Positions 1 to 64,000 of a stretch of 64,000 nucleotides of DNA are shown here, piece by piece. This stretch comes from an uncultured Dehalococcoides sp. (lineage in GTDB: Bacteria > Chloroflexota > Dehalococcoidia > UBA2979). The notes beneath the pieces were generated by a model. It was not told the DNA's origin. It did not search any database and saw nothing but the letters and a program-made list of their open reading frames with translations. The stretch spans positions 15,977-79,976 of the forward strand of contig CAZVNJ010000003.1 in NCBI GenBank assembly GCA_964628985.1, in the 5' to 3' direction. Each line of letters opens with the position of its first letter. Within the stretch, counting starts at the first letter, position 1. The translations under genes were made by a program, and so were the position numbers.

Positions 1-191
1 ACCGGCTTGTCCGTCAGGCGGCGGACGTCCGCCCGCAGATCACGCGCGAACGAGGGGACGCGTAACGAGTCGATCACGAGGACGGAGTCGTCGCCGACGA
101 TGATCCCGGCGTTCGTGAGCCCTTCGTGCAACCGTGCGAACACTCCGTTCGCGACCTCGACGATCTCCACCCCGGCACCACCAGTGACCAT
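1..191 (-). CDS. MBL-fold metallo-hydrolase, N-terminal fragment (gene continues beyond the window start)
   Basis: Reverse complement of 1-191 translates to MVTGGAGVEIVEVANGVFARLHEGLTNAGIIVGDDSVLVIDSLRVPSFARDLRADVRRLTDKP, a typical metallo-beta-lactamase-fold N-terminus. The ATG at 189-191 (complement) is preceded by GAGAGGAGAG. Not in the ORF track because it is truncated. Confidence 0.5.
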   Translation of the reverse strand, partial: MVTGGAGVEIVEVANGVFARLHEGLTNAGIIVGDDSVLVIDSLRVPSFARDLRADVRRLTDKP

Positions 192-251
192 GAGGCTCTC
201 CTCTCGCTCGGGCCGTCAGGCACGCCCGAGCATAGGGCGCGACTGCCTCGG

Positions 252-1316
252 TCAGTGCGACGCCCTGTCAGTTGGAGGCTCAAGGATCGCGAGGATCGCC
301 GCTGCCTCGGCCTCGGTCGCCGGACGCGGGCGATTCTCGTGCACATCGATCATGACGGGGCTGAACGAGACTCTCGCGACCTCGCCCTCAGTCAACGTCA
401 GGCGCGCGACCACGCTCTGGAAGGGCCCGATGCCCGCCCAGTAGTCGACATCCGCCGGCTCCAGGTCGAAGACAAAGTTCCCGAGGCTGTACAGCACCGG
501 GACGCCCTCGACGCGTTCCCACGGTTGCAGGACATGGGGGTGGGCCCCGATCACCGCGGAGGCGCCGGCGCGAACTGCGGCCCCGGCCAGCGTCCGTTGC
601 CGTTCGGTGGGCGCGTAGGTGTACTCGTAGCCCCAGTGCAAGTACGCCACCACGAAATCAGCGAGGCCTGTGGCCCGTCGCACCGCTCGCTCAATGCTCG
701 CCTCGTCGGCGCGGGCGACACCGGGCCTCTCGGATGCGGCGAACTGCACCTCGCCCACGTCGGAGAAGGCGAGGAGTGCGACCGTGACACCCGAAGGCGT
801 GCGGAGGACGGACGGGGCCATCGCCGCGTCCTCGTCTCTGCCCGCGCCAGCATGCCGGACACCCAGCGCGTCGAGCGTGCGAATGGTGTCGTCCATCCCT
901 TCCAGGCCGTAGTCCCACGTGTGGTTGTTCGCGAGCGAGACCGCCTCGAACCCCGCCCATGAGAGCGTTCGGGCCAGGGATGGCGGCGCGCGGAAGGTGT
1001 ATTCCTTCGGCAACGCCTGGCCTCGCTCCGTGAACGTGCCTTCGAGGTTGCCCAACGTGAGGTCAGTGTCGGAGAGCAGAGATCGCACGCGTGCAAAGGG
1101 ATATTCGACCCCGCGCTCCTGCATCAGCGTGGTGATGTCGCGCGCGAACATGAGGTCGCCAACCACCGCGATCGTGACGGTCCGAGGCGCGGGCGCCTCC
1201 GGGATGCGCTGCGGCGGTGTCGCGGACGCGCCAGTCGCAGAGGGTGGGGCGACCGGGGCAATCCGTAACTCGGCTCGCTCGTCGCCACACGCCGCGGCGA
1301 TCACAGCGAGGGCCAT
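252..1316 (-). CDS. CapA/PGA-capsule-synthesis family metallophosphatase (lipoprotein-type signal peptide)
   Basis: 354 aa. N-terminal MALAVIAAACGDE signal/lipobox. Calcineurin-like phosphoesterase motifs (VVGDLMF, GNLE, NNHTWDYG, HWGYEY, GAHPHV), as in CapA-family proteins. Confidence 0.7.
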   Translation of the reverse strand: MALAVIAAACGDERAELRIAPVAPPSATGASATPPQRIPEAPAPRTVTIAVVGDLMFARDITTLMQERGVEYPFARVRSLLSDTDLTLGNLEGTFTERGQALPKEYTFRAPPSLARTLSWAGFEAVSLANNHTWDYGLEGMDDTIRTLDALGVRHAGAGRDEDAAMAPSVLRTPSGVTVALLAFSDVGEVQFAASERPGVARADEASIERAVRRATGLADFVVAYLHWGYEYTYAPTERQRTLAGAAVRAGASAVIGAHPHVLQPWERVEGVPVLYSLGNFVFDLEPADVDYWAGIGPFQSVVARLTLTEGEVARVSFSPVMIDVHENRPRPATEAEAAAILAILEPPTDRASH

Positions 1317-1388
1317 GACGACCAGCGATGCAGGGGTGGACGTGTAGATCCGGCTCAGGACGGCCCTCCGACCTTTGTTGATCGCAGG

Positions 1389-1781
1389 CTAGTGGTCGCC
1401 GCCCCTATCGGGCGCGCCGGCCGTGCGGCTCACGATCTCGACCAACTCATCGAGGTCAAAGGGCTTCCGGATGACCGCCGCGGCCCCGATCTCGGCCCCG
1501 ACAGCCGCAGCCTCCATCGAACCAGACAGGAGCACGATCGGGATGTCACCCCACGCCGCGCGCTGCTGGTCCACAAACTCGCGCCCCCCCATCCCCATCA
1601 TGCGCAGATCCAGGATGATGAGGTCGGGAAGCCGGTCGATGAGCATTGTGAGGGCTTCCTCACCAGAGCGGGCGCCGCGAGCGGTGAACCCCTCGGAAGA
1701 CAGAGTGTCCACGACGAGGAACCGGATCAGGTCCTCGTCTTCCACTACCAGGATGTCCGGGGCGGGCCCGTCCTGCGTCAT
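1389..1781 (-). CDS. Single-domain response regulator (CheY-like receiver only)
   Basis: 130 aa. DILVVEDEDLIR...LIILDLRMMGMGG...KPF receiver motifs with no output domain. The ATG overlaps the stop of the upstream kinase (ATGA at 1778-1781). Confidence 0.8.
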   Translation of the reverse strand: MTQDGPAPDILVVEDEDLIRFLVVDTLSSEGFTARGARSGEEALTMLIDRLPDLIILDLRMMGMGGREFVDQQRAAWGDIPIVLLSGSMEAAAVGAEIGAAAVIRKPFDLDELVEIVSRTAGAPDRGGDH

Positions 1782-3463
1782 CTGAGGCCTGGCAGTGGTG
1801 GCGAACCCTCCGCGGTGATGACGGGCCGGAGGGGAAGACGCAGGACCACCTGGGTCCCGCAGCCCACGCCCTGGCTCGTTGCTGTCAGGGTGCCGCCATG
1901 TGTCTCGATCAGTCGCCGGGAGATGTGGAGTCCCAGTCCCATCCCCGGGATGTTGGCCTCCGTGGCATTCGGTGCTCGCCCGAACGGGACGAATATCTGC
2001 TCCGCTGCGCTTGGCGGGAAGCCGATACCTTCATCCTGCACCGCGATCACGACCGCCTCAGGCTCCGCCGCCACCGACACGGTGATCGCGCCGCCTTCCG
2101 GTGAATACTTCACCGCGTTCCCCAGCACATTGACCAGCACCTCACGCAGCCGGATGGGGTCAGCCCGAAGCGGACGGGCCTCGTCGGCGCACTGAAGGGC
2201 CAGGTCGTGAAGCGGCGCCGTCGAGGCCGTTTCCGCCAACACCTCGCGGATCAGCACCAGGACATCGAAGTCCTCCGGCTTCAGGATCAGCCGCCCAGTT
2301 TCCAGCCGGGCGACGTCGAGCAGGTCGTCGAGCAAGTGGGCCAGGCGGTCACTTGTCTGGACCAGCGCCTCGACGTACTCCCTGGCGCGCGTCACGTCGG
2401 CCCCCTGCGCGCGGTGCAGCCGCTGCAAGAGCTGCGCGGTCCCCTTCAGGCCCGCGACGGGATTCCGGAGCTCGTGTGAGGCGATCGACAAGAACTCATC
2501 GCGGGCATGCACCGCCGCCTCGGCCTGCTCTCGTGCCCGTTGTTCCGCCTCCAGGAGTCGGATCCGCTCGGCCTCCTGGAGGTTGCGCGAAGTGATATCC
2601 ATGAGGACGTTCACACCGCCGATGACCTTGCCGCGGGCGTCGCACAGCGGCGTTGGGAACGGCAGGACCGTCACGGTGTTCCCGTCCGGTTGGACGATCA
2701 GTATCTCCACGTCCCGCACCGGACGGGCTTCCATCAGTGCCACGGCCATCGGGCACTCCCCAAGGCTCATGGGGCGGCCGTCGGGCCATAACAGCCGCCA
2801 TGATCCACACCAGACATCGTGTCCGATGACAGGATGGCGACCCCATACGGCCGCAGCCTCGTCGTTGTAATAGGTGATCCGGCCCTCGGCGTCGGTCGTG
2901 TAGGCGGCGACGCCCATGCCCTCGACCAGCGCGCGGTAGCGTTCCTCGCTCGCAGCGATCGCCGCAAGCGCCTGCTGCTTGTCGATCGCAAAGGCGATCT
3001 GGGCGCCAATGACCTGCGCCGTGAGCACCTCTTCCTCGATGAAGGTATGGGGCTCGGCGTAATACAGCATGAACTTGCCGATGAGGCGGCGCGCGACGAT
3101 CAGCGGGATGAAGGCCACGGACCGGATGCGCTCGCGCCGCAGCACGTCCATCAGCGCCTCGAGGTCCCCGTCAGCCTGTACGTCTGGCACGAGGACTGGC
3201 TGAGGGTCCACCGCGTCCACGGCCCACGGCGAGTGACCCTCGACCGCGGCCCGGTAGGCGTCCGACAACCCACGCCAGGCCCGAAACCGCATCACACCTT
3301 CGGCGTCAAACAGCAGGATGGACGAACGGTCCACGTTCAATCCAGAGGCCAGGCATTGGAGGGAGGCGTCGAAGATCTCGTCGATGCCCTGCGCTGCCGC
3401 GACCGTCTGGGTGAGGTCATGCAGGGGCTGGAGCGCGTGGACGGCAAAGCGGGAGGTGACCAT
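1778..3463 (-). CDS. Sensor histidine kinase with GAF and PAS domains, HisKA and HATPase
   Basis: H-box SIASHELRNP, N-box NLVGNAVKYS, G-boxes DEGIGF and GMGLGL. N-terminal GAF-like and PAS regions. The track ORF starts with GTG at 3478. I prefer the ATG at 3463, preceded by GGGAG. Translationally coupled to the receiver gene. Confidence 0.85.
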   Translation of the reverse strand: MVTSRFAVHALQPLHDLTQTVAAAQGIDEIFDASLQCLASGLNVDRSSILLFDAEGVMRFRAWRGLSDAYRAAVEGHSPWAVDAVDPQPVLVPDVQADGDLEALMDVLRRERIRSVAFIPLIVARRLIGKFMLYYAEPHTFIEEEVLTAQVIGAQIAFAIDKQQALAAIAASEERYRALVEGMGVAAYTTDAEGRITYYNDEAAAVWGRHPVIGHDVWCGSWRLLWPDGRPMSLGECPMAVALMEARPVRDVEILIVQPDGNTVTVLPFPTPLCDARGKVIGGVNVLMDITSRNLQEAERIRLLEAEQRAREQAEAAVHARDEFLSIASHELRNPVAGLKGTAQLLQRLHRAQGADVTRAREYVEALVQTSDRLAHLLDDLLDVARLETGRLILKPEDFDVLVLIREVLAETASTAPLHDLALQCADEARPLRADPIRLREVLVNVLGNAVKYSPEGGAITVSVAAEPEAVVIAVQDEGIGFPPSAAEQIFVPFGRAPNATEANIPGMGLGLHISRRLIETHGGTLTATSQGVGCGTQVVLRLPLRPVITAEGSPPLPGLR

Positions 3464-3592
3464 ACGCGCTCCCGGCACCGGGGTCGGGGATGACGCACCG
3501 AATATATTCGCGGGCCGCCCGCGGGAAGTTGCAGATCCATCACAACGATGTGGGCAGCGTGACGAGAGCGCGACGGTGTGACTGAGGTTGGT

Positions 3593-3667
3593 TGGTGAGC
3601 CCGCTCGGATTCGAACCGAGGACCGATGGATTAAAAGTCCACTGCTCTACCGCTGAGCTACGGGCCC
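3593..3667 (-). tRNA. tRNA-Lys (anticodon UUU), CCA encoded
   Basis: Reverse complement reads GGGCCCGTAGCTCAGCGGTAGAGCAGTGGACTTTTAATCCATCGGTCCTCGGTTCGAATCCGAGCGGGCTCACCA. It folds as a cloverleaf with a 7-bp acceptor stem, anticodon loop CUUUUAA and GTTCGAATC T-loop. It is nearly identical in layout to bacterial tRNA-Lys. Confidence 0.9.
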
Positions 3668-3718
3668 CCGCGAAATCGTAGCGGGGTGGGAGGGGACGTG
3701 CCCGCACAGGCGCCGAGC

Positions 3719-4489
3719 CTACCCGCCTCCGCTGGTGTCCCAGAAGTGCGTGTGGGCCGCCGGGGCTGCGACCAGCGCCTCGTAGAGGGGCTGGACGGTT
3801 GGGGTCGCGCCCCCAACGGCGTCCTGCATCGCCGTCTGCCAGTACCGCTGCAGGGGATTGAGCGCGTCCGCGTCAAAGCGCGCCTCCTGCATCTGGAACG
3901 ACCCCCGCCGGTAGAGGACAGTGTCGACCGGATAGTCGACATCGGATGCGCTGGTGCGAGTGGCATCGAAGGAAAGCAGCCCCACTCGCAGTGCCTCGAA
4001 CAGGCCCTGTTCGTGCCGCCAGACACGGTCCAGGATGGGCTTGCCGTAGCGCGACTCTCCGATGATCACGTAGGGCGCGCCGGTGCGCACCTCCACCCAG
4101 TTGCCTTCCGGGTAGATGAGGTAGAGCCGGTGCTGGTCATCGCCTTCGAGTTGTCCGCCGAAGATGCAATGGAGGTCGAAGTAGAGGCCGCCCTCCATGA
4201 GCCACTGCAGGTCTTCGCGCCTCACCCTTCGAAGTTCCTCCGCCAGCACGTTGGCGGCCATGTACATCTTCTTCAGTTCACCGGACGAGGACTGCAGCCG
4301 CTCCTCGAAATAGGTGAGGGCCTTGTCCCGGATCGAGCGCAGCCCGCTCGTCAGGATGAACATCGAGTGGTTCTCGTACTGGTGGACGGAGATTTTCTTC
4401 GCGGTCGAGAGCTCGGTCCCGGACGTGATCCGCGTGTCCGCGATGGCGAGCAGCCCCTCCTCGCAGCGCATTCCCAGGCAGAAGGTCAT
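3719..4489 (-). CDS. Proteasome-like Ntn hydrolase of the Anbu (ancestral beta subunit) type
   Basis: 256 aa, starting MTFCLGMRCEEGLLAIADTRITSG. Thr follows the initiator Met directly with no propeptide, as in Anbu. Proteasome beta-fold-like pattern. Sits in the canonical position downstream of the CP-ATP-grasp and alpha-E genes. Confidence 0.75.
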   Translation of the reverse strand: MTFCLGMRCEEGLLAIADTRITSGTELSTAKKISVHQYENHSMFILTSGLRSIRDKALTYFEERLQSSSGELKKMYMAANVLAEELRRVRREDLQWLMEGGLYFDLHCIFGGQLEGDDQHRLYLIYPEGNWVEVRTGAPYVIIGESRYGKPILDRVWRHEQGLFEALRVGLLSFDATRTSASDVDYPVDTVLYRRGSFQMQEARFDADALNPLQRYWQTAMQDAVGGATPTVQPLYEALVAAPAAHTHFWDTSGGG

Positions 4490-4586
4490 ACCGAGATCTC
4501 GTTTCCTGCTGCGCCTCGATCGGCCGGGCCGGCGCCGGGCGCGTCAGGCCGCCATCGTAGTCCGGCCCACTGTCAATGACGAAGGC

Positions 4587-5546
4587 TCAGCGAGCCGCCG
4601 AAGGCACGGCCCGGAAAATGTGGTCCACCATGGCGGTGTGGACCCGTCCGAGGCGAATCTGGAACTCGTCAATGAACTCATGGAGTCCCTCGCGTACCAC
4701 GGTTTCCGCGTCAGCCGCCCCCAGGTCAAGTTGCAGGAGGGCCAGCTCGCGTGCCGCCGGAAGGGCCTGCTGTCGCGGCGTGGCCTCGGAGGCGCGATCA
4801 AAATGGCGCGTGAACGCGGCAATACAAAACCGCAGACTGCGCGGGAAGTCATCGTCCAAGAGCAGCATCTCGGCCACGCGTACGCCTGTGATGGCGCCTC
4901 GGTAGCGCTTGCGAAACGCCTCCAGGGCGCTCGCCGACCGCAGGATGCCCATCCACTGATAGGTGTCCAGCGTGCCACCGACATCCTCAGGAGAGGGCAG
5001 CAGGATGAAGTACTTGGCGTCCACGATGCGGCTCGTCATGTCGGCGCGCTCGATGAACAGGCCGCAACGCAGCCACTCGCGCCCTTCGTTTAGGAGGACT
5101 GTGTTGTCGAACAGCCCCACAATGGCTGCCACCGTGCGTTTCACACTGGCGGTAAAGGGCCGCATGCCAGCGGTGTGCGGCGCGCGCGTGGCTGACAGGT
5201 AGAGGAGGTTGATCTCCTCGAAGACCTCACGCGAGATGTGCTCACGCAACTCACGCGCGAGCGAGCGGGCCTGTGTCACGGTCGAGCGGAGTGAGTTCGG
5301 GTTCGCCTCGCTGAAGATCAGCCAGTCACCGGGTGAGAGGTCCGGCGAGACCTGGAGTGCGGTTTCGTATTCCTCGCCCGCGTTGAGTGCACCCACCAGG
5401 GCCGACCACAACTGGTGGTCGTCCCCGCCGGAGGCACGCTGTTCGACCGAGGCGTTGTAATTCACCTCGGCCATGCGGGCGACGTTCTCCGCACGCTCCA
5501 GGTAGCGCCCGAGCCAGTAGAGGTTTTCCGCGACTCGACTGAGCAT
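4587..5546 (-). CDS. Alpha-E domain protein (DUF403)
   Basis: 319 aa. N-terminal LSRVAENLYWLGRYLERAEN is the alpha-E signature. ATG preceded by AGGAGG. Stop 10 nt from the ATP-grasp gene stop region. Confidence 0.85.
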   Translation of the reverse strand: MLSRVAENLYWLGRYLERAENVARMAEVNYNASVEQRASGGDDHQLWSALVGALNAGEEYETALQVSPDLSPGDWLIFSEANPNSLRSTVTQARSLARELREHISREVFEEINLLYLSATRAPHTAGMRPFTASVKRTVAAIVGLFDNTVLLNEGREWLRCGLFIERADMTSRIVDAKYFILLPSPEDVGGTLDTYQWMGILRSASALEAFRKRYRGAITGVRVAEMLLLDDDFPRSLRFCIAAFTRHFDRASEATPRQQALPAARELALLQLDLGAADAETVVREGLHEFIDEFQIRLGRVHTAMVDHIFRAVPSAAR

Positions 5547-5555
5547 CGCTGCCTC

Positions 5556-7013
5556 CTACGCGCCACGTGCCGAGCGGAGGACCCAGGTGTCCTTGCTGCC
5601 GCCACCCTGGGAGGAGTTCACGATGTACGAGGTCGAGTCCGCCGCGACGCGCGTGAGCCCGCCAGGGAGCACCCACGAGGACGCGCCGGTCACGACGAAC
5701 GGACGGAGGTCTGCGCGCCGGGGCTCCAGCCGCTCACCGTCAAACGACGGGATGGTGCTGAACTCCTGCAGCGGCTGGGCGATGTACCCCTGCGGGTTCG
5801 CCTTGAGCATGGCCCGCGCCTCCGCGAGTTGCGCAGCACTGGCCTGCGGGCCCACGACGATTCCGTACCCGCCCGAGGCGTTCGTCGGCTTCATCACGAG
5901 GTCGCCCAGGTTGGCGAGCATGAACTCCAGGTCGCTCGGGAGCGCGCCGATATAGGTGTCCACGTTCGGGATGATCGGCTCTTCGCCCAGGAAGTACCGG
6001 ATCGCCTCAGGCACAAACCGGCACGTCACCTTGTCGTCCACGAGGCCGTTCCCGATGGCATTCACGATGGTGACATTGCCGGCTCGATAGGCATCGAAGA
6101 GGCCGGCGACGCCCAGCGCGGAGTCCGCGCGGAACACCGTCGGGTCGAGAAAGTCGTCGTCCACCCGGCGGTAGATCACATGCACCGGCTCCAGGCCCGT
6201 CGTGGCGCGGAGGTACACGTGGTCCTCGTGCACCAGCAGGTCTCGCCCTTCGACAAGTTCCACACCCATCTGCCGTGCGAGGAACGAATGCTCGAAGTAG
6301 GCGGAGTTGTAGGAGCCCGGGGTCAGGATGACTGCCCGTGTCTCGTCAGCCTCCACCCCCGCCGGCCGGACAGAGACGAGCATGTCGAGCACTCGGTCCG
6401 GGTACTCGTCCACCGGCGCCACGCTCCCCGCCGGAAATAGGTCAGGCACCACATTCAGCATCGTGCGGCGATTCTCCAGGACGTAGGACACCCCCGAGGG
6501 CGTCCGCACATTGTCCTCTAGCACCCGGAAGATCCCGTCGCGGTCACGGATGAGGTCGATGCCCGCGATGTGCGCCCAGACGCCCATGGGAGGGACGAAG
6601 CCCCGCATCCGCGGGTTGAAGCCGGGGGCGCCTTCCACCAGGGCGGCCGGGATGACCCCGTCGCGGACGGAGCGTTGCTCACCATAGAGATCGGTCAGAA
6701 ACCGATTGAGCGCAGTGACTCGTTGGACCAGTCCCGCACGGATCACGTCCCACTCGCCCTCCTCGATGATCCGAGGGATCAGCGAGAAGGGGAGAATCCG
6801 TTCCGTCCCCATCTGATCCTGGTAGACCGTGAACGTGACGCCGCCGTTTAACTGCTCCAGGTCAGACGCCGCCTGCCGGGCGCGGTAGTCCTCCGAGTTC
6901 CAGCGGCGGATCCGGTGTGCGAACTCAGCGTAGGACGGGCGCACCGAGCCGTCCGGCGCGAACATCTCGTCCGGGCCGGCCAGCGTGCGGTACCCGGAGA
7001 GCAAGTCGGCCAT
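5556..7013 (-). CDS. Circularly permuted ATP-grasp type 2 protein (DUF404/DUF407 family)
   Basis: 486 aa from the ATG at 7013 (MADLLSGYRTLAGP...). Matches the circularly-permuted type-2 ATP-grasp family that is always paired with alpha-E. The track ORF extends to a GTG at 7181 with an Arg-rich, non-protein-like N-terminus, which I rejected. Confidence 0.85.
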   Translation of the reverse strand: MADLLSGYRTLAGPDEMFAPDGSVRPSYAEFAHRIRRWNSEDYRARQAASDLEQLNGGVTFTVYQDQMGTERILPFSLIPRIIEEGEWDVIRAGLVQRVTALNRFLTDLYGEQRSVRDGVIPAALVEGAPGFNPRMRGFVPPMGVWAHIAGIDLIRDRDGIFRVLEDNVRTPSGVSYVLENRRTMLNVVPDLFPAGSVAPVDEYPDRVLDMLVSVRPAGVEADETRAVILTPGSYNSAYFEHSFLARQMGVELVEGRDLLVHEDHVYLRATTGLEPVHVIYRRVDDDFLDPTVFRADSALGVAGLFDAYRAGNVTIVNAIGNGLVDDKVTCRFVPEAIRYFLGEEPIIPNVDTYIGALPSDLEFMLANLGDLVMKPTNASGGYGIVVGPQASAAQLAEARAMLKANPQGYIAQPLQEFSTIPSFDGERLEPRRADLRPFVVTGASSWVLPGGLTRVAADSTSYIVNSSQGGGSKDTWVLRSARGA

Positions 7014-7325
7014 TCGTCTCGCTTCAGCGTGCCTGCACAGTCCTGACTGATCCGGCGCGGGCCTGCTGGCTCGGCGCCATCCCGGCACGCGCCTGTAGCG
7101 ACCGACGCACCGACCGGCCAGGCCGCGGCCGGTGCCCCTCGCAGTACCGGTGCGGCGCGCCCACCAGTTCCAGGCGGGCACACGGTGCGCCGGCGCAGAC
7201 GCAGCAGAGATCCATCGAGGTACTCCCTTGTCGCGCCTCGAGCGTGCCGGAGGGGCGTTTCGGATACGTGCCGTCGATGTGACGTGGATATTACACGGTC
7301 GCTCACAGAGGGGAGGGACGTGCGA

Positions 7326-9326
7326 CTACTCCTCGGGATGGGCTTCCATGACCTCTCGGACCAGGGAACGCAGGAGGTCCACCTGGTACGGCTTCTGCAC
7401 GAATCCAGTGATGCCTCGCCCTGCGAAATGGCGCGTGGCCTCGGCCTCGTTGTATCCGCTCATCAGGATGATCGGCGCGTGCGGGTCAATGGCTCGCATC
7501 TCACGGAACGCCTGCTCCCCGTCCATGCCCGGCATGGTCAGATCGAGCAGGACGAGCCCAACTTCCTGCTGGTGTTGGCGGAAGGTCTCGACGCCCTGCA
7601 GGCCATCGTCCGCGGTCAGCACCCCAAGGCCCCAGTTCTGCAGGAGACGCGTCGTCACCGCACGCACCATCGAGTCGTCGTCCACCACGAGGACCATCTT
7701 GCTACTGATGATGGCGGGCGGCCGCTGCGAGGAGCGGGACGTCGAGGCGTGAACCAAGTCAGCGCCCATCGCCGGGATCAGCACCCGGAAGGTCGTCCCA
7801 TGACCCGGTTCGCTGTAGACCTTGATCGCTCCGCGGTGCCCGCGCACGACGCCCAGCACCACTGCGAGGCCGAGGCCGCGGCCGGTGAACTTGGTCGTGA
7901 AGAACGGGTCGAAGACCCTCGCACGGACATCCGGCTCCATTCCCTGCCCTGTGTCGGAGACCTCGAGGAACACGAAGTCCCCCTCTTCCACGGCGTCGAG
8001 ATACGCCTCATCGAGGTACGAGCGGTCAGCGTGCATGAGGCCCGTCGTCAGCGTGACAACGCCGCTGCGATCGCCGATCGCGTCAGACCCATTGATGACC
8101 AGGTTCATGATCACCTGACGCAATTGCGTAGGGTCAGCCTCGACGCGTGGCAGCCCGGGCGCGAGGTTCTGACGCAGTACGACACCCTTTCCTACTGAGA
8201 CACGGAGGAGGTGAGTCATCTCTTCCACGATTTGGTTGAGATGCACTGGGGAGAGGGCCAGGGTGCCCTTCCCCGAGTAGGCGAGCATCTGATGGGCCAC
8301 CTCTGCCGCACGCCGTCCGGCCAACTCGATGTCCTCGATGATCGGCCGCGCCGGCGACTCCGGGGACAGTTCCTCAAGCGCGAGACCTGCGTTGCCCAGG
8401 ATGCCGACCAGCAGGTTGTTGAAGTCGTGCGCGATGCCGCCCGCCAGGAGGCCCAGGCTCTCCATTTTCTGCGCCTCGCGTAGCGCCGCTTCAGACCGCC
8501 TGCGCTCCGTCACGTCCCTCACCACCGCGATGCAGATCAAGCGTCCACCGACCATCGCGCTCGAACCGGCAAGGTCCATCGGGAAGCGCGTGCCGTCCCT
8601 GCGCACGCCCTCGGTCTCATTCAACGCACCCCGGTAGATATTGCTGAGGCCCGGGCCGGAGTCGCGGAACTCCTCATATTCGGCGATGAGCTCTGGCGCC
8701 AGGATCAAGCGCGCGCTCTGGCCGATCATCTCGGTCGCCGTGTACCCAAACATGCGCTCCGCGGCCGGATTGAAGGACTCGATCAAAAGTGTTGCCGCGT
8801 CCATCACGATGATGCCGTCGACCGCCGTCTCCACAATCGCACTCAGGCGGGCCTCGGCGTCCCGCAGTGCGTTCTCCGCCCACACGCGTTGCGTGACATC
8901 GCGCACGAGGCCAATAAACATGCGCTCTCCACTCGGAAGCGTGCTCGCCGTCACTGACAGTTCGAGCGGGAAGACCGAGGCGTCCTTGCGCCGTCCCTCG
9001 ACGGTCCGCCCGGTACCGATGATCCGCTCTTCGCCAGTCTGGAAGTAATGATCGAGGTAGCCGTCATGCTCGGAGCGGTATGGCTCCGGCATCAGCATCG
9101 AAACATTCTGCCCGATGACCTCGGCAGTCTCGTACCCGAAGATGCGGACCGCAGCCGGATTCATCGACTGGACGACCCCATGTGCGTCGATGGTGACGAT
9201 GCCGTCCACGACTGCGTCGAAGACCGCGAGGGCCCGCGCCTCCGCGTCGTCCAGCGGTGGGCCGTGCTGTCCGTTGGTGCGGTCGCCTGTGGTATCCGGT
9301 ACCACCCCGCTCCCCCATCCAGTCAT
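7326..9326 (-). CDS. Hybrid sensor histidine kinase: PAS-PAS-HisKA-HATPase-receiver
   Basis: 666 aa. Two PAS blocks (IVTIDAHGVVQSMNPAAVRIFGY... and IIVMDAATLLIESFNPAAERMFGY...). H-box GIAHDFNNLL, N-box NLVINGSDA, G-boxes DTGQGM and GRGLGL. C-terminal receiver VLVVDDD...LDLTMPGMDG...KP. Confidence 0.85.
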   Translation of the reverse strand: MTGWGSGVVPDTTGDRTNGQHGPPLDDAEARALAVFDAVVDGIVTIDAHGVVQSMNPAAVRIFGYETAEVIGQNVSMLMPEPYRSEHDGYLDHYFQTGEERIIGTGRTVEGRRKDASVFPLELSVTASTLPSGERMFIGLVRDVTQRVWAENALRDAEARLSAIVETAVDGIIVMDAATLLIESFNPAAERMFGYTATEMIGQSARLILAPELIAEYEEFRDSGPGLSNIYRGALNETEGVRRDGTRFPMDLAGSSAMVGGRLICIAVVRDVTERRRSEAALREAQKMESLGLLAGGIAHDFNNLLVGILGNAGLALEELSPESPARPIIEDIELAGRRAAEVAHQMLAYSGKGTLALSPVHLNQIVEEMTHLLRVSVGKGVVLRQNLAPGLPRVEADPTQLRQVIMNLVINGSDAIGDRSGVVTLTTGLMHADRSYLDEAYLDAVEEGDFVFLEVSDTGQGMEPDVRARVFDPFFTTKFTGRGLGLAVVLGVVRGHRGAIKVYSEPGHGTTFRVLIPAMGADLVHASTSRSSQRPPAIISSKMVLVVDDDSMVRAVTTRLLQNWGLGVLTADDGLQGVETFRQHQQEVGLVLLDLTMPGMDGEQAFREMRAIDPHAPIILMSGYNEAEATRHFAGRGITGFVQKPYQVDLLRSLVREVMEAHPEE

Positions 9327-9455
9327 GGCAGGGCGGATCGTACGGCGGTATCGCTAGGCCAGATCTGACGAACTAATTGCCTTGTGAGCACAAACTCATG
9401 CAATCGTTCTCAAGTGTGGACCCGCAGTGTTGGGCACACCAATCGGCCTCAATCT

Positions 9456-11123
9456 CTAGGCAGAGCACTTCACATAGACCGCTGTGCCCGCCGGAATGCC
9501 GTTCGGGAAGAGGGCATCCCACGTGAGATTGATCACCGCCGGAGCGCCCGGGATGTAGCCGACCCACTGGCCTTGCGGGTTCGTCGCCCAGAGCACGAGC
9601 CGTCCAGCAGGACAGCCGGTCGCCGTCACGAGTGCCTGGTTCGACCCGCCCCCGAAGACAAACAGTCCGGAACTGCCCGGCGGGAATGTCGTGGTCGATC
9701 CCGTCGGCGCTGGAGCGGTCCCGCTGGTGTACGTGTACCCGCCCGGTAGCGCTGCCCCGGCGCCGCCGGCATTCGAAACCACGACGAGTGCGGGACCCGC
9801 AGCAGGAGAGGTCGGCACGGACGCCAGGATCTGCGTCGAACTGATCACGTTCACGTTCGTCGCCGGCACTCCGCCAATCGTCACGATCGCACCGGCCACG
9901 AACCCGTGCCCGTTGATCGTCACCAGCGTCGGCGTCCCGACGGGCCCCGAGGCGGGCGAGACGGACGTCACGCCTATGCCAGTCGCGCTCGCGGGAGGCG
10001 TCGTCCCGGCGGCGAGATAGTTGAAGCCACCGGCGATACCGCTAATCAGTCCACCGGGGTTGGTCACAAGGACGGTGGACGGTCCGACTGTCCCCGGTGG
10101 GGTGGTCGCGAGGATCTGCGTACCGCCTGCCACGATCACATTGCCGGCAGCAAGCCCACCAAAGGTCACCGTTGCACCGGTAACGAAACCCGACCCTGTC
10201 AGCGTGACGGCCGTCCCGCCGGCGACCGGCCCGCTGTTCGGTGTGATCGTTGAGAGGACGGGCGCGGTCATCGCATACGTAAATGCCGAGTTCAGCCCGC
10301 CAACCGAACCGGTCGAGTTGCTGACGAGGACCGTGACACTGCCCGCAGCGTTAGCGGGCGTGACCGCCGTGATGAGCGTTGCGCTCACGACGGTCACCGA
10401 AGTAGCCGGGACGCCTCCAAAGGAGACCGTGGCCCCAGGCAGGAATCCAGATCCCGTGATGGACACCGCCGTGCCGCCGGCGGGTGAGCCGCTGGGTGGC
10501 TGGACCGAGGCCACGACGGGTTGAGTCGTACTTGTGGGAGTGGCGGAACCGGCGGGGTAGGAAGCAAACGAACCGTCCGGGTTCGTGACCGTCGCAGTCG
10601 CGGTGCTCACCCCAGCGGGAGCGACCGCGATGATGAGGGACGGGCCGGCCACGGCCCCGGCGCCAACCGATACTCCGCCGATCGTGACGGTGGCACCTGA
10701 GACGAAGCCGCTTCCCGAGATGTAGACCGTGTTCGTCCCGCCGGATCCGGGGATCGCATTGAGACCGGCGATCGTGACGGCACCCTGCACGATGGTCTGG
10801 TACTGGAACTGCACCGGGCTGGTGCCGGCACTGCCGTCAGGGTTCACCACGACGACATTCACCGAGCCAGCGGCCCCTGGTGGGGCTGTTGCGACCAGAA
10901 CGTTCGCGCTCGACACGATGACGTTCGAGGCGTAGGCACCTCCGAAGATCACCGACGCTCCTGAGGCGAACGCGGATCCCGTAATCGTGACCTGGGTGCC
11001 GCCGGATACCGAGCCGTTCGCTGGAGAAATCCCGGTGATCACCGGCTGAGCCGCTGATGCTGTCCCCGGAATCAGCGACAGCGCGACGGCGGCGAATAGG
11101 ACTAGGACAATCCGGTGTCGCAT
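9456..11123 (-). CDS. Secreted cell-surface protein with five tandem IPT/TIG domains and a distinct Cys-containing C-terminal domain
   Basis: Signal peptide MRHRIVLVLFAAVALSLIPGTASA. ATG at 11123 preceded by GGAGGTG. Five ~88-aa repeats of the form PxItxIxPxsGpxxGGTxVTItGsGFxxGAtVtFGG...NPdG. I rejected the upstream part of the track ORF (11124-11237). Confidence 0.75.
   Translation of the reverse strand: MRHRIVLVLFAAVALSLIPGTASAAQPVITGISPANGSVSGGTQVTITGSAFASGASVIFGGAYASNVIVSSANVLVATAPPGAAGSVNVVVVNPDGSAGTSPVQFQYQTIVQGAVTIAGLNAIPGSGGTNTVYISGSGFVSGATVTIGGVSVGAGAVAGPSLIIAVAPAGVSTATATVTNPDGSFASYPAGSATPTSTTQPVVASVQPPSGSPAGGTAVSITGSGFLPGATVSFGGVPATSVTVVSATLITAVTPANAAGSVTVLVSNSTGSVGGLNSAFTYAMTAPVLSTITPNSGPVAGGTAVTLTGSGFVTGATVTFGGLAAGNVIVAGGTQILATTPPGTVGPSTVLVTNPGGLISGIAGGFNYLAAGTTPPASATGIGVTSVSPASGPVGTPTLVTINGHGFVAGAIVTIGGVPATNVNVISSTQILASVPTSPAAGPALVVVSNAGGAGAALPGGYTYTSGTAPAPTGSTTTFPPGSSGLFVFGGGSNQALVTATGCPAGRLVLWATNPQGQWVGYIPGAPAVINLTWDALFPNGIPAGTAVYVKCSA
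9713..11051 (-). repeat. In-frame tandem repeat region encoding 5 IPT/TIG modules (~264 nt period)
   Basis: Repeated peptide blocks (GGT.VT.TGSGF..GATVTFGG.) recur with ~88-aa spacing. They are visible at DNA level as recurring ggcggcac..gtgac/ggctccgg-type strings. Confidence 0.6.
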
Positions 11124-11238
11124 TGAGGGCACCTCCAGAACCGTGTAACAGCGTACTCCTTTCACCATTAGTTTGGCGATTCGAGTTCTCACAGATTCAA
11201 ACCCCGTTTGCTGGCCGGATTCCGGACGGGCACGCACA

Positions 11239-11604
11239 ATGCCTCGCGTGAAGACGGCCCTGCCTCTCGCCTCGCTGATGCTGACCGCGGCTCTCCTGAG
11301 CGCGGTCGTTGGATTCGTCTACGCGCACGAGCCTGCGCGAGACGAGCAGGTCGTGGCGCTCCGGTCGCATGCCGGCGAGGGATGGACAGTCAGTGGCAGG
11401 GTGACCCGCATCGGCGACGGGCGGATCACGATCGACGGCGAAGGGCGCTCAATCGACCTCGCCTTCCCTGCCGGCGTGGTGGTGGAGGAACTTCAGACCT
11501 CGGCCCAGTCCGCGCTTGTCCCTGGCGCTCAGGTGAACATCGGAGTCGAACGCTCAGACGTTGGCTTTGCCCTCACAGGGATCGTGGTGGTGGCGGCGCC
11601 ATGA
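11239..11604 (+). CDS. Small secreted or membrane-anchored protein of unknown function
   Basis: 121 aa from the ATG at 11239, with N-terminal hydrophobic segment ALPLASLMLTAALLSAVVGFVYA. No recognisable family. Stop overlaps the next start (ATGA at 11601-11604). Confidence 0.45.
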   Translation: MPRVKTALPLASLMLTAALLSAVVGFVYAHEPARDEQVVALRSHAGEGWTVSGRVTRIGDGRITIDGEGRSIDLAFPAGVVVEELQTSAQSALVPGAQVNIGVERSDVGFALTGIVVVAAP

Positions 11605-12062
11605 GCGTGCGGCGACGCCTCGCGCGAGCCGCTACCTGGGCGGGACTGGCCATCGCGTGCGCGCTGGGAGCCGCAGCGGGCGTGGGGCTGGGGCACGCCG
11701 CCAGCGAGCCTCGGGTCGAAGAGATCGAAGTCACAGCCCCACGCTCGCTCACAGGTCCGCCCGAGGGGACGATCCGATCGTCAGGTGGGTTCACGGGGTT
11801 CGGTGGTCCGCCCGCGCTCCGTGGCGAAGTCCAAAGGAGCGGGCCGGTGCTGAGTGTCGAGTCCGGGTCCGTGACCGTGGGGACCATGGACAGCCACTCG
11901 ATCGTCCGCTTCACGTCTCCGGAGCGCCTCTTCCGAATTGTCCCAGCCGGCGCGCCACTCAAGGCAGGAGACCTCGTGCAGGTACGAGTCGACGGTGACC
12001 GTGCCACGTCGCTCCTGCGTCTGCCGCCGGGGCTCGAGGAAGGTGGGAACCGCCCTCGGTAG
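11601..12062 (+). CDS. Secreted protein of unknown function (signal peptide)
   Basis: 153 aa, MSVRRRLARAATWAGLAIACALGAAAGVGLGHAAS, then a beta-rich region. Coupled to the previous ORF. Stop lies 2 nt from the convergent permease stop. Confidence 0.45.
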   Translation: MSVRRRLARAATWAGLAIACALGAAAGVGLGHAASEPRVEEIEVTAPRSLTGPPEGTIRSSGGFTGFGGPPALRGEVQRSGPVLSVESGSVTVGTMDSHSIVRFTSPERLFRIVPAGAPLKAGDLVQVRVDGDRATSLLRLPPGLEEGGNRPR

Positions 12063-12064
12063 TG

Positions 12065-15000
12065 CTACTGCGTCTGTCGGAGGACCTCAGCGCTGGCACG
12101 ACGCGCGACCGCGCGCCAGGCGAGGAACAGGGCGAGCGTGGCGAGCCCGAGGATCGCCACGAGTCCGGCCGCGATGCCCCACCAGTCGCTCGCCATCGTG
12201 AATGGCGGGACCACTCGCGTCCCGGCCGGAGTCACACTGAGCGAGGACAGCATCACACTCGCGATCGTCCGGCCGAAGGCAATGCCCAGCGCGACCCCCA
12301 GCGCCGCCAGGATCCCCCACTCAAGCAGTAGGGAGCGAAGGATCTGGGGCGGCGTGATCCCCAGTGCTCGCAACACCGCGAACTCGGTGCGACGGCCACT
12401 GATCGCGATCAGGGCCGTAACCACAAACCCTGCCGCTGCCAGGATGACCACGGCCACTGCAGCCACGAGCAGGATGCCTGTACCGGAGGCCACCAGCGTG
12501 GGATCTGCGCTGGCTTCTTCGACCATCGATGCCTGGAGGAGTGGCTCGGCGATCCATACCGGTGATTCGAAGCGGCGTTCCAGTTGAGAGACAACTGAGC
12601 GTTGATCCGCAAGGGGGAGCCCATGCGCGAAGTCGACCCACAGCTCATTCGCGAACGGGCCGGCGGCGCTGGCCAGGCTGGCGACAGCTCGCAACTGGCG
12701 CCGGTCCACCACGATGAACCCTGAGCCCGGGTCGAGCGTCGGGAACAGGTGCAGTGTCCCGACGACGCGCACGGGAACCTGCACTCCGTTCGGAAGCGTC
12801 ATCGTGGTCATCCTGCCCTCTGCCAGCCCGAGGGCGCGCTGGGCGTTCACGCTGAAGAGCCCCGGGAGGGTGGCCGGGCCGACCGCGACCACGCTCTCGC
12901 GGCTTGGCGGTCCCGAGGACCACGACCATCGTCCCGCGTGGGCCTTCGAACGCGCTCGCTGGTTCGACAGCGCGAAGCTCTCCTGCATGCCGGCCTGCGT
13001 GTAGGCCGTCCATCCAGAGGGCAGTTCGAAGTCGTACAGCACGGCCGTGCGCCCCTGGGCATCGACGGCCGCGAGGTCATCGAGGTAGAGCGAACCCTCG
13101 CGGCGCACAAACAGCGCCGCATCCATCCGGAATGCGACGAGGAAGACGGGGTGCACTGCACCCGGTGGAATGCGCGCAACCATCGGGCGCCAGTCCCCTG
13201 GTGCGATCTCGTCGAATCGCGCGTCGTGGTACTCCCCCGTGGCATCGCGAAGCCGCGCTGAGATCCCGGGGACCCGACCCTCCACATCGAGGAACATTTG
13301 CACCTGGAGGGCCGCCGTCCCGCTGGGGATGGGCAGACCGGGGCCTGCCTCGGTCGGCGGGCGGATCCGCTCCAGTACTGGCCCCATTGGGCCGTCAGCG
13401 AAGTCCTCGCGGCTCCATATCATCGAAGCCACAGCAGCCGGATCGTCGATTCCGAGCACCGCCGTCTCGCTGCCACCGCCAACACGGATGTTCCCGCGAT
13501 AGGCGTAGGTGGCCGTCTGCACGCCGGGGAGCGCGCGCACACGTTCCAGGGGCTCCTGCATGTGTGGCCCCGGTTCACGGACTCGCGCTCGCATGTCCAC
13601 GCCGGCCTCATAGCGGGCTCGTTCGTCGTACGACCGTCCGACCGTAGGTCCGTATGAAGCGCCGAAGGTCGCGACTGCCACAGCCATCACGAGCAGCATC
13701 AGGAGCCGGGCATGAGTCGCCGGTGCCCTCGATGTCTGCCGTAGCCCCACCGTCACGGCGATCCCGCGGAGCGGCGTGGCCAGCCGGACGCCGATCCGCA
13801 GTAGCGGCGCGTAGCAGCGGAGCACGATCGCTGCGGCGGCGAGCATCGCGACCAATGGAAAGGAGAGCAGGAGCGGATCACTCGACCAGCCCCCCAGCGA
13901 TCCGGGGTCCAGCGCCGTGCCACTCCGCTTCAGTTGCCACCACTGCAACCCTGCCAGGGCAACGAGGGCGACGTCGAGGTAGTAGCGCTGCACGAAGCCT
14001 CTCCGGTAGGGGCGCGCGCGTTCTCGCTGGTCGTCAACCACGCCACGGCGGGCCGCAGCCCACGCCGGGAGCGCCATCGCCATGACGGAGAGGGCAGCCC
14101 CGGCGGCGGCCAGGAGATAGGCCTCGGGGCCTACGGAGACGGGCAGGGGTGCGCCGCCGGTGGTCGGTTCAAACAGCGAGGCCCGACCGAGAGAGGCCAC
14201 TACTTGCCCGGCCAACCACGGCGCCAGCGCCGCCGCCGGGATCGCGAGGACCAGCCCTTCGATGACGGCCAGCCCTACCAACTGCCCTACGCTCGCGCCT
14301 CGGCTCCGGTACACGCTGATCTCAGGGCCTCGACGCTCTGACAGCATCGAGGCGACGAGCACGATGTAGAACCCAATCACTCCGACGATCTGCAACATGA
14401 TGATCAGGATGGGGACGCGGGAGAAGGTCTGCGCCGTGCGATAGATCGCAAGTTGGTCTGCGAATGTGGTGATGCCGTGCGCCGGGAGGCCCAGGGTGAC
14501 ACGCGCGTCCTCTTGCCACGCCGCGATGCTCAGAAGCGCGTCCGGCACGTGACGCACGCCGATCTCCCGCAGGTCAGGGACCAGGCCGGCCCGCTGCCGT
14601 CCTCGCAGCTCGGGGAGGGCACGCAGCAGCGGTCCGGACTCGTAGCCCTCTGCGCTCAGGAGGAATATCAGTCCGCCGGCTCCAGGCCCCGGGTTATCAG
14701 CGATCGGCTGCTCTGGTACCGCCCAGGACGCGTCGGCGATGCGCCAGCGTAGGTCGCTGGGGTCTTCCTGGCGGACGAACCCGACCACGGTCGCCACGGC
14801 GCTCGCCGTCGAGAACGTCGATGGGCGACAACGGACCTCCGCCGCCGCGACCGCCGGGTCATCTGACCCGGGGACTGGAGGGCAGTCATTCAACGTCGGG
14901 AGCGTCAGGCGCACGCGACTGCCCACGCCCACGATGCGCTGATACCCCTCTGGCACCACGACCTCCAGTGGGCCGTCGGGTGCCGCGGACGGCATCCTTC

Positions 15001-15427
15001 CCGCTGTCAGGGAGGCGTGCCGGTCCAGACTCGACACTCCGACGACGAACGCCGGCCATGCCCCATCGCCACTACCTTCGACGGTGGCGGCAACTCGCTG
15101 CGAACGGCGTTCGACGATCTGTTCGGAGCCCAGCCAGCCGATCCGTGCATCGGTGATGGTGAGCAAGGCCGCCCGGCTCTGCCGCTCCACTGGATGGGCC
15201 AGCACAGTGTTGTCCACGTCGAGGTAGATCACGCGTTGTTGTTCGTCGACCAGGCCGCGGTCGAGGCGGAACCGGAGGCCCAGGTCAGCCATCGCATCCG
15301 CGTACGTGGGGACCGCGGCCAGAAGCGTCGCGGCAAGCAGGACGCCGAGTCCGCCCGCGATGAGCAGGCGCCAGTGCGCGCGCATCCGGTGTCGTACGAG
15401 GAACCAGCTGGTGAGTATCGCTGCCAC
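12065..15427 (-). CDS. Giant ABC transporter permease with two FtsX/MacB-type domains and two large extracytoplasmic domains
   Basis: 1120 aa, GTG start. N-terminal FtsX-family motif LVRHRMRAHWRLLIAG plus TM1. Mid-protein FtsX block ERRGPEISVYRSRGAS and C-terminal FtsX block RRTEFAVLRALGITPPQILRSLLLEWGILAALGVALG. About 10 predicted TM helices separating two ~300-aa soluble loops. Confidence 0.8.
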   Translation of the reverse strand: MAAILTSWFLVRHRMRAHWRLLIAGGLGVLLAATLLAAVPTYADAMADLGLRFRLDRGLVDEQQRVIYLDVDNTVLAHPVERQSRAALLTITDARIGWLGSEQIVERRSQRVAATVEGSGDGAWPAFVVGVSSLDRHASLTAGRMPSAAPDGPLEVVVPEGYQRIVGVGSRVRLTLPTLNDCPPVPGSDDPAVAAAEVRCRPSTFSTASAVATVVGFVRQEDPSDLRWRIADASWAVPEQPIADNPGPGAGGLIFLLSAEGYESGPLLRALPELRGRQRAGLVPDLREIGVRHVPDALLSIAAWQEDARVTLGLPAHGITTFADQLAIYRTAQTFSRVPILIIMLQIVGVIGFYIVLVASMLSERRGPEISVYRSRGASVGQLVGLAVIEGLVLAIPAAALAPWLAGQVVASLGRASLFEPTTGGAPLPVSVGPEAYLLAAAGAALSVMAMALPAWAAARRGVVDDQRERARPYRRGFVQRYYLDVALVALAGLQWWQLKRSGTALDPGSLGGWSSDPLLLSFPLVAMLAAAAIVLRCYAPLLRIGVRLATPLRGIAVTVGLRQTSRAPATHARLLMLLVMAVAVATFGASYGPTVGRSYDERARYEAGVDMRARVREPGPHMQEPLERVRALPGVQTATYAYRGNIRVGGGSETAVLGIDDPAAVASMIWSREDFADGPMGPVLERIRPPTEAGPGLPIPSGTAALQVQMFLDVEGRVPGISARLRDATGEYHDARFDEIAPGDWRPMVARIPPGAVHPVFLVAFRMDAALFVRREGSLYLDDLAAVDAQGRTAVLYDFELPSGWTAYTQAGMQESFALSNQRARSKAHAGRWSWSSGPPSRESVVAVGPATLPGLFSVNAQRALGLAEGRMTTMTLPNGVQVPVRVVGTLHLFPTLDPGSGFIVVDRRQLRAVASLASAAGPFANELWVDFAHGLPLADQRSVVSQLERRFESPVWIAEPLLQASMVEEASADPTLVASGTGILLVAAVAVVILAAAGFVVTALIAISGRRTEFAVLRALGITPPQILRSLLLEWGILAALGVALGIAFGRTIASVMLSSLSVTPAGTRVVPPFTMASDWWGIAAGLVAILGLATLALFLAWRAVARRASAEVLRQTQ

Positions 15428-15459
15428 GATGCGGGAGTCTACGCGTCACACGAAGCGCG

Positions 15460-18400
15460 GTGCGCGCCCCCTACAATCCCGCCGTGACCCGCATCCGCTC
15501 GCTCGCTGTCCTCGCCGTGCGACGCATGGCTGCCCACTGGCGCCTCGTCGCCAGCGCGGCGCTCGGGGCGGTCGTCTCGTCCGCGATCCTCTCGGCGACG
15601 GTGATCTACGCCGACACGATCCGCGACCTCGGCCTCCGGCACGCGCTCGAAGGGCCCCCGGCGGAGAGCCTGGCCGTGCAGGTGCGTCGGGACTCGACCT
15701 CAGCGCGCCGCGACGAGTACCAGCGTGCCTCCCAGCGGATCGAGAGTCAGGTGCGCGCCGCGATTGGCGACGCGACCGGCACCATCCTCCGCCAGGGGAC
15801 CAGCCAGACCTTCTACCTCACGCCCCCGGGTGGTCGCGTCAATGAAGGCGACCCGCGACGGCCTCGTGCCACGCTGCGATTCCGCGACCGCCTGGGCGAG
15901 CATGTGACGCCCGTGGCGGGAACATTCCCTGGCTCCGCGGTGCCCTCAGACGCCAGTGCGCCGCTACAGGTCGCGATCGCCGCGGACCTCGCGCAGCGAG
16001 AGGCCATCGCGATCGGAGATCGCTTCGAATTGCACCCATGGTGGGAACCCGGGCGACCGCCGTTGAGACTGCAGATCGCGGCGATCGTCCGCCCGACAGA
16101 CCCGGCCGACGACTACTGGAAGACCTCGCCGACCGCGATCGATGAGCCCGTCGGCGGTTGGCCCGCTTTCGTGTTCCTGATGCCGGAGGAGGCCTTCTTT
16201 ACCGCCCTGACGAGCCGCATGCCCACCGCGGGGACCACGTACAACGACGTCTATTCGATCCACTTCGACGGTCTCAATGCACGAAACGCGGCGTCGGTGG
16301 CCGACGGGATCAAGGCGCTCCCGGCCAACCTCGCCTCTGTGGAGCGGGACACGCTGGTCAGCTCCGGGTTGGAGCCGGTACTCCGGACCTTTGATGACCG
16401 GCTCTTCTTCGTGCGGATTCCGTTGTTCGTGCTGCTACTCCAGATCGGCGGGATCGTCTGTTACTACCTCGTGATGGTCTCGACCATGCTGGTGGAGCGT
16501 CACGCCCCCGAAATGGCGGTCCTGCGCAGCCGCGGGGCGAGCCCCGCGCAACTACTCATCGAGTTTGGGGTCGAGGGACTGCTGCTGGCGTTGCTCGCCG
16601 CCGCGACGGGCCCGCTGCTGGCCGCGGCCTTGATCTCTGCGCTCGGACCCACCCCGCCCTTTGCCGCGCTCTCGGGAGGCGGGCCGCTGTCCGTGCATAT
16701 TTCGCTCCTCTCATATGTCTTCTCGCTCGGTGGGGCGGTCTTGGCGTTTGCCTCCTTCATGCTCCCCGCGTACCGCGCAACCCGGACAACGGTGGTCGAG
16801 TTTCGGAGGGCGTCTGCGCGGCCGCGCGCCGTGCCTCTCTTCCTTCGCTATTACCTCGATGTCGCGCTCGTACTGCTCCTCGCAGTCGTCTTCTGGCGCC
16901 TGCGGCAGGACGAACAACTATTCACCCGCACTCTGTTCGGTGAGCGGCAGTCAGATCCACTACTGCTCGCCACTCCGGCGGTGATCATGGTCACCGTCGG
17001 GGTGGTGTTCCTGCGCCTCTTCCCGCTCGTCCTCCGCCTCGTGGCATGGAGCCTCACCTGGATCGCGGGCGCCGCCACGCTGGTCGGCGTACGCTCGCTG
17101 GCGCGCGATCCCACGCATTACTCGAGGCTCGTGCTCATGCTGATGCTGGCGACCGGCGTCGGCATGTTCGGCGCGACGTTCTCGGCCACACTCGATCACT
17201 CATACGACGACCGTGCCCGCTATCCGGTGGGGGCAGACGTCCGAGCAGCAGACCTCCGGCGGCTGGCCGGCGCCGGTGACGTCGCGTTCCTCCAGGCGAT
17301 GGGCGCCATCCCGGCGGGCCGGGTGAGCGCCGTCAGCCGTAGCGAGGCGCTGGCGCACTTTGGAGGAAAGACGGAGCCGCTTCAGGCGCTGGGCGTGGAT
17401 CCGGACACCTTCGGCGAAGTCTCCTATTTCCGCGGCGACTTCTCAGGTGAATCACTCGAGTCGATACTGCGCACCCTCGCGATGAACGCGCCGACTACGA
17501 CGCCGAGACTTCTGCCCGAGGGCACTCGCCAGGTGGGCGTCTGGGCGAAGTTTCCCGATATCCGAGGCCCGCTCACGCTCAACCTGAATGTCCGCGACGC
17601 CAATGGACGCGTCGAGACGTTGCCGCTCGGCTCGGTGCGCCCCGGCGACCCCTCGACCCAGGAGTGGCGCTTCTTCGCCGTCAATCTGGACGCGCGCAGG
17701 AGCGGGCCTGGAGCCCGGCCCCCCTTGGTCCATCCACTCGCGTTCGAAGCCATCTACACGTCGACCGTAAGCGCGATCGCTGCTCAGCGCGGTGTCGCGA
17801 TGTATGGCCCGCTCATGGTCACCTCCACACCAGCGACACCAGGTAGCCCCGAGGGCGACATCGGCACGAACCCATTCGGAGAAGCGCGGGTCGCGCTGGA
17901 CTTTTCCGCGCCGGGTTTCGAGCCGGTACAGGGGCAGAACATCGCGCGGGTGACCGATACGCTGACCGTGACGACGGACTCTCCGCCGGGCGCCCCCGCC
18001 GGGTCGCGCTACGTGTGGTCCGACACGCGCGTCGCCCCTCGAGAACGCGGCATCCGGCCGAGTTCGGACGGGCAGCCCGTCGCTGTCTACCTCGCTGAGG
18101 CATCCGCCGGCCGGCTCGGGATGAAGCGAGGTGACACGTTCCGCCTGCTCATCGGAGGCACGTTCACCGACGCGCGACTCGAGGGCACGTTCCGCCTCTT
18201 CCCGACCTACGACGCCAACCGGGAACGGCTCGGCTTCGCCATCGTCGAGCAATCACGGCTCGCCGCCCTCATGCGGGGGTCGCTCGCGAGCCAGAAGGCG
18301 ACCTTGAACGAAGCCTGGTTTGCCACGGACGATCCTGCCGCCACGATCGAGGCTTTGCAGGAGTACAACGCCCAGACGCTGCTGGACACAAGAGCCGAGC

Positions 18401-18861
18401 GCGCCCGCCAGGCCGAGGATCCACTGATCGCGGCCGGCTGGGCTGGGATCCTCGGGATCTCGTTCGCGACGGTGCTCGTGCTCTCGGCGATCGCCTTCGT
18501 GCTCTACTCCTACCTCACGGCGCAGCGCCGGGCGCTCGAGTTCGCGATCCTGCGTACGCTCGGCTTCTCACGCCTGCAGGTCTTCCTCGTGGTCGCGATC
18601 GAGTACCTGGCGATCGTGGTCGCCGGTATGGGGCTGGGCACGCTCGTGGGCCTGCAGGTAGGACGACGCATGATGGATGTGCTTGGCATCAGCGAGGGCG
18701 GCACGGCCGTCCTCCCTCCGTTCGCGCTGGCGGTGTCCTGGTTGCAGGTGTTCACCGTGTGGGGAGTCCTGGGGGCGGCATTCGTGCTGACGATCGGAGC
18801 GGTCGTACTACTCTACGTGCGCCTCGCGATCCATCGGGCGTTGCGCGTGGGCGAAGGATGA
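15460..18861 (+). CDS. Giant ABC transporter permease, paralog of 12065-15427 (double FtsX-type)
   Basis: 1133 aa, GTG start. N-terminal LAVRRMAAHWRLVASAALG. Internal FtsX block ERHAPEMAVLRSRGASPAQL. C-terminal block RRALEFAILRTLGFSRLQVFLVVAIEYLAIVVAGMGLG. Divergent from its paralog with 32 bp between start codons. Confidence 0.8.
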   Translation: MRAPYNPAVTRIRSLAVLAVRRMAAHWRLVASAALGAVVSSAILSATVIYADTIRDLGLRHALEGPPAESLAVQVRRDSTSARRDEYQRASQRIESQVRAAIGDATGTILRQGTSQTFYLTPPGGRVNEGDPRRPRATLRFRDRLGEHVTPVAGTFPGSAVPSDASAPLQVAIAADLAQREAIAIGDRFELHPWWEPGRPPLRLQIAAIVRPTDPADDYWKTSPTAIDEPVGGWPAFVFLMPEEAFFTALTSRMPTAGTTYNDVYSIHFDGLNARNAASVADGIKALPANLASVERDTLVSSGLEPVLRTFDDRLFFVRIPLFVLLLQIGGIVCYYLVMVSTMLVERHAPEMAVLRSRGASPAQLLIEFGVEGLLLALLAAATGPLLAAALISALGPTPPFAALSGGGPLSVHISLLSYVFSLGGAVLAFASFMLPAYRATRTTVVEFRRASARPRAVPLFLRYYLDVALVLLLAVVFWRLRQDEQLFTRTLFGERQSDPLLLATPAVIMVTVGVVFLRLFPLVLRLVAWSLTWIAGAATLVGVRSLARDPTHYSRLVLMLMLATGVGMFGATFSATLDHSYDDRARYPVGADVRAADLRRLAGAGDVAFLQAMGAIPAGRVSAVSRSEALAHFGGKTEPLQALGVDPDTFGEVSYFRGDFSGESLESILRTLAMNAPTTTPRLLPEGTRQVGVWAKFPDIRGPLTLNLNVRDANGRVETLPLGSVRPGDPSTQEWRFFAVNLDARRSGPGARPPLVHPLAFEAIYTSTVSAIAAQRGVAMYGPLMVTSTPATPGSPEGDIGTNPFGEARVALDFSAPGFEPVQGQNIARVTDTLTVTTDSPPGAPAGSRYVWSDTRVAPRERGIRPSSDGQPVAVYLAEASAGRLGMKRGDTFRLLIGGTFTDARLEGTFRLFPTYDANRERLGFAIVEQSRLAALMRGSLASQKATLNEAWFATDDPAATIEALQEYNAQTLLDTRAERARQAEDPLIAAGWAGILGISFATVLVLSAIAFVLYSYLTAQRRALEFAILRTLGFSRLQVFLVVAIEYLAIVVAGMGLGTLVGLQVGRRMMDVLGISEGGTAVLPPFALAVSWLQVFTVWGVLGAAFVLTIGAVVLLYVRLAIHRALRVGEG

Positions 18862-18865
18862 ACCC

Positions 18866-19750
18866 GTGACGCAGCCCTCGGCCGCCCCGTACGTGCAGTG
18901 CGAGGACGTCTTCAAGATCCACAAGACCCAGGAACTCGAGGTCGTCGCCCTGCGGGGCCTCGACCTTTCGGTTGCGCCGGGCGAGGTGATGGCCATCGTT
19001 GGTGCCTCGGGCTCGGGAAAGTCCACTCTCCTCAACATCCTCGCCGGCTTGGACCAACCGTCTGCCGGCCGCGTGCGCGTCGGCGAACGCGACTTGCTCA
19101 CCATGAACGACGAGGAACTCGTCGACTACCGTCGGAGCGAGGTGGGCTTTGTCTGGCAGCAGACCGGCCGGAACCTCCTCCCGTACCTCACCGCCCGTGA
19201 GAACGTCGAGGTCCCTCAACTGGTCGATGGCGTCGACCGGCGGGTGGCCAGCGTCCGGGCACTTGAGTTGCTCGCGCAGGTGGGACTGGAAGCGAAGGCG
19301 GACCATCGGCCGAACCAGATGTCCGGCGGCGAACAGCAGCGCGTCGCCATCGCAGTCGCGCTCGCCAACCAGCCCCCGCTCCTCCTGGCGGACGAGCCTA
19401 CGGGCGAACTCGACAGCGCGACGGCCACTGAGGTCTTCGCCGCCCTGCACGCCCTCAACCAATCGACCGGCGTCACCATCGTGATCGTCTCGCACGATCG
19501 CACCATCACCGAACGTGTCGACCGCGTAGTGACGATGCGGGACGGCCGCACCAGCGCCGAGTTCGTCCGGCGCGTGACCTTTGGCCGCGAACGCGAGGCG
19601 ATGGAAGAGTTCGCCCTGGTCGACCGCAGCGGGCGCCTGCAGATCCCCCGTGAGTTCGTGGACGGTCTGCACCTTGGGACACGCGCCCGGGTGGAACTGC
19701 GTGAGGACCATGTCGAGATCTACCCGTCCAGTCCCGAGGGCTCCCGATGA
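18866..19750 (+). CDS. ABC transporter ATP-binding protein (MacB/LolD-like) with C-terminal AbrB/MazE-like extension
   Basis: Walker [11 protein letters not shown]-loop, signature MSGGEQQRV, Walker [14 protein letters not shown]-loop. An extra ~65 aa carries [38 protein letters not shown] start 4 nt after the permease stop. Confidence 0.9.
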
Positions 19751-20481
19751 CTGCGACGCGGCCAGTCCCGGAAGCCTCGTCCCCGGCCGTGGAGGTGCGC
19801 GGCGTGTCCCGGCATTTCGACGGTGGGGGTCACCGCGTCTACGCCGTCCGCGACGTTTCGCTGACGGTGGCGCCCGGGGAATTGCTGGCGATCGTCGGGC
19901 GCTCCGGCTCCGGGAAGACCACGCTGCTCAACCTGATCGCCGGGCTGGACCGGCCGGACGAGGGCGCCGTGTTGCTGGAGGGCCGGGACATCACCGCAGC
20001 GACCGAGGCGGAACTGACGGCGCTGCGGCGCAGCCACATCGGCTTCGTGTTTCAGTCGTTCGGCCTGCTCCCGCTCCTCTCGGCGGCGGAGAACATCGCC
20101 CTTGCGCTACGCATCGCTGGTGCTAGCAGCAAAGACGAGGGCCAGCGGACGCGAGAACTTTTGGAGATGGTGGGGCTGACGGCCCGGGCCGGGCACCGTC
20201 CCTACGAACTCTCCGGCGGCGAACAACAACGCGTCGCCGTCGCCCGGGCGCTTGCCAACCGACCTAGGCTGCTGATCGCGGACGAGCCCACCGGGGAACT
20301 CGACACGGTGACCGGCGCACAGATTTTCGGGCTGCTACAGGCAGCAGCCGCGGACGGCGTCACGATCGTCATGGCGACGCACGACCCGCTCATCGTCGAC
20401 TACGCGCATCGGGTGGTGGAGATGTCGGACGGGCGCCTGGTGGAGGGCGGCGAAGTCTCGCGGGGGATGCGGCGGGACTGA
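19747..20481 (+). CDS. ABC transporter ATP-binding protein (second, distinct ATPase)
   Basis: Walker [10 protein letters not shown], signature LSGGEQQRV, Walker [16 protein letters not shown] overlaps the previous stop (ATGA). Confidence 0.9.
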
Positions 20482-20520
20482 TCTCGGCTCGGTGGACATC
20501 GACGAGTGCCTGGACATGAA

Positions 20521-20551
20521 GAAGGGGCGAAGCCGCAGGCCTCGCCCCTTC
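20521..20551. terminator. GC-rich hairpin between convergent genes (candidate bidirectional terminator)
   Basis: gaaggggcga agccgcagg cctcgccccttc forms a ~10-bp stem with a 9-11 nt loop. Lies in the 89-bp gap between the ATPase (+) and the CHRD gene (-). No strong U-tract. Confidence 0.35.
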
Positions 20552-20570
20552 TCAGTCGCTTGCGCGGGTC

Positions 20571-21218
20571 TTACCGCTTGCGGGCGGTGATGACGCGTGC
20601 GCCGCCAACCGCAACGAGCGCGACGGCGATGAGGCCGAGCGCCATGTAGCGGCCTGCCTCGTCCGCGGACTCGTTCAGGCCGCCGTTACCGGTTTTCGCC
20701 GGAGCCGCTACCGGGGCAGGAGCCGCGGCAGCGGCGGTGATCTGCGCACGGATCTCGCCACCCGGGTTGGCCGTAGTGTGCACGTTCACGTAGAGCGTGC
20801 CGGCCTTGAGTGCGGTGACGAACCCGGCCATGTTGCCGGCCAGCGCGCCCGCGAGGTCCGCTGCACGCGCCGTGCCGGAGACGTTGATCGTGGAAACCGG
20901 CGCACCGGTCGGTGCGGCGAACAGGTTCACGACAATGCCGCCGTTGCTGCCGGCCGCGCCGCTGTGGATGTGGGCCGCGGTGGCGTTGGTGATTGCTGGC
21001 ACGCTCAACGTCCATGCAAGCGTCCCCGCTGCCTCGTCAAGCGTTGCGGAGAAGGTGCCGGTCGCCGTCGTCGTGACCGCCGGGACCTCGTTGGCACCAG
21101 CGAGCTTCGCCTCGAACTTCGCGCCTGCAGCCTGGCCGAGGACCACTGCCGGGAGCAGGGCCGCGGTCGCAGCGATCGCCAGGCTTGCGCCCAGCCATCG
21201 CTTCTTCTGGATCGTCAT
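20571..21218 (-). CDS. CHRD-domain protein, secreted with C-terminal membrane anchor
   Basis: 215 aa. Signal peptide. ANEVP...ATG...AHIHSGAAG...GGIVVNL CHRD pattern. C-terminal hydrophobic GRYMALGLIAVALVAVGG followed by basic residues. RBS GGAGGAA. Confidence 0.7.
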   Translation of the reverse strand: MTIQKKRWLGASLAIAATAALLPAVVLGQAAGAKFEAKLAGANEVPAVTTTATGTFSATLDEAAGTLAWTLSVPAITNATAAHIHSGAAGSNGGIVVNLFAAPTGAPVSTINVSGTARAADLAGALAGNMAGFVTALKAGTLYVNVHTTANPGGEIRAQITAAAAAPAPVAAPAKTGNGGLNESADEAGRYMALGLIAVALVAVGGARVITARKR

Positions 21219-21317
21219 CTGTCGTTCCTCCGAGATGCGTCGCCAGTGGCGGCGACTACGCTGGCCGCGCGTCGCCAGTATAGGCCCGCCGGCGCAGACC
21301 TACGGCGTCCCGCCACG

Positions 21318-21872
21318 CTAGTACCCATCATTCGTCGAGCCAGAGCCTCCCGCCGGGGTGCCAGGCGCGGGGGTGGCGCCCGAGGGCGTGCCCGGACTTC
21401 CACGCCCGCCGACCTCGAAGGCCGCGAACATGCCCGAGATGTAATGACTCGCGACATTGCAGAGGAGGACGTACCGGCCCGGCTGCAGGGACACCCGCAG
21501 GTCCTGCCTGCCACCGGCCTCGATGGGCTGGGTGCGGGACACAAGCTCCACCTGCTTCTCGTCCACGAGTTTCTGCTCGAACTGAGGCAACTTGTCGGGC
21601 GCCAGGTTGCTCTTCACCACGACGAACTCGTGCGGGATCGCACCGGCGTTCTGCACCGTGAACGTCACCTCCCCGGCTGGCACCGCCGCGAGGGCCGGCG
21701 CCACCGAGAAGTCCTTGAGTGCGACCGAGACCGTGCTGGGGCGTGGGGGTGCCGCCGCCCCACTGTCCGCCTTCGGCGCCGGATCTGAGGAAGAACAGGC
21801 ACTGAACGCGAAGCCGAGCGCAAGCCCCACTACGAGGCGGGAGCACCGCCTCCACTGCCATTGAGATGCCAT
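21318..21872 (-). CDS. Cupredoxin-like (type 1 copper) lipoprotein
   Basis: Lipobox LGFAFSAC. Candidate copper ligands His in IPHEF and Cys/His/Met in [12 protein letters not shown] (H-C-H-M). Ser/Thr/Pro-rich C-terminal tail. Confidence 0.65.
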
Positions 21873-21981
21873 GTCCAGACTTTCTCAGCGGCCGCGCTGG
21901 GTTCTGTGCCTGTATACGCCAGCCGAGACCGCCACAGATCCAGTAGCCTGCCGCGCAGACACCGCCCAGGAGGATCCAGCC

Positions 21982-23532
21982 ATGACCACCACCACCACTC
22001 CTACCGTCCAGACCACGGCCGGCGCCGTCCGCGGCTTCGTCGACCGCGGCGTCCAGGTTTTCCGAGGGATCCCGTACGGTGCCCCCACCTGGGGCGCGCG
22101 ACGTTTCCGCAAGCCCGAGCCGGCACCGCGCTGGGACGGCGTGCGGGACGCCCTCGAATTCGGCCACGCGACGCCGCAGGAGAAGCCCGTCGCCGAAACG
22201 GCCGTCGAGGAAGGGGAGGACTGCCTCGTCCTCAACGTGTGGACGGCCTCGACCGAGGATGGCCGCAAGCGTCCGGTCATGGTCTGGCTCCACGGCGGTG
22301 GCTTCCGGAACGGCGTCGGTGCGACGAAGGCGAGCGACGGCGTGAACCTGGTGAAGCGCGGCGATGTCGTCGTCGTCTCGCTCAACCACCGACTCAACGT
22401 CTTCGGCCACCTCCACCTTGCGGACCTCTGCGGGCCCGACTTCGACGGCGGCGGGATCGCCGGCGTGCTCGACATCGTGCTGGCCCTCCAGTGGGTGCGC
22501 GACAACATCGAGGCGTTCGGCGGTGACCCGTCGAACGTCACGCTGTTTGGAGTCTCCGGCGGCGGGCGGAAGATCAGCGTGCTCCTCGGCATGCCCGAGG
22601 CGAAGGGGCTCTTCCAGCGCGGCATCATCCAGAGCGGCGCCCACCCGCGCGCCGTCCCGCGCGAGATGGCGAACGGGCTTGCCGAGCGGCTGCTCGCACG
22701 AGCCGGCCTCAAGCCCTCAGAGGTCGCGAAGTTGCAGGCGATGCCAGTGAAGCAGGTGAACGACCTGATCTACGGCCTGATCGACGACGAGGCGGGGCGT
22801 GGCCTGCGCACCACGCGCATGATGCTCTCGCCAGTCATCGATGGCACTCACCTGCCAGGCGACCCGTTCGGTGGTGTGGCAGCGCCGACGGCGGCAGGCG
22901 TCCCCATCATGATCGGCACGATGCGCGACGAGATGGGTACCTACCTCGTGCGGATGCCGGAGATGGCCAGTGTCACCGAGGAGGGGGTGGGCGACATCGT
23001 GCGGCCGGTGCTCGGCGAGCGGACCGCCGAAGTGATGGCGGTGTACCGTCAGAACCGGCCAGGCATCACCCCGTACCAGTTACTCGTCGCGATCGCGAGC
23101 GAGGACCGCCGCTTGCTTTCGATGCAGATCGCCGAGCAGCAGTCTGCGACGGCGCCCGTCTATATGTACCAGAACGCCTGGAAGTCGAACGCTGGCAACG
23201 GGCTGATCGGCGCGGGCCACGGCCTCGACACGCCGCTCGCCTTCGACAACGCGGACGGCCGGCCGACGACGGGCACGGATCCGAACCGCTTTGAGATGGC
23301 GGCGCTGGTCGCGGAGACCTGGATCGCCTTCGCGAAGACCGGCGACCCGAACCATGCCGGGCTCCCAACCTGGAAGCGCTTCGATCCAGCCGGGCGGCAG
23401 ACGATGATCCTCGACCTCCCGCCGCATGCCGAGGCCGACCCGAACGGCGTCGAGCGTCGCGCGTGGGACGGGATCAGCGTGAACCTGCCGTGGGAGGGCG
23501 CGGCGTTCGCCGGCGCATTCAGCGCCGACTGA
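21982..23532 (+). CDS. Carboxylesterase type B family (para-nitrobenzyl-esterase-like)
   Basis: [39 protein letters not shown] (nucleophile elbow). ATG at 21982 with CAGGAGGA 7 nt upstream. I rejected the track's earlier start at 21871. Confidence 0.85.
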
Positions 23533-23537
23533 GATGG

Positions 23538-23690
23538 CTACTCGACGGGCGGCGCCTCCTGCGGACGACGCGGGGCGACGTGGTGGTGGCCGGAGCGCTG
23601 GCTCCCGGTGAACGCCATGGCAGCGGAAGCCACCGCCCAGATCATGATCACGGCGCTCACAGCGAACGGGATCGCGGGCGGGACGTTCAT
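23538..23690 (-). CDS. Putative 50-aa small membrane peptide, translationally coupled to the hydrolase gene
   Basis: MNVPPAIPFAVSAVIMIWAVASAAMAFTGSQRSGHHHVAPRRPQEAPPVE. Start overlaps the upstream stop (ATGA). One hydrophobic helix plus a His-rich tail. Too short for the ORF track and has no homology support. Confidence 0.25.
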   Translation of the reverse strand: MNVPPAIPFAVSAVIMIWAVASAAMAFTGSQRSGHHHVAPRRPQEAPPVE

Positions 23691-24505
23691 CGATGGCTCC
23701 CTGCGAATGCATTGACGGCCGCGAGGACGGCGGACGGCTGCTCGAGCAGCAGTTCGTGGCCGGCGTCCTCGATCTCTGACAGTTTCGCGCCTCGGATGCC
23801 CTGCGCAAAGTCCTCGGCGTAGGAGGGCGGGACCACGCGGTCGTGCTTCCCCCAGATCAGCAGCGTGGGGGACGTCACTCGATGGATGCGCTTGTGCAGG
23901 CCACGACTCGGAATCGGCCAGAGGTACTTCGCCGCCGTCGCCAGCGTCTTGGCGCGTTCGAGGTAGGTCTGCACGAGCTCCTGGCCAGTCTCGGACTGGA
24001 CCCCGGCCTTCACCATCCGCATCAGTCCCGCCTCGCCGGAGTTCTGGGCCGCCTCGCCCGTCGGGTCGGCGAAGAACGCGCGGGTGAGTTCGTTCGGAGT
24101 GCAGGCGAAGAAGTCGAACGTGGGCCGGTCGGCGTGGAAGAAGCCCATCGGAGCGGCGAGCACGAGCCAGGGGAAGCGCTTCGGCTGCGTCGCGGCGACC
24201 TCGGCTGCCACCATGCCGCCCAGCGAGTGCCCGAGCACCGGCACGCTTTCCAGTCCAAGCGCGTCGAGCAGGTCGAGGTAGGCGTAGACGAGGTCCTGGA
24301 CCGTGTCGAGTTCCACCTGGCTGCCGTCGCCAAAGCCGGGGGTGCGAGGCGCAATCACGCGGTACTGCTGCGCCAGCCGCTCGAGGAACGGCGTCCAGTG
24401 GAGGCCGGAGATGCCGTGCAGGAAAAGGAGCGGTGGCCCGCTCCCGTCCTCGACGACTTCCACGGTGTAGCGCCCGTTCGCCACGGGGACCTGCGAGGTC
24501 TTCAT
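23687..24505 (-). CDS. Alpha/beta hydrolase fold protein
   Basis: 272 aa from the ATG at 24505. LLFLHGISG, nucleophile elbow GHSLGG, C-terminal catalytic His in DAGHELLLEQP. Confidence 0.8.
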   Translation of the reverse strand: MKTSQVPVANGRYTVEVVEDGSGPPLLFLHGISGLHWTPFLERLAQQYRVIAPRTPGFGDGSQVELDTVQDLVYAYLDLLDALGLESVPVLGHSLGGMVAAEVAATQPKRFPWLVLAAPMGFFHADRPTFDFFACTPNELTRAFFADPTGEAAQNSGEAGLMRMVKAGVQSETGQELVQTYLERAKTLATAAKYLWPIPSRGLHKRIHRVTSPTLLIWGKHDRVVPPSYAEDFAQGIRGAKLSEIEDAGHELLLEQPSAVLAAVNAFAGSHR

Positions 24506-24528
24506 CGCTGCCTGCTCCCGTGCCTCGG

Positions 24529-25773
24529 CTACTTCGCCGGCGCGTTCGACGCGTCGGTGAACATGGGCTGCTGCTCCACGCGGTGCTGGAGCGGCTTCGG
24601 CCACCAGCGGTCCTCCCACTCGCTGTGGATGTGGCGCAACTTCGGCACCACGTCCTGCGCAGTGCGCCGGATGTTCTCCATCGCCAGGTCGTGCGGCATC
24701 GAACCGATCTGGTTGAGCAGCATCAGGTGGCCGACGTGGAGATCCTTCGCCACGAACTCCAACTGCTCCACCACCTGGTCCGCCGTCCCGGCGACGACAT
24801 TGCCGTTCTTCAGCAGGTCCTCCCAGGTCGTCCTCGGCGGGATCTCACCGAAGCGGCCGGTCTGGGCGAGCAGGCCGGCCTTGATCGTGTCGAGCGTGCG
24901 GTAGCCCGGCGCGTCGCCCCACCCCGGGTAGATGTGCAGCATCTTGTTGAAGAAGTACTCCGCGTGCGGCGCGTACTTGTCCTCGAGTTCCGCCATCGAC
25001 TCCCCGACGATCACCAGCTGGAGGAAGCCAGCCTGGTACGGGTTCTTCTCGTAGCCAAGCTCGTCGGCCTTGTTCCAGAAGCCGTCGAGGACCTGCTTGC
25101 CGCGCTTGAAGCCGCTGTAGGAGAGGTAGGCGTAGTTGTAGGAGCGGCGCAGGCACCACTCCCACGTTTCGATCGAGCCGGCACCGGGCACCCAGATCGG
25201 GGGCGGCTGCTGGATCGGGCGCGGCCAGATGTTCACGTAGCGCAACTGGAAGAAGCGCCCGTCCCACGTGAACATCTCCGGCTCGGTCCACGCCTTCACG
25301 ATCAGGTCGGCCGCCTCGGCGTACTTGTCGCGCAACTGCGCCGGGTTGCTGCCGTAAGCGTAGTTCGTGTCCATCGAGGTGCCCGTCGGCATGCCGGAGA
25401 CGATCCGCCCGCCGCTGATGCAGTCGAGCATCGCGATCTCCTCAGCGACCCGCGTCGGCGGGTCGTAGAGGGCGATCGAGTTCCCCATCACGATGATCGC
25501 GACGTCCTTCGTCCGCCGGGCTAGGCCCGCGGCCATGATGTTCGGGCTCGGCATGTAGCCGTAGGCGTTCTGGTGGTGCTCGTTCACGCAGATGCCGTCG
25601 AACCCGACGCTTGCCGCGTATTCGAGTTCGTCGAGCGTGTCGTTGTACATGACGTGGGCCTTCGCCGGGTCGAACAGATGTGACGGCACGTCCACCCAGA
25701 CGCTGCGGTACTTCTCCGCGAAGTCCGCCGGCAGGTCGCGGTATGGGTGCAGGTGGAACATCTCGAGTTTCAT
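24529..25773 (-). CDS. LLM-class (luciferase-like) flavin-dependent oxidoreductase
   Basis: 414 aa from the ATG at 25773 (RBS GAGGAG). MKLEMFHLHPY... with typical LLM TIM-barrel N-terminus. The track ORF is extended upstream through Arg-rich junk. Confidence 0.8.
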   Translation of the reverse strand: MKLEMFHLHPYRDLPADFAEKYRSVWVDVPSHLFDPAKAHVMYNDTLDELEYAASVGFDGICVNEHHQNAYGYMPSPNIMAAGLARRTKDVAIIVMGNSIALYDPPTRVAEEIAMLDCISGGRIVSGMPTGTSMDTNYAYGSNPAQLRDKYAEAADLIVKAWTEPEMFTWDGRFFQLRYVNIWPRPIQQPPPIWVPGAGSIETWEWCLRRSYNYAYLSYSGFKRGKQVLDGFWNKADELGYEKNPYQAGFLQLVIVGESMAELEDKYAPHAEYFFNKMLHIYPGWGDAPGYRTLDTIKAGLLAQTGRFGEIPPRTTWEDLLKNGNVVAGTADQVVEQLEFVAKDLHVGHLMLLNQIGSMPHDLAMENIRRTAQDVVPKLRHIHSEWEDRWWPKPLQHRVEQQPMFTDASNAPAK

Positions 25774-25775
25774 CG

Positions 25776-26723
25776 TCAGTCTCCTCGGCCACCGGCAGCG
25801 GGGGTCGCGTCGAGCGCGCGGCGCAGGCGTTCCGCGGCCACACCGACCGTTTCGAGGCCGTGCGGGAAGAGGTGCGCCGCCGTGAAGAAGGTGTGGATCT
25901 GTCCCGGATGGCGCGTCACCGTCACCGGCACTCCCGCGGCCTCGAGCGCCGCCGCGTACGCCTCGCCTTCGTCGCGCAGCGGGTCGAACTCCGCGACATG
26001 GATGTCGGCAGGCGGTAGGCCCACGTGGCTCTCCGCAAACAGCGGAGAGATCGAGGGGTGGGCGCGGTCGATGCCCTTGGGCGCGTAGTGGTCGTAGAAC
26101 CACTCCATCAGCGGCTTCGACAGGATGAAGCCCTCGGCATTCTCTGTGTAGGAGGATGTCGCCATCCGGTGGTCCGTCACCGGCACGACGAGCAACTGGT
26201 GGCGGAAGACCGGCCCGCCGCGGTCGCGCGAGAGCAGCGTGACGACGGCCGCGAGGTTTGCCCCCGCGCTCCACCCCCCGATCGCCATCCGCGTCGCGTC
26301 GCCGCCGTAGCGCGCCGCGTTCTGCCAGGCCCACACCGCGACGGCATAGGCGTCATCGACGGCGGCCGGGTACGGGTGTTCCGGCGCCAGCCGGTAGTCC
26401 GCGCTGATCACGATCGCCCCCGTCGCCTCGCACAATCGGCGAGCCGTCGGATCGTCGCCCTCGACGCTGCCGATGACCCACCCGCCGCCGTGGAACCACA
26501 CCAACACCGGCAGGTTCGGCTCATCCGAGGGGTAATAGAGGCGGACGGGGATCGGCCCCTCCGGCCCGAACACCTCCATGTCCTCGACGCGAGCCACGTC
26601 CGGCCCAGGTGGAGCGGGTACACGGGCCGCGCGCACCACGGCCGGTTCCAGCGTGTAGGTGGGCGGCGCGCCGAGGGCGGCCACCTGGTCGAGGAACTTT
26701 CGCGCGGCCGGGTCGAGCGGCAT
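25776..26723 (-). CDS. Esterase/lipase of the hormone-sensitive-lipase (HSL) alpha/beta-hydrolase family
   Basis: HGGGW oxyanion motif, GWSAGANLA nucleophile elbow, and the DPLRDEG...H catalytic triad pattern. Confidence 0.85.
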   Translation of the reverse strand: MPLDPAARKFLDQVAALGAPPTYTLEPAVVRAARVPAPPGPDVARVEDMEVFGPEGPIPVRLYYPSDEPNLPVLVWFHGGGWVIGSVEGDDPTARRLCEATGAIVISADYRLAPEHPYPAAVDDAYAVAVWAWQNAARYGGDATRMAIGGWSAGANLAAVVTLLSRDRGGPVFRHQLLVVPVTDHRMATSSYTENAEGFILSKPLMEWFYDHYAPKGIDRAHPSISPLFAESHVGLPPADIHVAEFDPLRDEGEAYAAALEAAGVPVTVTRHPGQIHTFFTAAHLFPHGLETVGVAAERLRRALDATPAAGGRGD

Positions 26724-26831
26724 GGGCCATCCCTTTCAGCGCGAGTCCTCGACCTCTACGTCCGAAGTGGAGGCGGGTTTATCACATACCGCCTGTCGGT
26801 TTCCAACAGACAGGCGTCGCGGGGCTCGGCG

Positions 26832-27242
26832 TCAGTCCTCGGGCGCGATGAGGCCTAGGCGCGGAAAGTACGAGCGGTACCGGCTGGCGTCGCGAGTGAG
26901 CAGCCGGTGGCCAGCGAGCGCAGCATGGGCCCCAATGTAGAAATCCGGAAGCGGGGAGCGTCGCATGCCGCCTGCCTGCCGGTACCGCAGGAAGACCTTG
27001 CCGGCGAGGAACCCCGCCTCATAGGGAAGGTCCTCACGTCGATACAGATCGAGGGGCAGGGCGTCTTCGAGCGCCTCGATCGTCTCGAAGCCGATCGAGA
27101 CCTCCGCGTACACCAGCGGGTTGATGACTAGTACCTCTTCGTCCGCCACACGGGCCAGCATCTCTGCCGACCAGGCGCCCCAGCGGGGATCCCCCGTCAC
27201 GATGTCGAGGATCACGTTGCTGTCGACGAGGACGGGGCTCAC
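26832..27242 (-). CDS. vapC: PIN-domain toxin VapC
   Basis: 136 aa, VLVDSNVILD...YAEVSIG PIN acidic residues. GTG start overlapping the vapB stop (GTGA). Confidence 0.75.
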   Translation of the reverse strand: MSPVLVDSNVILDIVTGDPRWGAWSAEMLARVADEEVLVINPLVYAEVSIGFETIEALEDALPLDLYRREDLPYEAGFLAGKVFLRYRQAGGMRRSPLPDFYIGAHAALAGHRLLTRDASRYRSYFPRLGLIAPED

Positions 27243-27478
27243 CGCTCGTCGCGCGTCAGCGCCATGATCTCGTCGGTCGACATGCCCACGTTCCCGGCGT
27301 TCCGTCGCAGCGCCTCGACCGCGAGCGCGCCCCGCGTCGGCCGGCGCGGGCTCCTCGCCTTCATGATGCGGACGCTGCCCTTCTCGTAGACGAACTCAAC
27401 CTCGGTGTTGGGCAGCAGTCCGGCTCGTTCCCGGATCTCCTGCGGGATGGTGACCTGGCCCTTGGACGTGATGCGCAT
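27239..27478 (-). CDS. vapB: AbrB/MazE-family antitoxin VapB
   Basis: 79 aa. MRITSKGQVTIPQEIRERAGLLPNTEVEFVYEKGSVRI is the swapped-hairpin motif. Confidence 0.75.
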   Translation of the reverse strand: MRITSKGQVTIPQEIRERAGLLPNTEVEFVYEKGSVRIMKARSPRRPTRGALAVEALRRNAGNVGMSTDEIMALTRDER

Positions 27479-27574
27479 GGGAATTCCTACTGTTCACAGT
27501 AAGAATACTCCAGGCGCCCACACCGTGCCACCCGGACCTCTGGGCGAGGACGCGCTCGCGGTACGCTGGACGGC

Positions 27575-30500
27575 ATGACCTCCACCCTCGAACCCGGCGT
27601 CCTCGAGCGCTTCCACCCCGCCGTTCGAGGCTGGTTCGTGGAGCGCTTTGGTGCGCCCACGGACGCCCAGGTCGAGGGCTGGCCGAGCATTTTCGACCGG
27701 CGGGACGTGCTGCTCGCGGCGCCGACCGGGTCCGGGAAGACGCTCGCGGCGTTCCTCGTCGGGCTGGACTCGCTCGTGCTGGAGGCCGAGGCGGGGACGC
27801 TCGATGACCGCACGCGGATCATCTACGTCTCGCCGCTGAAGGCGCTCGGCAACGACATCGAGCGGAACCTGGACGAGCCGCTCGCGGGGATCCGCGAGGC
27901 GGCGGCGGCAATGGGGCTCGACCTCGACGCCATCCGGACGGGGGTCCGCTCCGGGGACACGCCGCAGTCCGAGCGGCAGGCGATGGTGCGGAAGCCCCCG
28001 CACATCGTGATCACCACGCCTGAGTCGCTCTATCTGCTCCTGACCGCCGAGCGAGGGCGCAAGACGCTCTCGGCCGTGCACACGGTGATCGTCGACGAGA
28101 TCCACGCGCTCGCCCGAGACCGTCGCGGCGTCCACCTGACGCTGAGCCTCGAACGGCTCGACCACGTCGTGACCTCGGCAGGCGGCGCGCGGCCGCAACG
28201 GATCGGGCTCTCCGCCACCCAGCGGCCGATCGAGGCGATGGGCGCCTACCTCGCCGGTACCGCGCGGCCGGTCGAGATCGTCGACCGCGGCCACCAGCGT
28301 GACATCGAACTGCACATCGACGTGCCGAACACGGAACTCGAGGCGGTGGCGCCGAAGGAGCAGTGGGGTGAGATCTATGACCGCCTCGCCGAACTAGTGC
28401 GGGGACACCTGACGACGCTGATTTTCGTGAACACGCGCCGGATGTCAGAGCGCGTTGCGCACAACCTCTCCGAGCGCCTCGGCGAGGACGCCGTCGCCTC
28501 GCATCACGGCTCGATGTCGAAAGAGCGCCGGCTGCGCGTGGAGCAGCGGCTCAAGGCAGGCGAACTGAAGGCACTCGTCGCGACCGCCTCACTCGAACTT
28601 GGCATCGACATCGGCAGCATCGACCTCGTCTGCCAGGTAGGGTCGCCGCGGAGCATCGCGACGTTCCTCCAGCGCGTCGGGCGGTCGGGTCACGCGCTGG
28701 GCCTCCGGCCGCATGGCCGCCTCTTCCCCGCGTCGCGCGACGAACTGATCGAGTGCGCCGCGCTCGTCCGTGCCGTGCGCGCGGGCCGCCTCGACCGCAT
28801 CGTGCAGCCGCAGATGCCGCTCGACGTGATGGCGCAACAGATCGTCGCGGAGGTGGCCGCCGAGGAGTGGCGCGAGGACGACCTCTTCGACCTCGTGCGT
28901 CGCGCGACGCCATATGCGGCCCTGACCCGCGAGGAGTTCGACGAGATCGTCGAGATGCTGGCGACGGGCATTGGCGCGCACGCCGGGCGGACGCCGGGGC
29001 TGCTCCACCGCGATCGCATCCAGGGGATGCTGCGCCCGAAGCGCGCCGCCCGCCTCACCGCCATCACGAACGGCGGCACGATCCCCGAACTCGGCGACTA
29101 TCGCGTGATCGCGGAGCCCGAGGGCGTGCAGGTCGGCACGGTGAACGAGGACTGGGCGATTGAATCGCAGAGCGGCGACGTCTTCCTGCTGGGATCGACC
29201 TCGTGGCGGATCAGCCGCGTCGGGCAGTCCACTGTCTTCGTCACGGACGCCCACGGCGCGTCTCCCAGCGTCCCCTTCTGGCTCGGCGAGGCGCCGGGGC
29301 GCACCATCGAACTCTCGGAGGAGGTCGGCCGGCTCCGACGCGACATCGAGGCGCGCCTCGACGGCGACCCGGAGGCGCTGCGCACGTGGCTCGCGATCGA
29401 GTGCGCCCTTCCCGCCCTCGCGGCCGACCAGATGGTGGACTATCTGCGCGCCACCCGCGACGGCCTCGGCCTCGTCCCCTCCGACACCGATGTGGTATTC
29501 GAGCGGTTCTTCGACGACGGCGGCGGCATGCAGTTGGTGGTGCATGCGCCATTCGGGCAGCGGATCAACCGGGCGTGGGGACTGGCGCTGCGCAAGCGGT
29601 TCTGCGTGGCCTTCGACTTCGAACTACAGGCGGCAGCCAGCGACGATGCCATCCTGCTCTCGGCGGGCCCGCAGCACTCGTGGCCGATGGAGGAGGCGTT
29701 CTCCTGGGTGCAACCGGAGAACGTCGAGGAGGCGGTCCACTCCTCGGTCTTCTACATCCCGCTCTTCCCGACGCGCTGGCGCTGGAACGTCACTCGCGCC
29801 CTCGCGGTTTCGCGCTCGCGTGGCGGGCGCCCGGTGCCGCCGTTCATCCAGCGGATGAAGGCGGACGACCTGATGGCTGCCGTCTTCCCGGAACAGGTCG
29901 GCTGCCAGGAGAACATGACGGAGCCGCTCCGCCTCCCCGACCACCCGCTGATGCACCAGACGATGCGCGACTGCCTCTTCGAGGCGATGGACGTCGAGGG
30001 CCTGCGCGGCGTCCTTGAACGCGTGCGCGCCGGCGAGATCCGCTACCACGCACGCGAGACCGTCGAGCCCTCCGTGATGGCGCACGAGATCATCAACGGC
30101 AAGCCGTACACCTTCCTCGACGACGCGCCACTCGAGGAACGCCGCACGCGCGCCGTGAGCCTCCGCCGCGGCTTGCCCGAGCATGCGCGTGACCTCGGCG
30201 CCCTCGACCCGGAGGCGATCGAGCGCGTGGCGGACGAGGCGTGGCCCGACCCCCGCGATGCCGAGGAGACGCACGACGCCCTGCTCAACCTCGTCGCCGT
30301 CGCCGAGGCGGTCGTCGAGGACTGGGCGGACTGGCTCGCGGAACTCGCCGGACAGAAGCGCGCGGCCGTCCTCGACACTGCACGCGGGCGGATCTGGTTT
30401 GCTTCCGAGCACCTCGATGCCGTCCGGCTGCTCTATCCCGAGGCGGAGTCGTTCGCACTCGATGTCCCGGCGGCCGCGCTGCTGCCCGTGGAACATCGCG

Positions 30501-31825
30501 AGGGCGCACGGATGCTGCTGCTCCGCGGCCACGCCGAGGCAATCGGCGTCGCGACCGCCTCGATGTTCGCGACGCGCACGGCGCTCGCCGAGCAGGACGT
30601 GGTCCACGGCCTGACGATGGTGGAGGCGCAGGGCTTCGTGCTGCGCGGCCATTACACGCCCGGCGTGCGTGAGGACGAGTGGTGCGACCGTCGCCTGCTT
30701 GCGCGCATCCACCGCTACACCCTCGACCGGCTGCGCCGTGAGATCGACCCCGTGTCGAAGCAGGACTACATGCGCTTCCTGCTGCGTTGGCAGCACCTCG
30801 ACCCGCGCACGCTTGTGGAGGGCCGCGGCGGGCTGCGCGCCCTCATCACGCGCCTCCAGGGCTTCGAGGCCCCGGCGAGCACGTGGGAAGGCGAACTGCT
30901 GCGGTCGCGGATGAAGGAGTACCACGCCTCCTGGCTGGACGAACTCTGCCTCGCTGGTGAGGTGACGTGGGCGCGACTCACGCCGCGCAAGGCGAACCCG
31001 GACGGCCCGCACCTCCTCGGCACCGCCGCCACACGCGCGACCCCCGTCACGCTCGCGCTACGCCCGGACCTGCCGGCGCTCCTCGCTGCCACCCGCCATT
31101 ACGCGACCGCGGAGGCCCGCGACCCCGAGGGCGGCGCGGCGGGCGAAGTGATCGCGCTGCTGCGTGAGCGCGGCGCGCTCTTCTTCAACGAGATCGTCAC
31201 CGGCACGCGCCGCCTCGTGACGGACGTCGAAGACGGCATGCGCTCGCTGATTGCGGCGGGCCTGCTCGCCTCAGACGGCTTCCAGGGCCTGCGTGAGATC
31301 GCCGGCGGCCGGCGTCGCAACGGCCGCGGCGACGGGCGACGCGGAGGCAACTACCTGCGTGGTGGCCTCTTCGCCGGTGGCGGCCCTCCCGGCCGCTGGG
31401 CCGTGGTGCAGGCGCCTGAGGTGGACCCCGCCGAGGAAGAGGTGCTCGCCGAGCAGGTCGCGCGCATCCTCCTCGACCGGTACGGGGTGCTTTTCCGCGA
31501 CGTGACCTCGCGCGAGCCGATGACGATCCCGTGGCGGCACGTGATGAAGGCGCTCCGCCGCCTCGAGGCGCGCGGTGTCGTGCGCGGGGGCCGCTTCGTG
31601 ATGGGCGTCGCCGGCGAGCAGTTCGCCCACCCCGAGGCAATCCCCCTGCTCCGCGCCATCCGCAACGAACCCCTCGACGGCGTCCCCGTCACCGTCGCCT
31701 CGACGGACCCGGCGAACCTGACGGGCCTCCTGTTTGGCAACCGCGTCCCCGCGCAGCGCGGCCGTGCCGTCACCTTCATCGACGGGCTGCCGGCAGAGAT
31801 CGCGGCACCGGTGGGGGTGGGCTAG
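27575..31825 (+). CDS. lhr: Lhr-type large ATP-dependent DEAD/DEAH-box helicase
   Basis: 1416 aa. Motif I APTGSGKT, motif II VDEIHAL, SAT-like LSAT, motif VI QRVGRSGH. Long C-terminal extension typical of Lhr. Confidence 0.9.
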   Translation: MTSTLEPGVLERFHPAVRGWFVERFGAPTDAQVEGWPSIFDRRDVLLAAPTGSGKTLAAFLVGLDSLVLEAEAGTLDDRTRIIYVSPLKALGNDIERNLDEPLAGIREAAAAMGLDLDAIRTGVRSGDTPQSERQAMVRKPPHIVITTPESLYLLLTAERGRKTLSAVHTVIVDEIHALARDRRGVHLTLSLERLDHVVTSAGGARPQRIGLSATQRPIEAMGAYLAGTARPVEIVDRGHQRDIELHIDVPNTELEAVAPKEQWGEIYDRLAELVRGHLTTLIFVNTRRMSERVAHNLSERLGEDAVASHHGSMSKERRLRVEQRLKAGELKALVATASLELGIDIGSIDLVCQVGSPRSIATFLQRVGRSGHALGLRPHGRLFPASRDELIECAALVRAVRAGRLDRIVQPQMPLDVMAQQIVAEVAAEEWREDDLFDLVRRATPYAALTREEFDEIVEMLATGIGAHAGRTPGLLHRDRIQGMLRPKRAARLTAITNGGTIPELGDYRVIAEPEGVQVGTVNEDWAIESQSGDVFLLGSTSWRISRVGQSTVFVTDAHGASPSVPFWLGEAPGRTIELSEEVGRLRRDIEARLDGDPEALRTWLAIECALPALAADQMVDYLRATRDGLGLVPSDTDVVFERFFDDGGGMQLVVHAPFGQRINRAWGLALRKRFCVAFDFELQAAASDDAILLSAGPQHSWPMEEAFSWVQPENVEEAVHSSVFYIPLFPTRWRWNVTRALAVSRSRGGRPVPPFIQRMKADDLMAAVFPEQVGCQENMTEPLRLPDHPLMHQTMRDCLFEAMDVEGLRGVLERVRAGEIRYHARETVEPSVMAHEIINGKPYTFLDDAPLEERRTRAVSLRRGLPEHARDLGALDPEAIERVADEAWPDPRDAEETHDALLNLVAVAEAVVEDWADWLAELAGQKRAAVLDTARGRIWFASEHLDAVRLLYPEAESFALDVPAAALLPVEHREGARMLLLRGHAEAIGVATASMFATRTALAEQDVVHGLTMVEAQGFVLRGHYTPGVREDEWCDRRLLARIHRYTLDRLRREIDPVSKQDYMRFLLRWQHLDPRTLVEGRGGLRALITRLQGFEAPASTWEGELLRSRMKEYHASWLDELCLAGEVTWARLTPRKANPDGPHLLGTAATRATPVTLALRPDLPALLAATRHYATAEARDPEGGAAGEVIALLRERGALFFNEIVTGTRRLVTDVEDGMRSLIAAGLLASDGFQGLREIAGGRRRNGRGDGRRGGNYLRGGLFAGGGPPGRWAVVQAPEVDPAEEEVLAEQVARILLDRYGVLFRDVTSREPMTIPWRHVMKALRRLEARGVVRGGRFVMGVAGEQFAHPEAIPLLRAIRNEPLDGVPVTVASTDPANLTGLLFGNRVPAQRGRAVTFIDGLPAEIAAPVGVG

Positions 31826-31845
31826 CTCGGAGTGCCCATGAACCT

Positions 31846-32229
31846 CTAGTCGTCCATCGGCGGGGTGGCGGCGGCGACGATGCCCATGAGGTTGCCTGAG
31901 GGGTCGCGAAACTGGGCCATCGTGACGGCGCCGGGGATCACCGTGACGGGCATGACCTGCGTGCCGCCGTTGGCGATGGCGCGATCGAGGTAGCGCTGCG
32001 GGTCGTCGACTTCGATGTAGACGATGACGTCCGGGCCGTCCTCGGAAGCGTCGATGGCGCCGGCGATGCCGCGGTCGCCGGACTTGCTGCCGCCGGGATC
32101 CACCATGCCGTATTCGAACGGGTTGTCCGTGTCGACCTTCCAGTCGAATGTGCGGGCGTAGAACTGCTGGAGCTTCTGCTTGTCCTGGCCGGAGCCGGCC
32201 ATGATCTCGAAGTGGACGATCGGGTTCAT
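31846..32229 (-). CDS. VOC (glyoxalase/bleomycin-resistance) family protein
   Basis: 127 aa, MNPIVHFEIMAGSG...GGTQVMPVTVIPG...FRDPSGNLMGI. RBS AAGGGG. The rest of the track ORF (up to 32889) is antisense to the SDR gene and I rejected it. Confidence 0.7.
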   Translation of the reverse strand: MNPIVHFEIMAGSGQDKQKLQQFYARTFDWKVDTDNPFEYGMVDPGGSKSGDRGIAGAIDASEDGPDVIVYIEVDDPQRYLDRAIANGGTQVMPVTVIPGAVTMAQFRDPSGNLMGIVAAATPPMDD

Positions 32230-32325
32230 CGGAAGCCCCTTGCGGAAGTCGAGCGGGTGGAGTCCATGAGTGTACGCACCGCGTCCGCCTGACGTACCGT
32301 GCGCGGGCGAGAAGGCGAGGGCTCC

Positions 32326-33126
32326 ATGGACCTGCAACTGACCGGCAAGCGCGCGGTCGTGACGGGCGGCAGCAAGGGCATCGGCAAGGCGTGCGCGCTC
32401 ACCCTCGCGCGCGAAGGGTGCGATGTCGCGCTCGTTGCGCGGACGCAGGCCGACCTCGACGCCGCGGCCTCCGAGATCGCCGCAGCCACCGGGCGGACGG
32501 TGATCGGCGTCGCCTGCGACACCGGGGTGGACGAGTCCGTGCGCGGGATGATGCGGACCGTGGCCAGCCGCCTTGGTGGGGTGGACATCCTCGTGAACGC
32601 GGCAGCGAAGCCCGGCGGGCAGCAGCCGCCGCCGCGGCTCGCGCAGATTACGGACGACGCCTTCAACGAGGACATGAACGTGAAGGTGATGGGCTACCTC
32701 CGCTGCGCGCGGGAGGCGGCCCCTCACATGACGGCGAACGGCTGGGGCCGGATCATCAACATCTCCGGGCTCGCCGCGCGCCAGACCGGCTCGCTCATCG
32801 GCTCGATGCGGAACGTTGCCGTGGCCGCGCTCACCAAGAACCTCGCCGAGGAACTCGGGCCGCTCGGGGTCAACGTGACCGTCGTCCACCCTGGCCTGAC
32901 GCGGACCGAGGCGACCGCGGGCGTAGTCGCCCGGCGTGCCGCCTCGCAGGGCGTCACGGCCGAGGAGGTCGAGCGCCAGATGGCCGAAGGCAACACCGTG
33001 CGGAAGTTGATCGACGCGAGCGACATCGCCGCCGTCGTCGCCTTCCTCGCCTCGCCGCTCTCAATCGCCATCAACGGCGACACGATCGCGGCGGGCGGCG
33101 GGGCGCTGCGTTCGATCCACTACTAG
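32326..33126 (+). CDS. SDR-family short-chain dehydrogenase/reductase
   Basis: TGGSKGIGKA Rossmann motif, NAA, and the catalytic region of classical SDRs. ATG at 32326 with GAAGG..GAGG upstream. Confidence 0.85.
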   Translation: MDLQLTGKRAVVTGGSKGIGKACALTLAREGCDVALVARTQADLDAAASEIAAATGRTVIGVACDTGVDESVRGMMRTVASRLGGVDILVNAAAKPGGQQPPPRLAQITDDAFNEDMNVKVMGYLRCAREAAPHMTANGWGRIINISGLAARQTGSLIGSMRNVAVAALTKNLAEELGPLGVNVTVVHPGLTRTEATAGVVARRAASQGVTAEEVERQMAEGNTVRKLIDASDIAAVVAFLASPLSIAINGDTIAAGGGALRSIHY

Positions 33127-33157
33127 CGCCCGTCACCCGCCTCACGGCAAGACGAGG

Positions 33158-34435
33158 TCACACGGAGGCCTCCTCAACCGCGTCTGCGGCCGGGCTGCGG
33201 TGCTTCCAGTAGAGCGCGACCGCCGGCACGAGGACGAGCGCGGCCACCGCGATTGAGGTCCGCACGCCGGCCGCGGCGGCGATCAGTCCGAAGAGGGGCC
33301 CACCCGCGATCTGGCCGAGGGCGTTCGACTGCCCCATGGTGGAGAGCACCGTCGCCCTCGTCGCGGAGGGGAGCCCACGGTTGACCCATGCCGTCGCGAA
33401 TGGCTCCTCGACGGCCCGCGCCCAGAAGGTGATCCAGGCGCCGACGAGCGCCACCGCGAACATCGGCGCACCGGCGAAGAGCAGCATCGTGACGACGGTG
33501 ACCACGTTCGAGGTAATGAGGCCGACGGCGACGCTGCTCGAACTGCTGAAGTCCGTCCTCGACTGTGCGATCCGCAACGCGGCGATCGACCCGAGCTGCG
33601 CGACGAGTTGGACGAGGCCGAAGAAGAGCGCCTCCGGCATGAGATCGGGAAGGCCGTCGAACGAGTTGATAAGGTGGAAGCCCCAGAGGCGGTCGAACGA
33701 CTCGGAGGACGCCCCCATGAGCAGGGCAGTGAGCAGGGCGGTCACGACGACAGGGCGTGAGCGTGCGACCCGGAGGCCATGGGCGGCCTGGACAAAGGGC
33801 GTGCGCCAGGTCGGCTGCCCTTCGCGTGGCGCGGGCGCGAAGCCGCGCTCGGTCATCGTGAACAGCAGGAGCACGCCGGCACCGGCGTAGAGCAACCCTC
33901 CGACGATCAGCGTGCCCGCCACCCACCACCAGCCGATCCCGACCCCGACGAATCCGCCGACGAGGGCGCCGATCTGGCGCCGTCGCGCGAAGGCGGGGTA
34001 GAGAGGGCCAGCAGCGTCGTCGCCTACCTCGTCAGCCAGCCACGCCTCACGCGCACCGCTGATGAAGGTGAAGCCGATCCCCCAGATGAACTGGCCGCTG
34101 GCGATCGTCCAGAACTCCGGGGCGGCGCCCATGACGATGAAGCCGACACCGACCAGCAGATAGCCAAGCACCACGGAGAGCCGGCGTGAGACGAGGTCTG
34201 CGACCACGCCCGTTGGTATCTCGAACAGGAACGCCGCCGCCTCGAGCGCCGTGCCGGCGAGGACGAGTTCGAGCGGCGACAGGTCTGCCACGCGCACGGC
34301 GTAGTAGGCATAGAGGACGAGGCCCGCCGCGTTGGCGAACCCGCCGAGGCCCGCGAGGCGCAAATAGAGACGGGCGGGATCACTCGGGCGACCGGGCAAC
34401 AGCGTCGGTCGCTGGATCCAGGATGAAGAGGGCAT
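33158..34435 (-). CDS. MFS transporter
   Basis: 425 aa with about 12 hydrophobic helices. MFS-like loop motifs GxxxDrxgRR-like (DLVSRRLS). Confidence 0.75.
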   Translation of the reverse strand: MPSSSWIQRPTLLPGRPSDPARLYLRLAGLGGFANAAGLVLYAYYAVRVADLSPLELVLAGTALEAAAFLFEIPTGVVADLVSRRLSVVLGYLLVGVGFIVMGAAPEFWTIASGQFIWGIGFTFISGAREAWLADEVGDDAAGPLYPAFARRRQIGALVGGFVGVGIGWWWVAGTLIVGGLLYAGAGVLLLFTMTERGFAPAPREGQPTWRTPFVQAAHGLRVARSRPVVVTALLTALLMGASSESFDRLWGFHLINSFDGLPDLMPEALFFGLVQLVAQLGSIAALRIAQSRTDFSSSSSVAVGLITSNVVTVVTMLLFAGAPMFAVALVGAWITFWARAVEEPFATAWVNRGLPSATRATVLSTMGQSNALGQIAGGPLFGLIAAAAGVRTSIAVAALVLVPAVALYWKHRSPAADAVEEASV

Positions 34436-34628
34436 GCAGACTCCGGGGTCAGACGCCCCGTGTGACGCGGCCGAGCGATTGGACTTGGCTCGTTACGCGG
34501 CGCGCGAGGCAGGCAGGCTGGACGTCCGGGTCGGCAATGCGGTCATGGCGTCCTCCTCGATGCGGCGCTGCAGATGTGCGGCATCGTGCGGCTTCGCTGT
34601 TTGCTCGTCAAATCGGTCGCCGAGCGCG

Positions 34629-35558
34629 CTATCGATCAGCCACCAGCACCAGGAAACCGACATAGGCCACGTAGCAGACCAGGAGGATGGCCCCCCGCAT
34701 CCGACCGAGCGTCCAATTGCGCCGCGGGATGAGGAGTGCAGCGGTCAGGGCGCCCGCCGCCACCGCCACCACGATCTCGTCCACCTTCAGCGAGAACGGA
34801 TGGATGATGGCGACCCCGCCCACGATCAGCAGACTATTGAAGATGTTGCTCCCCATCACGGTGCCGACTCCGAGGTCGGCGTGCCCTCGGATGCGCGCGA
34901 TGACCGTCGTGGCCAGCTCGGGCATCGATGTCCCCAGCGCCACCATGGTCGCGCCGACGAGGAAGGGGTCGAGGTGGAAGGTCTCCCCGATCCCCTCGGC
35001 CGCCAGGACGACGAGACGCCCCGCCAGGAGCAGGACGCCGATGCCCCCGACCGTCAGGATCACGGACGCGCGTGGGCCGCTGACTCCGAGGACCTCTGCC
35101 GCCGACTCATGAGAGTGGAAGGCCTGCCGCACTGCCGTGCCGATCCAGACGAAGAACACGGTGAGCAGTACGAGCCCGTCAATGCGGCTCAGCCGCCCGT
35201 CCACGCAGAGGAGCGCCACAAGCAGCGGTGCGCCGATGGTGAACGGCAGGTCTCGCTGGACGTCGCGCCGATCTAGGCGGATCGACCCCAGGGCGAGCAC
35301 GACGCCCATGACGAGCGCGATGTTGACGACGTTGCTCCCGAGGGCATCGCCCACCGAGATCTCGGGTGTCCCTGCGAGTGCCGCGTTGAGCCCGACGGCG
35401 ACTTCAGGCGATGAGGTGGCGAAGGCCGCGATCGTGACACCGATGAGCCCGACGGGCACGCGCAGGTGGGCCCCCAGTCCGATCGATCCGCGCACAAATA
35501 CCTCACCACCGAGAGCGGCCAGCACCATGCCGGCCACGAGGATCGCGAGGTCGTCCAA
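34629..35558 (-). CDS. Ca2+/Na+ antiporter (CaCA/YrbG family) membrane protein
   Basis: Two alpha-repeat regions: GDALGSNVVNIALVMG and GTSMPELATTV...GSNIFNSLLIVG. TTG start at 35558 (an ATG 30 nt in is an alternative). Confidence 0.8.
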   Translation of the reverse strand: MDDLAILVAGMVLAALGGEVFVRGSIGLGAHLRVPVGLIGVTIAAFATSSPEVAVGLNAALAGTPEISVGDALGSNVVNIALVMGVVLALGSIRLDRRDVQRDLPFTIGAPLLVALLCVDGRLSRIDGLVLLTVFFVWIGTAVRQAFHSHESAAEVLGVSGPRASVILTVGGIGVLLLAGRLVVLAAEGIGETFHLDPFLVGATMVALGTSMPELATTVIARIRGHADLGVGTVMGSNIFNSLLIVGGVAIIHPFSLKVDEIVVAVAAGALTAALLIPRRNWTLGRMRGAILLVCYVAYVGFLVLVADR

Positions 35559-35600
35559 GCGTCAGGCCCCCTCGGCGATCGCGGCGGCGGGATGGGATCG

Positions 35601-36746
35601 TTAGCCGCGGGGTAGGCCGAGGCCTCGCGTGGCGATGATGTTGCGCTGGATCTCGGAGGTCCCGGCGGCAATGGTGACCGACACGGTGCGCATGTAGAGG
35701 TCGCAGAACTCGCCACCCATTGCGGCCTGTGGGTTCCCGGGCTTCAGCGCGCCAGCGAGGCCGAGCATGTTGATCCCCCGACGGGCACTCCGCTGCTGCA
35801 ACTCCGAGCCGAACATCTTGGACATACTCGACTCCTGGTTCGGGACCAGGCCGGCGGACTGCATCCATGTGACGCGGTAGCCGAGGAGGCGGGCTACCTC
35901 GACCTCGATGGCAGTATCGGAGACGGCGAGGCGGTGAGCCGCGGTCAGCGTCGCCTTGTTCGCCCGAGCGTGCTTCAGCAGCCGCTCGAATGGGCCGACA
36001 GCAGCGGCCATACGCTGGATGCCGCTCCGCTCGAAGTCGAGGGCCGTCGCGGCGACGTACCAGCCTCGGTTCGGCTCACCGATCACGTTCTCAGCGGGGA
36101 CTCGGACATCCTCGAAGAACGTCTCATTGAACCCTGCGGCGCCGTGCATCTGGACGATCGGCCGGAGCGAGATCCCGGGCGTGGTCATGGGGATCATGAG
36201 GTAGGTGATGCCTCGGTGTTTCGGCGCGTCGGGGTCGCTGCGCGTGAGGACGTGGATCCAGTCGGCATGCTGCGCGCCGCTCGTCCAGATCTTCTGGCCA
36301 TTGAGGACATACTCGTCGCCGTCTCGCACCGCGCGCGTCTGCAGCGAGGCGAGGTCGGAGCCCGCGCCTGGTTCGGAGTAACCCTGGCACCAGACCTCGC
36401 GCGCCTCGGCGATCGCCGTCAGATGTTGCTGCTTCTGTTCCTCGGTGCCGTGGATCATCAGCACGGGACCGACGCGGTCTGCCCCCTGCCCACCAGTGGG
36501 CGCGTTCGCAAACGCCGACTCCTCCGCGAAGATCATCTGCTCCCACGGGGTCGCGGCACCGCCTCCGTACGCCTTCGGCCACGCCATGGTGAGCCAGCCA
36601 TTCGAGGCAAGCGCCCTCTGGTAGGTGCGCGCCCGATCCGGCCGTTCCTCTTCGCCGCCGCTCGCGCCGTCGCCCCACTCACGTTGGATGAACTCGCGCA
36701 CGGTCGCGCGGAAGTTCCGCTGTTCCTCGCCCCAGGCAAAGTCCAT
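35601..36746 (-). CDS. Acyl-CoA dehydrogenase
   Basis: 381 aa. ACAD N-terminal, middle (CQGYSEPGAGSDL) and C-terminal domains. Catalytic region QIHGAAG-like. Confidence 0.9.
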   Translation of the reverse strand: MDFAWGEEQRNFRATVREFIQREWGDGASGGEEERPDRARTYQRALASNGWLTMAWPKAYGGGAATPWEQMIFAEESAFANAPTGGQGADRVGPVLMIHGTEEQKQQHLTAIAEAREVWCQGYSEPGAGSDLASLQTRAVRDGDEYVLNGQKIWTSGAQHADWIHVLTRSDPDAPKHRGITYLMIPMTTPGISLRPIVQMHGAAGFNETFFEDVRVPAENVIGEPNRGWYVAATALDFERSGIQRMAAAVGPFERLLKHARANKATLTAAHRLAVSDTAIEVEVARLLGYRVTWMQSAGLVPNQESSMSKMFGSELQQRSARRGINMLGLAGALKPGNPQAAMGGEFCDLYMRTVSVTIAAGTSEIQRNIIATRGLGLPRG

Positions 36747-36825
36747 CGATGTCCCCTTGAGTAGGTCGCCGCGTGTCGGAGTGGGGCCGATTCTAGCCGC
36801 AGAGCAGTGACATGTGCGCGACCTG

Positions 36826-39216
36826 TTATTCGATGCGTACGCGCCTGAGGCGAAGGCTGTTCGCCATCACGCTCACACTGGAGAACGCCATCGCCCCCGC
36901 AGCCACGATCGGGTTCAGGAACCCGGTGGTCCCGAACACGGGCCGCAGGACGGCCGGCACCGAGGCACCCCCGAGAAGACCCTCGAATATCCAGTAGCCC
37001 GCGCCAGCGGCGACCGGGATCAGCACGACGTTGTACCCGAACGCCCACACGAGGTTCTCCCGCATCACCCGCATCGTGGCGCGGCTCACCTGGATGGCGC
37101 GCGCGACAGCGCCAAGGTCCGCTCGCATTAGTGTGATGGCGGCCGTCTCCATTGCCACGTCCGTACCACCGCCGACCGCGATCCCGACATCCGCCAGGGC
37201 GAGGGCAGGCGCGTCGTTGATCCCATCGCCGACCATCGCCACCACTCGGCCTTCGGCCTTGAGCGCGCGGATCACATCGGCCTTGCCCTCCGGCCGCACG
37301 TCCGCCTCGACGCGGTCGATACCCACCTGGGCCGCCACCGCACGTGCGGTATTCGCCCCATCGCCTGTCAGCATCACAACCGTGACCCCTGTGGCACGGA
37401 GCCGCGCGATCGCCTCCGCGGCGTTGGGGCGCAGCTGGTCTGCAACGGAGATGACGCCTGCCGCCCGGCCGTCAACTGCGACTCGCACCGCCGTCGCGCC
37501 GGCAAGCGTCGCCTGCTCGACAAGCAGGTCGAGGCGCATCCCACCTCGCGTGGTGCCGTTCACGCCCGCCGAGCGCAACAGTTCGGCGTTCCCCACCAGC
37601 ACGCCATGGGTCTCGCCGTCCACAGCAACGGTCGCCTCGATTCCGAGCCCGGGCGCGGCACGGAAGGTCACCGGCCACTCGAGCACCAGACCCTGGCGCT
37701 CTGCCTCGGCGACAATCGCGGCGGCGTACGGGTGCTCGCTGCCGCGCTCCGCGGAGGCGACGAGCCGAAGCAGAGTCGCTTCATCCACCGGCGCTTCGGG
37801 GACGAGTTCGATCTCGGTCACCGAGGGCCGCCCCTCGGTGATCGTGCCGGTCTTGTCGAACACGACCGTGTCGATGCGATGCGCGTCCTCAAGCGCCTGC
37901 GCGTCCCGCACGAGCACACCGGCGCCCGCCGCGCGGCCGAGACCCACCATGATCGCCGTAGGCGTGGCGAGGCCGAGGGCACACGGGCACGCGATGATCA
38001 GCACCGTGACGGCGCTCAGGAGTGCGATCGTGAAGCGCGGCTCTGGCCCCAGCAGCCACCAGCCGGCCAGGGTAAGCGCAGCGATCACAAACACCACCGG
38101 CACGAACACGGCCGCCACTCGGTCCGCGAGGGCCTGCACGGGTGCCTTCGAGGTCTGCGCCTCCTCAACGAGGCGGACGATCCGCGCCAGCGCCGAGTCC
38201 GCACCGACGGCAGTCGCGCGCACGCGTAGCAGCCCCGTCGTATTCATCGTCGCGCCGAAGACGGAGTCCCCGGGCCCCTTGGCCACCGGGAGCGATTCGC
38301 CCGTGAGCATGGACTCGTCGACCGCCGAGGCGCCCTCGACAACCTCGCCGTCTACGGGGAGTTGCTCGCTGGGGCGCACGATGACCATATCGCCGGGCTG
38401 GACCGCACGTACGGGGATCTCGAACTCCTGCCCCCCCTCGATGACACGGGCGGTTTGCGGACGCAACGCGAGGAGGGCGCGGATCGCCTCTGACGTCTGC
38501 CCCTTAGCGCGCGCCTCCAGCCAGCGGCCGAGAAGGACGAAGCCGGTGATCGCCGTGGCGGTGTCGTAGTGCACGTGTCCGCTGAGCCCCGCCACAACCT
38601 GAATACTGCGAGGCGCGAATGTGACCACTGCCGAGTACAGGAACGCCGTCAACGTGCCCACCGCGATCAGGGTGTTCATGTCGCTCGACCCGTGCCGGCC
38701 GACCTTCCAGGCTGCGCGGAGGATGGGCAGCCCGGCCCACGCGATGACCGGGAGAGCGAACAGGAACTGCACCCGGTTCGCCTGGTCCACAGGGATGTCA
38801 TGCACCCAGTGCCAGTCGAACTGGCCCGGCCCGTACGTGTGGATGAGCATCCACGCCATGAGGCCGGCCGCGATCACCAGCGACAGCGCCGCCCGGCGCC
38901 CCAGGTCCGCCGTCTCTCGAGACCGCTCCGCTTCCAGCGTGCCCCGCGCCTGGTCGTCGTCCTCGCCCGCGTCGGGGAGGCGGAGGTGGTACCCGGCACG
39001 GTCGACGGCGGCGCGCAGCGCCTCGAGGTCGACGCCCGCCGGGGCATCGACGGTGGCCTGCTCCGTCGCCAGGTTCACGGACGCGCTCGCGACCCCCTCG
39101 ACGCCAGAGAGGGCGCGCTCGACACGGCGCACGCAGGACGCGCAGGTCATACCGCGGACGCCAAAGCGCAGGCGCTCGGCGCTCGATGCAGTCGGAGCCG
39201 TCGGAGCAGTCGTCAT
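36826..39216 (-). CDS. copA: Copper-translocating P1B-type ATPase
   Basis: N-terminal HMA GMTCASC, CPC in [26 protein letters not shown], about 8 TM helices. Confidence 0.9.
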
Positions 39217-39222
39217 AGCAAC

Positions 39223-39489
39223 CTACTTGTTAGCGAGCCGGTAGAGCTCGCTGAGTTCGTTCAGGACATCCTCGGTCTCACCTCGCTGCACCGCGTCCAC
39301 GACGCAGTGGTGGAGGTGCCCATCGAGCATCTTCGCCTCCATCTTCTCGATGGCACGGCGGACGGCGAAGGCCTGCTTCATCACGTCCACGCAGTACTGG
39401 CCTTCCTCGATCATCTTGCGGACCCCCTGAAGGTGCCCGTCGATGTAGTTGAGGCGCTTGAGGACGTCGGCCTGGGTCTCGGCATCCAT
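39223..39489 (-). CDS. csoR: CsoR/RcnR-family copper-sensing transcriptional repressor
   Basis: Start at the ATG at 39489 (AGGAGG 5 nt upstream; the track shows a GTG one codon earlier). The Cu(I) ligand pattern C...H...C is present (QYCVDV, HLHHCVV). Confidence 0.8.
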   Translation of the reverse strand: MDAETQADVLKRLNYIDGHLQGVRKMIEEGQYCVDVMKQAFAVRRAIEKMEAKMLDGHLHHCVVDAVQRGETEDVLNELSELYRLANK

Positions 39490-39498
39490 CACAGCCTC

Positions 39499-40053
39499 CT
39501 AGCGGCGTACCGCCATGGCGGCTTCCATCGGCTGCCCCCACGGCATCGTGACGGCCTGCACGTCGATCACCTCGTAGCCGTCGAGGGCGCGCAGGCGCGC
39601 GCCGGCGTCTGGCGCCACCAGGACCTGGTGGTTGCAGCAGGCGTGCGGGTCCTGCTGTGCCCGCCCGCGGTCGTAGTGGAAGACTTCCGTCGTGGAGCCA
39701 CAGGGGCAGGAGTAGACGACGTCTGCCCCTGCCGCGGAGGCCTGGGGGGTGTACGAAGGCCGGAACGCAGGCTTCGGCGCGCTCGCCATGGGCAGCATGG
39801 TCACGTTTGGGCCCGGGGCCATCCCGCCGCCCGTCGGGGCATCTTCCGGCCCGCCGAGGGGGTACCCCTCCTCGGCGAGCGCCGCCGCAACGGCGTCGAG
39901 TGCCGCGCCGGAAGGCACGTCGAGGCGGAATGAGCGCGTGTCCGGGTTGCCCTCGATGAAGCGGACGCCTTCGACGGCTGTCGCCGCGCCCTTGATCGTC
40001 GAGATGCAGTGATCACACGTGATGTCCGGGGCGTACAGGGTGACTTGAGGCAT
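39499..40053 (-). CDS. CopZ-like heavy-metal-associated (HMA) domain fused to a Cys/His-rich C-terminal domain
   Basis: 184 aa from the ATG at 40053 (RBS GAAGGAG). N-terminal MPQVTLYAPDITCDHCISTIKGAATAVEGV is an HMA CxxC fold. The C-terminal region carries SCPCG...H..D...HACCNH. Confidence 0.7.
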   Translation of the reverse strand: MPQVTLYAPDITCDHCISTIKGAATAVEGVRFIEGNPDTRSFRLDVPSGAALDAVAAALAEEGYPLGGPEDAPTGGGMAPGPNVTMLPMASAPKPAFRPSYTPQASAAGADVVYSCPCGSTTEVFHYDRGRAQQDPHACCNHQVLVAPDAGARLRALDGYEVIDVQAVTMPWGQPMEAAMAVRR

Positions 40054-40066
40054 GAGAGGACTCCTT

Positions 40067-40110
40067 CGGGGGTAGTGTACCCCCACCCGGGGGGTATGGG
40101 TAGTGGGTAT
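40067..40110. promoter_or_regulatory. Candidate CsoR operator array (TACCC/GGGTA inverted repeats) in the copZ-csoR-copA promoter region
   Basis: cGGGGGTAgtgTACCCCCacccGGGGGGTAtGGGTAgtGGGTAt. Core inverted repeat TACCCCC-N5-GGGGGTA at 40078-40096, lying 14-57 nt upstream of the copZ start codon. It matches the GC-rich TACCC..GGGTA operator architecture of characterised CsoR regulators. Confidence 0.5.
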
Positions 40111-40170
40111 GGCGGCGAACTCTTGCACCATCTGTCACCATCAATCGACGGGACCGCGACGGGAGCGTTG

Positions 40171-41478
40171 ATGGTTGACGTGCCCAGACGACCCCGGCGG
40201 GAGCGAGGACTCGCCCCCGGACTCCCCGCCTGGGTCTCCTTTTCGTCGTACCGGCGACGGTTGTGGTCCACCGCCGGCGAGCGCTGGTTCTATGCCGACG
40301 GTGTGCTCTCCTCTGCCTCCGAGGCGATCCTCGTCCAGTTCCTGTCGATCTACGCGATCGCCCTCGGAGCCTCAGCGGCACAGGTGGGACTGCTCGCGAT
40401 CGCCAACGGTCTGGCAGGGGTGATGGCCCTCGTCCCCGGGACGGTGCTCGCGGAGCGAGCCCGCCTGCGCAAGTGGGTGGTGATCGGAGGCGGCGGCGGC
40501 ATCGCACGGCTCGCGATCCTCGGCATGGCCGGGGTCCCACTGCTGGTGGACAGCGTCCAACCGACGGTTTACTTGCTCGTCGCCCTCACCTTCATCAAGG
40601 CCCTCGCTGGCGCAGCCTGCCATCCCGCGTGGGTCTCCCTGCTCGCAGAGATCTTCCCGCTCGAACGCCGAGCGTTCTGCGTCTCGCAGCGCATGCTCAG
40701 CCTGACGGTCGCTGCGGCGATCGTCGCGCCGGTCGCAGGGCTGTCAATCCGGTTGATCGGCGGAGTGGCCGGATTCCAGATCGTGTTTCTGGTCGCCTTC
40801 GCGCTTGGGATCGCCTCCACGGCCTGCTACGCGCAGATCAAGGAAGCCGGCCGCGCACCGCGTCATCTTCGGCGTGCCGGCTCGACACGCGCGCTGCTGC
40901 GAGACACGGCCTTCGTCCAGTACCTCAGCGCCACGTTCGTACTCCACACGTCAGCCATGGTCGTGGGGCCGTTCTTCGCCGTGTACCTCGTCCGGGAACT
41001 CCAGGCCCAACCCGGCCAGGTCGGCCTCCTCGCGACCATCGAGGCGGGCGGGGCCGTGCTCGGGCAATTCATACTTGGGTTCATCATTGCCCGGTCTGCC
41101 TCCGCGAAGGTGTTCCGCCGGCTGCTGTTCTCGATGCCGCTGGTCCCGCTGCTCTGGCTCCTCCCTCGCGTGTGGTGGCAGGCCGCGCTGCCGAACGCGG
41201 TCGGGGGCGCCGCATGGGCGGTGCACAACGTCGTGGCGTTCAACCTGCTGATGGAGCATGCGCCTGCGGACAACCTCCCGAGGTACGCCGCGGCGCAGCA
41301 GACGGTGGTCCTCACCGCCTCATTCGTGGGGCCGGCTCTCGGCACATGGGTTGTGGCGAACTACGACATCCGCACAGCCATCGTGGTGTCGGCCGTCGGC
41401 AGGCTCCTCGCAGCGCTCGTCCTCGTGGTGCCCTTCCCTTCGGGCGCACGCGGGGAACCTGCCTCGGCGGGCAGCTAA
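40171..41478 (+). CDS. MFS transporter (divergent from the copper operon)
   Basis: 435 aa from the ATG at 40171 (GGGAG upstream), with about 12 TM helices. I rejected the track's upstream extension. Confidence 0.7.
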   Translation: MVDVPRRPRRERGLAPGLPAWVSFSSYRRRLWSTAGERWFYADGVLSSASEAILVQFLSIYAIALGASAAQVGLLAIANGLAGVMALVPGTVLAERARLRKWVVIGGGGGIARLAILGMAGVPLLVDSVQPTVYLLVALTFIKALAGAACHPAWVSLLAEIFPLERRAFCVSQRMLSLTVAAAIVAPVAGLSIRLIGGVAGFQIVFLVAFALGIASTACYAQIKEAGRAPRHLRRAGSTRALLRDTAFVQYLSATFVLHTSAMVVGPFFAVYLVRELQAQPGQVGLLATIEAGGAVLGQFILGFIIARSASAKVFRRLLFSMPLVPLLWLLPRVWWQAALPNAVGGAAWAVHNVVAFNLLMEHAPADNLPRYAAAQQTVVLTASFVGPALGTWVVANYDIRTAIVVSAVGRLLAALVLVVPFPSGARGEPASAGS

Positions 41479-41558
41479 CGAGATGCCCTGGGCGCGCCGC
41501 CCGGCCCCCTCGCCTACCATCGAGGCATCTCGCGGCGTCTAGTCGACAGAGGCCCTCG

Positions 41559-42224
41559 ATGAACTTCGCGCACGGCGTCTGGCACCCCGGGGCGGACGGC
41601 CCCCTCCCCACCATCGTGGCGTTCCACGGGCACGGCGCGCACGGGCAGGACCTGATGGGACTCGCGCCGTTCCTTGGCGGAGGCCGGTCGCTGCTGCTGT
41701 TCCCGGAGGCGCAGTATCTGCTGCAGCCGGGGATGCTCTCGTACACCTGGTTCAATGCGACCGGCGATCTCCGCCGCACGCCCGAGGAGTTCGAGCGGGT
41801 CGTCGGCCTCGTACTGGAGTTCATCGAGGAAGCCCTGCCGAAGTACGGCGGGGACCCCGGGCGCGTGGCGCTGCTCGGCTTCTCGCAGGGCGGCAGCATC
41901 GCGTACCGGCTGGGGCTCGGCGACCCCAAGCGCTGGCGCGGCGTCGCCGCCCTCTCGACCTGGCTGCCCGAGGAAGCCGAGGCGATCGGCCAGGCCGCGG
42001 GGCCGGACGCGCTGGCCGGCCTCCCTATCCTCATTCAGCACGGCACGCAGGACCCGATGATCGCACTCGACCGCGCCCGTGACTCCAAGACGCGACTCGA
42101 AGCGATTGGAGCAAAGCCGGACTACCGCGAGTACCCCATGGCACACCAGATCGGCAACGAGAGTCTGCGTGACCTCGCCCTCTGGACGCAGCGCGTGCTG
42201 GACGTCACACCGGAGGCGCAGTGA
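41559..42224 (+). CDS. Phospholipase/carboxylesterase family alpha/beta hydrolase
   Basis: 221 aa. VAFHGHGA, nucleophile elbow GFSQGG, and C-terminal His in the YPMAHQI region. Only the C-terminal part of track ORF 40263-42224 is credible. Confidence 0.75.
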   Translation: MNFAHGVWHPGADGPLPTIVAFHGHGAHGQDLMGLAPFLGGGRSLLLFPEAQYLLQPGMLSYTWFNATGDLRRTPEEFERVVGLVLEFIEEALPKYGGDPGRVALLGFSQGGSIAYRLGLGDPKRWRGVAALSTWLPEEAEAIGQAAGPDALAGLPILIQHGTQDPMIALDRARDSKTRLEAIGAKPDYREYPMAHQIGNESLRDLALWTQRVLDVTPEAQ

Positions 42225-42288
42225 TCCGCTAGCATCCGGCAGCCTGGGGATGGGCCTCGACACACGCGAGGACTCGAAGGAGACACCG

Positions 42289-43230
42289 ATGACGACCGCT
42301 TCGCCGTTTGCCAACTACCTCGACGAGATGCGCGCGTGCGCCGAGGCGATCAACCTCACGCCTCGGGAGTTCGTCCAGCCGACGGACCATCACGTGACGC
42401 TCAACGGGATCGACTTCCACTACGTAGACTGGGGCAACGCGCACCTGCCGCCGCTGGTCCTGTTGCACGGCGGGAGCCTCACGGCGCACACGTGGGACAT
42501 GGCCGCCCTGCTCCTGCGCGACGAGTACCACGTGATCGCCCCCGATCAGCGAGGGCACGGTGACACCGGCTGGACCCCGGAGTCGCAGGCCCACGAGGAC
42601 AACGGTGACCTCATGCTGCGCGACACCGAGGCGTTCATCGAGCACCTCGGCTTCCCCCAGGTCATCCTCTGCGGGATGTCGATGGGGGGCATGAACTCGA
42701 TCCGTTACGCGGCACGACATCCGGAGCGGCTCTCCCGGTTGATCATCGTGGACATCGCACCGGTCACGATGCGCGAGGGCCTGATGGAGATGGAAGCCTT
42801 CCGCGTCGAGACCGAGACGATGAGTCGCTTTGAGGACTTCCTGGAGCGCGCCATCAAGTTCAACCCGCAGCGCAAGCCGGCTCACCTGAAGTACAGCCTG
42901 ATGCACTCCCTGAAGCCCACCGCAGACGGGTGGACCTGGAAGCAGGCGCACCGCGAGCGGCCGAATGTGCAGGACGAGGCCGCGATGAAGGCGGCCGCGC
43001 AGAAGCGAGCGGATGCCCTGTGGGCGGACGTGCGGGCGATCACGACGCCGACGCTGCTCATGCGGGGATCGATCTCGAAGATCCTCTCACCGGAGGCGGC
43101 GGCAGAGACGGTGAAGTCGATGAAGGACGCGGAACTGGTCGTCATCGAAGGCGCGGGGCACTCGGTGCAAGGCGACCAACCGGCCGCGTTCGCGCGCGAG
43201 GCAATGGCCTGGTTGAAGCGTCGCGCTTAG
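42289..43230 (+). CDS. Alpha/beta hydrolase fold protein
   Basis: 313 aa from the ATG at 42289 (GAAGGAG upstream). LLHGGSLTAH, nucleophile elbow GMSMGG, catalytic His in GAGHSV. Confidence 0.8.
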   Translation: MTTASPFANYLDEMRACAEAINLTPREFVQPTDHHVTLNGIDFHYVDWGNAHLPPLVLLHGGSLTAHTWDMAALLLRDEYHVIAPDQRGHGDTGWTPESQAHEDNGDLMLRDTEAFIEHLGFPQVILCGMSMGGMNSIRYAARHPERLSRLIIVDIAPVTMREGLMEMEAFRVETETMSRFEDFLERAIKFNPQRKPAHLKYSLMHSLKPTADGWTWKQAHRERPNVQDEAAMKAAAQKRADALWADVRAITTPTLLMRGSISKILSPEAAAETVKSMKDAELVVIEGAGHSVQGDQPAAFAREAMAWLKRRA

Positions 43231-43233
43231 CCG

Positions 43234-44466
43234 CTAGAACCCCTCGGGCATGTGCGGCGCATAGTCGGTCGCGAAGATCGCGTCCGCCTGTCGCACTGCC
43301 GCGGGGTCACCCGTCAGCATCCCAGCCCGTGCAATCCGCGTCGCCGAGCGGAAGCCCGTCAGGAGCGACGCCAGCGCGTTGATGGACAGGTCGAGGTCGG
43401 CGGCGCCGCCCTCGGCTGGTGTCACGCGCGTCTGCCCCCCGTCCGTTTCGAACCGCCAGACGCCGTCGTTCCACGGCGCGAGGTTGTCGTGCACACGCAG
43501 CGTCAGCGCGCCGGCCGCGCTGTACGGGCGGGCTTCGAGGGCGCGGGGGACATCGATGATCCGCACCCACATCGCGTCGCCCGTGAACCGGCGCAACTCG
43601 CGCGGCTCCAGCAGCAGGTCCTGGATCGGATCGTCCGGTTCCACCTTGTCGAATTTCGCCCGGAAGACGAGGTCGTGCGCGCGCACGTACTCCCAGAGTG
43701 CCTTCCGAGCGTCGAGGTCTAGCGCGAAGAGGCCATTGACCTCCATCGTCTGGTTCGGGCCAGGCTCACCGGGGATCCAGTTCTCCTTGTTCCGGTAGGC
43801 CATGTATCCGCGAGCCTGCCCCGAGGCGTCCTCAGCCACGACCACGTGGTAGCGGTCCTTCTTGGCCTCCCACCAGAGGTATTCCCAGCGCCAGGCATCA
43901 CGGACAGGCACCAGGTTGCGGGGCTTCGCCCACTCGTCATAGACACGCTCCGCGACGGCGCGGTCGGCTGTCGAGGCCTGGTCCACCAACCGGACATCAC
44001 CGTCCCAGGTGAAAGGTTCGCGCAGCCCCATAAAGCGTGGGTCGGCGTTGTAGGCCACCGCCTCGGAGCCACGTCCGTAGCCAAAACGCTGGTAGATCGC
44101 GCCCATCGAGGCCCAGAGCATCACCATCGGCTCGGCCCGGTCACGGTGCACCGTCATCGCATGCTGCATCAGGCGGCGCAGGTAGCCGCGACGACGGAAC
44201 TGCGGATAGGTGCCCACCGAGGTGACGCCAGGGATCGAGGTTGGTCGGCCGTTCAGCCGCACCTGCCAGGGAACCCACTCATAGGTCGTGGTCACCTTTC
44301 CGTCGACGAACACGCCGAGTCGACACTCAGCCGGGAGGGGCGTCGGGATCTCGGCATAGGCACGGATGTCCTCGGCCGAAGGCGCGAAGACATAGGACGG
44401 CACCGCGTTGAACGCGGGGATCTCCGCCTCCGTGGCGGTGCGGATCTCAATGAGTCGCTCGGGCAC
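43234..44466 (-). CDS. Eis-like GNAT N-acetyltransferase (GNAT-GNAT-SCP2-like architecture)
   Basis: 410 aa. N-terminal GNAT with QFRRRGY acetyl-CoA motif, and a length and layout like enhanced-intracellular-survival-type acetyltransferases. GTG start overlapping the upstream stop. Confidence 0.7.
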   Translation of the reverse strand: MPERLIEIRTATEAEIPAFNAVPSYVFAPSAEDIRAYAEIPTPLPAECRLGVFVDGKVTTTYEWVPWQVRLNGRPTSIPGVTSVGTYPQFRRRGYLRRLMQHAMTVHRDRAEPMVMLWASMGAIYQRFGYGRGSEAVAYNADPRFMGLREPFTWDGDVRLVDQASTADRAVAERVYDEWAKPRNLVPVRDAWRWEYLWWEAKKDRYHVVVAEDASGQARGYMAYRNKENWIPGEPGPNQTMEVNGLFALDLDARKALWEYVRAHDLVFRAKFDKVEPDDPIQDLLLEPRELRRFTGDAMWVRIIDVPRALEARPYSAAGALTLRVHDNLAPWNDGVWRFETDGGQTRVTPAEGGAADLDLSINALASLLTGFRSATRIARAGMLTGDPAAVRQADAIFATDYAPHMPEGF

Positions 44467-46982
44467 TACGAAGGCTGTCCTGACCGGCTCGCCCGCGCCG
44501 CCGCGACGCCTGGTTCGCTCCAGACGACGTTGCCCGCCCGCAGCGCTGCCACCTGTTCGTCGCTGTAGCCAAGTTCGCCGAGCAGCGCGTCCGTGTGCTC
44601 CCCTGCCATCGGCCCGGCCGCGAGCGGGACCTGCGTGCGCCGCAGTCGTACCACTGGGCCGTGCCGGCGGTAGGAGCCGAGGCCGAGGTGCTCGACATTC
44701 GCCGTGAACTCGTTCACCTTCATCTGCTCGTCGCGGAAGAAGAACTCCGCGGGCAGCGGTCCGTCAGCACGCACGCAGCCAATCCCGGCCACGGTGAGGA
44801 GCTTCTCCCACTCGTCTGCGGTGTCTGTGCGGAACATCTCGTCCAGCAGGTGCGTCAGTGCCTCGGCGTTGGCCTCGCGCGCCTCGCGCGTATTGAAGCG
44901 CGGGTCCACCGCGAGTTCCGGGCTACCAATTCGGCGACAGAAGCGCACCCATTCCTTCTCCAGCATCATGCCGAGGAAGACCCAGCCTTCCTTGCAGGGG
45001 TAGAGGCGGTAGAGCGGGCCCGTGCCGTGCAGCCCCTCGTCGATCGTCGGACGCGGCTCACGGTCTTCGTACCAGAAGAAGTCGTCCGCGTTCGCGTAGG
45101 CGTTGGCGCCCATCATGTCGATGAAGATCTCCTGGCCCCTGCCGGTGCGCTGCTTCGCCCACAGCCCGAGCATGGCCGTGGTCGCCACGACGGCCGAGGT
45201 GTTGGGGTCCGGGTTCACCTCATTCGCCTTGAACAGGCGGCGTGCGCCTTCGCGCAGCACTTTGAGGTCATCTGACACGGGCGGCATCCCGCCGGCCTGG
45301 TACTGGGCACCGCCAAGGGCTGCCCCGGGGATCGGGTGCGTCGCAGGTCTATGCGCACCGGGGCCGTCCGGGCCATAACCGTTCACGTTCACGTAGACGA
45401 TGCCGGGGTTGATGCGCTTTGCCTGCTCATAGTCCATGCCCAGGCGCTCGGGCACGCCCGGGCGGAAGTTGTGCACGATGATGTCCGCTCGTGCGATCAA
45501 TTCGTGCACGACTTTCTGCCCGTCCGGATGCTTGAGGTCGACCGCGATGCTCTCCTTGCCCGCGTTCGTCTTGAGTGCGCCGAGCGATCCGTTCCCCATC
45601 CAGCGCCACGGGTCCCCACCCACCTGCTCCACTTTGATCACGCGGGCACCGAGGTCCGCGAGGTGTGAGCAGCCGAGGGGGGCAGCGATGATCGTGGCAA
45701 AGTCGAGCACCGTGACGCCCTCGAGCGGCGCACGCGGCGCCTGCTGGCCGACGGTTGACTGCCAGGCCGGGCGCCGGGGCTCGCCAAGGATCGACATCGT
45801 GTGCTGGCCGACGGCCGGGATCTCGCCTCGGACCGCGCCGGGCGTCTCCGTGAGGCGCGCCACCAGCCCGATCTGGCGCATCGGTGGGCGCTCATGCTTT
45901 ACGTCGCCGTAAAAGCCCAGGACCGCCTCCATCACCGAGGTCGCGGACTTCAGTCGCGAGCCGCGCGGATCCTTCAGTTCAACGACGTGCCCGTTCATCG
46001 CCACGTCTGGATCATCGAGCGCTTCCTGCGTCGTGTGGTACGGATGCGCTACGACGCCGCCGTTCGCGATGAAGATTTCCATCCACTCGTCAATGGTCTT
46101 GGTGCGCATGTGCGCCAGCATCCGGTCACGGAAGGCCTCGCGGACCTCTTCCTTCCAGGTGGCCGGCGAGCCCTCGTGCTCACCGTCCGCATAGATGTCG
46201 ACGAGGTCGGCCGCCGCGACGAAGTTGTCAAAGAGATGCTGGAGCAGGTTCCCCATCTGGATCCAGCGGCCGTCCTTCGTGGCGGCAGGGTGGTAGTTGA
46301 TCGTCGGCATCGTCGGCGGCGGAGGGGCCGGCCACTTCTCCGGCTCGCGCTCACGCAGCGAGGTCATCAGCAGCCCGCCCATGTCGTACGACATCAGCCC
46401 CTGCAGGAGGCTCGTCTCCAGGTATTGCCCGTAGCCCAGTCGCTCGCGCGCGACCAGGCCTGCGAGGATCCCAGTGATGGCGGCCTGCGATGCTGCATGC
46501 GAGGCGACTTGCACCGCGGCGAACTGTGGCCCCGGACGTGGGGCTACTCCGGAGAACGCCATCATCCGCCCGGCCTTCGCGGCCACCACGCCCTCGTAGC
46601 CCGGATACCCGACGTACGGCCCATAGGGTCCGAACCCCGAGATGTTGCAGTACACAATGCCGGGGTTTCGATAGGCCAGGACGTCATAATCGCAGCCGAG
46701 GTCCACGGCGGCCTGGCCCCGGAACGACGTCACGACCACGTCGGCGGTCTCGACGAGCAGCGCGAGGCGCTGCTGCTCCACCTCGCGCTTGAGGTCCAGC
46801 TCGACTGAGCGCTTGCCCCGGAGCCACATCGGTGCGGATGGCATGAAACGGAATGGGTCACCGCCCGGCCGCTCGATCTTGATCACGTCAGCGCCGAAGT
46901 CCGCGAGCACCATCGTCGTCATCCCACCAACCGGACCATTGGTGAGGTCGATCACGCGGATGTTGTCGAGTGGTCCCGGCAT
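44466..46982 (-). CDS. Fused tandem family-III CoA-transferase (two CaiB/BaiF-like domains in one polypeptide)
   Basis: 838 aa from the ATG at 46982 (AAGGAG upstream). Two full CoA-transferase family III units. Unit 1 has IRVIDLT...GPVGG and unit 2 has VTVLDFATIIAAPLGCSHLADLGARVIKVE, each with the active-site Asp region. Confidence 0.8.
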   Translation of the reverse strand: MPGPLDNIRVIDLTNGPVGGMTTMVLADFGADVIKIERPGGDPFRFMPSAPMWLRGKRSVELDLKREVEQQRLALLVETADVVVTSFRGQAAVDLGCDYDVLAYRNPGIVYCNISGFGPYGPYVGYPGYEGVVAAKAGRMMAFSGVAPRPGPQFAAVQVASHAASQAAITGILAGLVARERLGYGQYLETSLLQGLMSYDMGGLLMTSLREREPEKWPAPPPPTMPTINYHPAATKDGRWIQMGNLLQHLFDNFVAAADLVDIYADGEHEGSPATWKEEVREAFRDRMLAHMRTKTIDEWMEIFIANGGVVAHPYHTTQEALDDPDVAMNGHVVELKDPRGSRLKSATSVMEAVLGFYGDVKHERPPMRQIGLVARLTETPGAVRGEIPAVGQHTMSILGEPRRPAWQSTVGQQAPRAPLEGVTVLDFATIIAAPLGCSHLADLGARVIKVEQVGGDPWRWMGNGSLGALKTNAGKESIAVDLKHPDGQKVVHELIARADIIVHNFRPGVPERLGMDYEQAKRINPGIVYVNVNGYGPDGPGAHRPATHPIPGAALGGAQYQAGGMPPVSDDLKVLREGARRLFKANEVNPDPNTSAVVATTAMLGLWAKQRTGRGQEIFIDMMGANAYANADDFFWYEDREPRPTIDEGLHGTGPLYRLYPCKEGWVFLGMMLEKEWVRFCRRIGSPELAVDPRFNTREAREANAEALTHLLDEMFRTDTADEWEKLLTVAGIGCVRADGPLPAEFFFRDEQMKVNEFTANVEHLGLGSYRRHGPVVRLRRTQVPLAAGPMAGEHTDALLGELGYSDEQVAALRAGNVVWSEPGVAAARASRSGQPS

Positions 46983-47103
46983 CGCAGTCTCCTTGCCCGC
47001 TATCTCCGGGGCGGGCCGCAGTGTACCGGAGGCGGCCCCGGGTGGCATGGATACGGCATCGTGAGAGCCCGGACCCATAGAAGATGCACGCCGACCGAGG
47101 GTT

Positions 47104-48150
47104 TCATCGGATCGCCGTCACCATCTCACTCCCTGGCAGCGATGCCGCCGCTGCCCCGATCGCCTGTGTCAGCGTGTCGAACTGCGGCGCGACGGCAGCC
47201 ATGTTGCGGCCGGCTACCAGACGCCGCGCGATGGCCCGGGCGAGGTCCCCCGCATGCGCAGTCGCGCGTACCTCGCGGAACCCGGCAGCGCGGAGCGCAT
47301 CCACGAGCCACGCGGTCGTCCAGCGCTGAGACTCAACGACCAGCGAGGCCGTCGCCAGCGGCGCGAGCCGCGCAAACAGCGGCTCGCCTAGCAGAGAGCC
47401 CGTCCGGAGCAGCGTCTCGCCGTACGCGCGCGGTTCCTTTGCGCTCGCGATGAGCGCCTCCCGGTGGGCCTCTGCAGCCGGCCCCGCCGCCGGGAGCACC
47501 AGCAGGTAGCGCCGCTCGCGCGCTGGCTGCTGTGACCGACGGGAGTACAGGTAGAGCAGCCCGTCCACCACCTCGGTCAACGCCACCGTCTCGATCTCAG
47601 GCGCCGGCAGTCGCCAAACCTGGTAGGACGCACGCAGCATGCCGCCCGCACGCAGCACCCGCGCGATCTCCTCGAAGGCGGCCAGCGGGCGTAGCGTCTC
47701 CTCCAGCGATGCTGCAGCGGTGACCAGGTCCACGCTGCCCGAAGCGAAGGGCAGCGCCTCCGCCGACGCCGTGAGGGACGAGATGTTCCGCACGCCAAGG
47801 CGGGACGCGTTCGCAGCACAGACTGCCGTGCGCAGCGGCGCCGGGTCGACGCCGACCACGTGCGCATGCGGCAGCGCCTGCGCCAGCGGGATCGAGGGCC
47901 ATCCGTCGCCGGGGCCAATGTCGACCACCGTCCCCGCGTCCGACACCGCCGACGCGTAGTCAGCCACCCGCGCGGCCGCAGCCCAGTGGTCCTCGCGCTG
48001 CGGGTCGTAGGGCACATCGACCGCGGGGAGGTTCCCACTCGTCCACAGCCGTGTGCGCTGGTAGATGGCCCGAGCAGCGTCACTCGCCTCGGGGGGAGCG
48101 ATGGAGTGCCAGAGCCGCTCGAGCGGCAGGAGGTCGTCGCTGAGGGACAT
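47104..48150 (-). CDS. Class I SAM-dependent methyltransferase with C-terminal extension
   Basis: SAM-binding motif VVDIGPGDG, and motif II/III-like segments. About 150 extra C-terminal residues. ATG at 48150. Confidence 0.7.
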   Translation of the reverse strand: MSLSDDLLPLERLWHSIAPPEASDAARAIYQRTRLWTSGNLPAVDVPYDPQREDHWAAAARVADYASAVSDAGTVVDIGPGDGWPSIPLAQALPHAHVVGVDPAPLRTAVCAANASRLGVRNISSLTASAEALPFASGSVDLVTAAASLEETLRPLAAFEEIARVLRAGGMLRASYQVWRLPAPEIETVALTEVVDGLLYLYSRRSQQPARERRYLLVLPAAGPAAEAHREALIASAKEPRAYGETLLRTGSLLGEPLFARLAPLATASLVVESQRWTTAWLVDALRAAGFREVRATAHAGDLARAIARRLVAGRNMAAVAPQFDTLTQAIGAAAASLPGSEMVTAIR

Positions 48151-48221
48151 CAATGCGTGATAACAGAAGGGCGGCCGCCGCGCATTCGCGCGAGGGCCGC
48201 CCAGACTTCCGTGGCCGCGGC

Positions 48222-48644
48222 CTACGGGTCGATGCGCGCCGAGGCTGTGCCCTGCACCACTTCCTTGCCGTCCTGGTTGACGGTGCTCAACTTCAGGTCC
48301 ACGAAGTGCTGCCCGCCTTCGGAGCGGACTGCCTCCACCTCGGCCTTCGCGGTCAGCGTGTCGCCGGGGAAGACCTGGGACACGAACCTCACGCCGAACT
48401 TGGTGAGGCGGCCGTCGCCGACGTAGTTCGTGAGCATGGTGCCGGTCAAGCCCATCGAGAGCATCCCGTGGGCAAAGATCGAGGGGTACCCCGCGACCTG
48501 CGTCGTAAACACTTCGTCGGTGTGCAACGGGTTGTAGTCGCCGGAGGCGCCGGCGTACTGGACGATCTGCGTGCGGCTGAGTTCTCGCACCACAACTTCC
48601 TCGTGGGTGTCGCCGACCTTCAACTGGCTCGCCTTGAGCGGCAT
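48222..48644 (-). CDS. MaoC-like (R)-specific hydratase/dehydratase, hot-dog fold
   Basis: 140 aa from the ATG at 48644. DYNPLHTDEVFTTQVAGYPSIFAHGML is the MaoC signature. Confidence 0.8.
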   Translation of the reverse strand: MPLKASQLKVGDTHEEVVVRELSRTQIVQYAGASGDYNPLHTDEVFTTQVAGYPSIFAHGMLSMGLTGTMLTNYVGDGRLTKFGVRFVSQVFPGDTLTAKAEVEAVRSEGGQHFVDLKLSTVNQDGKEVVQGTASARIDP

Positions 48645-48654
48645 CGAGGTCCCC

Positions 48655-49161
48655 CTAACCCTGCGCGACCGGGCGCTCGGTTTGCACACCGACCGACCGT
48701 GCTGTGATGACGAGGTTGTTGTCCTGGTCGTAGTACTCCGTGATCGACTCGGAGAACTTCAGTTTGCCGGCGCGTCGGCCCTCGGCCTCCCACGTCTTGC
48801 CCGGCTTGGTCACCGAGTGGAGGACGTCACCGGGCTTCAGGTGGCGGTGATACTCATAGTGCTGCTCGGCGTGCAGCCCAGAGCCACCCCCGCCGCCACG
48901 AGGCGCCTGCTCCGCCGGCGGTTCGGCGTTGCTCCCGCTCGGCGTCTTGCCGGAGCCGTGCCAGCGCTCGCCGATCTTGGGGCGGAGGCCGTAGTTCGGC
49001 TCGAATTGCGCCGAAGCCTGCACGAACGTCGGCGGGGCGATGATGCCGCCAGGTTCGGTCTTCTTTGCCGCTTCTTCGTCGTAGTAGATCGGGTTCTTGT
49101 CACCGACCGCCCGCGCGAACAGCAAGATGTGCCCGGCTTCCACCGGGAATCGATCGACCAT
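48655..49161 (-). CDS. Hot-dog-fold dehydratase partner subunit (MaoC N-terminal/HadA-like)
   Basis: 168 aa from the ATG at 49161 (GAGGAGG upstream). FAS1-like dehydratase type DKNPIYYDEE...PPTF. Sits 11 nt upstream of the MaoC gene, suggesting a heterodimeric hydratase pair. Confidence 0.65.
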   Translation of the reverse strand: MVDRFPVEAGHILLFARAVGDKNPIYYDEEAAKKTEPGGIIAPPTFVQASAQFEPNYGLRPKIGERWHGSGKTPSGSNAEPPAEQAPRGGGGGSGLHAEQHYEYHRHLKPGDVLHSVTKPGKTWEAEGRRAGKLKFSESITEYYDQDNNLVITARSVGVQTERPVAQG

Positions 49162-49413
49162 GTAAGGCCTCCTCGAATGCAGTCGTCCCATCGAGGTGGA
49201 CGCCGCCGCTGCTGGATCGCGCGGCATCGTAGCGTCCAGACGGCCGCGATGCGTTCGTGGGCGCGCAATCTCGAACGGGCAATCGAGGGGCCAGCTAGAA
49301 GAGCCCGCCCGTACGCACCCACCGCTCGATCCCGTACAGCACCAGGAGCGCTGCGCCGATCGCGAGCCACTTCCAGTAGTACTTGCCGGGATCTTCGAGG
49401 AGGTTCACAGCGC

Positions 49414-50571
49414 TCAGCCTAGCGCCTCGTCCACGACACGTGCGATTGGCAGGCTCGCCGTCAGGCCCGGAGACTCGATTCCGCCCAGGTGCACATACCC
49501 ACGGTCGTGCCAGATGAGGAAATCCACCAGACCCTGCCCTGGCCGCTGGACCTTCGGACGGTACCCCACCTGGCCCGGCGCAATCTGGTCCGCCTGCAGG
49601 CCCGGCAGGAAGCGACGGCCGGCTGCCAGAAACCGCTCGCGCCACTCGGGCTCGTCCGCCTGTCGGTAGTCCAGGACCGCGTCCGGGGGCAGCCACTCGG
49701 TGGACGGGCCGAGGTGCGCCCCACCGTCGGTATCGACGGTCAGGTGGAGGCCCAGGCCGCCGGCCTGGTGCTCCGGAAGCGGGTAGACCGGCCTCGATAC
49801 CATCCGCGCCACCTGCGGGTCCACGATGTCGTAGTAACGACCGCTGTTCGCCAGCTGACGGAGCACCGGCACTTCGACGCCATCGCACTCGCCGCCGTCG
49901 AGCGGGTAGCCAAGCGCCGTGGCGAGCGCCGGCGCCCCATGCCCCGCACTGTTCACCAGCGCTCCGCACGTGATGCTGCTCCGCTGGCCGTCGGCATCCT
50001 CCAGACCGATCCGAAATCCGCCTGAGATCCGTGCGGCTTCGACCACCCGGTGCTGGTAGACGACGAGCGCTCCGCGTTCGCGGGCGGCGCCCTCGTAGGA
50101 ACGCGTCAGGGCGGCGGCATCCACCACCCCGGTGGAGGGCGACCAGATCGCCTCGACGGTGGGGACGTATGGTTCCAGAACGCGCGCCTGTTCGCCGGTC
50201 ATCCGCTCGATGCCGCGCACCCCATTCGCGCTCGCCTGCCGCCACACGTCCTCGAGCCCGTCCCGCTCCGCCTCGGAGAGTGCGACGATGAGTTTCCCGC
50301 AGCGCAGGACGGGGACGTGGTGCGCGTCCGCCCACTCGTAGATGAGCGGGTTTCCCTCCCAGCAGAGCGTGTGCTTCAGCGATCCCGTCTCGTAGTAGAT
50401 CGAGGCGTGCACCACGCCGGAGTTGTGCGACGAGGTCTCCCGGCCAAACCCCTCGTGTCGCTCCAGCACGAGGACGGAGCGGCTGCGCGACAGCCGTTCG
50501 GCGATCGCCAGGCCGACGACCCCGGCGCCGACGACGACCACCTCCGCATCGTGTGGCGCGTCCGAGGTCAC
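49414..50571 (-). CDS. FAD-dependent oxidoreductase of the L-2-hydroxyglutarate oxidase/dehydrogenase (LhgO) family
   Basis: VVVVGAGVVGLAIA dinucleotide motif and HNSGVVHASIYY...GSLK, as in LhgO. The probable GTG start at 50571 overlaps the stop of the upstream gene (GTGA). An internal GTG ~33 nt downstream is an alternative. Confidence 0.7.
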   Translation of the reverse strand: MTSDAPHDAEVVVVGAGVVGLAIAERLSRSRSVLVLERHEGFGRETSSHNSGVVHASIYYETGSLKHTLCWEGNPLIYEWADAHHVPVLRCGKLIVALSEAERDGLEDVWRQASANGVRGIERMTGEQARVLEPYVPTVEAIWSPSTGVVDAAALTRSYEGAARERGALVVYQHRVVEAARISGGFRIGLEDADGQRSSITCGALVNSAGHGAPALATALGYPLDGGECDGVEVPVLRQLANSGRYYDIVDPQVARMVSRPVYPLPEHQAGGLGLHLTVDTDGGAHLGPSTEWLPPDAVLDYRQADEPEWRERFLAAGRRFLPGLQADQIAPGQVGYRPKVQRPGQGLVDFLIWHDRGYVHLGGIESPGLTASLPIARVVDEALG

Positions 50572-51506
50572 ACGGATGTCCGGACGCCGTCGGCGGTGAT
50601 CACCTCGCCACTCGCCACTACGTCCTCGAGTCGCGCCCCGGGGGCAACGAGGACGTCTCGAAGGGTGCAGTTCCTCAAGCGCGCCCCCGCGCCGACGACG
50701 ACGTTCATCCCCAGCGTGCACCCCTCGACCGTGGCGTCCGGTGCGACCAGTGCGGGAAGGTCCAGCAGCGCGCGCTGCGTGGCGAGGAGGCTGGCCAGGG
50801 TGCCGGTATCGAGCCACTCCCCGCGGTACTCGGCGCCGCCCATCGGAAAGCCCTCGGCATGCATCGAGGCAAGCGTGCCGCTCAGTTCAACCTCGCCGCG
50901 GACACTCACTGCGGGATTGGCACGCAGGCGTTCGATCGCGCGCGGCGAGACCATCCAGATCCCCACGAGCGCGAGGTTTGAGCGCGGCTCGGCAGGCTTC
51001 TCCTCCAGGTGCAAGACGCGCTCTCCATCCAGCACCACGATCCCCATCTCGCGAGGACGGTCAGTTTCATGCAGGACGTACCAGGCGTCGTTGCCCGACG
51101 CGAGGAACGCCCGCACCTGTTCGTGGAGGTTTCCCGGTAGTTCTTCGCCCCCGCGCAGCACGGTGTCCACCGCTGCCACGACCACGTGGCGCCCGTCCAG
51201 GAGCGAGCCAGCCGCGAGCAGGGCGTCCCCCGACCCTTTCGGCTCTTGCTGCACGGCGAAATGCAACGTCATCCCCGGCGGGGCGGCCGCCCGCGCGACT
51301 GGCTCCGTACGATCATCCTGAGGGCCCACGACCACCACCACCTCGTTGATGCCCGCTGAGGACAGCAGGTCCATGGAGTAAGCGATCAGGGGGCGGTTGA
51401 GGAGCGGGATCAGCGACTTCGGCATGCCCTCGGACAGCGGGCGCAGACGCGTGGCCCGACCTCCCGTGAGGACGACGCCCAATGGTGGGGATTGGAATTC
51501 AGGCAT
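50568..51506 (-). CDS. Sugar-phosphate nucleotidyltransferase with C-terminal left-handed beta-helix (GMPP/eIF2B-like)
   Basis: 312 aa from the ATG at 51506 (GGAAGGAA upstream). VVLTGGRATRLRPLS...PKSLIPLLNRPLI pyrophosphorylase motif. Hexapeptide repeats near the C-terminus. Confidence 0.75.
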   Translation of the reverse strand: MPEFQSPPLGVVLTGGRATRLRPLSEGMPKSLIPLLNRPLIAYSMDLLSSAGINEVVVVVGPQDDRTEPVARAAAPPGMTLHFAVQQEPKGSGDALLAAGSLLDGRHVVVAAVDTVLRGGEELPGNLHEQVRAFLASGNDAWYVLHETDRPREMGIVVLDGERVLHLEEKPAEPRSNLALVGIWMVSPRAIERLRANPAVSVRGEVELSGTLASMHAEGFPMGGAEYRGEWLDTGTLASLLATQRALLDLPALVAPDATVEGCTLGMNVVVGAGARLRNCTLRDVLVAPGARLEDVVASGEVITADGVRTSV

Positions 51507-51605
51507 CGGGTTCCTTCCGGGCGACAACCCTTGGCTGATACTGGCGACACTACTCGCTCGCAAGACCCGTCCAGCAGGCCCACAGCCGATCCCTCGGCTC
51601 TCCCT

Positions 51606-51821
51606 CTAACGAGCCGACTGATTGAGGCGGCTCGCGAGATAGGGCAAGACAAACAGGTACAGACCGGTGAACAGGAGCACGAAGAGCGGAGGCAGCGGCA
51701 GGTAGAACAGCCACTCAGGAGGCTCCCCCAGCCCGACGGCGACGAAGCAGGCGATAACGGTCGCGGTGAAGGCGAGCGACATCCATCGATGGATCTGCCG
51801 CACCCATTGGCTCCTGTTCAA
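51606..51821 (-). CDS. Possible small two-helix membrane protein
   Basis: 71 aa, TTG start. Two hydrophobic segments (LAFTATVIACFVAVGL and PLFVLLFTGLYLFVL). No homology support. Confidence 0.3.
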   Translation of the reverse strand: MNRSQWVRQIHRWMSLAFTATVIACFVAVGLGEPPEWLFYLPLPPLFVLLFTGLYLFVLPYLASRLNQSAR

Positions 51822-51949
51822 CCACAGACCTCCTCAGGTTGACTCATCATCGCCACCAATATTACGGCGGTCTCAGCAGTCATCTGACGCAATCCCCGGT
51901 GCCTATCCCGCCCTCTCCTCCCGGGTCGTGGACGCATACGATCGACCCC

Positions 51950-52327
51950 ATGCCCCTCCACAAACCGCTCGCCGCGCCGCGCGCCGTCTCGCCAACCGTC
52001 CGGCCCACCGTCAGGCCGGACGTGACGGTCGAGGACGAGACTCAGGTCGTACCGGAGCCGCTCTGGCGCCTCGTCCTCCTGGACGATGACGACCACTCGT
52101 ACGACTACGTGATCGAGATGTTGGGGGCCATCTTCGGGTACGGGGTTGAGAAAGCGTTCGCGCTCGCCCGTATCGTGGACACGCAGGGGCGGGTGACCCT
52201 CATGACTGCCGACCGTGAGGCCTGCGAGGCGAAGCAGTCACAGGTGCACGCGTATGGCGCCGATCCCCGGATTGCCGGGTCGAAGGGCTCGATGTCCGCA
52301 ATCATCGAGCCCATCGACACAGTCTGA
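51950..52327 (+). CDS. clpS: ATP-dependent Clp protease adaptor ClpS (divergent paralog, Pro-rich N-terminal extension)
   Basis: 125 aa from the ATG at 51950. LWRLVLLDDDDHSYDYVIEMLGAIFGY...AFALARIVDTQGRV matches the ClpS core. Confidence 0.75.
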   Translation: MPLHKPLAAPRAVSPTVRPTVRPDVTVEDETQVVPEPLWRLVLLDDDDHSYDYVIEMLGAIFGYGVEKAFALARIVDTQGRVTLMTADREACEAKQSQVHAYGADPRIAGSKGSMSAIIEPIDTV

Positions 52328-52438
52328 CCTCGGCCATTCGCCTGAATCTGCAACCGGCCCGACGGTGCGTCGTTTCACATCGATGCACCGCGACCGGGTA
52401 GGCTGTGCTTCGCGTCGGGGGTGCACAGGAGGGGTCCT

Positions 52439-52852
52439 ATGCACCTGGAAGCCGTCAGTCTCAGCATCCTTGGGGTGGTACTCGGGATGGTCGCTCACTT
52501 CGCGACCGGCGCCGTCTGGTACACGTTCCTGTTCTCGAAGCAGTGGATGGCGGCCCTCGGGAAGTCGATGGACGACCCGTCCGGCATGCCGCTCCCAGTC
52601 TCCCTGGGCATCAACGCCGCAGGGAGCCTTGTCACCACCGCGATCGTGGCCCTGCTCTACACGTGGGGCGGCGGCGACGGACCGCTGGACGGCCTGGTGT
52701 GCGGGTTGATCGTCGGTGCGGGCGTGGTCGCCATTGAGGAACTGAACCGCCCCACGTACGAGGGCACGCCCTGGTCGCTCTACCTGATCAACGGCGGATA
52801 CGCGGTCGTCGGCTACGGACTGGCTGGGCTCGTCTACGGGCTGGTCGCCTAG
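52439..52852 (+). CDS. DUF1761-like membrane protein
   Basis: About 137 aa, four hydrophobic helices, Gly-rich. The track ORF begins 18 nt earlier at a non-ATG start. My coordinates here may be off by +/-1. Confidence 0.55.
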   Translation: MHLEAVSLSILGVVLGMVAHFATGAVWYTFLFSKQWMAALGKSMDDPSGMPLPVSLGINAAGSLVTTAIVALLYTWGGGDGPLDGLVCGLIVGAGVVAIEELNRPTYEGTPWSLYLINGGYAVVGYGLAGLVYGLVA

Positions 52853-52914
52853 ACGCACCACGTCTGCCAGTCGTCCCGCGTCGCTCGCAAGCGCTAGCGG
52901 CGTAGACTCGCGGC

Positions 52915-54435
52915 GTGCCTGACGACGCCGCCGGCCCGCCGCTGAACCTCGCCCGCTGGTGCCTGGAGGCGCGCGCCTCCGGGCCCCTCGGGGACCGCTT
53001 TGCCTTCACATTCGTGCACGGCGATGGGCACGAGGAGCGCTGGACCGCGGCTGAGGCCTGGACCCGGATCGAGCGCACTGCGCGAGGACTCCTCGCCCTC
53101 GGGCTGCGACCGGGCGAGCGCGTCCTGCTCCGCCTGCCTCACGCTCCTTCCTACGCATTCGCCTTCTTCGGCGCGAACCTCGCGGGCCTCGTGCCGATCC
53201 CCGCCTCCCCCGCGCTCACAGCGGAGGAGGCTGCCTTCCTCGCTCAGGACGCCGATGCCGCCGCCCTCATCGCCGGTCACGGCATGGAGATCGAGGCCTT
53301 CAGGGGCCGCGTGATCTCCGAACGCGACCTCGAAACCCTCGATGGCACCTCCGCGCTGCCGGAGACGCACGCCGAGGACCCCGCGTTCCTCATCTACACC
53401 TCCGGTACGACGAGCAAGCCGAAGGGCGTGCTCCACGCCCAGCGGACCGTCCTCGGCCGCGCCATGATGCGCGAGGGTTGGCAGGGCTTCGCGCCGGACG
53501 ACGTGACACTGCATGCTGGCACGCTGAACTGGTCCTATACCCTGGGCGTCGGCTTGATGGACGCCTGGGCGGCCGGATCGCACGCGATCCTCGCGGCAGG
53601 TGTCGAGACCACCCAGTGGCCCGCGCTCATCGAGCGGCTGGGCGTCACGATCTTTGTCGCCGTGCCCACGGTGTACCGGCAGATGCTCAAGTACGCGCGC
53701 CCCGAGGAGCACGATCTCTCCCGCCTCCGCCATGTCCTCGTCTCGGGCGAGGCCCTCGCGCCCGCGCTCTACGACGAATGGCGGATGCGGACTGGTGTGG
53801 AGATGTATGAGGCGCTCGGGATGACCGAACTCAGCACCTACATCTCGGCAGGCCCGGTCACCCCGGTACGCCGAGGGTCACCGGGCCGTCCTCAGCCGGG
53901 ACGCCGCGTCGCGATCCTCGACCCGGCGAGCGAGGAACCACGCCTGCTCCCGCCTGGCGAGGTCGGTCTGCTCGCGTCGCATCGCAACGACCCGGGCCTC
54001 ATGCTGCGCTACTGGCACCGCCCCGACGAGGAGGCTGTCGTCTATCGCGGCGAGTGGTTCACCGGGGGGGACCTCGCCGCCCTCGATGCCGACGGGTATG
54101 TCTGGTTCCACGGCCGGGCGGACGACACGATCAAGTCGTTCGGCTACCGGCTCTCCCCGAACGAGATCGAGGCGGCCATCGAAGCCTGCCCCGGCGTCCT
54201 CGAAGTCGCGGTGGTCGGGCGCAAGATCGACGAGTCGAAGACGCTGGTCACCGCCTGTGTCGTGCAGCAGGCGGGGACCACCCTCGATGTGGCAACGCTC
54301 GAGGCGCATGCGGCGCAGCACCTCGCCGAGTACAAGCGCCCACACGAGTACGTGCTGCGCACGGAGCCGCTGCCGCGCACGCGCAACGGCAAACTCGTGC
54401 GCCGCACAGTGCTCGAGGAACTCGCGGGCGGGTAG
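52915..54435 (+). CDS. AMP-dependent synthetase/ligase (acyl-CoA synthetase family)
   Basis: AMP-binding motif IYTSGTTSKPKGV, YGMTE-like ALGMTE, GEWFTGGD, and the C-terminal RTRNGKL lysine motif. GTG start. Confidence 0.85.
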   Translation: MPDDAAGPPLNLARWCLEARASGPLGDRFAFTFVHGDGHEERWTAAEAWTRIERTARGLLALGLRPGERVLLRLPHAPSYAFAFFGANLAGLVPIPASPALTAEEAAFLAQDADAAALIAGHGMEIEAFRGRVISERDLETLDGTSALPETHAEDPAFLIYTSGTTSKPKGVLHAQRTVLGRAMMREGWQGFAPDDVTLHAGTLNWSYTLGVGLMDAWAAGSHAILAAGVETTQWPALIERLGVTIFVAVPTVYRQMLKYARPEEHDLSRLRHVLVSGEALAPALYDEWRMRTGVEMYEALGMTELSTYISAGPVTPVRRGSPGRPQPGRRVAILDPASEEPRLLPPGEVGLLASHRNDPGLMLRYWHRPDEEAVVYRGEWFTGGDLAALDADGYVWFHGRADDTIKSFGYRLSPNEIEAAIEACPGVLEVAVVGRKIDESKTLVTACVVQQAGTTLDVATLEAHAAQHLAEYKRPHEYVLRTEPLPRTRNGKLVRRTVLEELAGG

Positions 54436-54446
54436 CGGCCGAGCCC

Positions 54447-54833
54447 CTACGGGACGAAACGGCCGCCGGTGAACTCCGTCCCGGACTGGACGAAACAGAT
54501 CGGGTTCCCGGACGGGTCGCGCGCGTAGAACGAACGCTCGCCCCATGCGCGGGCCACGATGCTCTCCCCGAGCCAGGAACAACCCGCTGAGGCGGCCCGG
54601 GCGTAGGTCTCCTCGATGTCGTCCACGGCGAAGTAGACGTGCTCGATGTTCGGGCGGAACGCCGGCTGCTCCGCTTCCATTCCCACGCAGGCGAGGATGG
54701 TGCCACCGCACTCGAAGTAGTGCCGGGCACCCGAGACGCGCTCGCCCGGCAAGCCAAGGATCGCCGCGTAGAACCGCGCGGCCTCGTCCACGTCGACCGC
54801 CGGCAGGATGACTCGGAATAGTCGAGCCGGCAT
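54447..54833 (-). CDS. VOC/glyoxalase-family protein
   Basis: 128 aa from the ATG at 54833. RVILPAVDVDEAARFY...HVYFAVDD...FYARDPSGN. Confidence 0.7.
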   Translation of the reverse strand: MPARLFRVILPAVDVDEAARFYAAILGLPGERVSGARHYFECGGTILACVGMEAEQPAFRPNIEHVYFAVDDIEETYARAASAGCSWLGESIVARAWGERSFYARDPSGNPICFVQSGTEFTGGRFVP

Positions 54834-54843
54834 TGCGCTGCCG

Positions 54844-55731
54844 CTACCGGCCTGGAGCCAGCATCGCTCGCGCTTTCCCACCCGGAGCCGACACGATCAT
54901 CTCGATCAGCGTGCGCGTGATGTTCGGCTCCAGTCCTTCAGTGTGTCCCTTGTCGAGACGCAGCACGTCCGCGATCACGCGGCCGTCACGGGCGTCGGGG
55001 TAGACGTAGACCTGTGCCGTGCCGGGCCGCGCCTCGAGGCCCCATGAGGCATTCGACTTGCCCTCGCGGAGCCGGTCATAGATCTGGCCGGCCTCGGTGT
55101 CCACGACGTCAGGCAGTCGCCGTCGCGGCCCAGCGCCGTACTTCTCCGCCCAGGGCGACGTCTCCGGGAGCGTCACGATCTCGTGTTCACCGATCGCGAA
55201 GATGAACGACATATCCGTCTGCGGGAGCGGCGGCGGCCCCGGGCGGTCGGCTGGCGCGGGCACCGAACCGCGGGTGGGGAGGTAGAACGCGTCCGGCCGC
55301 TCGTGCCCGCCGAGGCGACCGCCCGAGAGGCTCAGCCAGCCGTCCACGCGGTCGCGGAAGAACGGTGTCTGCAGCAGCCGCGCCGAGGTCTGTCCGCCTT
55401 GCGAGTGGCCCACCAGCCAGAACGACCGAATCCGTTCGACGCCGTACTTCTCGAACACGTAGTTCACGATGTTCTGGAGGTGCTCGTCGTCCGCCTCCCC
55501 GACCCAGCGACGCGACGGTTCCTTCGTCGCAGCCGAGGGGGTAGCGACCACCAGGCGGTACTGCTCCTTGTAGTCGTGCGCCGGGAAGTAAGCGTGCTGC
55601 CACTGGCCGACGGACCCGCCGCCGTGCAAGTTCAGCAGGAAGACCAGCGGCTCTCCCGGCCGGAGGTCGTCCGGGTCATCAAGGAAGAACTTCCGGCCGG
55701 TCTTTTCGTCGACCGCCGCGATGCTGCCCAT
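54844..55731 (-). CDS. Alpha/beta hydrolase (esterase/depolymerase-like)
   Basis: 295 aa from the ATG at 55731 (GAGAGGAG upstream). LNLHGGG, nucleophile elbow GHSQGG. The track ORF has a rejected upstream extension. Confidence 0.7.
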   Translation of the reverse strand: MGSIAAVDEKTGRKFFLDDPDDLRPGEPLVFLLNLHGGGSVGQWQHAYFPAHDYKEQYRLVVATPSAATKEPSRRWVGEADDEHLQNIVNYVFEKYGVERIRSFWLVGHSQGGQTSARLLQTPFFRDRVDGWLSLSGGRLGGHERPDAFYLPTRGSVPAPADRPGPPPLPQTDMSFIFAIGEHEIVTLPETSPWAEKYGAGPRRRLPDVVDTEAGQIYDRLREGKSNASWGLEARPGTAQVYVYPDARDGRVIADVLRLDKGHTEGLEPNITRTLIEMIVSAPGGKARAMLAPGR

Positions 55732-55751
55732 GCTCGGCTCCTCTCGCGGGC

Positions 55752-56546
55752 CTATCGCCCGACGAACTTCGGTTTTCGACTCTCCAGGAACGACGCACGG
55801 CCCTCGGCCACATCGGCCGTCCCGCGCAGCAGCGCCTGCGCTGCCCACTCGAATTCGATCTGGCGCTGCAAGTCCACGAGCCAGGAGTTCCGCACCTCGC
55901 GCTTCTGCCACATCATGGAGAGCGGGGCGCCCTCCGTCAGGCCGCGGGCCACCTCCATCGCGCGTTCGAGCGCGTCCGGGACCAGTTCATTGCCCAGCCC
56001 CAGTTGAGCCGCTTCCTCCGCGAGCACGTCTCGTGATGTGTACAGCAGTTCGAGCGCCTTCGCGTGCCCCACGAGCCGCGGCAGCCAATAGGTGATGCCG
56101 CAATCCGGCGACAGGGCACGCCGCCCGAAGACCGTGACAAAGCGCGCTTCCGGGCCGAGGTAACGGAGGTCGAAGGAGAGCGCGAGGGCGTAGCCCGCGC
56201 CGGCGCACACCCCGTTGATCGCCGCGATGGTCGGCTTGTCCAGCCGCTGCATCGCGAGGCCGATCGCGCTGATCCCCATGGTGTCGGTCGGTGTCGCCTC
56301 GGGAGTGGCGTCCGGGTCGGCGGGGTTCCGACTGACGAGGTCGGCGCCCGCCGAGAAGCCGCGGCCCTCGTGCGAAGCGACCACCACCCGGACATCCTCG
56401 TCCACCTGGAGGCGGCGACCGAGTTCGACGATCTGCCAGAAGGTGCGCGTGCGCATGGCGTTCAGGAGTTCCGGGCGGTTGATTCGCCAGTGGCCGATCC
56501 CGTCCGCCACCTCCACGATCAGGTCATCGAGGTCGTCGTACCGCAT
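55752..56546 (-). CDS. Enoyl-CoA hydratase/isomerase (crotonase fold)
   Basis: 264 aa from the ATG at 56546 (GGAGG upstream). GHWRINRPELLNAM, FSAGADL, AAINGVCAGAGYALALSFDLR oxyanion-hole helices. Confidence 0.85.
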   Translation of the reverse strand: MRYDDLDDLIVEVADGIGHWRINRPELLNAMRTRTFWQIVELGRRLQVDEDVRVVVASHEGRGFSAGADLVSRNPADPDATPEATPTDTMGISAIGLAMQRLDKPTIAAINGVCAGAGYALALSFDLRYLGPEARFVTVFGRRALSPDCGITYWLPRLVGHAKALELLYTSRDVLAEEAAQLGLGNELVPDALERAMEVARGLTEGAPLSMMWQKREVRNSWLVDLQRQIEFEWAAQALLRGTADVAEGRASFLESRKPKFVGR

Positions 56547-56631
56547 CAAGGCCTCCGCTTCCGCGGCTCGTTCTACACCGGCCCACCAGACCTCACAACC
56601 GGCCGCTGTTAGAGTGCGCCCCGGGGGACCG

Positions 56632-57390
56632 ATGGGCGCACTCGAATACCCGCTCCTGGCCGTGGCCGCGTTCGTCGCGGGGGCCATCAATGCGGTCGCC
56701 GGCGGAGGCTCGCTGGTCTCCTTCCCCGCGCTCGTAGCCGCCGGGTACTCCTCGAAGGTCGCCAACGTGACGAATACGGTCGCGCTCTGGCCGGGGTACG
56801 TCGGTGGCTCGATTGGCTACGCGGCCCAGCTGACGGACCAGCGCCGCCGCATCCTCGTCCTGACGGTGCCGAGCATCCTCGGCGCCATCGCGGGGTCCGC
56901 GATCCTGCTCATGACGTCCGAGGCTTCGTTCGACCGGATCGTCCCGTTCCTGATCCTCTTCGCCGCGGGCCTGATGGCGGCACAGCCTCGACTGTCAGCC
57001 TGGGTGGCGCGCCATCGTCCCGAGGGCCCCGAGGGCCGCACCCCGTTCGAGCTGATCGCGGCAGTCTTCCTTCTCGCAATCTACGGGGCATACTTCGGCG
57101 CGGGGCTCGGGATCATCACGCTCGCGGTATTGGGAATCCTCCTACCGGACGACCTGCACCGGTCGAATGCGCTCAAGGGACTGCTCTCCGCGATCATCAA
57201 CGCGGCGGCGGTCGTCTACTTCGCAATCTGGGGCCCGGTCGCCTGGCTCCCCGCGGTAGTGATGGCCGTGGCGGCCCTCGCTGGCGGCTACCTCGGCGTG
57301 GGGGTGGCACGACGGTTCTCCGCTGCCCGCCTCCGCATGGGCGTCATCGCCTACGCCCTCGTGGTCGCCGTCATACTGTTGGTGCGATAG
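56632..57390 (+). CDS. TauE/SafE (DUF81) family anion exporter
   Basis: 252 aa with 7-8 TM helices. Internal duplication with GGGSL and GxGxG motifs (AGLGII). Confidence 0.75.
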   Translation: MGALEYPLLAVAAFVAGAINAVAGGGSLVSFPALVAAGYSSKVANVTNTVALWPGYVGGSIGYAAQLTDQRRRILVLTVPSILGAIAGSAILLMTSEASFDRIVPFLILFAAGLMAAQPRLSAWVARHRPEGPEGRTPFELIAAVFLLAIYGAYFGAGLGIITLAVLGILLPDDLHRSNALKGLLSAIINAAAVVYFAIWGPVAWLPAVVMAVAALAGGYLGVGVARRFSAARLRMGVIAYALVVAVILLVR

Positions 57391-57413
57391 CCGAGGACGG
57401 AGGAAGGTCCGCG

Positions 57414-57878
57414 ATGCCCAACCCGCGTGCCCGCCTCGTCCTCACCGAGGCTGAACAGGCTGAACTGCTGAGCGAGGCGCGCACCCTTCAGGTGGCGAGC
57501 ATCAACCGCGACGGCACCCCGCACCTCGTGCCGATGTGGTTCGTGATCGACGACGACGGCCTGATCGCATTCACCACGTACGGGACGTCTCAGAAGGTCC
57601 GGAACCTTCAGCGCGACCCAAGGATCACCGTCCTCGCGGAGGCAGGGTCCGTCTACAACGAACTGCGCGGGGTCTCGATCGACGGCCGCGCTGAGTTGAT
57701 CGCGGACCCCGAGGTAACGGCACGCATCCTCGCGCTCGAGGGCGCGAAGCACGCGGGGCGACCGCGCCCCGCGCGGCCAGAGAACCCGACCGAGCCCGCG
57801 CGCCCGACGAAGCGGGTGACGATCCGTATCCATCCCCTGCGCGTGCGCTCCTGGGACCACCGGAAACTAGGCTCGTGA
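57414..57878 (+). CDS. Pyridoxamine-5-phosphate-oxidase-family split-barrel protein (PPOX class, possibly F420/FMN-dependent)
   Basis: LQVASINRDGTPHLVPMWFV...ITVLAE pattern. RBS GGAGGAAGG. Confidence 0.7.
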   Translation: MPNPRARLVLTEAEQAELLSEARTLQVASINRDGTPHLVPMWFVIDDDGLIAFTTYGTSQKVRNLQRDPRITVLAEAGSVYNELRGVSIDGRAELIADPEVTARILALEGAKHAGRPRPARPENPTEPARPTKRVTIRIHPLRVRSWDHRKLGS

Positions 57879-58186
57879 CCACACGCCTCGCTGTCTCGCC
57901 TGAGGCTCCCGTCGCCGAACCGGCCGTCGAGGAGGTCACCGGCACCGAGTTCGTCCGACGCGCAACGGTCGTCGTGCACAACGACGACGTGAACGCGATG
58001 GACGACGTCGTCCACGCCCTGCTCGCTTCCGTGCCGGAACTCTCAGTCGAGCGCGCAGTCGAGATCATGCTGACGGCGCATCATCACGGCCAAGCCGACG
58101 TCATCACCTGCCCCCTGGAGCGCGCCGAGTTGTACCGCGACCGACTGGAGGCGCACCACCTGACGGCCACGATCCGTCGAGAATGA
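57875..58186 (+). CDS. clpS: ATP-dependent Clp protease adaptor ClpS (second, canonical-looking paralog)
   Basis: 103 aa, VVVHNDDVNAMDDVVHALL...AVEIMLTAHHHGQA. GTG start overlapping the PPOX stop (GTGA). Confidence 0.75.
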   Translation: MTTRLAVSPEAPVAEPAVEEVTGTEFVRRATVVVHNDDVNAMDDVVHALLASVPELSVERAVEIMLTAHHHGQADVITCPLERAELYRDRLEAHHLTATIRRE

Positions 58187-58198
58187 CAACCGCCGGGA

Positions 58199-59155
58199 CT
58201 ACCTCGGCAGGTCCTTCGCCATGAAGACGCTCAGCGGGTGTGTCCACGGCGCACCGTAGCGCGGGATCGGCTCGAAGCCGGCACGGCGATAGAGCGCGAT
58301 CGCTTCAGGCTGTCGGTCGCCCGTCTCCAGCACAACGCGCGCGTACCCGATGGCGCGGGCCTCAGCGAGCAACCCTTCGAGGACCGCCGCGGCCACTCCA
58401 CGCCGTCGGGCGCTGGGGACGACGTACATTCGCTTCAACTCGCCAGTCGCGAGCATGTCCGGCACGGGCACCGGACGCAGGGCGCCGCACCCGGCCGGGC
58501 GACCATCGAGGTCCGCGATCAGAAAGACGCCCGCGCCCGGCTCAAGCTCGGTCGGATCGATCGGCGGCGGCGGCTCGTCGTCGTCGTAGAGCGCCGCCAC
58601 CTCCACGGCCATCGCATCGGTCAACGCGACCGCCTCGGGCGCCTCAATCGATGCGCGGCGGAGCGGGATCGGCGTGGCACCTACCTGCTTCTCCATGCAG
58701 AGACTGAGCGGAGACTCGACGTATTCACCGAAGCGGGCAACCTCGACAAAGCCGTAGCGGCGGTAGAGCGCCAGGGCTTCGCGCTGCCGCGGGCCCGTCT
58801 CGAGCAGCATCCGACGCACGCCGAGCGCCGCGGCCTCGCGCTCTAGCGCTGCGAGGACGGCGTGGCCGACGCCTCGCCCTCGTAGGGCGGGGACGGCATA
58901 CATCCGCTTCAACTCCACAGCATCTTCCAGCCCGGGTGTGATGAGACGCCGGAGCGCGCCACACCCGACGGGATCACCGTCGACCGTCGCCAGGAGGAAC
59001 GCGCCACGTCCCGGCGCGACCTCGTCAGCGTCCAGGCGGAAGTGCGTCGCCCCTTCCTCCGGGTAGATGCGGGTGAGTTCCGCGTTGAGCGCCTCGATCA
59101 GACGGCGTGCGGTCTCGGACAGCAGGTCGCCACGCGCGACCACGATCTCAACCAT
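58199..59155 (-). CDS. Tandem-GNAT N-acetyltransferase (two acetyltransferase domains)
   Basis: 318 aa. Two repeats of the V..RGRGVG.../R.RGVAAA... acetyl-CoA-binding motif followed by the YRRYGF / YRRAGF segments. Confidence 0.8.
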   Translation of the reverse strand: MVEIVVARGDLLSETARRLIEALNAELTRIYPEEGATHFRLDADEVAPGRGAFLLATVDGDPVGCGALRRLITPGLEDAVELKRMYAVPALRGRGVGHAVLAALEREAAALGVRRMLLETGPRQREALALYRRYGFVEVARFGEYVESPLSLCMEKQVGATPIPLRRASIEAPEAVALTDAMAVEVAALYDDDEPPPPIDPTELEPGAGVFLIADLDGRPAGCGALRPVPVPDMLATGELKRMYVVPSARRRGVAAAVLEGLLAEARAIGYARVVLETGDRQPEAIALYRRAGFEPIPRYGAPWTHPLSVFMAKDLPR

Positions 59156-59183
59156 GGCGCGATTCTACGGGCTGGGGGCGCCG

Positions 59184-59720
59184 CTACCGAGCGCGCGTGC
59201 GCAGTGGGACGAGGCCCAACGCGCGACGGCGCGTATTCGCGGCGCGAAACACCAATTCCTCCTCCGCCACGAACCGTCCAAGCGCCGCGGTCGACACACC
59301 GAGGTGCCGTGCGGCATCCGCGAGCGACCAGCCGTGGGCCTCCAGCAGGTCGAAGACCGAAGCGACTGCAAGCGCGTAGCGCGGCTCCCGGCGGACGGCT
59401 GGCCCGCTCCCCACTCGGACGAGAAGGGCAAGGCCCGGCGGCGGCTCCCAGGCCTCGATGTCCAACGGGTCACGGACCTGCACGGCGATCGCGAGGCGAA
59501 GCCGGCGCGCGGCGCGGGCCCGGTTTTCGTGCTGCGAGCGGGACTCGTCTGCCTCGGCAGAGACCCCGGTCGGCTGGTGGCGGAGACGTACCGCGGAGCT
59601 CGTCTTGTTCCGCTTCTGCCCACCCGGGCCTGAGGCGCGGAACGTGTCCATCTCACACGCCGCGGCTAGAGCAGCGTCATCGAGCGCGAGCGTGCTGTCG
59701 CGGAGGGAGGGCGGCGCCAT
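59184..59720 (-). CDS. Peptidyl-tRNA hydrolase ArfB-like (RF-1 GGQ domain) with extra C-terminal region
   Basis: 178 aa from the ATG at 59720. [22 protein letters not shown] is the GGQ catalytic motif. It is followed by ~90 aa including the HTH-like [23 protein letters not shown] and a basic tail. Confidence 0.6.
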
Positions 59721-59830
59721 CCGGCGACGGTAGCGGTGGCGGCGCGGACGTGCCTCGAACGTGGAGGGCGGGGAGGCTATCCTCGGCGTCCGGCGGGGCT
59801 CCCGTCCGGGGCACGGCACGGAGCAAAGAG

Positions 59831-60898
59831 ATGGGCCAGAAGATCCGCGCGCAGTTGATCGGGGCGACCGGGTACGGCGGCCTCGGCATCCTCGAACTGC
59901 TGATCGGTCACCCGAACTTCGAGATTGCGGCACTCGTCGCCCGCGACGACGCCGGCAAGCGCATCGACGAGGTCTACCCGCACCTCGCGGGCCGGTGCGA
60001 CCTGCCTGTGCAAGCTCCGGATGCGATCCAGGTGGGGGTGGACTGCGACGTGGTGATCTTCGCTACCCCCGACCGCGTCTCGCAGCCGTACGCCGACAAT
60101 CTCACCTCCCGCGGCGTGCGCTTTATTGACTACTCGGGTGACTTCCGCTTCGCGAGCGTGCAGGACTACGCCCGGTACGCCGACCGGCACCCATCGATCA
60201 GTGACACCTCGCACCAGACACCGGGCCTCCTCGGAAAGGCCGTCTACGGCGTCACGGAACTGAACGCCGAGGCCATCGGTGGCGCGCCCATCGTCGGCAA
60301 TCCCGGCTGCTTCGCCGTCGGCATCGTCTTGGGCATGGCGCCGCTGTACGCGGAGGGCCTCGTCGAGGACGGTGTGGTCATCGTCGACGGCCTTACTGGC
60401 TCCTCCGGCGCAGGCAAGAAACCAGCGCCGCTCCAGCATTTCAGCCACCTGAACGACAACGTCGTCCCCTACCGCGTGCTGAACCACCAGCACACCGTGG
60501 AGGCCGAGTTCACCCTCGGCCGGCTGGGGAAGGCAAAGGGCGCCACTGTCGACTTCATCCCGCACCTGCTCGGGACGACGCGCGGCATCCTGAACACCAT
60601 GCACACGACGCTGACAACCTCTGTCAGCCGCAAGACGCTGCTCGATCAGTACCGGGCCTACTTCGCGGGCCATCCCTTCGTCCGGGTGCTGGACACTCCA
60701 CCGACGCTCAAAGGCACGCTCGGCTCGAACTACATCGATATCTCCCTCTTCACCTCCCCGGACAACCGCCGGGCTGTCGTGATGACCTCGATCGACAACC
60801 TGATGAAGGGCCAGAGCGGCTCTGCGATGCAGAACCTCAACGTTATGTTCGGACTGCCTCAGCAGGCCGGCCTCGATCGGGGCCCGATCTACCCGTAG
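59831..60898 (+). CDS. argC: N-acetyl-gamma-glutamyl-phosphate reductase
   Basis: 355 aa. [19 protein letters not shown]-binding motif and catalytic [17 protein letters not shown]. Encoded inside the longer track ORF 59042-60898. Confidence 0.9.
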
Positions 60899-61171
60899 GG
60901 CGGGCTGCGAGCCTCACAGAATTCCCTCCGGCGAATCTGCGGGGGCGCCCCTGCGGCGTCCGAACGGGCAAGGCCATGCCCTCGTTCTCCTGCTGTCAGG
61001 CACCAAGCCTGGCACCGGGTACGGCTGGAGCCGCCACCCGAAGTACCCGGAAGACGGCGCCGGCCATCCCCCGCCTGAGGCCGGCGCCGCTTTCGGGCAC
61101 AGCAGATCAGGACGGGAACGTCAGGACACAGCAGCAGGCGCGGAGGATTCGCGTCACCGAGGGACGCTATC

Positions 61172-61834
61172 GTGGGCATTCGGATGACGGCCATGTGGAC
61201 GATGGGCGCAGCGCCCATCTCCGTGCCGTTCAACGGTGCGAAGGCGGGCGCGTTGGACCGGACTGCAGCGCGCGAGGTCTCCGCCCCCGCCGATCCGGTC
61301 GAGGTAACCGGCCTCGTGGATCGCGCCAAGGACGGCGACGCGCAAGCATTCGGCCTCCTGTACGACCGCTTCCAGCCCGAAATCCTCCGTTATCTGATCC
61401 ACCGCACGCGCGACCACGAAGCAGCCGAGGATCTGACCCAGCAGGTCTTCCTGAAGGCATGGCAGGCCATCCCGCGCTTCGAGCAGCGGGGCGTCCCTTT
61501 CAAGGCATGGCTCTACCGCATGGCTCACAACCAGATGGTGGACCACTTCCGCACCCGCAAGACCACGAGCGAACTCGGCGACTTCGACCTGCCCGACGAG
61601 GCGGACCAGGAGTCCGCCCTCTTGGCCGGCGAGATGAGCGAGGCGCTGCAGCGAGCACTGGCACGCCTCTCTGAGGACCACCGCCAGGTGCTGACGCTCC
61701 GCTTCCTCATGGAGAAGTCCGCGCGGGAGATCGGCGAGGTGATGGGGCGCAAGGAGGTCACCGTCCGCGGTCTCCAGATGCGAGCACTGCAGGCGCTTCG
61801 CCGTGAGATCGAGTCGATGGGAGGGCTGCCATGA
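61172..61834 (+). CDS. ECF-type sigma-70 family RNA polymerase sigma factor
   Basis: Region 2 (FGLLYDRFQPEILRYL...AEDLTQQVFLKAW) and region 4 (RQVLTLRFLMEKSAREIGEVMGRKEVTVRGLQMRALQALR). GTG start at 61172. The ATG at 61184 is an alternative. Confidence 0.8.
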   Translation: MGIRMTAMWTMGAAPISVPFNGAKAGALDRTAAREVSAPADPVEVTGLVDRAKDGDAQAFGLLYDRFQPEILRYLIHRTRDHEAAEDLTQQVFLKAWQAIPRFEQRGVPFKAWLYRMAHNQMVDHFRTRKTTSELGDFDLPDEADQESALLAGEMSEALQRALARLSEDHRQVLTLRFLMEKSAREIGEVMGRKEVTVRGLQMRALQALRREIESMGGLP

Positions 61835-63885
61835 CGGCGCCTCGCACCCCCGTTGAACTCATCATTGACCGCTGCATTGAAGACCTGCGCGCCGGCCGCG
61901 TCACCGTGGAGGAGTGCCTGTTGCGCTTCCCGCAGGACCGCGAGGTCCTGGAGCCGGCGCTTCGTGCGGCCGCGGCCATGAGCCAACTCCCCCGGTTGGA
62001 GCAAGCCCGGACGCCTGACCCTGCCCGCCGAGCCGCCTTCATGGCGGCGCTGCGCGACACGCCGCAGCAACGCCGGCGCCGTATCCGTGTGCCGTCGCTC
62101 GCCACGCTGCTCAGCGCTGGCGCGTTCCGCGTCGTGGGGCCCGCCTTCGCCCTCGCCGCCGTGGCCGTCGCCGTCGTCCTGGGCGGCGGTGGCACGCCCG
62201 CGACCGCCTCAACCCTCACCGTCTTCGTAGGCGAAGTCCAGCGCCTCGATGGGGTCGAATGGCGCACGCTGCGTGACGGTTCCGCCCTGGAGGCGGGCGT
62301 CCGGATGCGTACGGCCGCCGGCAGTCACGCCGTGATCACCTTCCCGGACGGCTCAACGGTCGCGCTCGACCCACAGACCGAGGTCCTCATCGAGACGCTC
62401 GCGATGTCCCCACGTCGCATCGAGGTGCGCCAGCAGTCCGGACGCTTGTGGCATGACATCGTCCATGACGAGACAGACGGCTCGCGCTTTGTGGTGCTGA
62501 CCCCGGACGCGCGCATCGAGGTCCTGGGGACGGTATTCGAGACCTCTGTGGACGCGGTGACCGGGAAGACGGATGTCGCCACCGTGGAGGGAGAGGTCCG
62601 CGTCGTGGCGGGCGAGCAGGCCGTGCCCGTCGGGCGCGGCGAGACCCTCCGGGCGCGCAAGGAGACCATCGAGGACGTGGCCACGGCGCCTCTCCTCGAC
62701 AGCGCACTGACCATCAGCGGCCCCTTCGCCTCCGCCATGCTGACGCCGGACGGGCGGGGTACAGGTGTGCGCATCGATGGCGTCGTCTTCCGCCAGTTGC
62801 GCGGGATCACCACGGCCTTGAGTCCCGGAGTTCAGCGCTTTGACCTGCAGTCCGTAGACCCGGGCGAGTACGTGCTGTTCGTCCAGCGCTACGGCGATGG
62901 TGCCGGGGAGATCGTGATTGACATGCCTGAAGGGCAGCAGCGATTCGTGATCGAGGCTGGCGTCGCCCTCGCGCGGCTGCCTCTCCGCATCGATGTCGCG
63001 GGGGGGATCCCCCTGCTCGTCGCCACATCGTTGGAGATCACCGGGGCGGCTCCCGCGCCGGTAGTGCGTGTGGCTGAGAGCGAGCGCACAAAGGCGGCCA
63101 TCGACCTCGTCGTGCAAGCACGGGAGAAGCGGCGCGAGCAAGACCGTGACGATGAACGGGACACGGTGCGTGCAGCCGTGACACGCACGGCGACCAAGAC
63201 ACCGGCGGCACGCGCGACCACGGCCACCCCCGAGCGGAAGGCCCCGACCCCGCGCGCGACCGAGCGGACCGCGACCGCGACATCAACCCCGATCGCCACA
63301 CGCGCCGCCACGACGCGCACCGCATCTCCCACTCCGACGCCTCAGACGCGGTCAACCGTCACCGCGCAGGCAGACGCTGAGGTGAACGCCGCATACACGC
63401 GTCGCCTTCGCGCCGCGGTCACTTCAGGTGACCTCGAAGCGATCCGGCAGGCGCTGGAAGAGGCCGTAGGTGGTGAGAGCCTGACCCTGCGCCGGGCACG
63501 AGTGTCGGCGATCGTGACCGCGCTCGAGAACCAGACCAGCGCTCAGCGCATCGCGTTGCTGTTCGTGGACGGGAAGAACGGGCGCCTGCGGGATGACCTG
63601 CGCGAGGCCCTGTCCGCACACAGCGACTCAGGCCGGGCCCGCCTGGACGCGGCCATCGTGATCGCCGAGGCCCGGCGGCTTGAACAGCTTTCCAAGCAGA
63701 AGATCCCGACGCCGACCCCGACACCGGCCAAGACGGTGGTGCCCGTCAACCAGGCGACAACTACACCCAGTCCCACGGCGACGCCCACTCAGAGCGCGCC
63801 CTCCACTTCAACTCCCACGCCCACGCCGTCGACGACACCGGCCCGACTCCCCGCGGTCGTCCCCTCGCTCCTGCCAGCGAACTAG
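61831..63885 (+). CDS. Anti-sigma factor, single-pass membrane protein with FecR-like domain and Pro/Thr-rich low-complexity regions
   Basis: ATGA overlap with the sigma gene. N-terminal anti-sigma helix region, TM (AFALAAVAVAVVLGG), and FecR-like block AVITFPDGSTVALDPQTEVLIE...VLTPDARIEVLGTVFE. Long TP/PT tracts. Confidence 0.7.
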   Translation: MTAPRTPVELIIDRCIEDLRAGRVTVEECLLRFPQDREVLEPALRAAAAMSQLPRLEQARTPDPARRAAFMAALRDTPQQRRRRIRVPSLATLLSAGAFRVVGPAFALAAVAVAVVLGGGGTPATASTLTVFVGEVQRLDGVEWRTLRDGSALEAGVRMRTAAGSHAVITFPDGSTVALDPQTEVLIETLAMSPRRIEVRQQSGRLWHDIVHDETDGSRFVVLTPDARIEVLGTVFETSVDAVTGKTDVATVEGEVRVVAGEQAVPVGRGETLRARKETIEDVATAPLLDSALTISGPFASAMLTPDGRGTGVRIDGVVFRQLRGITTALSPGVQRFDLQSVDPGEYVLFVQRYGDGAGEIVIDMPEGQQRFVIEAGVALARLPLRIDVAGGIPLLVATSLEITGAAPAPVVRVAESERTKAAIDLVVQAREKRREQDRDDERDTVRAAVTRTATKTPAARATTATPERKAPTPRATERTATATSTPIATRAATTRTASPTPTPQTRSTVTAQADAEVNAAYTRRLRAAVTSGDLEAIRQALEEAVGGESLTLRRARVSAIVTALENQTSAQRIALLFVDGKNGRLRDDLREALSAHSDSGRARLDAAIVIAEARRLEQLSKQKIPTPTPTPAKTVVPVNQATTTPSPTATPTQSAPSTSTPTPTPSTTPARLPAVVPSLLPAN
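63163..63885 (+). repeat. Low-complexity Thr/Pro/Ala-rich coding repeats (two tracts) inside the anti-sigma gene
   Basis: Tracts TATKTPAARATTATPERKAPTPRATERTATATSTP...TPTPQT and KIPTPTPTPAKTVVP...TPTQSAPSTSTPTPTPSTTPA. At DNA level these give ccgac(a/g)cc-type reiterations. Confidence 0.5.
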
Positions 63886-63922
63886 TCATGGCGGGCGCTA
63901 ACTGCTTGTGTTCGGTGCCTGC

Positions 63923-63939
63923 GTCCCGCGAAGCGGGAC
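63923..63939. terminator. Short GC hairpin downstream of the anti-sigma gene (weak terminator candidate)
   Basis: gtcccgc gaa gcgggac is a 7-bp perfect stem with a GAA loop, 38 nt after the stop. No U-tract. It may lie inside a convergent gene entering from the window end. Confidence 0.25.
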
Positions 63940-64000
63940 CCCCTCGGTACGCAGACGGGCGTGAAGGCGCTGGATGAGCACATGGCGGACGGCGGCTGAG

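Follow-up and report, generated by a model that had tools for sequence, protein, structure and literature searches.

A transglutaminase-less Anbu gene cluster of Chloroflexota headed by a conserved small gene that may encode its substrate

The window (the whole stretch of DNA analysed, 64,000 nucleotides) derives from a Chloroflexota (Dehalococcoidia-like) bacterium and carries a cluster of four genes, all on the minus strand, in the order small gene, ATP-grasp, alpha-E, spacer and Anbu (Table 1). There is little doubt about this arrangement, from which an ancestral transglutaminase gene has been deleted and in which the remaining genes are under purifying selection. The canonical Anbu operon consists of ATP-grasp, alpha-E, transglutaminase-like and Anbu genes (Valas and Bourne 2008, PMC3235984; Piasecka et al. 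2018, PMC6376114; Fuchs et al. 2017, PMC5666114), and the window cluster shares with it the ATP-grasp, alpha-E and Anbu families, arranged in identical order and direction and with ATP-grasp and alpha-E tightly coupled. However, the window cluster lacks the transglutaminase gene, carries an extra conserved small gene at its 5' end, likely has an internal promoter before Anbu, and encodes an Anbu with a predicted basic, Anbu-2-like pocket, whereas the studied proteins have an Anbu-1 pocket. The initial annotation described three co-directional open reading frames (ORFs), which are present, and took the trio as the whole unit; the latter has to be given up, as a fourth conserved gene lying just outside the annotated region heads the cluster. 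For the explanation as a whole, covering anatomy, transcription and mechanism, the chances are about even.

Table 1 Features of the Anbu cluster in the window.
Feature	Position	Strand	Basis or remark
Small gene, 63 aa + stop	7024..7215	-	unannotated; protein MDLCCVCAGAPCARLELVGAPHRYCEGHRPRPGRSVRRSLQARAGMAPSQQARAGSVRTVQAR
Circularly permuted (CP) type-2 ATP-grasp ligase, 485 aa	5556..7013	-	Pfam PF14403, PDB 3N6X
Alpha-E protein, 319 aa	4587..5546	-	Pfam PF04168
97-bp spacer	4490..4586	-	site where relatives hold the transglutaminase gene
Anbu, 256 aa, proteasome-beta-like Ntn hydrolase	3719..4489	-	PDB Anbu matches and fold
Candidate promoter, TG then -10-like TAATAT (TGTAATAT)	7288..7295	-	consensus-like motif; promoter role inferred
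-10-like hexamer TACGAT, candidate Anbu-only promoter	4554..4559	-	inside the spacer; function inferred

The identities assigned initially to the first two enzymes are borne out by full-profile matches. The ATP-grasp ORF matches PF14403 (CP_ATPgrasp_2) with E 9e-153 over profile 1-374/374 and, over residues 15-480, PDB 3N6X ('putative glutathionylspermidine synthase') with E 2e-147. The alpha-E ORF matches PF04168 (Alpha-E) with E 3e-80 over profile 1-292/294 and includes ENLYWLGRYLERAE, while a sequence search for solved structures of alpha-E returned none. The genes are closely packed, with 10 nt between the small-gene stop and the ATP-grasp ATG and 9 nt between the ATP-grasp stop and the alpha-E start. 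At dS about 1, dN/dS is 0.07-0.08 for ATP-grasp compared with the closest relatives (loci L008-L010), 0.05-0.09 for alpha-E and 0.03-0.05 for Anbu, so that all three enzyme genes are under strong purifying selection.

The proteasome-like gene encodes Anbu, not HslV or a 20S subunit, as judged from sequence, catalytic residues and predicted fold. The protein starts with MTFCLG, with Thr directly following the initiator Met as in all relatives, and since its ATG (4489) is the earliest start codon of the open frame, a propeptide is impossible. Using phmmer against PDB, solved Anbu proteins are matched with E 3e-36 to 1e-26 and proteasome alpha subunits only with E 0.04, and neither HslV, BPH nor PrcB/bacterial beta subunits are among the matches; the ORF also matches Pfam Proteasome (E 5e-7). 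The AlphaFold2 model (pLDDT 90.5) includes the C-terminal helical extension (H5; helices 207-227 and 229-241), and alignments to Anbu chains extend to about residue 224-236. In Foldseek searches of PDB, the top 31 matches are all Anbu (E 8e-22 to 1e-15, TM 0.8-0.9), followed by 20S beta subunits at 6e-12. The ~250-aa Anbu-like protein with Thr after Met was hence correctly recognised at first, and the clustering with HslV or PrcB considered at that time as a counter-argument is seen in neither search. Of the Asp17 and Lys32/33 that are conserved in Anbu, the window protein has D17 and K31, which pair with D17 and K32 in the alignment to the Anbu-1 consensus and do not vary among 47 sequences, and Thr1, Asp17, the Lys and the pocket residues are invariant across all cluster architectures. 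The S1 pocket is predicted to be I20-A29-T46-R50-R53, based on alignment to the Anbu-1 consensus and not on a solved Anbu-2 structure. Anbu-1 pockets read T20-F30-T48-L52-S/T55, while Anbu-2 is marked by a basic S1 pocket, which in C. hutchinsonii is I20-A29-R46-R50-T53 (Fuchs et al. 2017, PMC5666114). With the same numbering, three of five residues identical to those of C. hutchinsonii and two Arg, the pocket in the window is predicted to be basic and Anbu-2-like. The closest non-Chloroflexota relatives of this Anbu are from Cytophagales (53-57% identity).

No transglutaminase gene was found when every stop-to-stop ORF of at least 30 aa in six frames of the 64-kb window was searched with a profile built from 59 operon-type transglutaminases (best E 3.3), so the initial concern that the gene was missed through a frame error can be set aside. 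Likewise, none is present within 7 kb of any of ten loci with the ATP-grasp/alpha-E/Anbu layout (G-E-A, where G is ATP-grasp, E alpha-E, T transglutaminase and A Anbu), which is seen in L008-L010, L001, L021, L022, L027, L029, L038 and L102. The gene is absent from 10 of 38 related Chloroflexota loci, representing at least three to four independent lineages. In the tree, the window clade is supported at 97%, L001/L021/L022 (100%) are sister to the four-gene L025, and L038 nests with the four-gene L041/L042 (100%), a placement by which the losses are independent. A deletion footprint is visible in the comparison of L038 with L041/L042, as an 819-bp transglutaminase segment is swapped for 164 unrelated bp between conserved flanks. 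Close Chloroflexota relatives, with Anbu ~70% identical, have the full four-gene form and the same upstream neighbours (ADH, MFS), and Anbu-only, T-G-E-A, E-A-T and E-A architectures are also seen. The transglutaminase gene is upstream of ATP-grasp in L036 and downstream of Anbu in Cytophagales, and the 'canonical' site between alpha-E and Anbu thus applies to some lineages only. The cluster is a variant, as initially proposed, yet the contrast of 'canonical versus minimal' does not fit a neighbourhood that is modular and in which the transglutaminase-less form is recurrent and selected.

The system could still be functionally canonical, with a transglutaminase-like protein supplied in trans from another locus and gene order alone changed. 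Valas and Bourne (PMC3235984) encountered no Anbu genome entirely without transglutaminase-domain genes and noted that unlinked partners usually share a predicted regulon; the mobility of the gene in L036 and Cytophagales also fits such a supply. However, its absence from the window and from the surroundings of the ten G-E-A loci, together with several independent losses, more readily understood for a dispensable gene, makes supply in trans a possibility with the odds against it.

The small gene heading the cluster is coding. Its variable sites are distributed 10/11/33 over the codon positions in the window clade and are third-position-rich in four further clades, dN/dS is 0.07-0.21 at dS about 1, GC3 is 0.81, and synonymous changes occur at Gln, Arg, Ala and Gly codons. 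GGGAG lies 7 nt 5' of the ATG, SD-like GGAG/GGGAG sites precede the homologues, and the homologues have independently been called as genes in other assemblies. The protein is basic, with an N-terminal CxxC...CxxH module and a C-terminus of decapeptide repeats (QxRAGx5 / QxRAGx5 / QxR-stop) that ends with QAR in the window. The C-terminal module aligns gap-free over five clades with invariant Q41, R43, A44, G45, Q51, A54, G55, Q61 and R63, while the Cys/His module is confined to the window clade and the Anbu-only clade, such that the part conserved across clades is the repeat tail. In the structural model, the N-terminal 30 residues reach a pLDDT of about 82 and the tail is of low confidence (pLDDT 56-63). 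The protein has no match in Pfam or NCBIfam, and a search of 5.8e9 proteins gave only 34 matches, all unnamed, with homologues ranging from 46 to 65 aa.

In seven of eight genomic contexts of the homologues, the small gene is directly upstream of the CP-ATP-grasp gene, and it heads four-gene and three-gene clusters alike in most Chloroflexota clades (five clades). It is also located directly upstream of Anbu in a sister clade without ATP-grasp and alpha-E (L011-L015, L020), and one homologue (L104) is an orphan beside CoA-transferase genes. The small gene is undetected in the Chloroflexota clade L036/L038/L041/L042 and in L029, is not clearly present in L025, and is found in 0/44 non-Chloroflexota loci and none of four proteobacterial plasmid operons; it is therefore not a universal component. 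The Anbu-operon literature searched makes no mention of a small gene at the cluster head.

Based on its sequence and position, the small protein has an even chance of being a ribosomally made substrate, or a partner, dedicated to the cluster enzymes. As the invariant tail (QxRAG-x5-QxRAG-x5-QxR-COOH) is without Asp or Glu, only its C-terminal carboxylate is open to an ATP-grasp carboxylate-amine ligase, unless Gln is first deamidated. It could be speculated that ATP-grasp and alpha-E extend or ligate this C-terminus, like RimK and TTL-type ligases acting on protein tails, and that Anbu, with a predicted basic S1 pocket (R50, R53) suiting an acidic P1, would hydrolyse the modified or repeat tail. 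For the transglutaminase-like enzyme of four-gene relatives, a role as a second amidase/peptidase that can be dispensed with is conceivable, its plausible targets being the invariant Gln residues of this tail. However, cleavage of the repeats after QxR would put Arg at P1, a poor fit for a basic S1 pocket, and this specific chemistry, ligation at the small-protein C-terminus and hydrolysis by Anbu, is unlikely to be right as drawn. Against the substrate reading in general, the adjacency in the Anbu-only clade could be a remnant of deletion of the intervening genes. In a Yersinia Anbu operon, the ATP-grasp protein frees phosphate from ATP, and no Anbu substrate is known (PMC6376114); the 'peptide-tagging' role was predicted by Iyer et al. 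2009 (summarised in PMC3495828 and PMC6376114). We tentatively propose, at somewhat less than even chances, that the QxRAG-repeat protein is the ribosomally made substrate missing from the ATP-grasp/alpha-E/(transglutaminase)/Anbu system since 2008, with a tail ligated or extended by ATP-grasp/alpha-E and processed by Anbu, and with the transglutaminase-like enzyme of four-gene forms also acting at the invariant Gln. If so, the cluster would amount to a self-contained pathway for modifying or tagging peptides, comparable to Pup or a RiPP, and the forms with Anbu only or without transglutaminase would represent this pathway as dissected by nature.

The Pup-proteasome system of Actinobacteria is composed of Pup, Dop, PafA, Mpa and 20S. 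Like Pup, the small protein has a probably disordered C-terminal tail with invariant Gln, and its gene neighbours those of an ATP-dependent carboxylate-amine ligase and a proteasome-family hydrolase; in four-gene relatives an amidase/transamidase-type enzyme could act on Gln. In contrast, it has no sequence similarity to Pup, its tail is QxR or QxRG instead of GGQ or GGE, the ligase is an ATP-grasp and not a glutamine-synthetase-like enzyme, and the window system is without an AAA+ unfoldase, while conjugation to other proteins is pure conjecture. The QAR tail, the lack of Pfam or NCBIfam matches and the absence of PafA and Dop genes at the window locus rule out membership among Pup-like modifiers; the system may work similarly, yet it is not a member. 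In the model of Iyer et al. 2009, as presented in PMC3495828, RimK/tubulin-tyrosine-ligase-type ATP-grasp enzymes add amino acids to protein C-termini and peptidases reverse this. Here, too, an ATP-grasp ligase is paired with peptidases, and the conserved module offers no carboxylate other than the one at the conserved C-terminal end of the small protein. Unlike these systems, the window ATP-grasp is a circularly permuted type-2 enzyme with an obligatory-looking alpha-E partner. Lasso peptides follow a logic in which a transglutaminase-fold leader peptidase is combined with an ATP-dependent amide-forming enzyme. Resembling multi-core RiPP precursors, the small gene sits at the cluster head and encodes a leader-like variable N-terminus and 2-3 tandem decapeptide units with invariant ends (AG...QxR) and varying middles, next to an ATP-dependent ligase and peptidase(s). 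However, neither an enzyme family of the RiPP classes nor a transporter or recognition element could be identified in the window cluster, the core is without the Asp/Glu and Ser/Thr/Lys patterns typical of graspetides, and the cluster, present in one chromosomal copy, has the behaviour of a housekeeping module.

Alternatively, ATP-grasp, alpha-E and Anbu may be the whole unit of a plain minimal operon that lost an accessory transglutaminase, the small gene encoding an unrelated basic zinc-binding regulator or nucleic-acid-binding protein co-transcribed by chance. The three enzymes are indeed intact and under selection, the small protein is very basic with a CxxC...CxxH module modelled with moderate confidence, and its gene is lacking in some Chloroflexota clusters and in every non-Chloroflexota locus examined. 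Yet the cross-clade conserved part is the repeat tail and not the Cys/His module, and the gene holds the cluster-head position in five clades and in seven of eight reverse look-ups and has remained beside Anbu where the ligase genes were lost, leaving the plain minimal operon improbable.

The spacer between alpha-E and Anbu is exactly 97 bp, as annotated, but the structure ascribed to it is not apparent: its MFE is -37.6 kcal/mol, whereas shuffled sequences average -40.0 (z = +0.69) and 147 out of 200 fold equally well or better, and no Rfam family matched. Its length and sequence differ among L008-L010 and conservation is poor, the single conserved element being the -10-like TACGAT. Among 20 upstream regions of Anbu (100 nt each) without a directly preceding transglutaminase gene, 17 contain a TANNAT hexamer, against a background of 2.4% of 100-nt windows, although the loci are related and any P value is indicative only. 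At solitary-Anbu loci, the hexamer begins 12 nt 5' of the ATG. In the spacer, a scan called no terminator-like or sigma-70-like sites. The conserved hexamer suggests that Anbu may have its own promoter, and a single transcript is thus not the default expectation. At the other end of the cluster, conservation in the alignment of the window with L008-L010 starts exactly at TGTAATAT, upstream of which the four loci are unalignable; the sigma-70 scan did not call this candidate. The TGTAATAT element probably drives the small gene, ATP-grasp and alpha-E, and Anbu probably has the spacer TACGAT as a promoter in addition. The spacer hexamer also recurs elsewhere, ending 8 nt 5' of the tRNA-Lys 5' end (3675-3680) and 11 nt upstream of the ORF start at 9326.

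With a promoter of its own, Anbu may be functionally uncoupled from the ligase genes, a stand-alone peptidase that sits next to them as the relic of a separation in progress. The -10-like hexamer, conserved wherever no transglutaminase gene abuts Anbu, the sister clade that keeps Anbu without ATP-grasp or alpha-E, and the general degradation role favoured by Fuchs et al. (PMC5666114) are consistent with such uncoupling. However, G-E-A adjacency was kept in the window clade through about one synonymous substitution per site, and other lineages likewise acquired and retained it; an internal promoter is compatible with read-through, and the spacer has no terminator-like site. Uncoupling is accordingly doubtful. 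Very unlikely is a role of the small ORF as a regulatory leader peptide, in which ribosomes stalling at Gln/Arg codons would make the downstream genes responsive to nitrogen status. Anbu operons of Pseudomonas putida are reported to be induced by nitrogen limitation (PMC3235984, PMC6376114, PMC5666114), and Gln and Arg, both rich in nitrogen, are among the invariant residues. However, it is the amino-acid sequence that is conserved, as codons for Gln, Arg, Ala and Gly show synonymous changes, 46-65 aa is long for a leader, the ATP-grasp start is only 10 nt away without a terminator-like hairpin, and the gene persists beside a solitary Anbu bearing its own -10-like element. Finally, an assembly or frame-shift artefact behind the missing transglutaminase, favoured only by the prior possibility of such errors in metagenome assemblies, is refuted and retains practically no probability, as the 97-bp gap is too short for a gene of about 270 aa, the six-frame search was negative, and the same layout recurs in independent assemblies from different samples.

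The Anbu cluster of the window (positions are collected in the table) is headed by a small gene encoding a peptide with a QxRAG repeat tail, and this gene is the main interest of the locus, as it offers a testable candidate substrate for the system. The initial annotation had described a trio of CP-ATP-grasp, alpha-E and Anbu-like genes lacking the transglutaminase-like gene; the three identities and the absence are borne out, while the trio is not the whole unit, as a fourth conserved gene lies upstream. The three co-directional minus-strand genes are separated by gaps of 9 bp between ATP-grasp and alpha-E and 97 bp between alpha-E and Anbu. For alpha-E, no solved relative was found in a sequence search for structures. 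By homologue names, the nearest relatives belong to Chloroflexota, in Dehalococcoidia-like metagenome-assembled genomes. The cluster belongs to the family of the canonical four-gene Anbu operon but misses one of its defining features, the transglutaminase.

Features of the window's Anbu cluster and its surroundings, and selected features of related loci (L numbers)
Locus	Feature	Positions	Strand	Remarks
Window	PGA_cap (capsule synthesis) homologue	252-1316	minus	Pfam E 2e-75
Window	Receiver protein	1389-1781	minus	
Window	GAF-PAS-HisKA-HATPase kinase	1778-3478	minus	
Window	tRNA-Lys(UUU)	3593-3667	minus	51 nt past Anbu stop
Window	TACGAT near tRNA	3675-3680		8 nt before tRNA 5' end
Window	Anbu	4489-3719	minus	256 aa; N-terminus MTFCLG
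Window	Spacer	4490-4586		97 bp
Window	TACGAT, candidate -10 element	4559-4554		
Window	Alpha-E	5546-4587	minus	319 aa; full Pfam profile, E 3e-80; N-terminal ENLYWLGRYLERAE motif
Window	CP-ATP-grasp	7013-5556	minus	485 aa; Pfam CP_ATPgrasp_2 end to end, E 9e-153; PDB 3N6X (structural-genomics entry), E 2e-147
Window	Small gene	7215-7024	minus	63 residues: MDLCCVCAGAPCARLELVGAPHRYCEGHRPRPGRSVRRSLQARAGMAPSQQARAGSVRTVQAR; stop 10 nt before ATP-grasp ATG; GGGAG 7 nt before own ATG
Window	TGTAATAT, start of conservation	7295-7288		
Window	Double-PAS hybrid kinase with receiver domain	7326-9326	minus	
Window	Gly/Thr/Val-rich repeat ORF	9456-11237	minus	593 aa
L012	Small gene; Anbu	6721-6918; 7001-7768		Anbu-only clade
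L037	Disrupted cluster	3658-6939		Transglutaminase gene split by ~2.5 kb; ATP-grasp and alpha-E ~1 kb apart
L064	Alpha-E, Anbu, transglutaminase	5941-8574		Divergently encoded HerA-like ATPase upstream
L090	Fragmented Anbu	9558-9994		Two short ORFs, 96 and 65 aa
L093	Azospirillum plasmid hypothetical protein	5680-5850		
L094	Azospirillum plasmid hypothetical protein	5672-5839		
L099	Disrupted cluster	7713-11602		Transposase genes separate ATP-grasp from the rest

By sequence and predicted fold, the third of the three enzyme genes is Anbu, as first proposed, and not of the HslV or PrcB type. In the PDB sequence search, strong matches were solely to Anbu entries (5LOY, 5NYJ, 5NYF, 5NYW and 5LOX; E 3e-36 to 1e-26), with no HslV, BPH or bacterial beta subunit among the matches and proteasome alpha reaching just E 0.04. 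The AlphaFold2 model (pLDDT 90.5) displays a beta-subunit sandwich and two C-terminal helices (the Anbu-specific H5 region), and its best 31 Foldseek matches in the PDB were all Anbu chains (E 8e-22 to 1e-15), 20S beta coming next (6e-12). The window protein has Thr1, Asp17 and the counterpart of Lys32/33, all three unchanged throughout 47 relatives, and its catalytic Thr has no propeptide, since the open frame offers no start codon ahead of this gene's ATG. The published S1-pocket positions are T20-F30-T48-L52-S/T55 in Anbu-1 and I20-A29-R46-R50-T53 in Anbu-2 of C. hutchinsonii (PMC5666114). In our alignment, the window protein carries I20-A29-T46-R50-R53, with the numbering and basic character of C. 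hutchinsonii Anbu-2. Because of this match, and because its nearest relatives outside Chloroflexota in the genome scan are Cytophagales, the window protein is probably Anbu-2-like.

The transglutaminase was searched for with a profile of 59 operon-type homologues from the fetched loci, gathered with the protein of the four-gene relative L005. Across all six frames of the window, covering every stop-to-stop ORF of at least 30 aa, none was found (best E 3.3), which rules out a hidden or frame-shifted copy, and the 97-bp gap between alpha-E and Anbu is too short for a gene of ~270 aa. A fusion is excluded because all three proteins have single-domain lengths, and an assembly error because the same layout recurs in other loci. 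Alternatively, the transglutaminase may be supplied in trans; the negative search covers the window. All-vs-all clustering of flanking ORFs, noisy owing to shadow ORFs in GC-rich DNA, revealed no family specific to transglutaminase-less loci that could substitute for it.

Writing G, E, T and A for the ATP-grasp, alpha-E, transglutaminase and Anbu genes, 38 Chloroflexota loci were compared, obtained from a genome scan with the window Anbu (80 loci returned, typed by family profiles) and from protein look-ups. The transglutaminase lies directly upstream of Anbu in 20 of them (canonical G-E-T-A where the flank is complete), ten are G-E-A (the window, its closest relatives L008-L010, and L001, L021, L022, L027, L029 and L038), seven have Anbu with neither ATP-grasp nor alpha-E nearby (L011-L015, L020, L024), and in L036 the transglutaminase is upstream of ATP-grasp. 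An additional G-E-A locus, L102, was found later, outside this count. The catalytic and pocket residues of Anbu are identical across the G-E-T-A, G-E-A and Anbu-only forms. In trees of Anbu alone and of concatenated ATP-grasp, alpha-E and Anbu, the window G-E-A clade has 97% support, four-gene L025 is the sister of the G-E-A group L001/L021/L022 (100%), L038 nests with four-gene L041/L042 (100%), and L029 stands on its own. These trees show the G-E-A form to have arisen repeatedly in Chloroflexota. Between L038 and L041/L042, the alignment runs through alpha-E, after which 164 unrelated bases replace the 819-bp transglutaminase segment, and homology returns 35 nt before Anbu. The transglutaminase-less layout is a recurrent variant and no one-off, of modest interest alone.

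Outside Chloroflexota the Anbu neighbourhood is as plastic as within. Most Cytophagales have the order alpha-E, Anbu, transglutaminase, with an adjacent ATP-grasp often missing (checked with Pfam in L064), an order seen in Cytophagales and related Bacteroidota among L044-L087. Five loci have alpha-E and Anbu only, with no transglutaminase within 7 kb (L046, L047, L048, L051, L080), and three have transglutaminase and Anbu only (L052, L056, L060). The literature calls the four-gene order "predominant" or "frequent", not universal (PMC6376114, PMC5666114, PMC3235984). Disrupted or decaying clusters also occur (L037, L090, L099). In the L001-type G-E-A clusters (L001/L002/L102), a conserved APH-family gene (aminoglycoside-phosphotransferase-like kinase) and an LPG_synthase_TM gene lie downstream of Anbu, and the upstream ADH and MFS genes are common to the four-gene relatives L005 and L088.

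Comparison of the window with L008-L010 gives near-saturation at synonymous sites (dS 0.94-1.47) and dN/dS values of 0.07-0.08 (ATP-grasp), 0.05-0.09 (alpha-E) and 0.03-0.05 (Anbu); selection has thus preserved the three enzyme genes after the transglutaminase was lost. The transglutaminase is dispensable for the joint retention of ATP-grasp, alpha-E and Anbu under selection, and Anbu can survive where the ligase genes are gone. As natural experiments, the window and its relatives speak against any model that makes service to the transglutaminase the purpose of Anbu.

The spacer that takes the place of the transglutaminase had been described as structured, which did not hold: its fold is no better than that of shuffled sequence (z +0.69) and no Rfam family matched (E<=0.1; only the tRNA was found), ruling out a structured or riboswitch-like element. 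A consensus scan called no terminator or sigma-70 promoter in the spacer or leader, so the case for a promoter motif is purely comparative. Spacer length varies from ~55 to 100 nt in the closest relatives, and conservation is confined to a purine-rich stretch ahead of the ATG and to cTACGATg (TAAGAT in L008). Of 20 loci without an abutting transglutaminase, 17 carry TANNAT in the 100 nt preceding Anbu, against a background of 2.4% of 100-nt windows, a comparison that is indicative only since the loci are related; apart from the hexamer, these spacers cannot be aligned. Members of the Anbu-only clade have the hexamer beginning 12 nt ahead of the Anbu ATG, a leaderless-type geometry. TACGAT is rare in the window (6 copies against 9.4 expected), and another two copies precede the tRNA-Lys 5' end by 8 nt and the ORF start at 9326 by 11 nt. 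The spacer copy is a candidate -10 element that would give Anbu its own transcript, and read-through from the upstream genes may also occur.

Upstream of ATP-grasp, conservation in the alignment of the window with L008-L010 starts abruptly at TGTAATAT and continues to the ATP-grasp start; beyond it, the neighbours differ and nothing aligns. Within this block, variable sites of the small gene fall on codon positions as 10/11/33 in the window clade and as 21/20/40, 16/15/27, 15/18/31 and 23/18/30 in four other clades. Its dN/dS is 0.07-0.21 at a dS of about 1, placing all four genes under selection, GC3 exceeds GC2 in every locus (0.70-0.94 vs 0.51-0.72), and an SD-like GGAG or GAGG precedes most starts. 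Together, these patterns show the small gene to be coding. The N-termini of the proteins differ by clade, a CxxC...CxxH module being confined to the window clade and the Anbu-only clade that is its sister, and the last 28-29 residues align gap-free as Q-x-R-A-G-x5-Q-x-R-A-G-x5-Q-x-R-(G)-stop, with Q41, R43, A44, G45, Q51, A54, G55, Q61 and R63 invariant. AlphaFold2 gives pLDDT of about 82 for the N-terminal 30 residues and 56-63 for the repeat tail, which fits a flexible tail behind a small folded head.

The small protein matches nothing in Pfam or NCBIfam. Among 5.8 billion proteins, a profile search picked up 34 hits, the named ones all "hypothetical protein" from Chloroflexota/Dehalococcoidia MAGs, and in 1.84 billion representatives, searched exhaustively by HMM, 24 hits had E<=0.001, about 16 of them true members and the remainder rejected as low-complexity repeat proteins. 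One unrelated protein, P0155 (223 aa), has five tandem EQLRAGNVTA decapeptides and is alone among the hits beyond the family in having a comparable period-10 xQxRAG repeat. The small gene is usually missed by gene callers, being uncalled in L001 and L005. In most clades of Chloroflexota, related small ORFs stand at the head of clusters with four or three genes. The position of the small gene is faithfully kept: in look-ups from small-protein hits, independent of Anbu, seven of eight lay directly upstream of CP-ATP-grasp (L088, L090, L099, L100, L101, L102, L103), the eighth being an orphan (L104). In the Anbu-only clade (L011-L015, L020), which has no ATP-grasp, alpha-E or transglutaminase within 7 kb, it is directly upstream of Anbu, at ~80 nt. 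The small gene was not found in L029 or in the L036/L038/L041/L042 clade, and nothing clear was seen in L025. In the L036/L038/L041/L042 clade TATAGT directly precedes the ATP-grasp gene, and a conserved TACGTATAGT element lies ~15 nt upstream of its start in L038/L041/L042, where the upstream gene is divergently transcribed. No small gene was found in any non-Chloroflexota locus examined, nor an analogue in four proteobacterial plasmid four-gene operons. On Azospirillum plasmids (L093, L094), an annotated hypothetical protein of 55-56 aa is encoded ~150 nt upstream of a solitary Anbu-1-type gene; it is Gln-rich and acidic, has no Pfam match and ends in ...DEKGGQQR, a Q-x-R end like that of the otherwise unrelated Chloroflexota proteins, possibly by coincidence.

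The small protein would be a dedicated substrate or partner of the system, because it is the only element common to the G-E-T-A, G-E-A and Anbu-only forms and to L090, with its fragmented Anbu, and because its conserved part is the terminal repeat tail, as expected of a part recognised by an enzyme. That it serves specifically as a ribosomally encoded substrate or tag is proposed tentatively and with some doubt. A published prediction holds that these ATP-grasp enzymes add peptide tags that associated peptidases remove (summarised in PMC3495828), and the small protein would be a candidate target for this model. The conserved module contains no Asp or Glu, so an ATP-grasp carboxylate-amine ligase could act solely on the C-terminal carboxylate or on Glu formed by deamidation of an invariant Gln. 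Gln is also the classic target of transglutaminase-fold enzymes, and the transglutaminase may target these invariant residues, while the predicted basic pocket of Anbu would suit acidic residues, e.g., a Glu-type extension. The substrate model has weaknesses: cleavage after QxR would place Arg in the basic pocket, the gene is lineage-restricted, and a deletion may incidentally have left it beside Anbu in the Anbu-only clade. Less probably, Anbu is uncoupled from the ligase genes, or the small ORF encodes an unrelated small regulator or, with low probability, a regulatory leader peptide.

Knowledge of Anbu and its partner genes goes back to 2008-2009, and crystal structures exist, without a substrate, activity or physiological role having been found. 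For Fuchs et al., finding the physiological substrates is a key open task (PMC5666114). Piasecka et al. detected no Anbu peptidase activity with standard substrates and noted that proposed operon roles are experimentally unconfirmed (PMC6376114). The CP-ATP-grasp Rv2411c appears merely as a negative control in a 2026 preprint, and a preprint on uS11 isoaspartate proved irrelevant as a lead on function. No description of a small repeat-peptide gene in Anbu clusters was found in the literature searched. The candidate is concrete and cheap to test, being a short peptide with an invariant repeat tail, at the cluster head and retained beside Anbu. If the enzymes modify or cleave it, this would open up the chemistry of the entire family; if they do neither, what is left is a further variation in the gene order of an operon already known, from uncultured Chloroflexota.

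The cluster is flanked by two-component sensors and the tRNA-Lys. The GAF-PAS-HisKA-HATPase kinase and receiver protein lie on one side and the double-PAS hybrid kinase on the other, and these neighbours are not kept in L008-L010. No tRNA lies within 7 kb of Anbu in L008-L010, L012, L013, L018 and L020, so synteny breaks right after Anbu. Further out are the PGA_cap homologue and, by ORF translation only, a protein with a signal-like N-terminus and ~90-residue Gly/Thr/Val-rich repeat units (...GGTxVTITGSGF...).

Follow-up and report, generated by a model that had tools for sequence, protein, structure and literature searches.

Type VII ABC systems, which include FtsEX, LolCDE, MacAB, BceAB and YbbAP, power key processes of the cell envelope via mechanotransmission. 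The described system closest in layout to the locus examined here is YbbAP of Escherichia coli. Its permease YbbP possesses ten transmembrane (TM) helices, two periplasmic domains and a TM5-6 linker, as seen by cryo-EM in 2025 (PDB 9GE6/7/8; PMC12646458), and has a 2:1 stoichiometry with YbbA (PMC12646458). According to a 2018 review of the MacB family, the characterized fused two-unit permeases use a separately encoded ATPase, and none is described there with two different ATPases.

We analysed a locus within a 64,000-nucleotide stretch of DNA (the window) from a Dehalococcoidia (Chloroflexota) MAG and confirmed four ORFs, encoding two large permeases and two ABC ATPases (Table 1). The permease lengths of 1120 and 1133 aa given in the original prediction agreed with the longest ORFs. 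Public annotation places the start of permease A at an ATG at 15385, 14 codons later, resulting in a protein of 1106 aa, and permease A was 100% identical to a 1106-aa member of its cluster. The two permease genes had been described as back-to-back; the pair is actually divergent, in a head-to-head arrangement. The spacer between them is 32 nt when the longest ORFs are considered and 74-140 nt with internal Met starts, and a search for a sigma-70 consensus in this spacer gave no match. In relatives, the aligned parts of permeases A and B lie 36-116 nt apart in 23 of 27 adjacent loci. Downstream of permease B, 4 nt separate its stop codon from the start of ATPase 1, and the two different ATPase genes are joined by the predicted ATGA overlap, which was read directly in the sequence at 19747-19750.

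Table 1. Features of the locus, in window coordinates.
Feature	Position	Strand	Description and basis
Permease A	12065..15427	-	Longest ORF 1120 aa; double-FtsX, 10 TM
Divergent intergenic spacer, permease A/permease B	15428..15459	.	Sequence read
Permease B	15460..18861	+	ORF 1133 aa; double-FtsX, 10 TM; first gene of permease-ATPase-ATPase operon
Extracytoplasmic domain 1 of permease B (TM1-TM2)	15652..16368	+	Residues ~65-303; AF2 secondary structure
Coupling-helix loop 1 of permease B	16495..16557	+	Residues 346-366, ERHAPEMAVLRSRGASPAQLL; divergent 'RSRGAS' type
Extracytoplasmic domain 2 of permease B (TM7-TM8)	17230..18417	+	Residues ~591-986; AF2 secondary structure
Coupling-helix loop 2 of permease B	18523..18585	+	Residues 1022-1042, QRRALEFAILRTLGFSRLQVF; canonical FtsX type
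ATPase 1 ('long' NBD)	18866..19750	+	294 aa; MacB/LolD/FtsE-type ABC ATPase with C-terminal tail
Two-residue insertion in Q-loop region of ATPase 1	19154..19177	+	W97-QQTGRN-L104; aligned to ATPase 2 and to YbbA of E. coli
SpoVT/AbrB-like (swapped-hairpin) domain in ATPase 1 tail	19607..19732	+	Residues ~248-289; weak Pfam, PDB profile, AF2, Foldseek
ATPase 2 ('short' NBD)	19747..20481	+	244 aa; canonical MacB/LolD/FtsE-type ABC ATPase

The permeases were then characterized. A and B are paralogs over their full length with 29% identity, and permease A falls in the A-type clade of the tree. Pfam identified two FtsX (PF02687) stretches per permease, scoring 66.9 and 53.6 bits where the cut-off is 25.5. 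For permease B, both hydropathy and an AF2 model (pLDDT 90.8, pTM 0.83) revealed 10 TM helices in the order TM1-ECD1-TM2-4, TM5-6, TM7-ECD2-TM8-10, ECD representing the extracytoplasmic domain, and hydropathy indicated ~10 hydrophobic segments in permease A. The model also contained the 4-TM unit of the superfamily, whose first two helices flank a large extracytoplasmic domain. The best fold match of permease B in the PDB was E. coli YbbP (9GE6_A, E 4e-17, full length; Foldseek), followed by MacB, BceB and LolC/E; resemblance to MacB, LolC/E, YtrF and HrtB was found at E values from 1e-10 to 1e-4. Both permeases are 10-TM pseudo-dimers of the YbbP kind, in which a TM5-TM6 hairpin connects two FtsX units, each with one extracytoplasmic domain. 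The paralogy, the two FtsX domains, the ~10 TM helices and the pseudo-dimeric nature of the permeases had all been foreseen. On the other hand, the statement that no characterized homolog displays this size and layout did not hold, as the full-length match of the permease B model to YbbP places the layout among those already characterized. The claim that typical permeases are 3-4 times smaller relied on the wrong reference class. The double-FtsX class represented by YbbP (804 aa) is the fair comparator, and the window permeases are therefore only ~1.4 times larger (~330 aa), mainly via an insert in ECD2.

Two extracytoplasmic domains are present as predicted, but instead of ~300 aa each, their sizes in permease B are unequal, ~240 and ~395 aa. 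Neither gave a match in a Pfam search. The first is of low conservation (1.87 bits) and, in the Foldseek match over the full length, aligned to the periplasmic domain of YbbP. The second carries a beta-rich insert of ~180 aa (residues ~690-870) and is the least conserved part of the protein (1.74-1.99 bits). Both coupling-helix loops are among the best-conserved parts of the permeases, and represent two distinct types common to A and B. Loop 1, whose 'RSRGAS' motif occurs in A- and B-type permeases alike, is the most conserved permease segment of the family (3.25 bits), and its position between TM2 and TM3 corresponds to coupling helix 1 of YbbP. Loop 2 (3.17 bits, with 38% of its columns at least 90% identical) was aligned by hhalign to the YbbP segment 'AILKTLGAGRAQL'.

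Concerning the ATPases, ABC_tran was found in both (Pfam; E 5e-35 for ATPase 1 and 7e-38 for ATPase 2). The best NCBIfam matches were LolD, MacB and YbbA for ATPase 1 and FtsE, LolD and DevA for ATPase 2, all below equivalog cut-offs. Together with the FtsX domains and the fold matches, the ATPase subfamily supports the assignment of the locus proteins to type VII ABC (MacB/FtsX-superfamily) components, in agreement with the original prediction. The two ATPases are 49% identical to one another, with canonical catalytic motifs at least 95% conserved in both (70 orthologs in the case of ATPase 1). The Q-loop insertion of ATPase 1 is also at least 95% conserved in its orthologs and is found in the long NBD of Streptomyces; the insertion and the C-terminal AbrB-like tail are always present in the long form and confined to it. 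Long and short ATPases separate into two clades, with members from both Chloroflexota and Actinomycetota in each. The analysis supported the view that the two ATPases are non-redundant, diverged anciently and are always kept together.

The tail of ATPase 1 was examined in the same manner. Matches to Pfam MazE_antitoxin/MraZ were weak (E 0.011-0.16 in 6 of 8 orthologs; best 16.1 bits against a cut-off of 24.7), and some fragments of the long ATPase carry a precomputed PF02381 match. A PDB profile search with the tail detected MraZ and AbrB. In the AF2 model, whose core displayed a pLDDT of 79-93, SpoVT, AbrB, MazE or MraZ accounted for 17 of the 20 top Foldseek matches, the best with probabilities up to 0.99 and an rmsd of 1.1-2.4 Å over 35-50 columns, at E values of only 0.12-2. 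In the searchable literature, we found no ABC ATPase reported to carry a domain of the AbrB/SpoVT type.

We surveyed the conservation of the four genes in 79 related genomes. Permease B was followed by the long ATPase in 70 of 70 loci and accompanied by the short ATPase in 66 of 66. The ATPase genes always adjoin each other, frequently with a 4-nt overlap. Permease A was divergently adjacent to permease B in 27 of 62 loci. Orphan A-type permease genes, where examined, had no ATPase within 8 kb, and one was located ~81 kb from the B operon on the same contig. Seven of eight more distant loci, including one from Kitasatospora, harboured two giant permeases with a long and a short ATPase (L084, L085, L086, L088, L089, L090 and L092). 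In the Streptomyces locus L083, two permeases were present, with the long ATPase alone within 8 kb. The permease family comprises at least 1109 clusters (50% identity, E≤1e-30). A conserved neighbour gene that would point to a substrate was sought in the related loci and none was seen; a homolog of the carboxylesterase of the window (21871-23532) was not found in any of them. The co-occurrence survey suggested in the original prediction thus revealed co-conserved permease genes and non-redundant ATPases, and the prediction therefore survives on both points. The four-gene module is widely conserved.

Gene order, conservation and motif asymmetry led us to infer a heteromeric, asymmetric assembly and its stoichiometry. 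We favour, if without strong conviction, a proposal in which the products of all four genes make up a single type VII ABC system working by mechanotransmission, with the long and the short ATPase acting as a heterodimer on both permeases. One long and one short ATPase would dock on each permease, the same pair serving permeases A and B. The 'RSRGAS' coupling loop may be the contact site of the modified long ATPase, and the canonical loop that of its canonical short partner, a matching that would bring about a fully asymmetric complex. As the internal duplication predates the A/B split, the distinct loop motifs follow trivially from it, and this argument from matched asymmetry is therefore weak. 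By analogy with YbbAP, LolCDE and BceAB, the stalk helices TM1/2 and TM7/8 would shift together with the extracytoplasmic domains as ATP is bound and hydrolysed, and work would be done on a target in the outer leaflet or outside the membrane rather than on a solute of the cytoplasm. The extracytoplasmic domains of A and B, which are poorly conserved, may confer two specificities or act in two steps on a single substrate.

Heteromeric ATPase pairs such as OppDF are typically encoded by neighbouring genes, and the adjacent, translationally coupled ATPase genes of OppDF, LivGF and EcfAA' encode heterodimers. We found no type VII system for which the searchable literature reports an ATPase heterodimer. 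The known 10-TM relatives YbbAP and BceAB employ ATPase homodimers, which speaks against a heterodimer, as does locus L083 with its solitary long ATPase. The single AbrB-like domain also fits a simple 1:1:1 complex less well. The SpoVT/AbrB swapped-hairpin fold is dimeric, and a lone domain is unable to close the barrel; a homodimer of the long ATPase, or paired complexes, would therefore fit better.

The same observations favour two separate but co-regulated transporters, one formed by permease B and a homodimer of the long ATPase, the other by permease A and a homodimer of the short ATPase. We regard this as unlikely, though deserving appreciable weight. Permeases and ATPases are equal in number, two of each, and the single-copy tail requires a second copy. 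In MalK/ModC (TOBE) and MetN (NIL), an extra C-terminal domain of the NBD dimerizes beneath the NBD pair, and the AbrB-like tails could pair beneath the NBD dimer like the regulatory domains of MalK and MetN. MalK/ModC and MetN, as well as OppDF, LivGF and EcfAA', are importer classes, unlike the type VII system of the window, and provide analogies only. However, the order permease-ATPase-permease-ATPase was never seen, the ATPase genes being always adjacent and often translationally coupled. A relocated permease A leaves 'its' ATPase in the B operon, and although the only ATPase near the two permeases of L083 is of the long form, this locus also shows that a long ATPase is able to accompany two permeases.

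Readings in which the tails connect two complexes were also considered. It is quite unlikely that the module represents a new type VII assembly, with two different pseudo-dimeric permeases and obligate ATPase heterodimers, whose two complexes are linked through the AbrB-like tails of the long ATPases and coordinate ATP turnover between their distinct extracytoplasmic heads; in this reading, the tail might additionally be a switch in the cytoplasm that regulates the complex or senses a ligand. Slightly less probable is a six-chain, 20-TM machine in which a long-short pair on A and another on B are tied by dimerization of the AbrB-like tails, and both extracytoplasmic halves act on one substrate. 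Such a supercomplex would account jointly for the strict permease pairing, the ATPase pair and the single-copy dimerizing tail, but permease A can lie ~81 kb from the operon, and type VII systems offer no precedent. Clear paralogy and the commonness of ABC gene duplications would agree with redundancy of an ordinary kind, the FtsX permease and the ATPase each having been duplicated without functional coupling, but this is very unlikely when both duplications are ancient with both copies kept in all sampled lineages, each ATPase type has conserved features of its own, and A-type permeases are without their own ATPase. We also give hardly any credence to a BceAB-like module for sensing and detoxification of antimicrobial peptides that would work with a histidine kinase encoded nearby, in spite of the 10-TM topology common with BceB and a PAS hybrid histidine kinase at 7326-9326 in the window. 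Only one extracytoplasmic domain is present in BceB, none of the related loci contains a homolog of the kinase, and the operon adjoins polA, a housekeeping context, in many relatives.

If the favoured long-short heterodimer is true, the system would lend itself to testing how much each ATP site and each half of a pseudo-symmetric FtsX permease contributes to mechanotransmission. It may indicate that Chloroflexota and some Actinomycetota have an envelope function yet to be recognized, and the Kitasatospora and Streptomyces homologs would provide a natural setting for genetics.

Compared with known systems, the locus shares with YbbAP-TesA the two FtsX units joined by TM5-6, the extracytoplasmic domains at TM1-2 and TM7-8, and the two coupling helices at TM2-3 and TM8-9. 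There is no detectable sequence orthology to YbbP (BLASTP E 0.08); hhalign aligned only one FtsX unit between YbbP and the permease family profile (probability 61%), and a PDB sequence search did not return YbbP. While YbbAP consists of one permease and a YbbA homodimer, the window encodes two paralogous permeases and two distinct ATPases. YbbAP has TesA as a partner, whereas the window system lacks a conserved TesA-like hydrolase, and its host is a monoderm, unlike E. coli. BceAB from Bacillus (PDB 7TCG, 8G3A) similarly has a 10-TM FtsX-type permease, separate ATPases and an extracytoplasmic or outer-leaflet target, but BceB lacks the first extracytoplasmic domain, retaining only that at TM7-8, and the BceA homodimer and the co-evolving BceRS two-component system have no counterpart here.

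The membrane-fusion (HlyD/MacA) adaptor gene that accompanies the permease of a MacAB-TolC-type tripartite pump was seen neither among the neighbouring genes in the window nor in related loci, although a 951-aa homolog that is more remote and does not belong to the family has one. ADOP proteins (TIGR03434) are also duplicated FtsX permeases, often orphan; the window permeases, which score 30.9 and 20.7 bits where the curated cut-off is 622.3, are not members. LolCDE is likewise an asymmetric type VII machine with two paralogous, non-identical permease subunits. LolC and LolE, however, are 4-TM single units forming one heterodimer with a LolD homodimer, while the window permeases are fused pseudo-dimers and the ATPases differ; membership in LolC/LolE was rejected on score (36.1 bits against a cut-off of 473) as well as on architecture. 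The 10-TM pseudo-dimer layout was thus known already, whereas the gene module, which in the examined loci combines paired pseudo-dimeric permeases with two specialized ATPases, one of them bearing an AbrB-like domain, appears to be undescribed.

The four ORFs of the original prediction were all present exactly as it had described them (see table). ATPase 1, the long ATPase, and ATPase 2, the short ATPase, both lie 3' of permease B; read directly in the sequence, the permease B and ATPase 1 genes are separated by a gap of 4 nt, and the two ATPase genes share an ATGA overlap. The permease A and permease B genes are divergent and head-to-head, with 32 nt between the starts of the longest ORFs; the public annotation places the start of permease A 14 codons later, giving a protein of 1106 aa. 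The G+C content of the window is ~68%, and the nearest database proteins come from Dehalococcoidia/Chloroflexota MAGs. A promoter scan detected no sigma-70-like site, and terminator-like sites did not exceed chance level.

Genes of the permease-ATPase module and other features of the window
Feature	Position	Strand	Description
Permease A	12065-15427	-	ORF, 1120 aa
Permease B	15460-18861	+	ORF, 1133 aa
ATPase 1	18866-19750	+	ORF, 294 aa
ATPase 2	19747-20481	+	ORF, 244 aa
Alpha-E domain protein and circularly permuted ATP-grasp protein	4587-7181	-	
Hybrid sensor kinase	7326-9326	-	two PAS, HATPase_c, receiver
TIG protein	9456-11237	-	593 aa, four IPT/TIG domains
284-aa ORF	11208-12062	+	no Pfam match
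CHRD-domain protein	20571-21218	-	
Type-B carboxylesterase	21871-23532	+	
Lhr-type large helicase	27575-31825	+	1416 aa; DEAD, Helicase_C, WH_Lhr, DEAD_assoc
GNAT/SCP2 acetyltransferase	43234-44466		adjoins the CoA-transferase protein
CoA-transferase protein	44466-47078	-	870 aa, two CoA-transferase family III stretches (fused duplicate)

In Pfam searches, each permease yielded two FtsX domains and each ATPase a single ABC_tran domain. The top-scoring models for the ATPases were LolD, MacB, FtsE, YbbA and DevA, corresponding to the type VII ATPase subfamily, with neither ATPase passing an equivalog cut-off. The permeases scored far under the cut-offs of the ADOP and LolC/E models, and, scanned in isolation, the extracytoplasmic domains of either permease matched no Pfam family at E≤5. 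PDB sequence searches with both permeases cannot place the family, since the matches were weak and confined to a single FtsX unit (LolC, YtrF). According to hydropathy, either permease has ~10 TM segments. For permease B, an AlphaFold2 model based on an alignment of 90 sequences was confident (pLDDT 90.8, pTM 0.83) and displayed the order TM1, a first extracytoplasmic domain (ECD1, ~240 aa), TM2-4, a TM5-6 hairpin, TM7, a second extracytoplasmic domain (ECD2, ~395 aa, including a beta-rich insert of ~180 aa) and TM8-10. The top PDB match of this model was E. coli YbbP (9GE6_A), over the full length (E 4e-17), followed by MacB, BceB, LolC/E, YtrF and HrtB, and the same topology was described in the 2025 study on YbbAP-TesA (PMC12646458). 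As the fold match and the published topology agree, the permease layout is a known and characterised one, and the earlier view that no characterised homolog has it is not supported. Taken as a whole, the four genes encode a type VII ABC system with a permease architecture for which YbbP is the known example, and the original interpretation is supported in part.

An exhaustive HMMER search over 1.84 billion cluster representatives identified 1109 proteins at E≤1e-30, and the best 150 of these were mostly 1090-1150 aa in length. Named members of the family belong to Chloroflexota and the more distant ones to Streptomyces and Kitasatospora; the searchable literature yielded none that has been characterised. 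Gene conservation was examined in 79 Chloroflexota genomes drawn from GTDB species representatives. An ATPase 1 ortholog was present 3' of permease B in all 70 loci with enough sequence, as was an ATPase 2 ortholog in 66 of 66, one of them split (locus L032, 14419-15061; two overlapping tblastn segments, which may represent a frameshift or assembly error). The two ATPase genes displayed the 4-nt overlap in about half of the loci. A divergent, neighbouring permease A was found in 27 of 62 loci. The non-adjacent permease A orthologs that were looked up were orphans, lacking an ABC ATPase within 8 kb; one of them shares its contig with the B operon, at a distance of ~81 kb. In the clade with non-adjacent permease A, the B operon adjoins polA and fpg. 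In locus L006 (7101-9959, minus strand) and ~24 similar loci, the DNA polymerase I gene lies divergently to the permease B operon, whose downstream neighbours encode an unknown protein of 250 aa and an SNase-like one. A-type and B-type permeases formed distinct clades across all sampled Chloroflexota in a neighbour-joining tree. Seven of the eight more distant family loci examined (L084, L085, L086 (Kitasatospora), L088, L089, L090 and L092) harboured two giant permeases, either divergent or tandem, and the long ATPase followed by the short one; the eighth (L083, Streptomyces) harboured two permeases and the long ATPase only. The two permease genes are co-conserved, in keeping with the original prediction. 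One further homolog, a 951-aa Anaerolineae protein whose locus has one permease and a membrane-fusion adaptor, was placed outside the family and its pattern.

Concerning the surrounding genes, no conserved neighbour that would suggest a substrate was found in the related loci, and all-against-all clustering of the flanks yielded nothing beyond housekeeping neighbours restricted to particular clades, polA and fpg among them. Conservation of the TIG-domain, CHRD and ATP-grasp genes did not extend past the closest relatives (L001-L005). The TIG protein, whose gene comes immediately after permease A in the same orientation, occurs at that position only in L001, L003 and L004, and could be a surface protein or a mere neighbour. 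The alpha-E and circularly permuted ATP-grasp genes, a known gene pairing of unknown role, are conserved in L001, L004 and L005. For the 284-aa ORF, which converges with permease A, conservation is partial in L001-L005 and weak in L023. ATPase 2 is closely followed by the genes of the CHRD-domain protein and the carboxylesterase. The latter was considered as a TesA-like partner, but a link to the module is unlikely because no related locus has a homolog; the hybrid sensor kinase was likewise without homologs there (0 of 79).

The two ATPases are 49% identical. Their Walker A, Q-loop, signature, Walker B/catalytic Glu and H-loop motifs were at least 95% conserved among 70 long and 64 short orthologs, and the possibility of one degenerate ATP site was ruled out because every motif is canonical in both. 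The long ATPase carries a 2-residue insertion immediately after the Q-loop glutamine (12 aligned residues vs 10 in the short ATPase; FQSFM--LIPTL in E. coli YbbA), which is kept across the family and in Streptomyces. A C-terminal tail of ~60 aa with the motif DRxGR(L/V)Q(L/I/V)P was present in all long ATPases examined and in no short one. Long and short ATPases separated into two clades in a neighbour-joining tree, each clade with members from both Chloroflexota and Actinomycetota, indicating that the duplication is old. The two ATPases are thus non-identical, as originally proposed, and not redundant paralogs.

The tail displayed weak matches to Pfam MazE_antitoxin/MraZ in six of eight orthologs (E 0.011-0.16, under the gathering score), and a PDB profile search returned MraZ (E 0.034) and AbrB (E 0.3). 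SRP54/Ffh topped the latter search (E about 0.01) through the string VDxAGRLQI (VDxxGRLQI; window about 19607-19680). This was judged a coincidental short-string match, as the motif sits in the SRP G domain, a different fold. A database search with the tail gave mostly short fragments, which served alignment depth and are unfit for architecture statistics. In an AlphaFold2 model of the tail, the core had pLDDT values of 79-93, and 17 of the top 20 Foldseek matches were SpoVT, AbrB, MazE or MraZ (probability up to 0.99, E 0.12-2). From the profiles and the model, we concluded that the tail is a predicted single SpoVT/AbrB-type swapped-hairpin domain.

In the family alignment, permease conservation was highest in the two coupling-helix loops (3.25 and 3.17 bits vs 2.25 overall), followed by TM5, TM7 and TM8, and lowest in the extracytoplasmic domains (1.7-2.0 bits). 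YbbP has two coupling helices, at TM2-3 and TM8-9 (PMC12646458). The conservation of the loops suggests that, as in YbbP, an ATPase probably docks on each FtsX unit of both permeases. In A- and B-type permeases alike, loop 1 belongs to a divergent type (E-x-x-x-L-R-S-R-G-A-S) and loop 2 to the canonical type (E-F-A-x-L-R-x-L-G). Two sets of invariant charged residues, R463, D467, R519 and D499-P500 in the TM5-6 hairpin and R658 and D660 in ECD2, are candidate functional sites. W736 of ECD2 is invariant as well.

As to the assembly, we infer that the most economical model would be a long-short ATPase heterodimer on each permease, with one ATPase pair common to both permeases. This is suggested by the constant adjacency and coupling of the ATPase genes, the absence of the order permease-ATPase-permease-ATPase, the ability of permease A to relocate without an ATPase, and the parallel between a divergent plus a canonical loop and a modified plus a canonical ATPase. 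However, the motif asymmetry is also a trivial consequence of the duplication history, and the 10-TM systems that have been characterised rely on homodimers. In addition, a single AbrB-like domain normally requires a second copy, which favours one of two alternatives: separate transporters with homodimers formed by the long ATPase, or a supercomplex in which two complexes are paired via their AbrB-like tails. We found no description in the searchable literature of the organisation with two permeases and two specialised ATPases, of the modified Q-loop or of the AbrB-like tail on one ATPase.

The window permeases have the 10-TM permease layout of YbbP in common and, measured against this proper comparator, are 1.4 times larger, not 3-4 times the typical size as first estimated. 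There is no sequence-level orthology between YbbP and the family; the family profile aligned with only one FtsX unit of YbbP (probability 61%), and BLASTP gave an E value of 0.08. In YbbAP, two YbbA subunits bind one YbbP, which has a pocket, flanked by TM6 and TM9, that is open towards the outer leaflet (PMC12646458). If the window system works like YbbAP, LolCDE and BceAB, its stalk helices would undergo ATP-driven movements and so perform work on a substrate located in the outer leaflet or external to the membrane.
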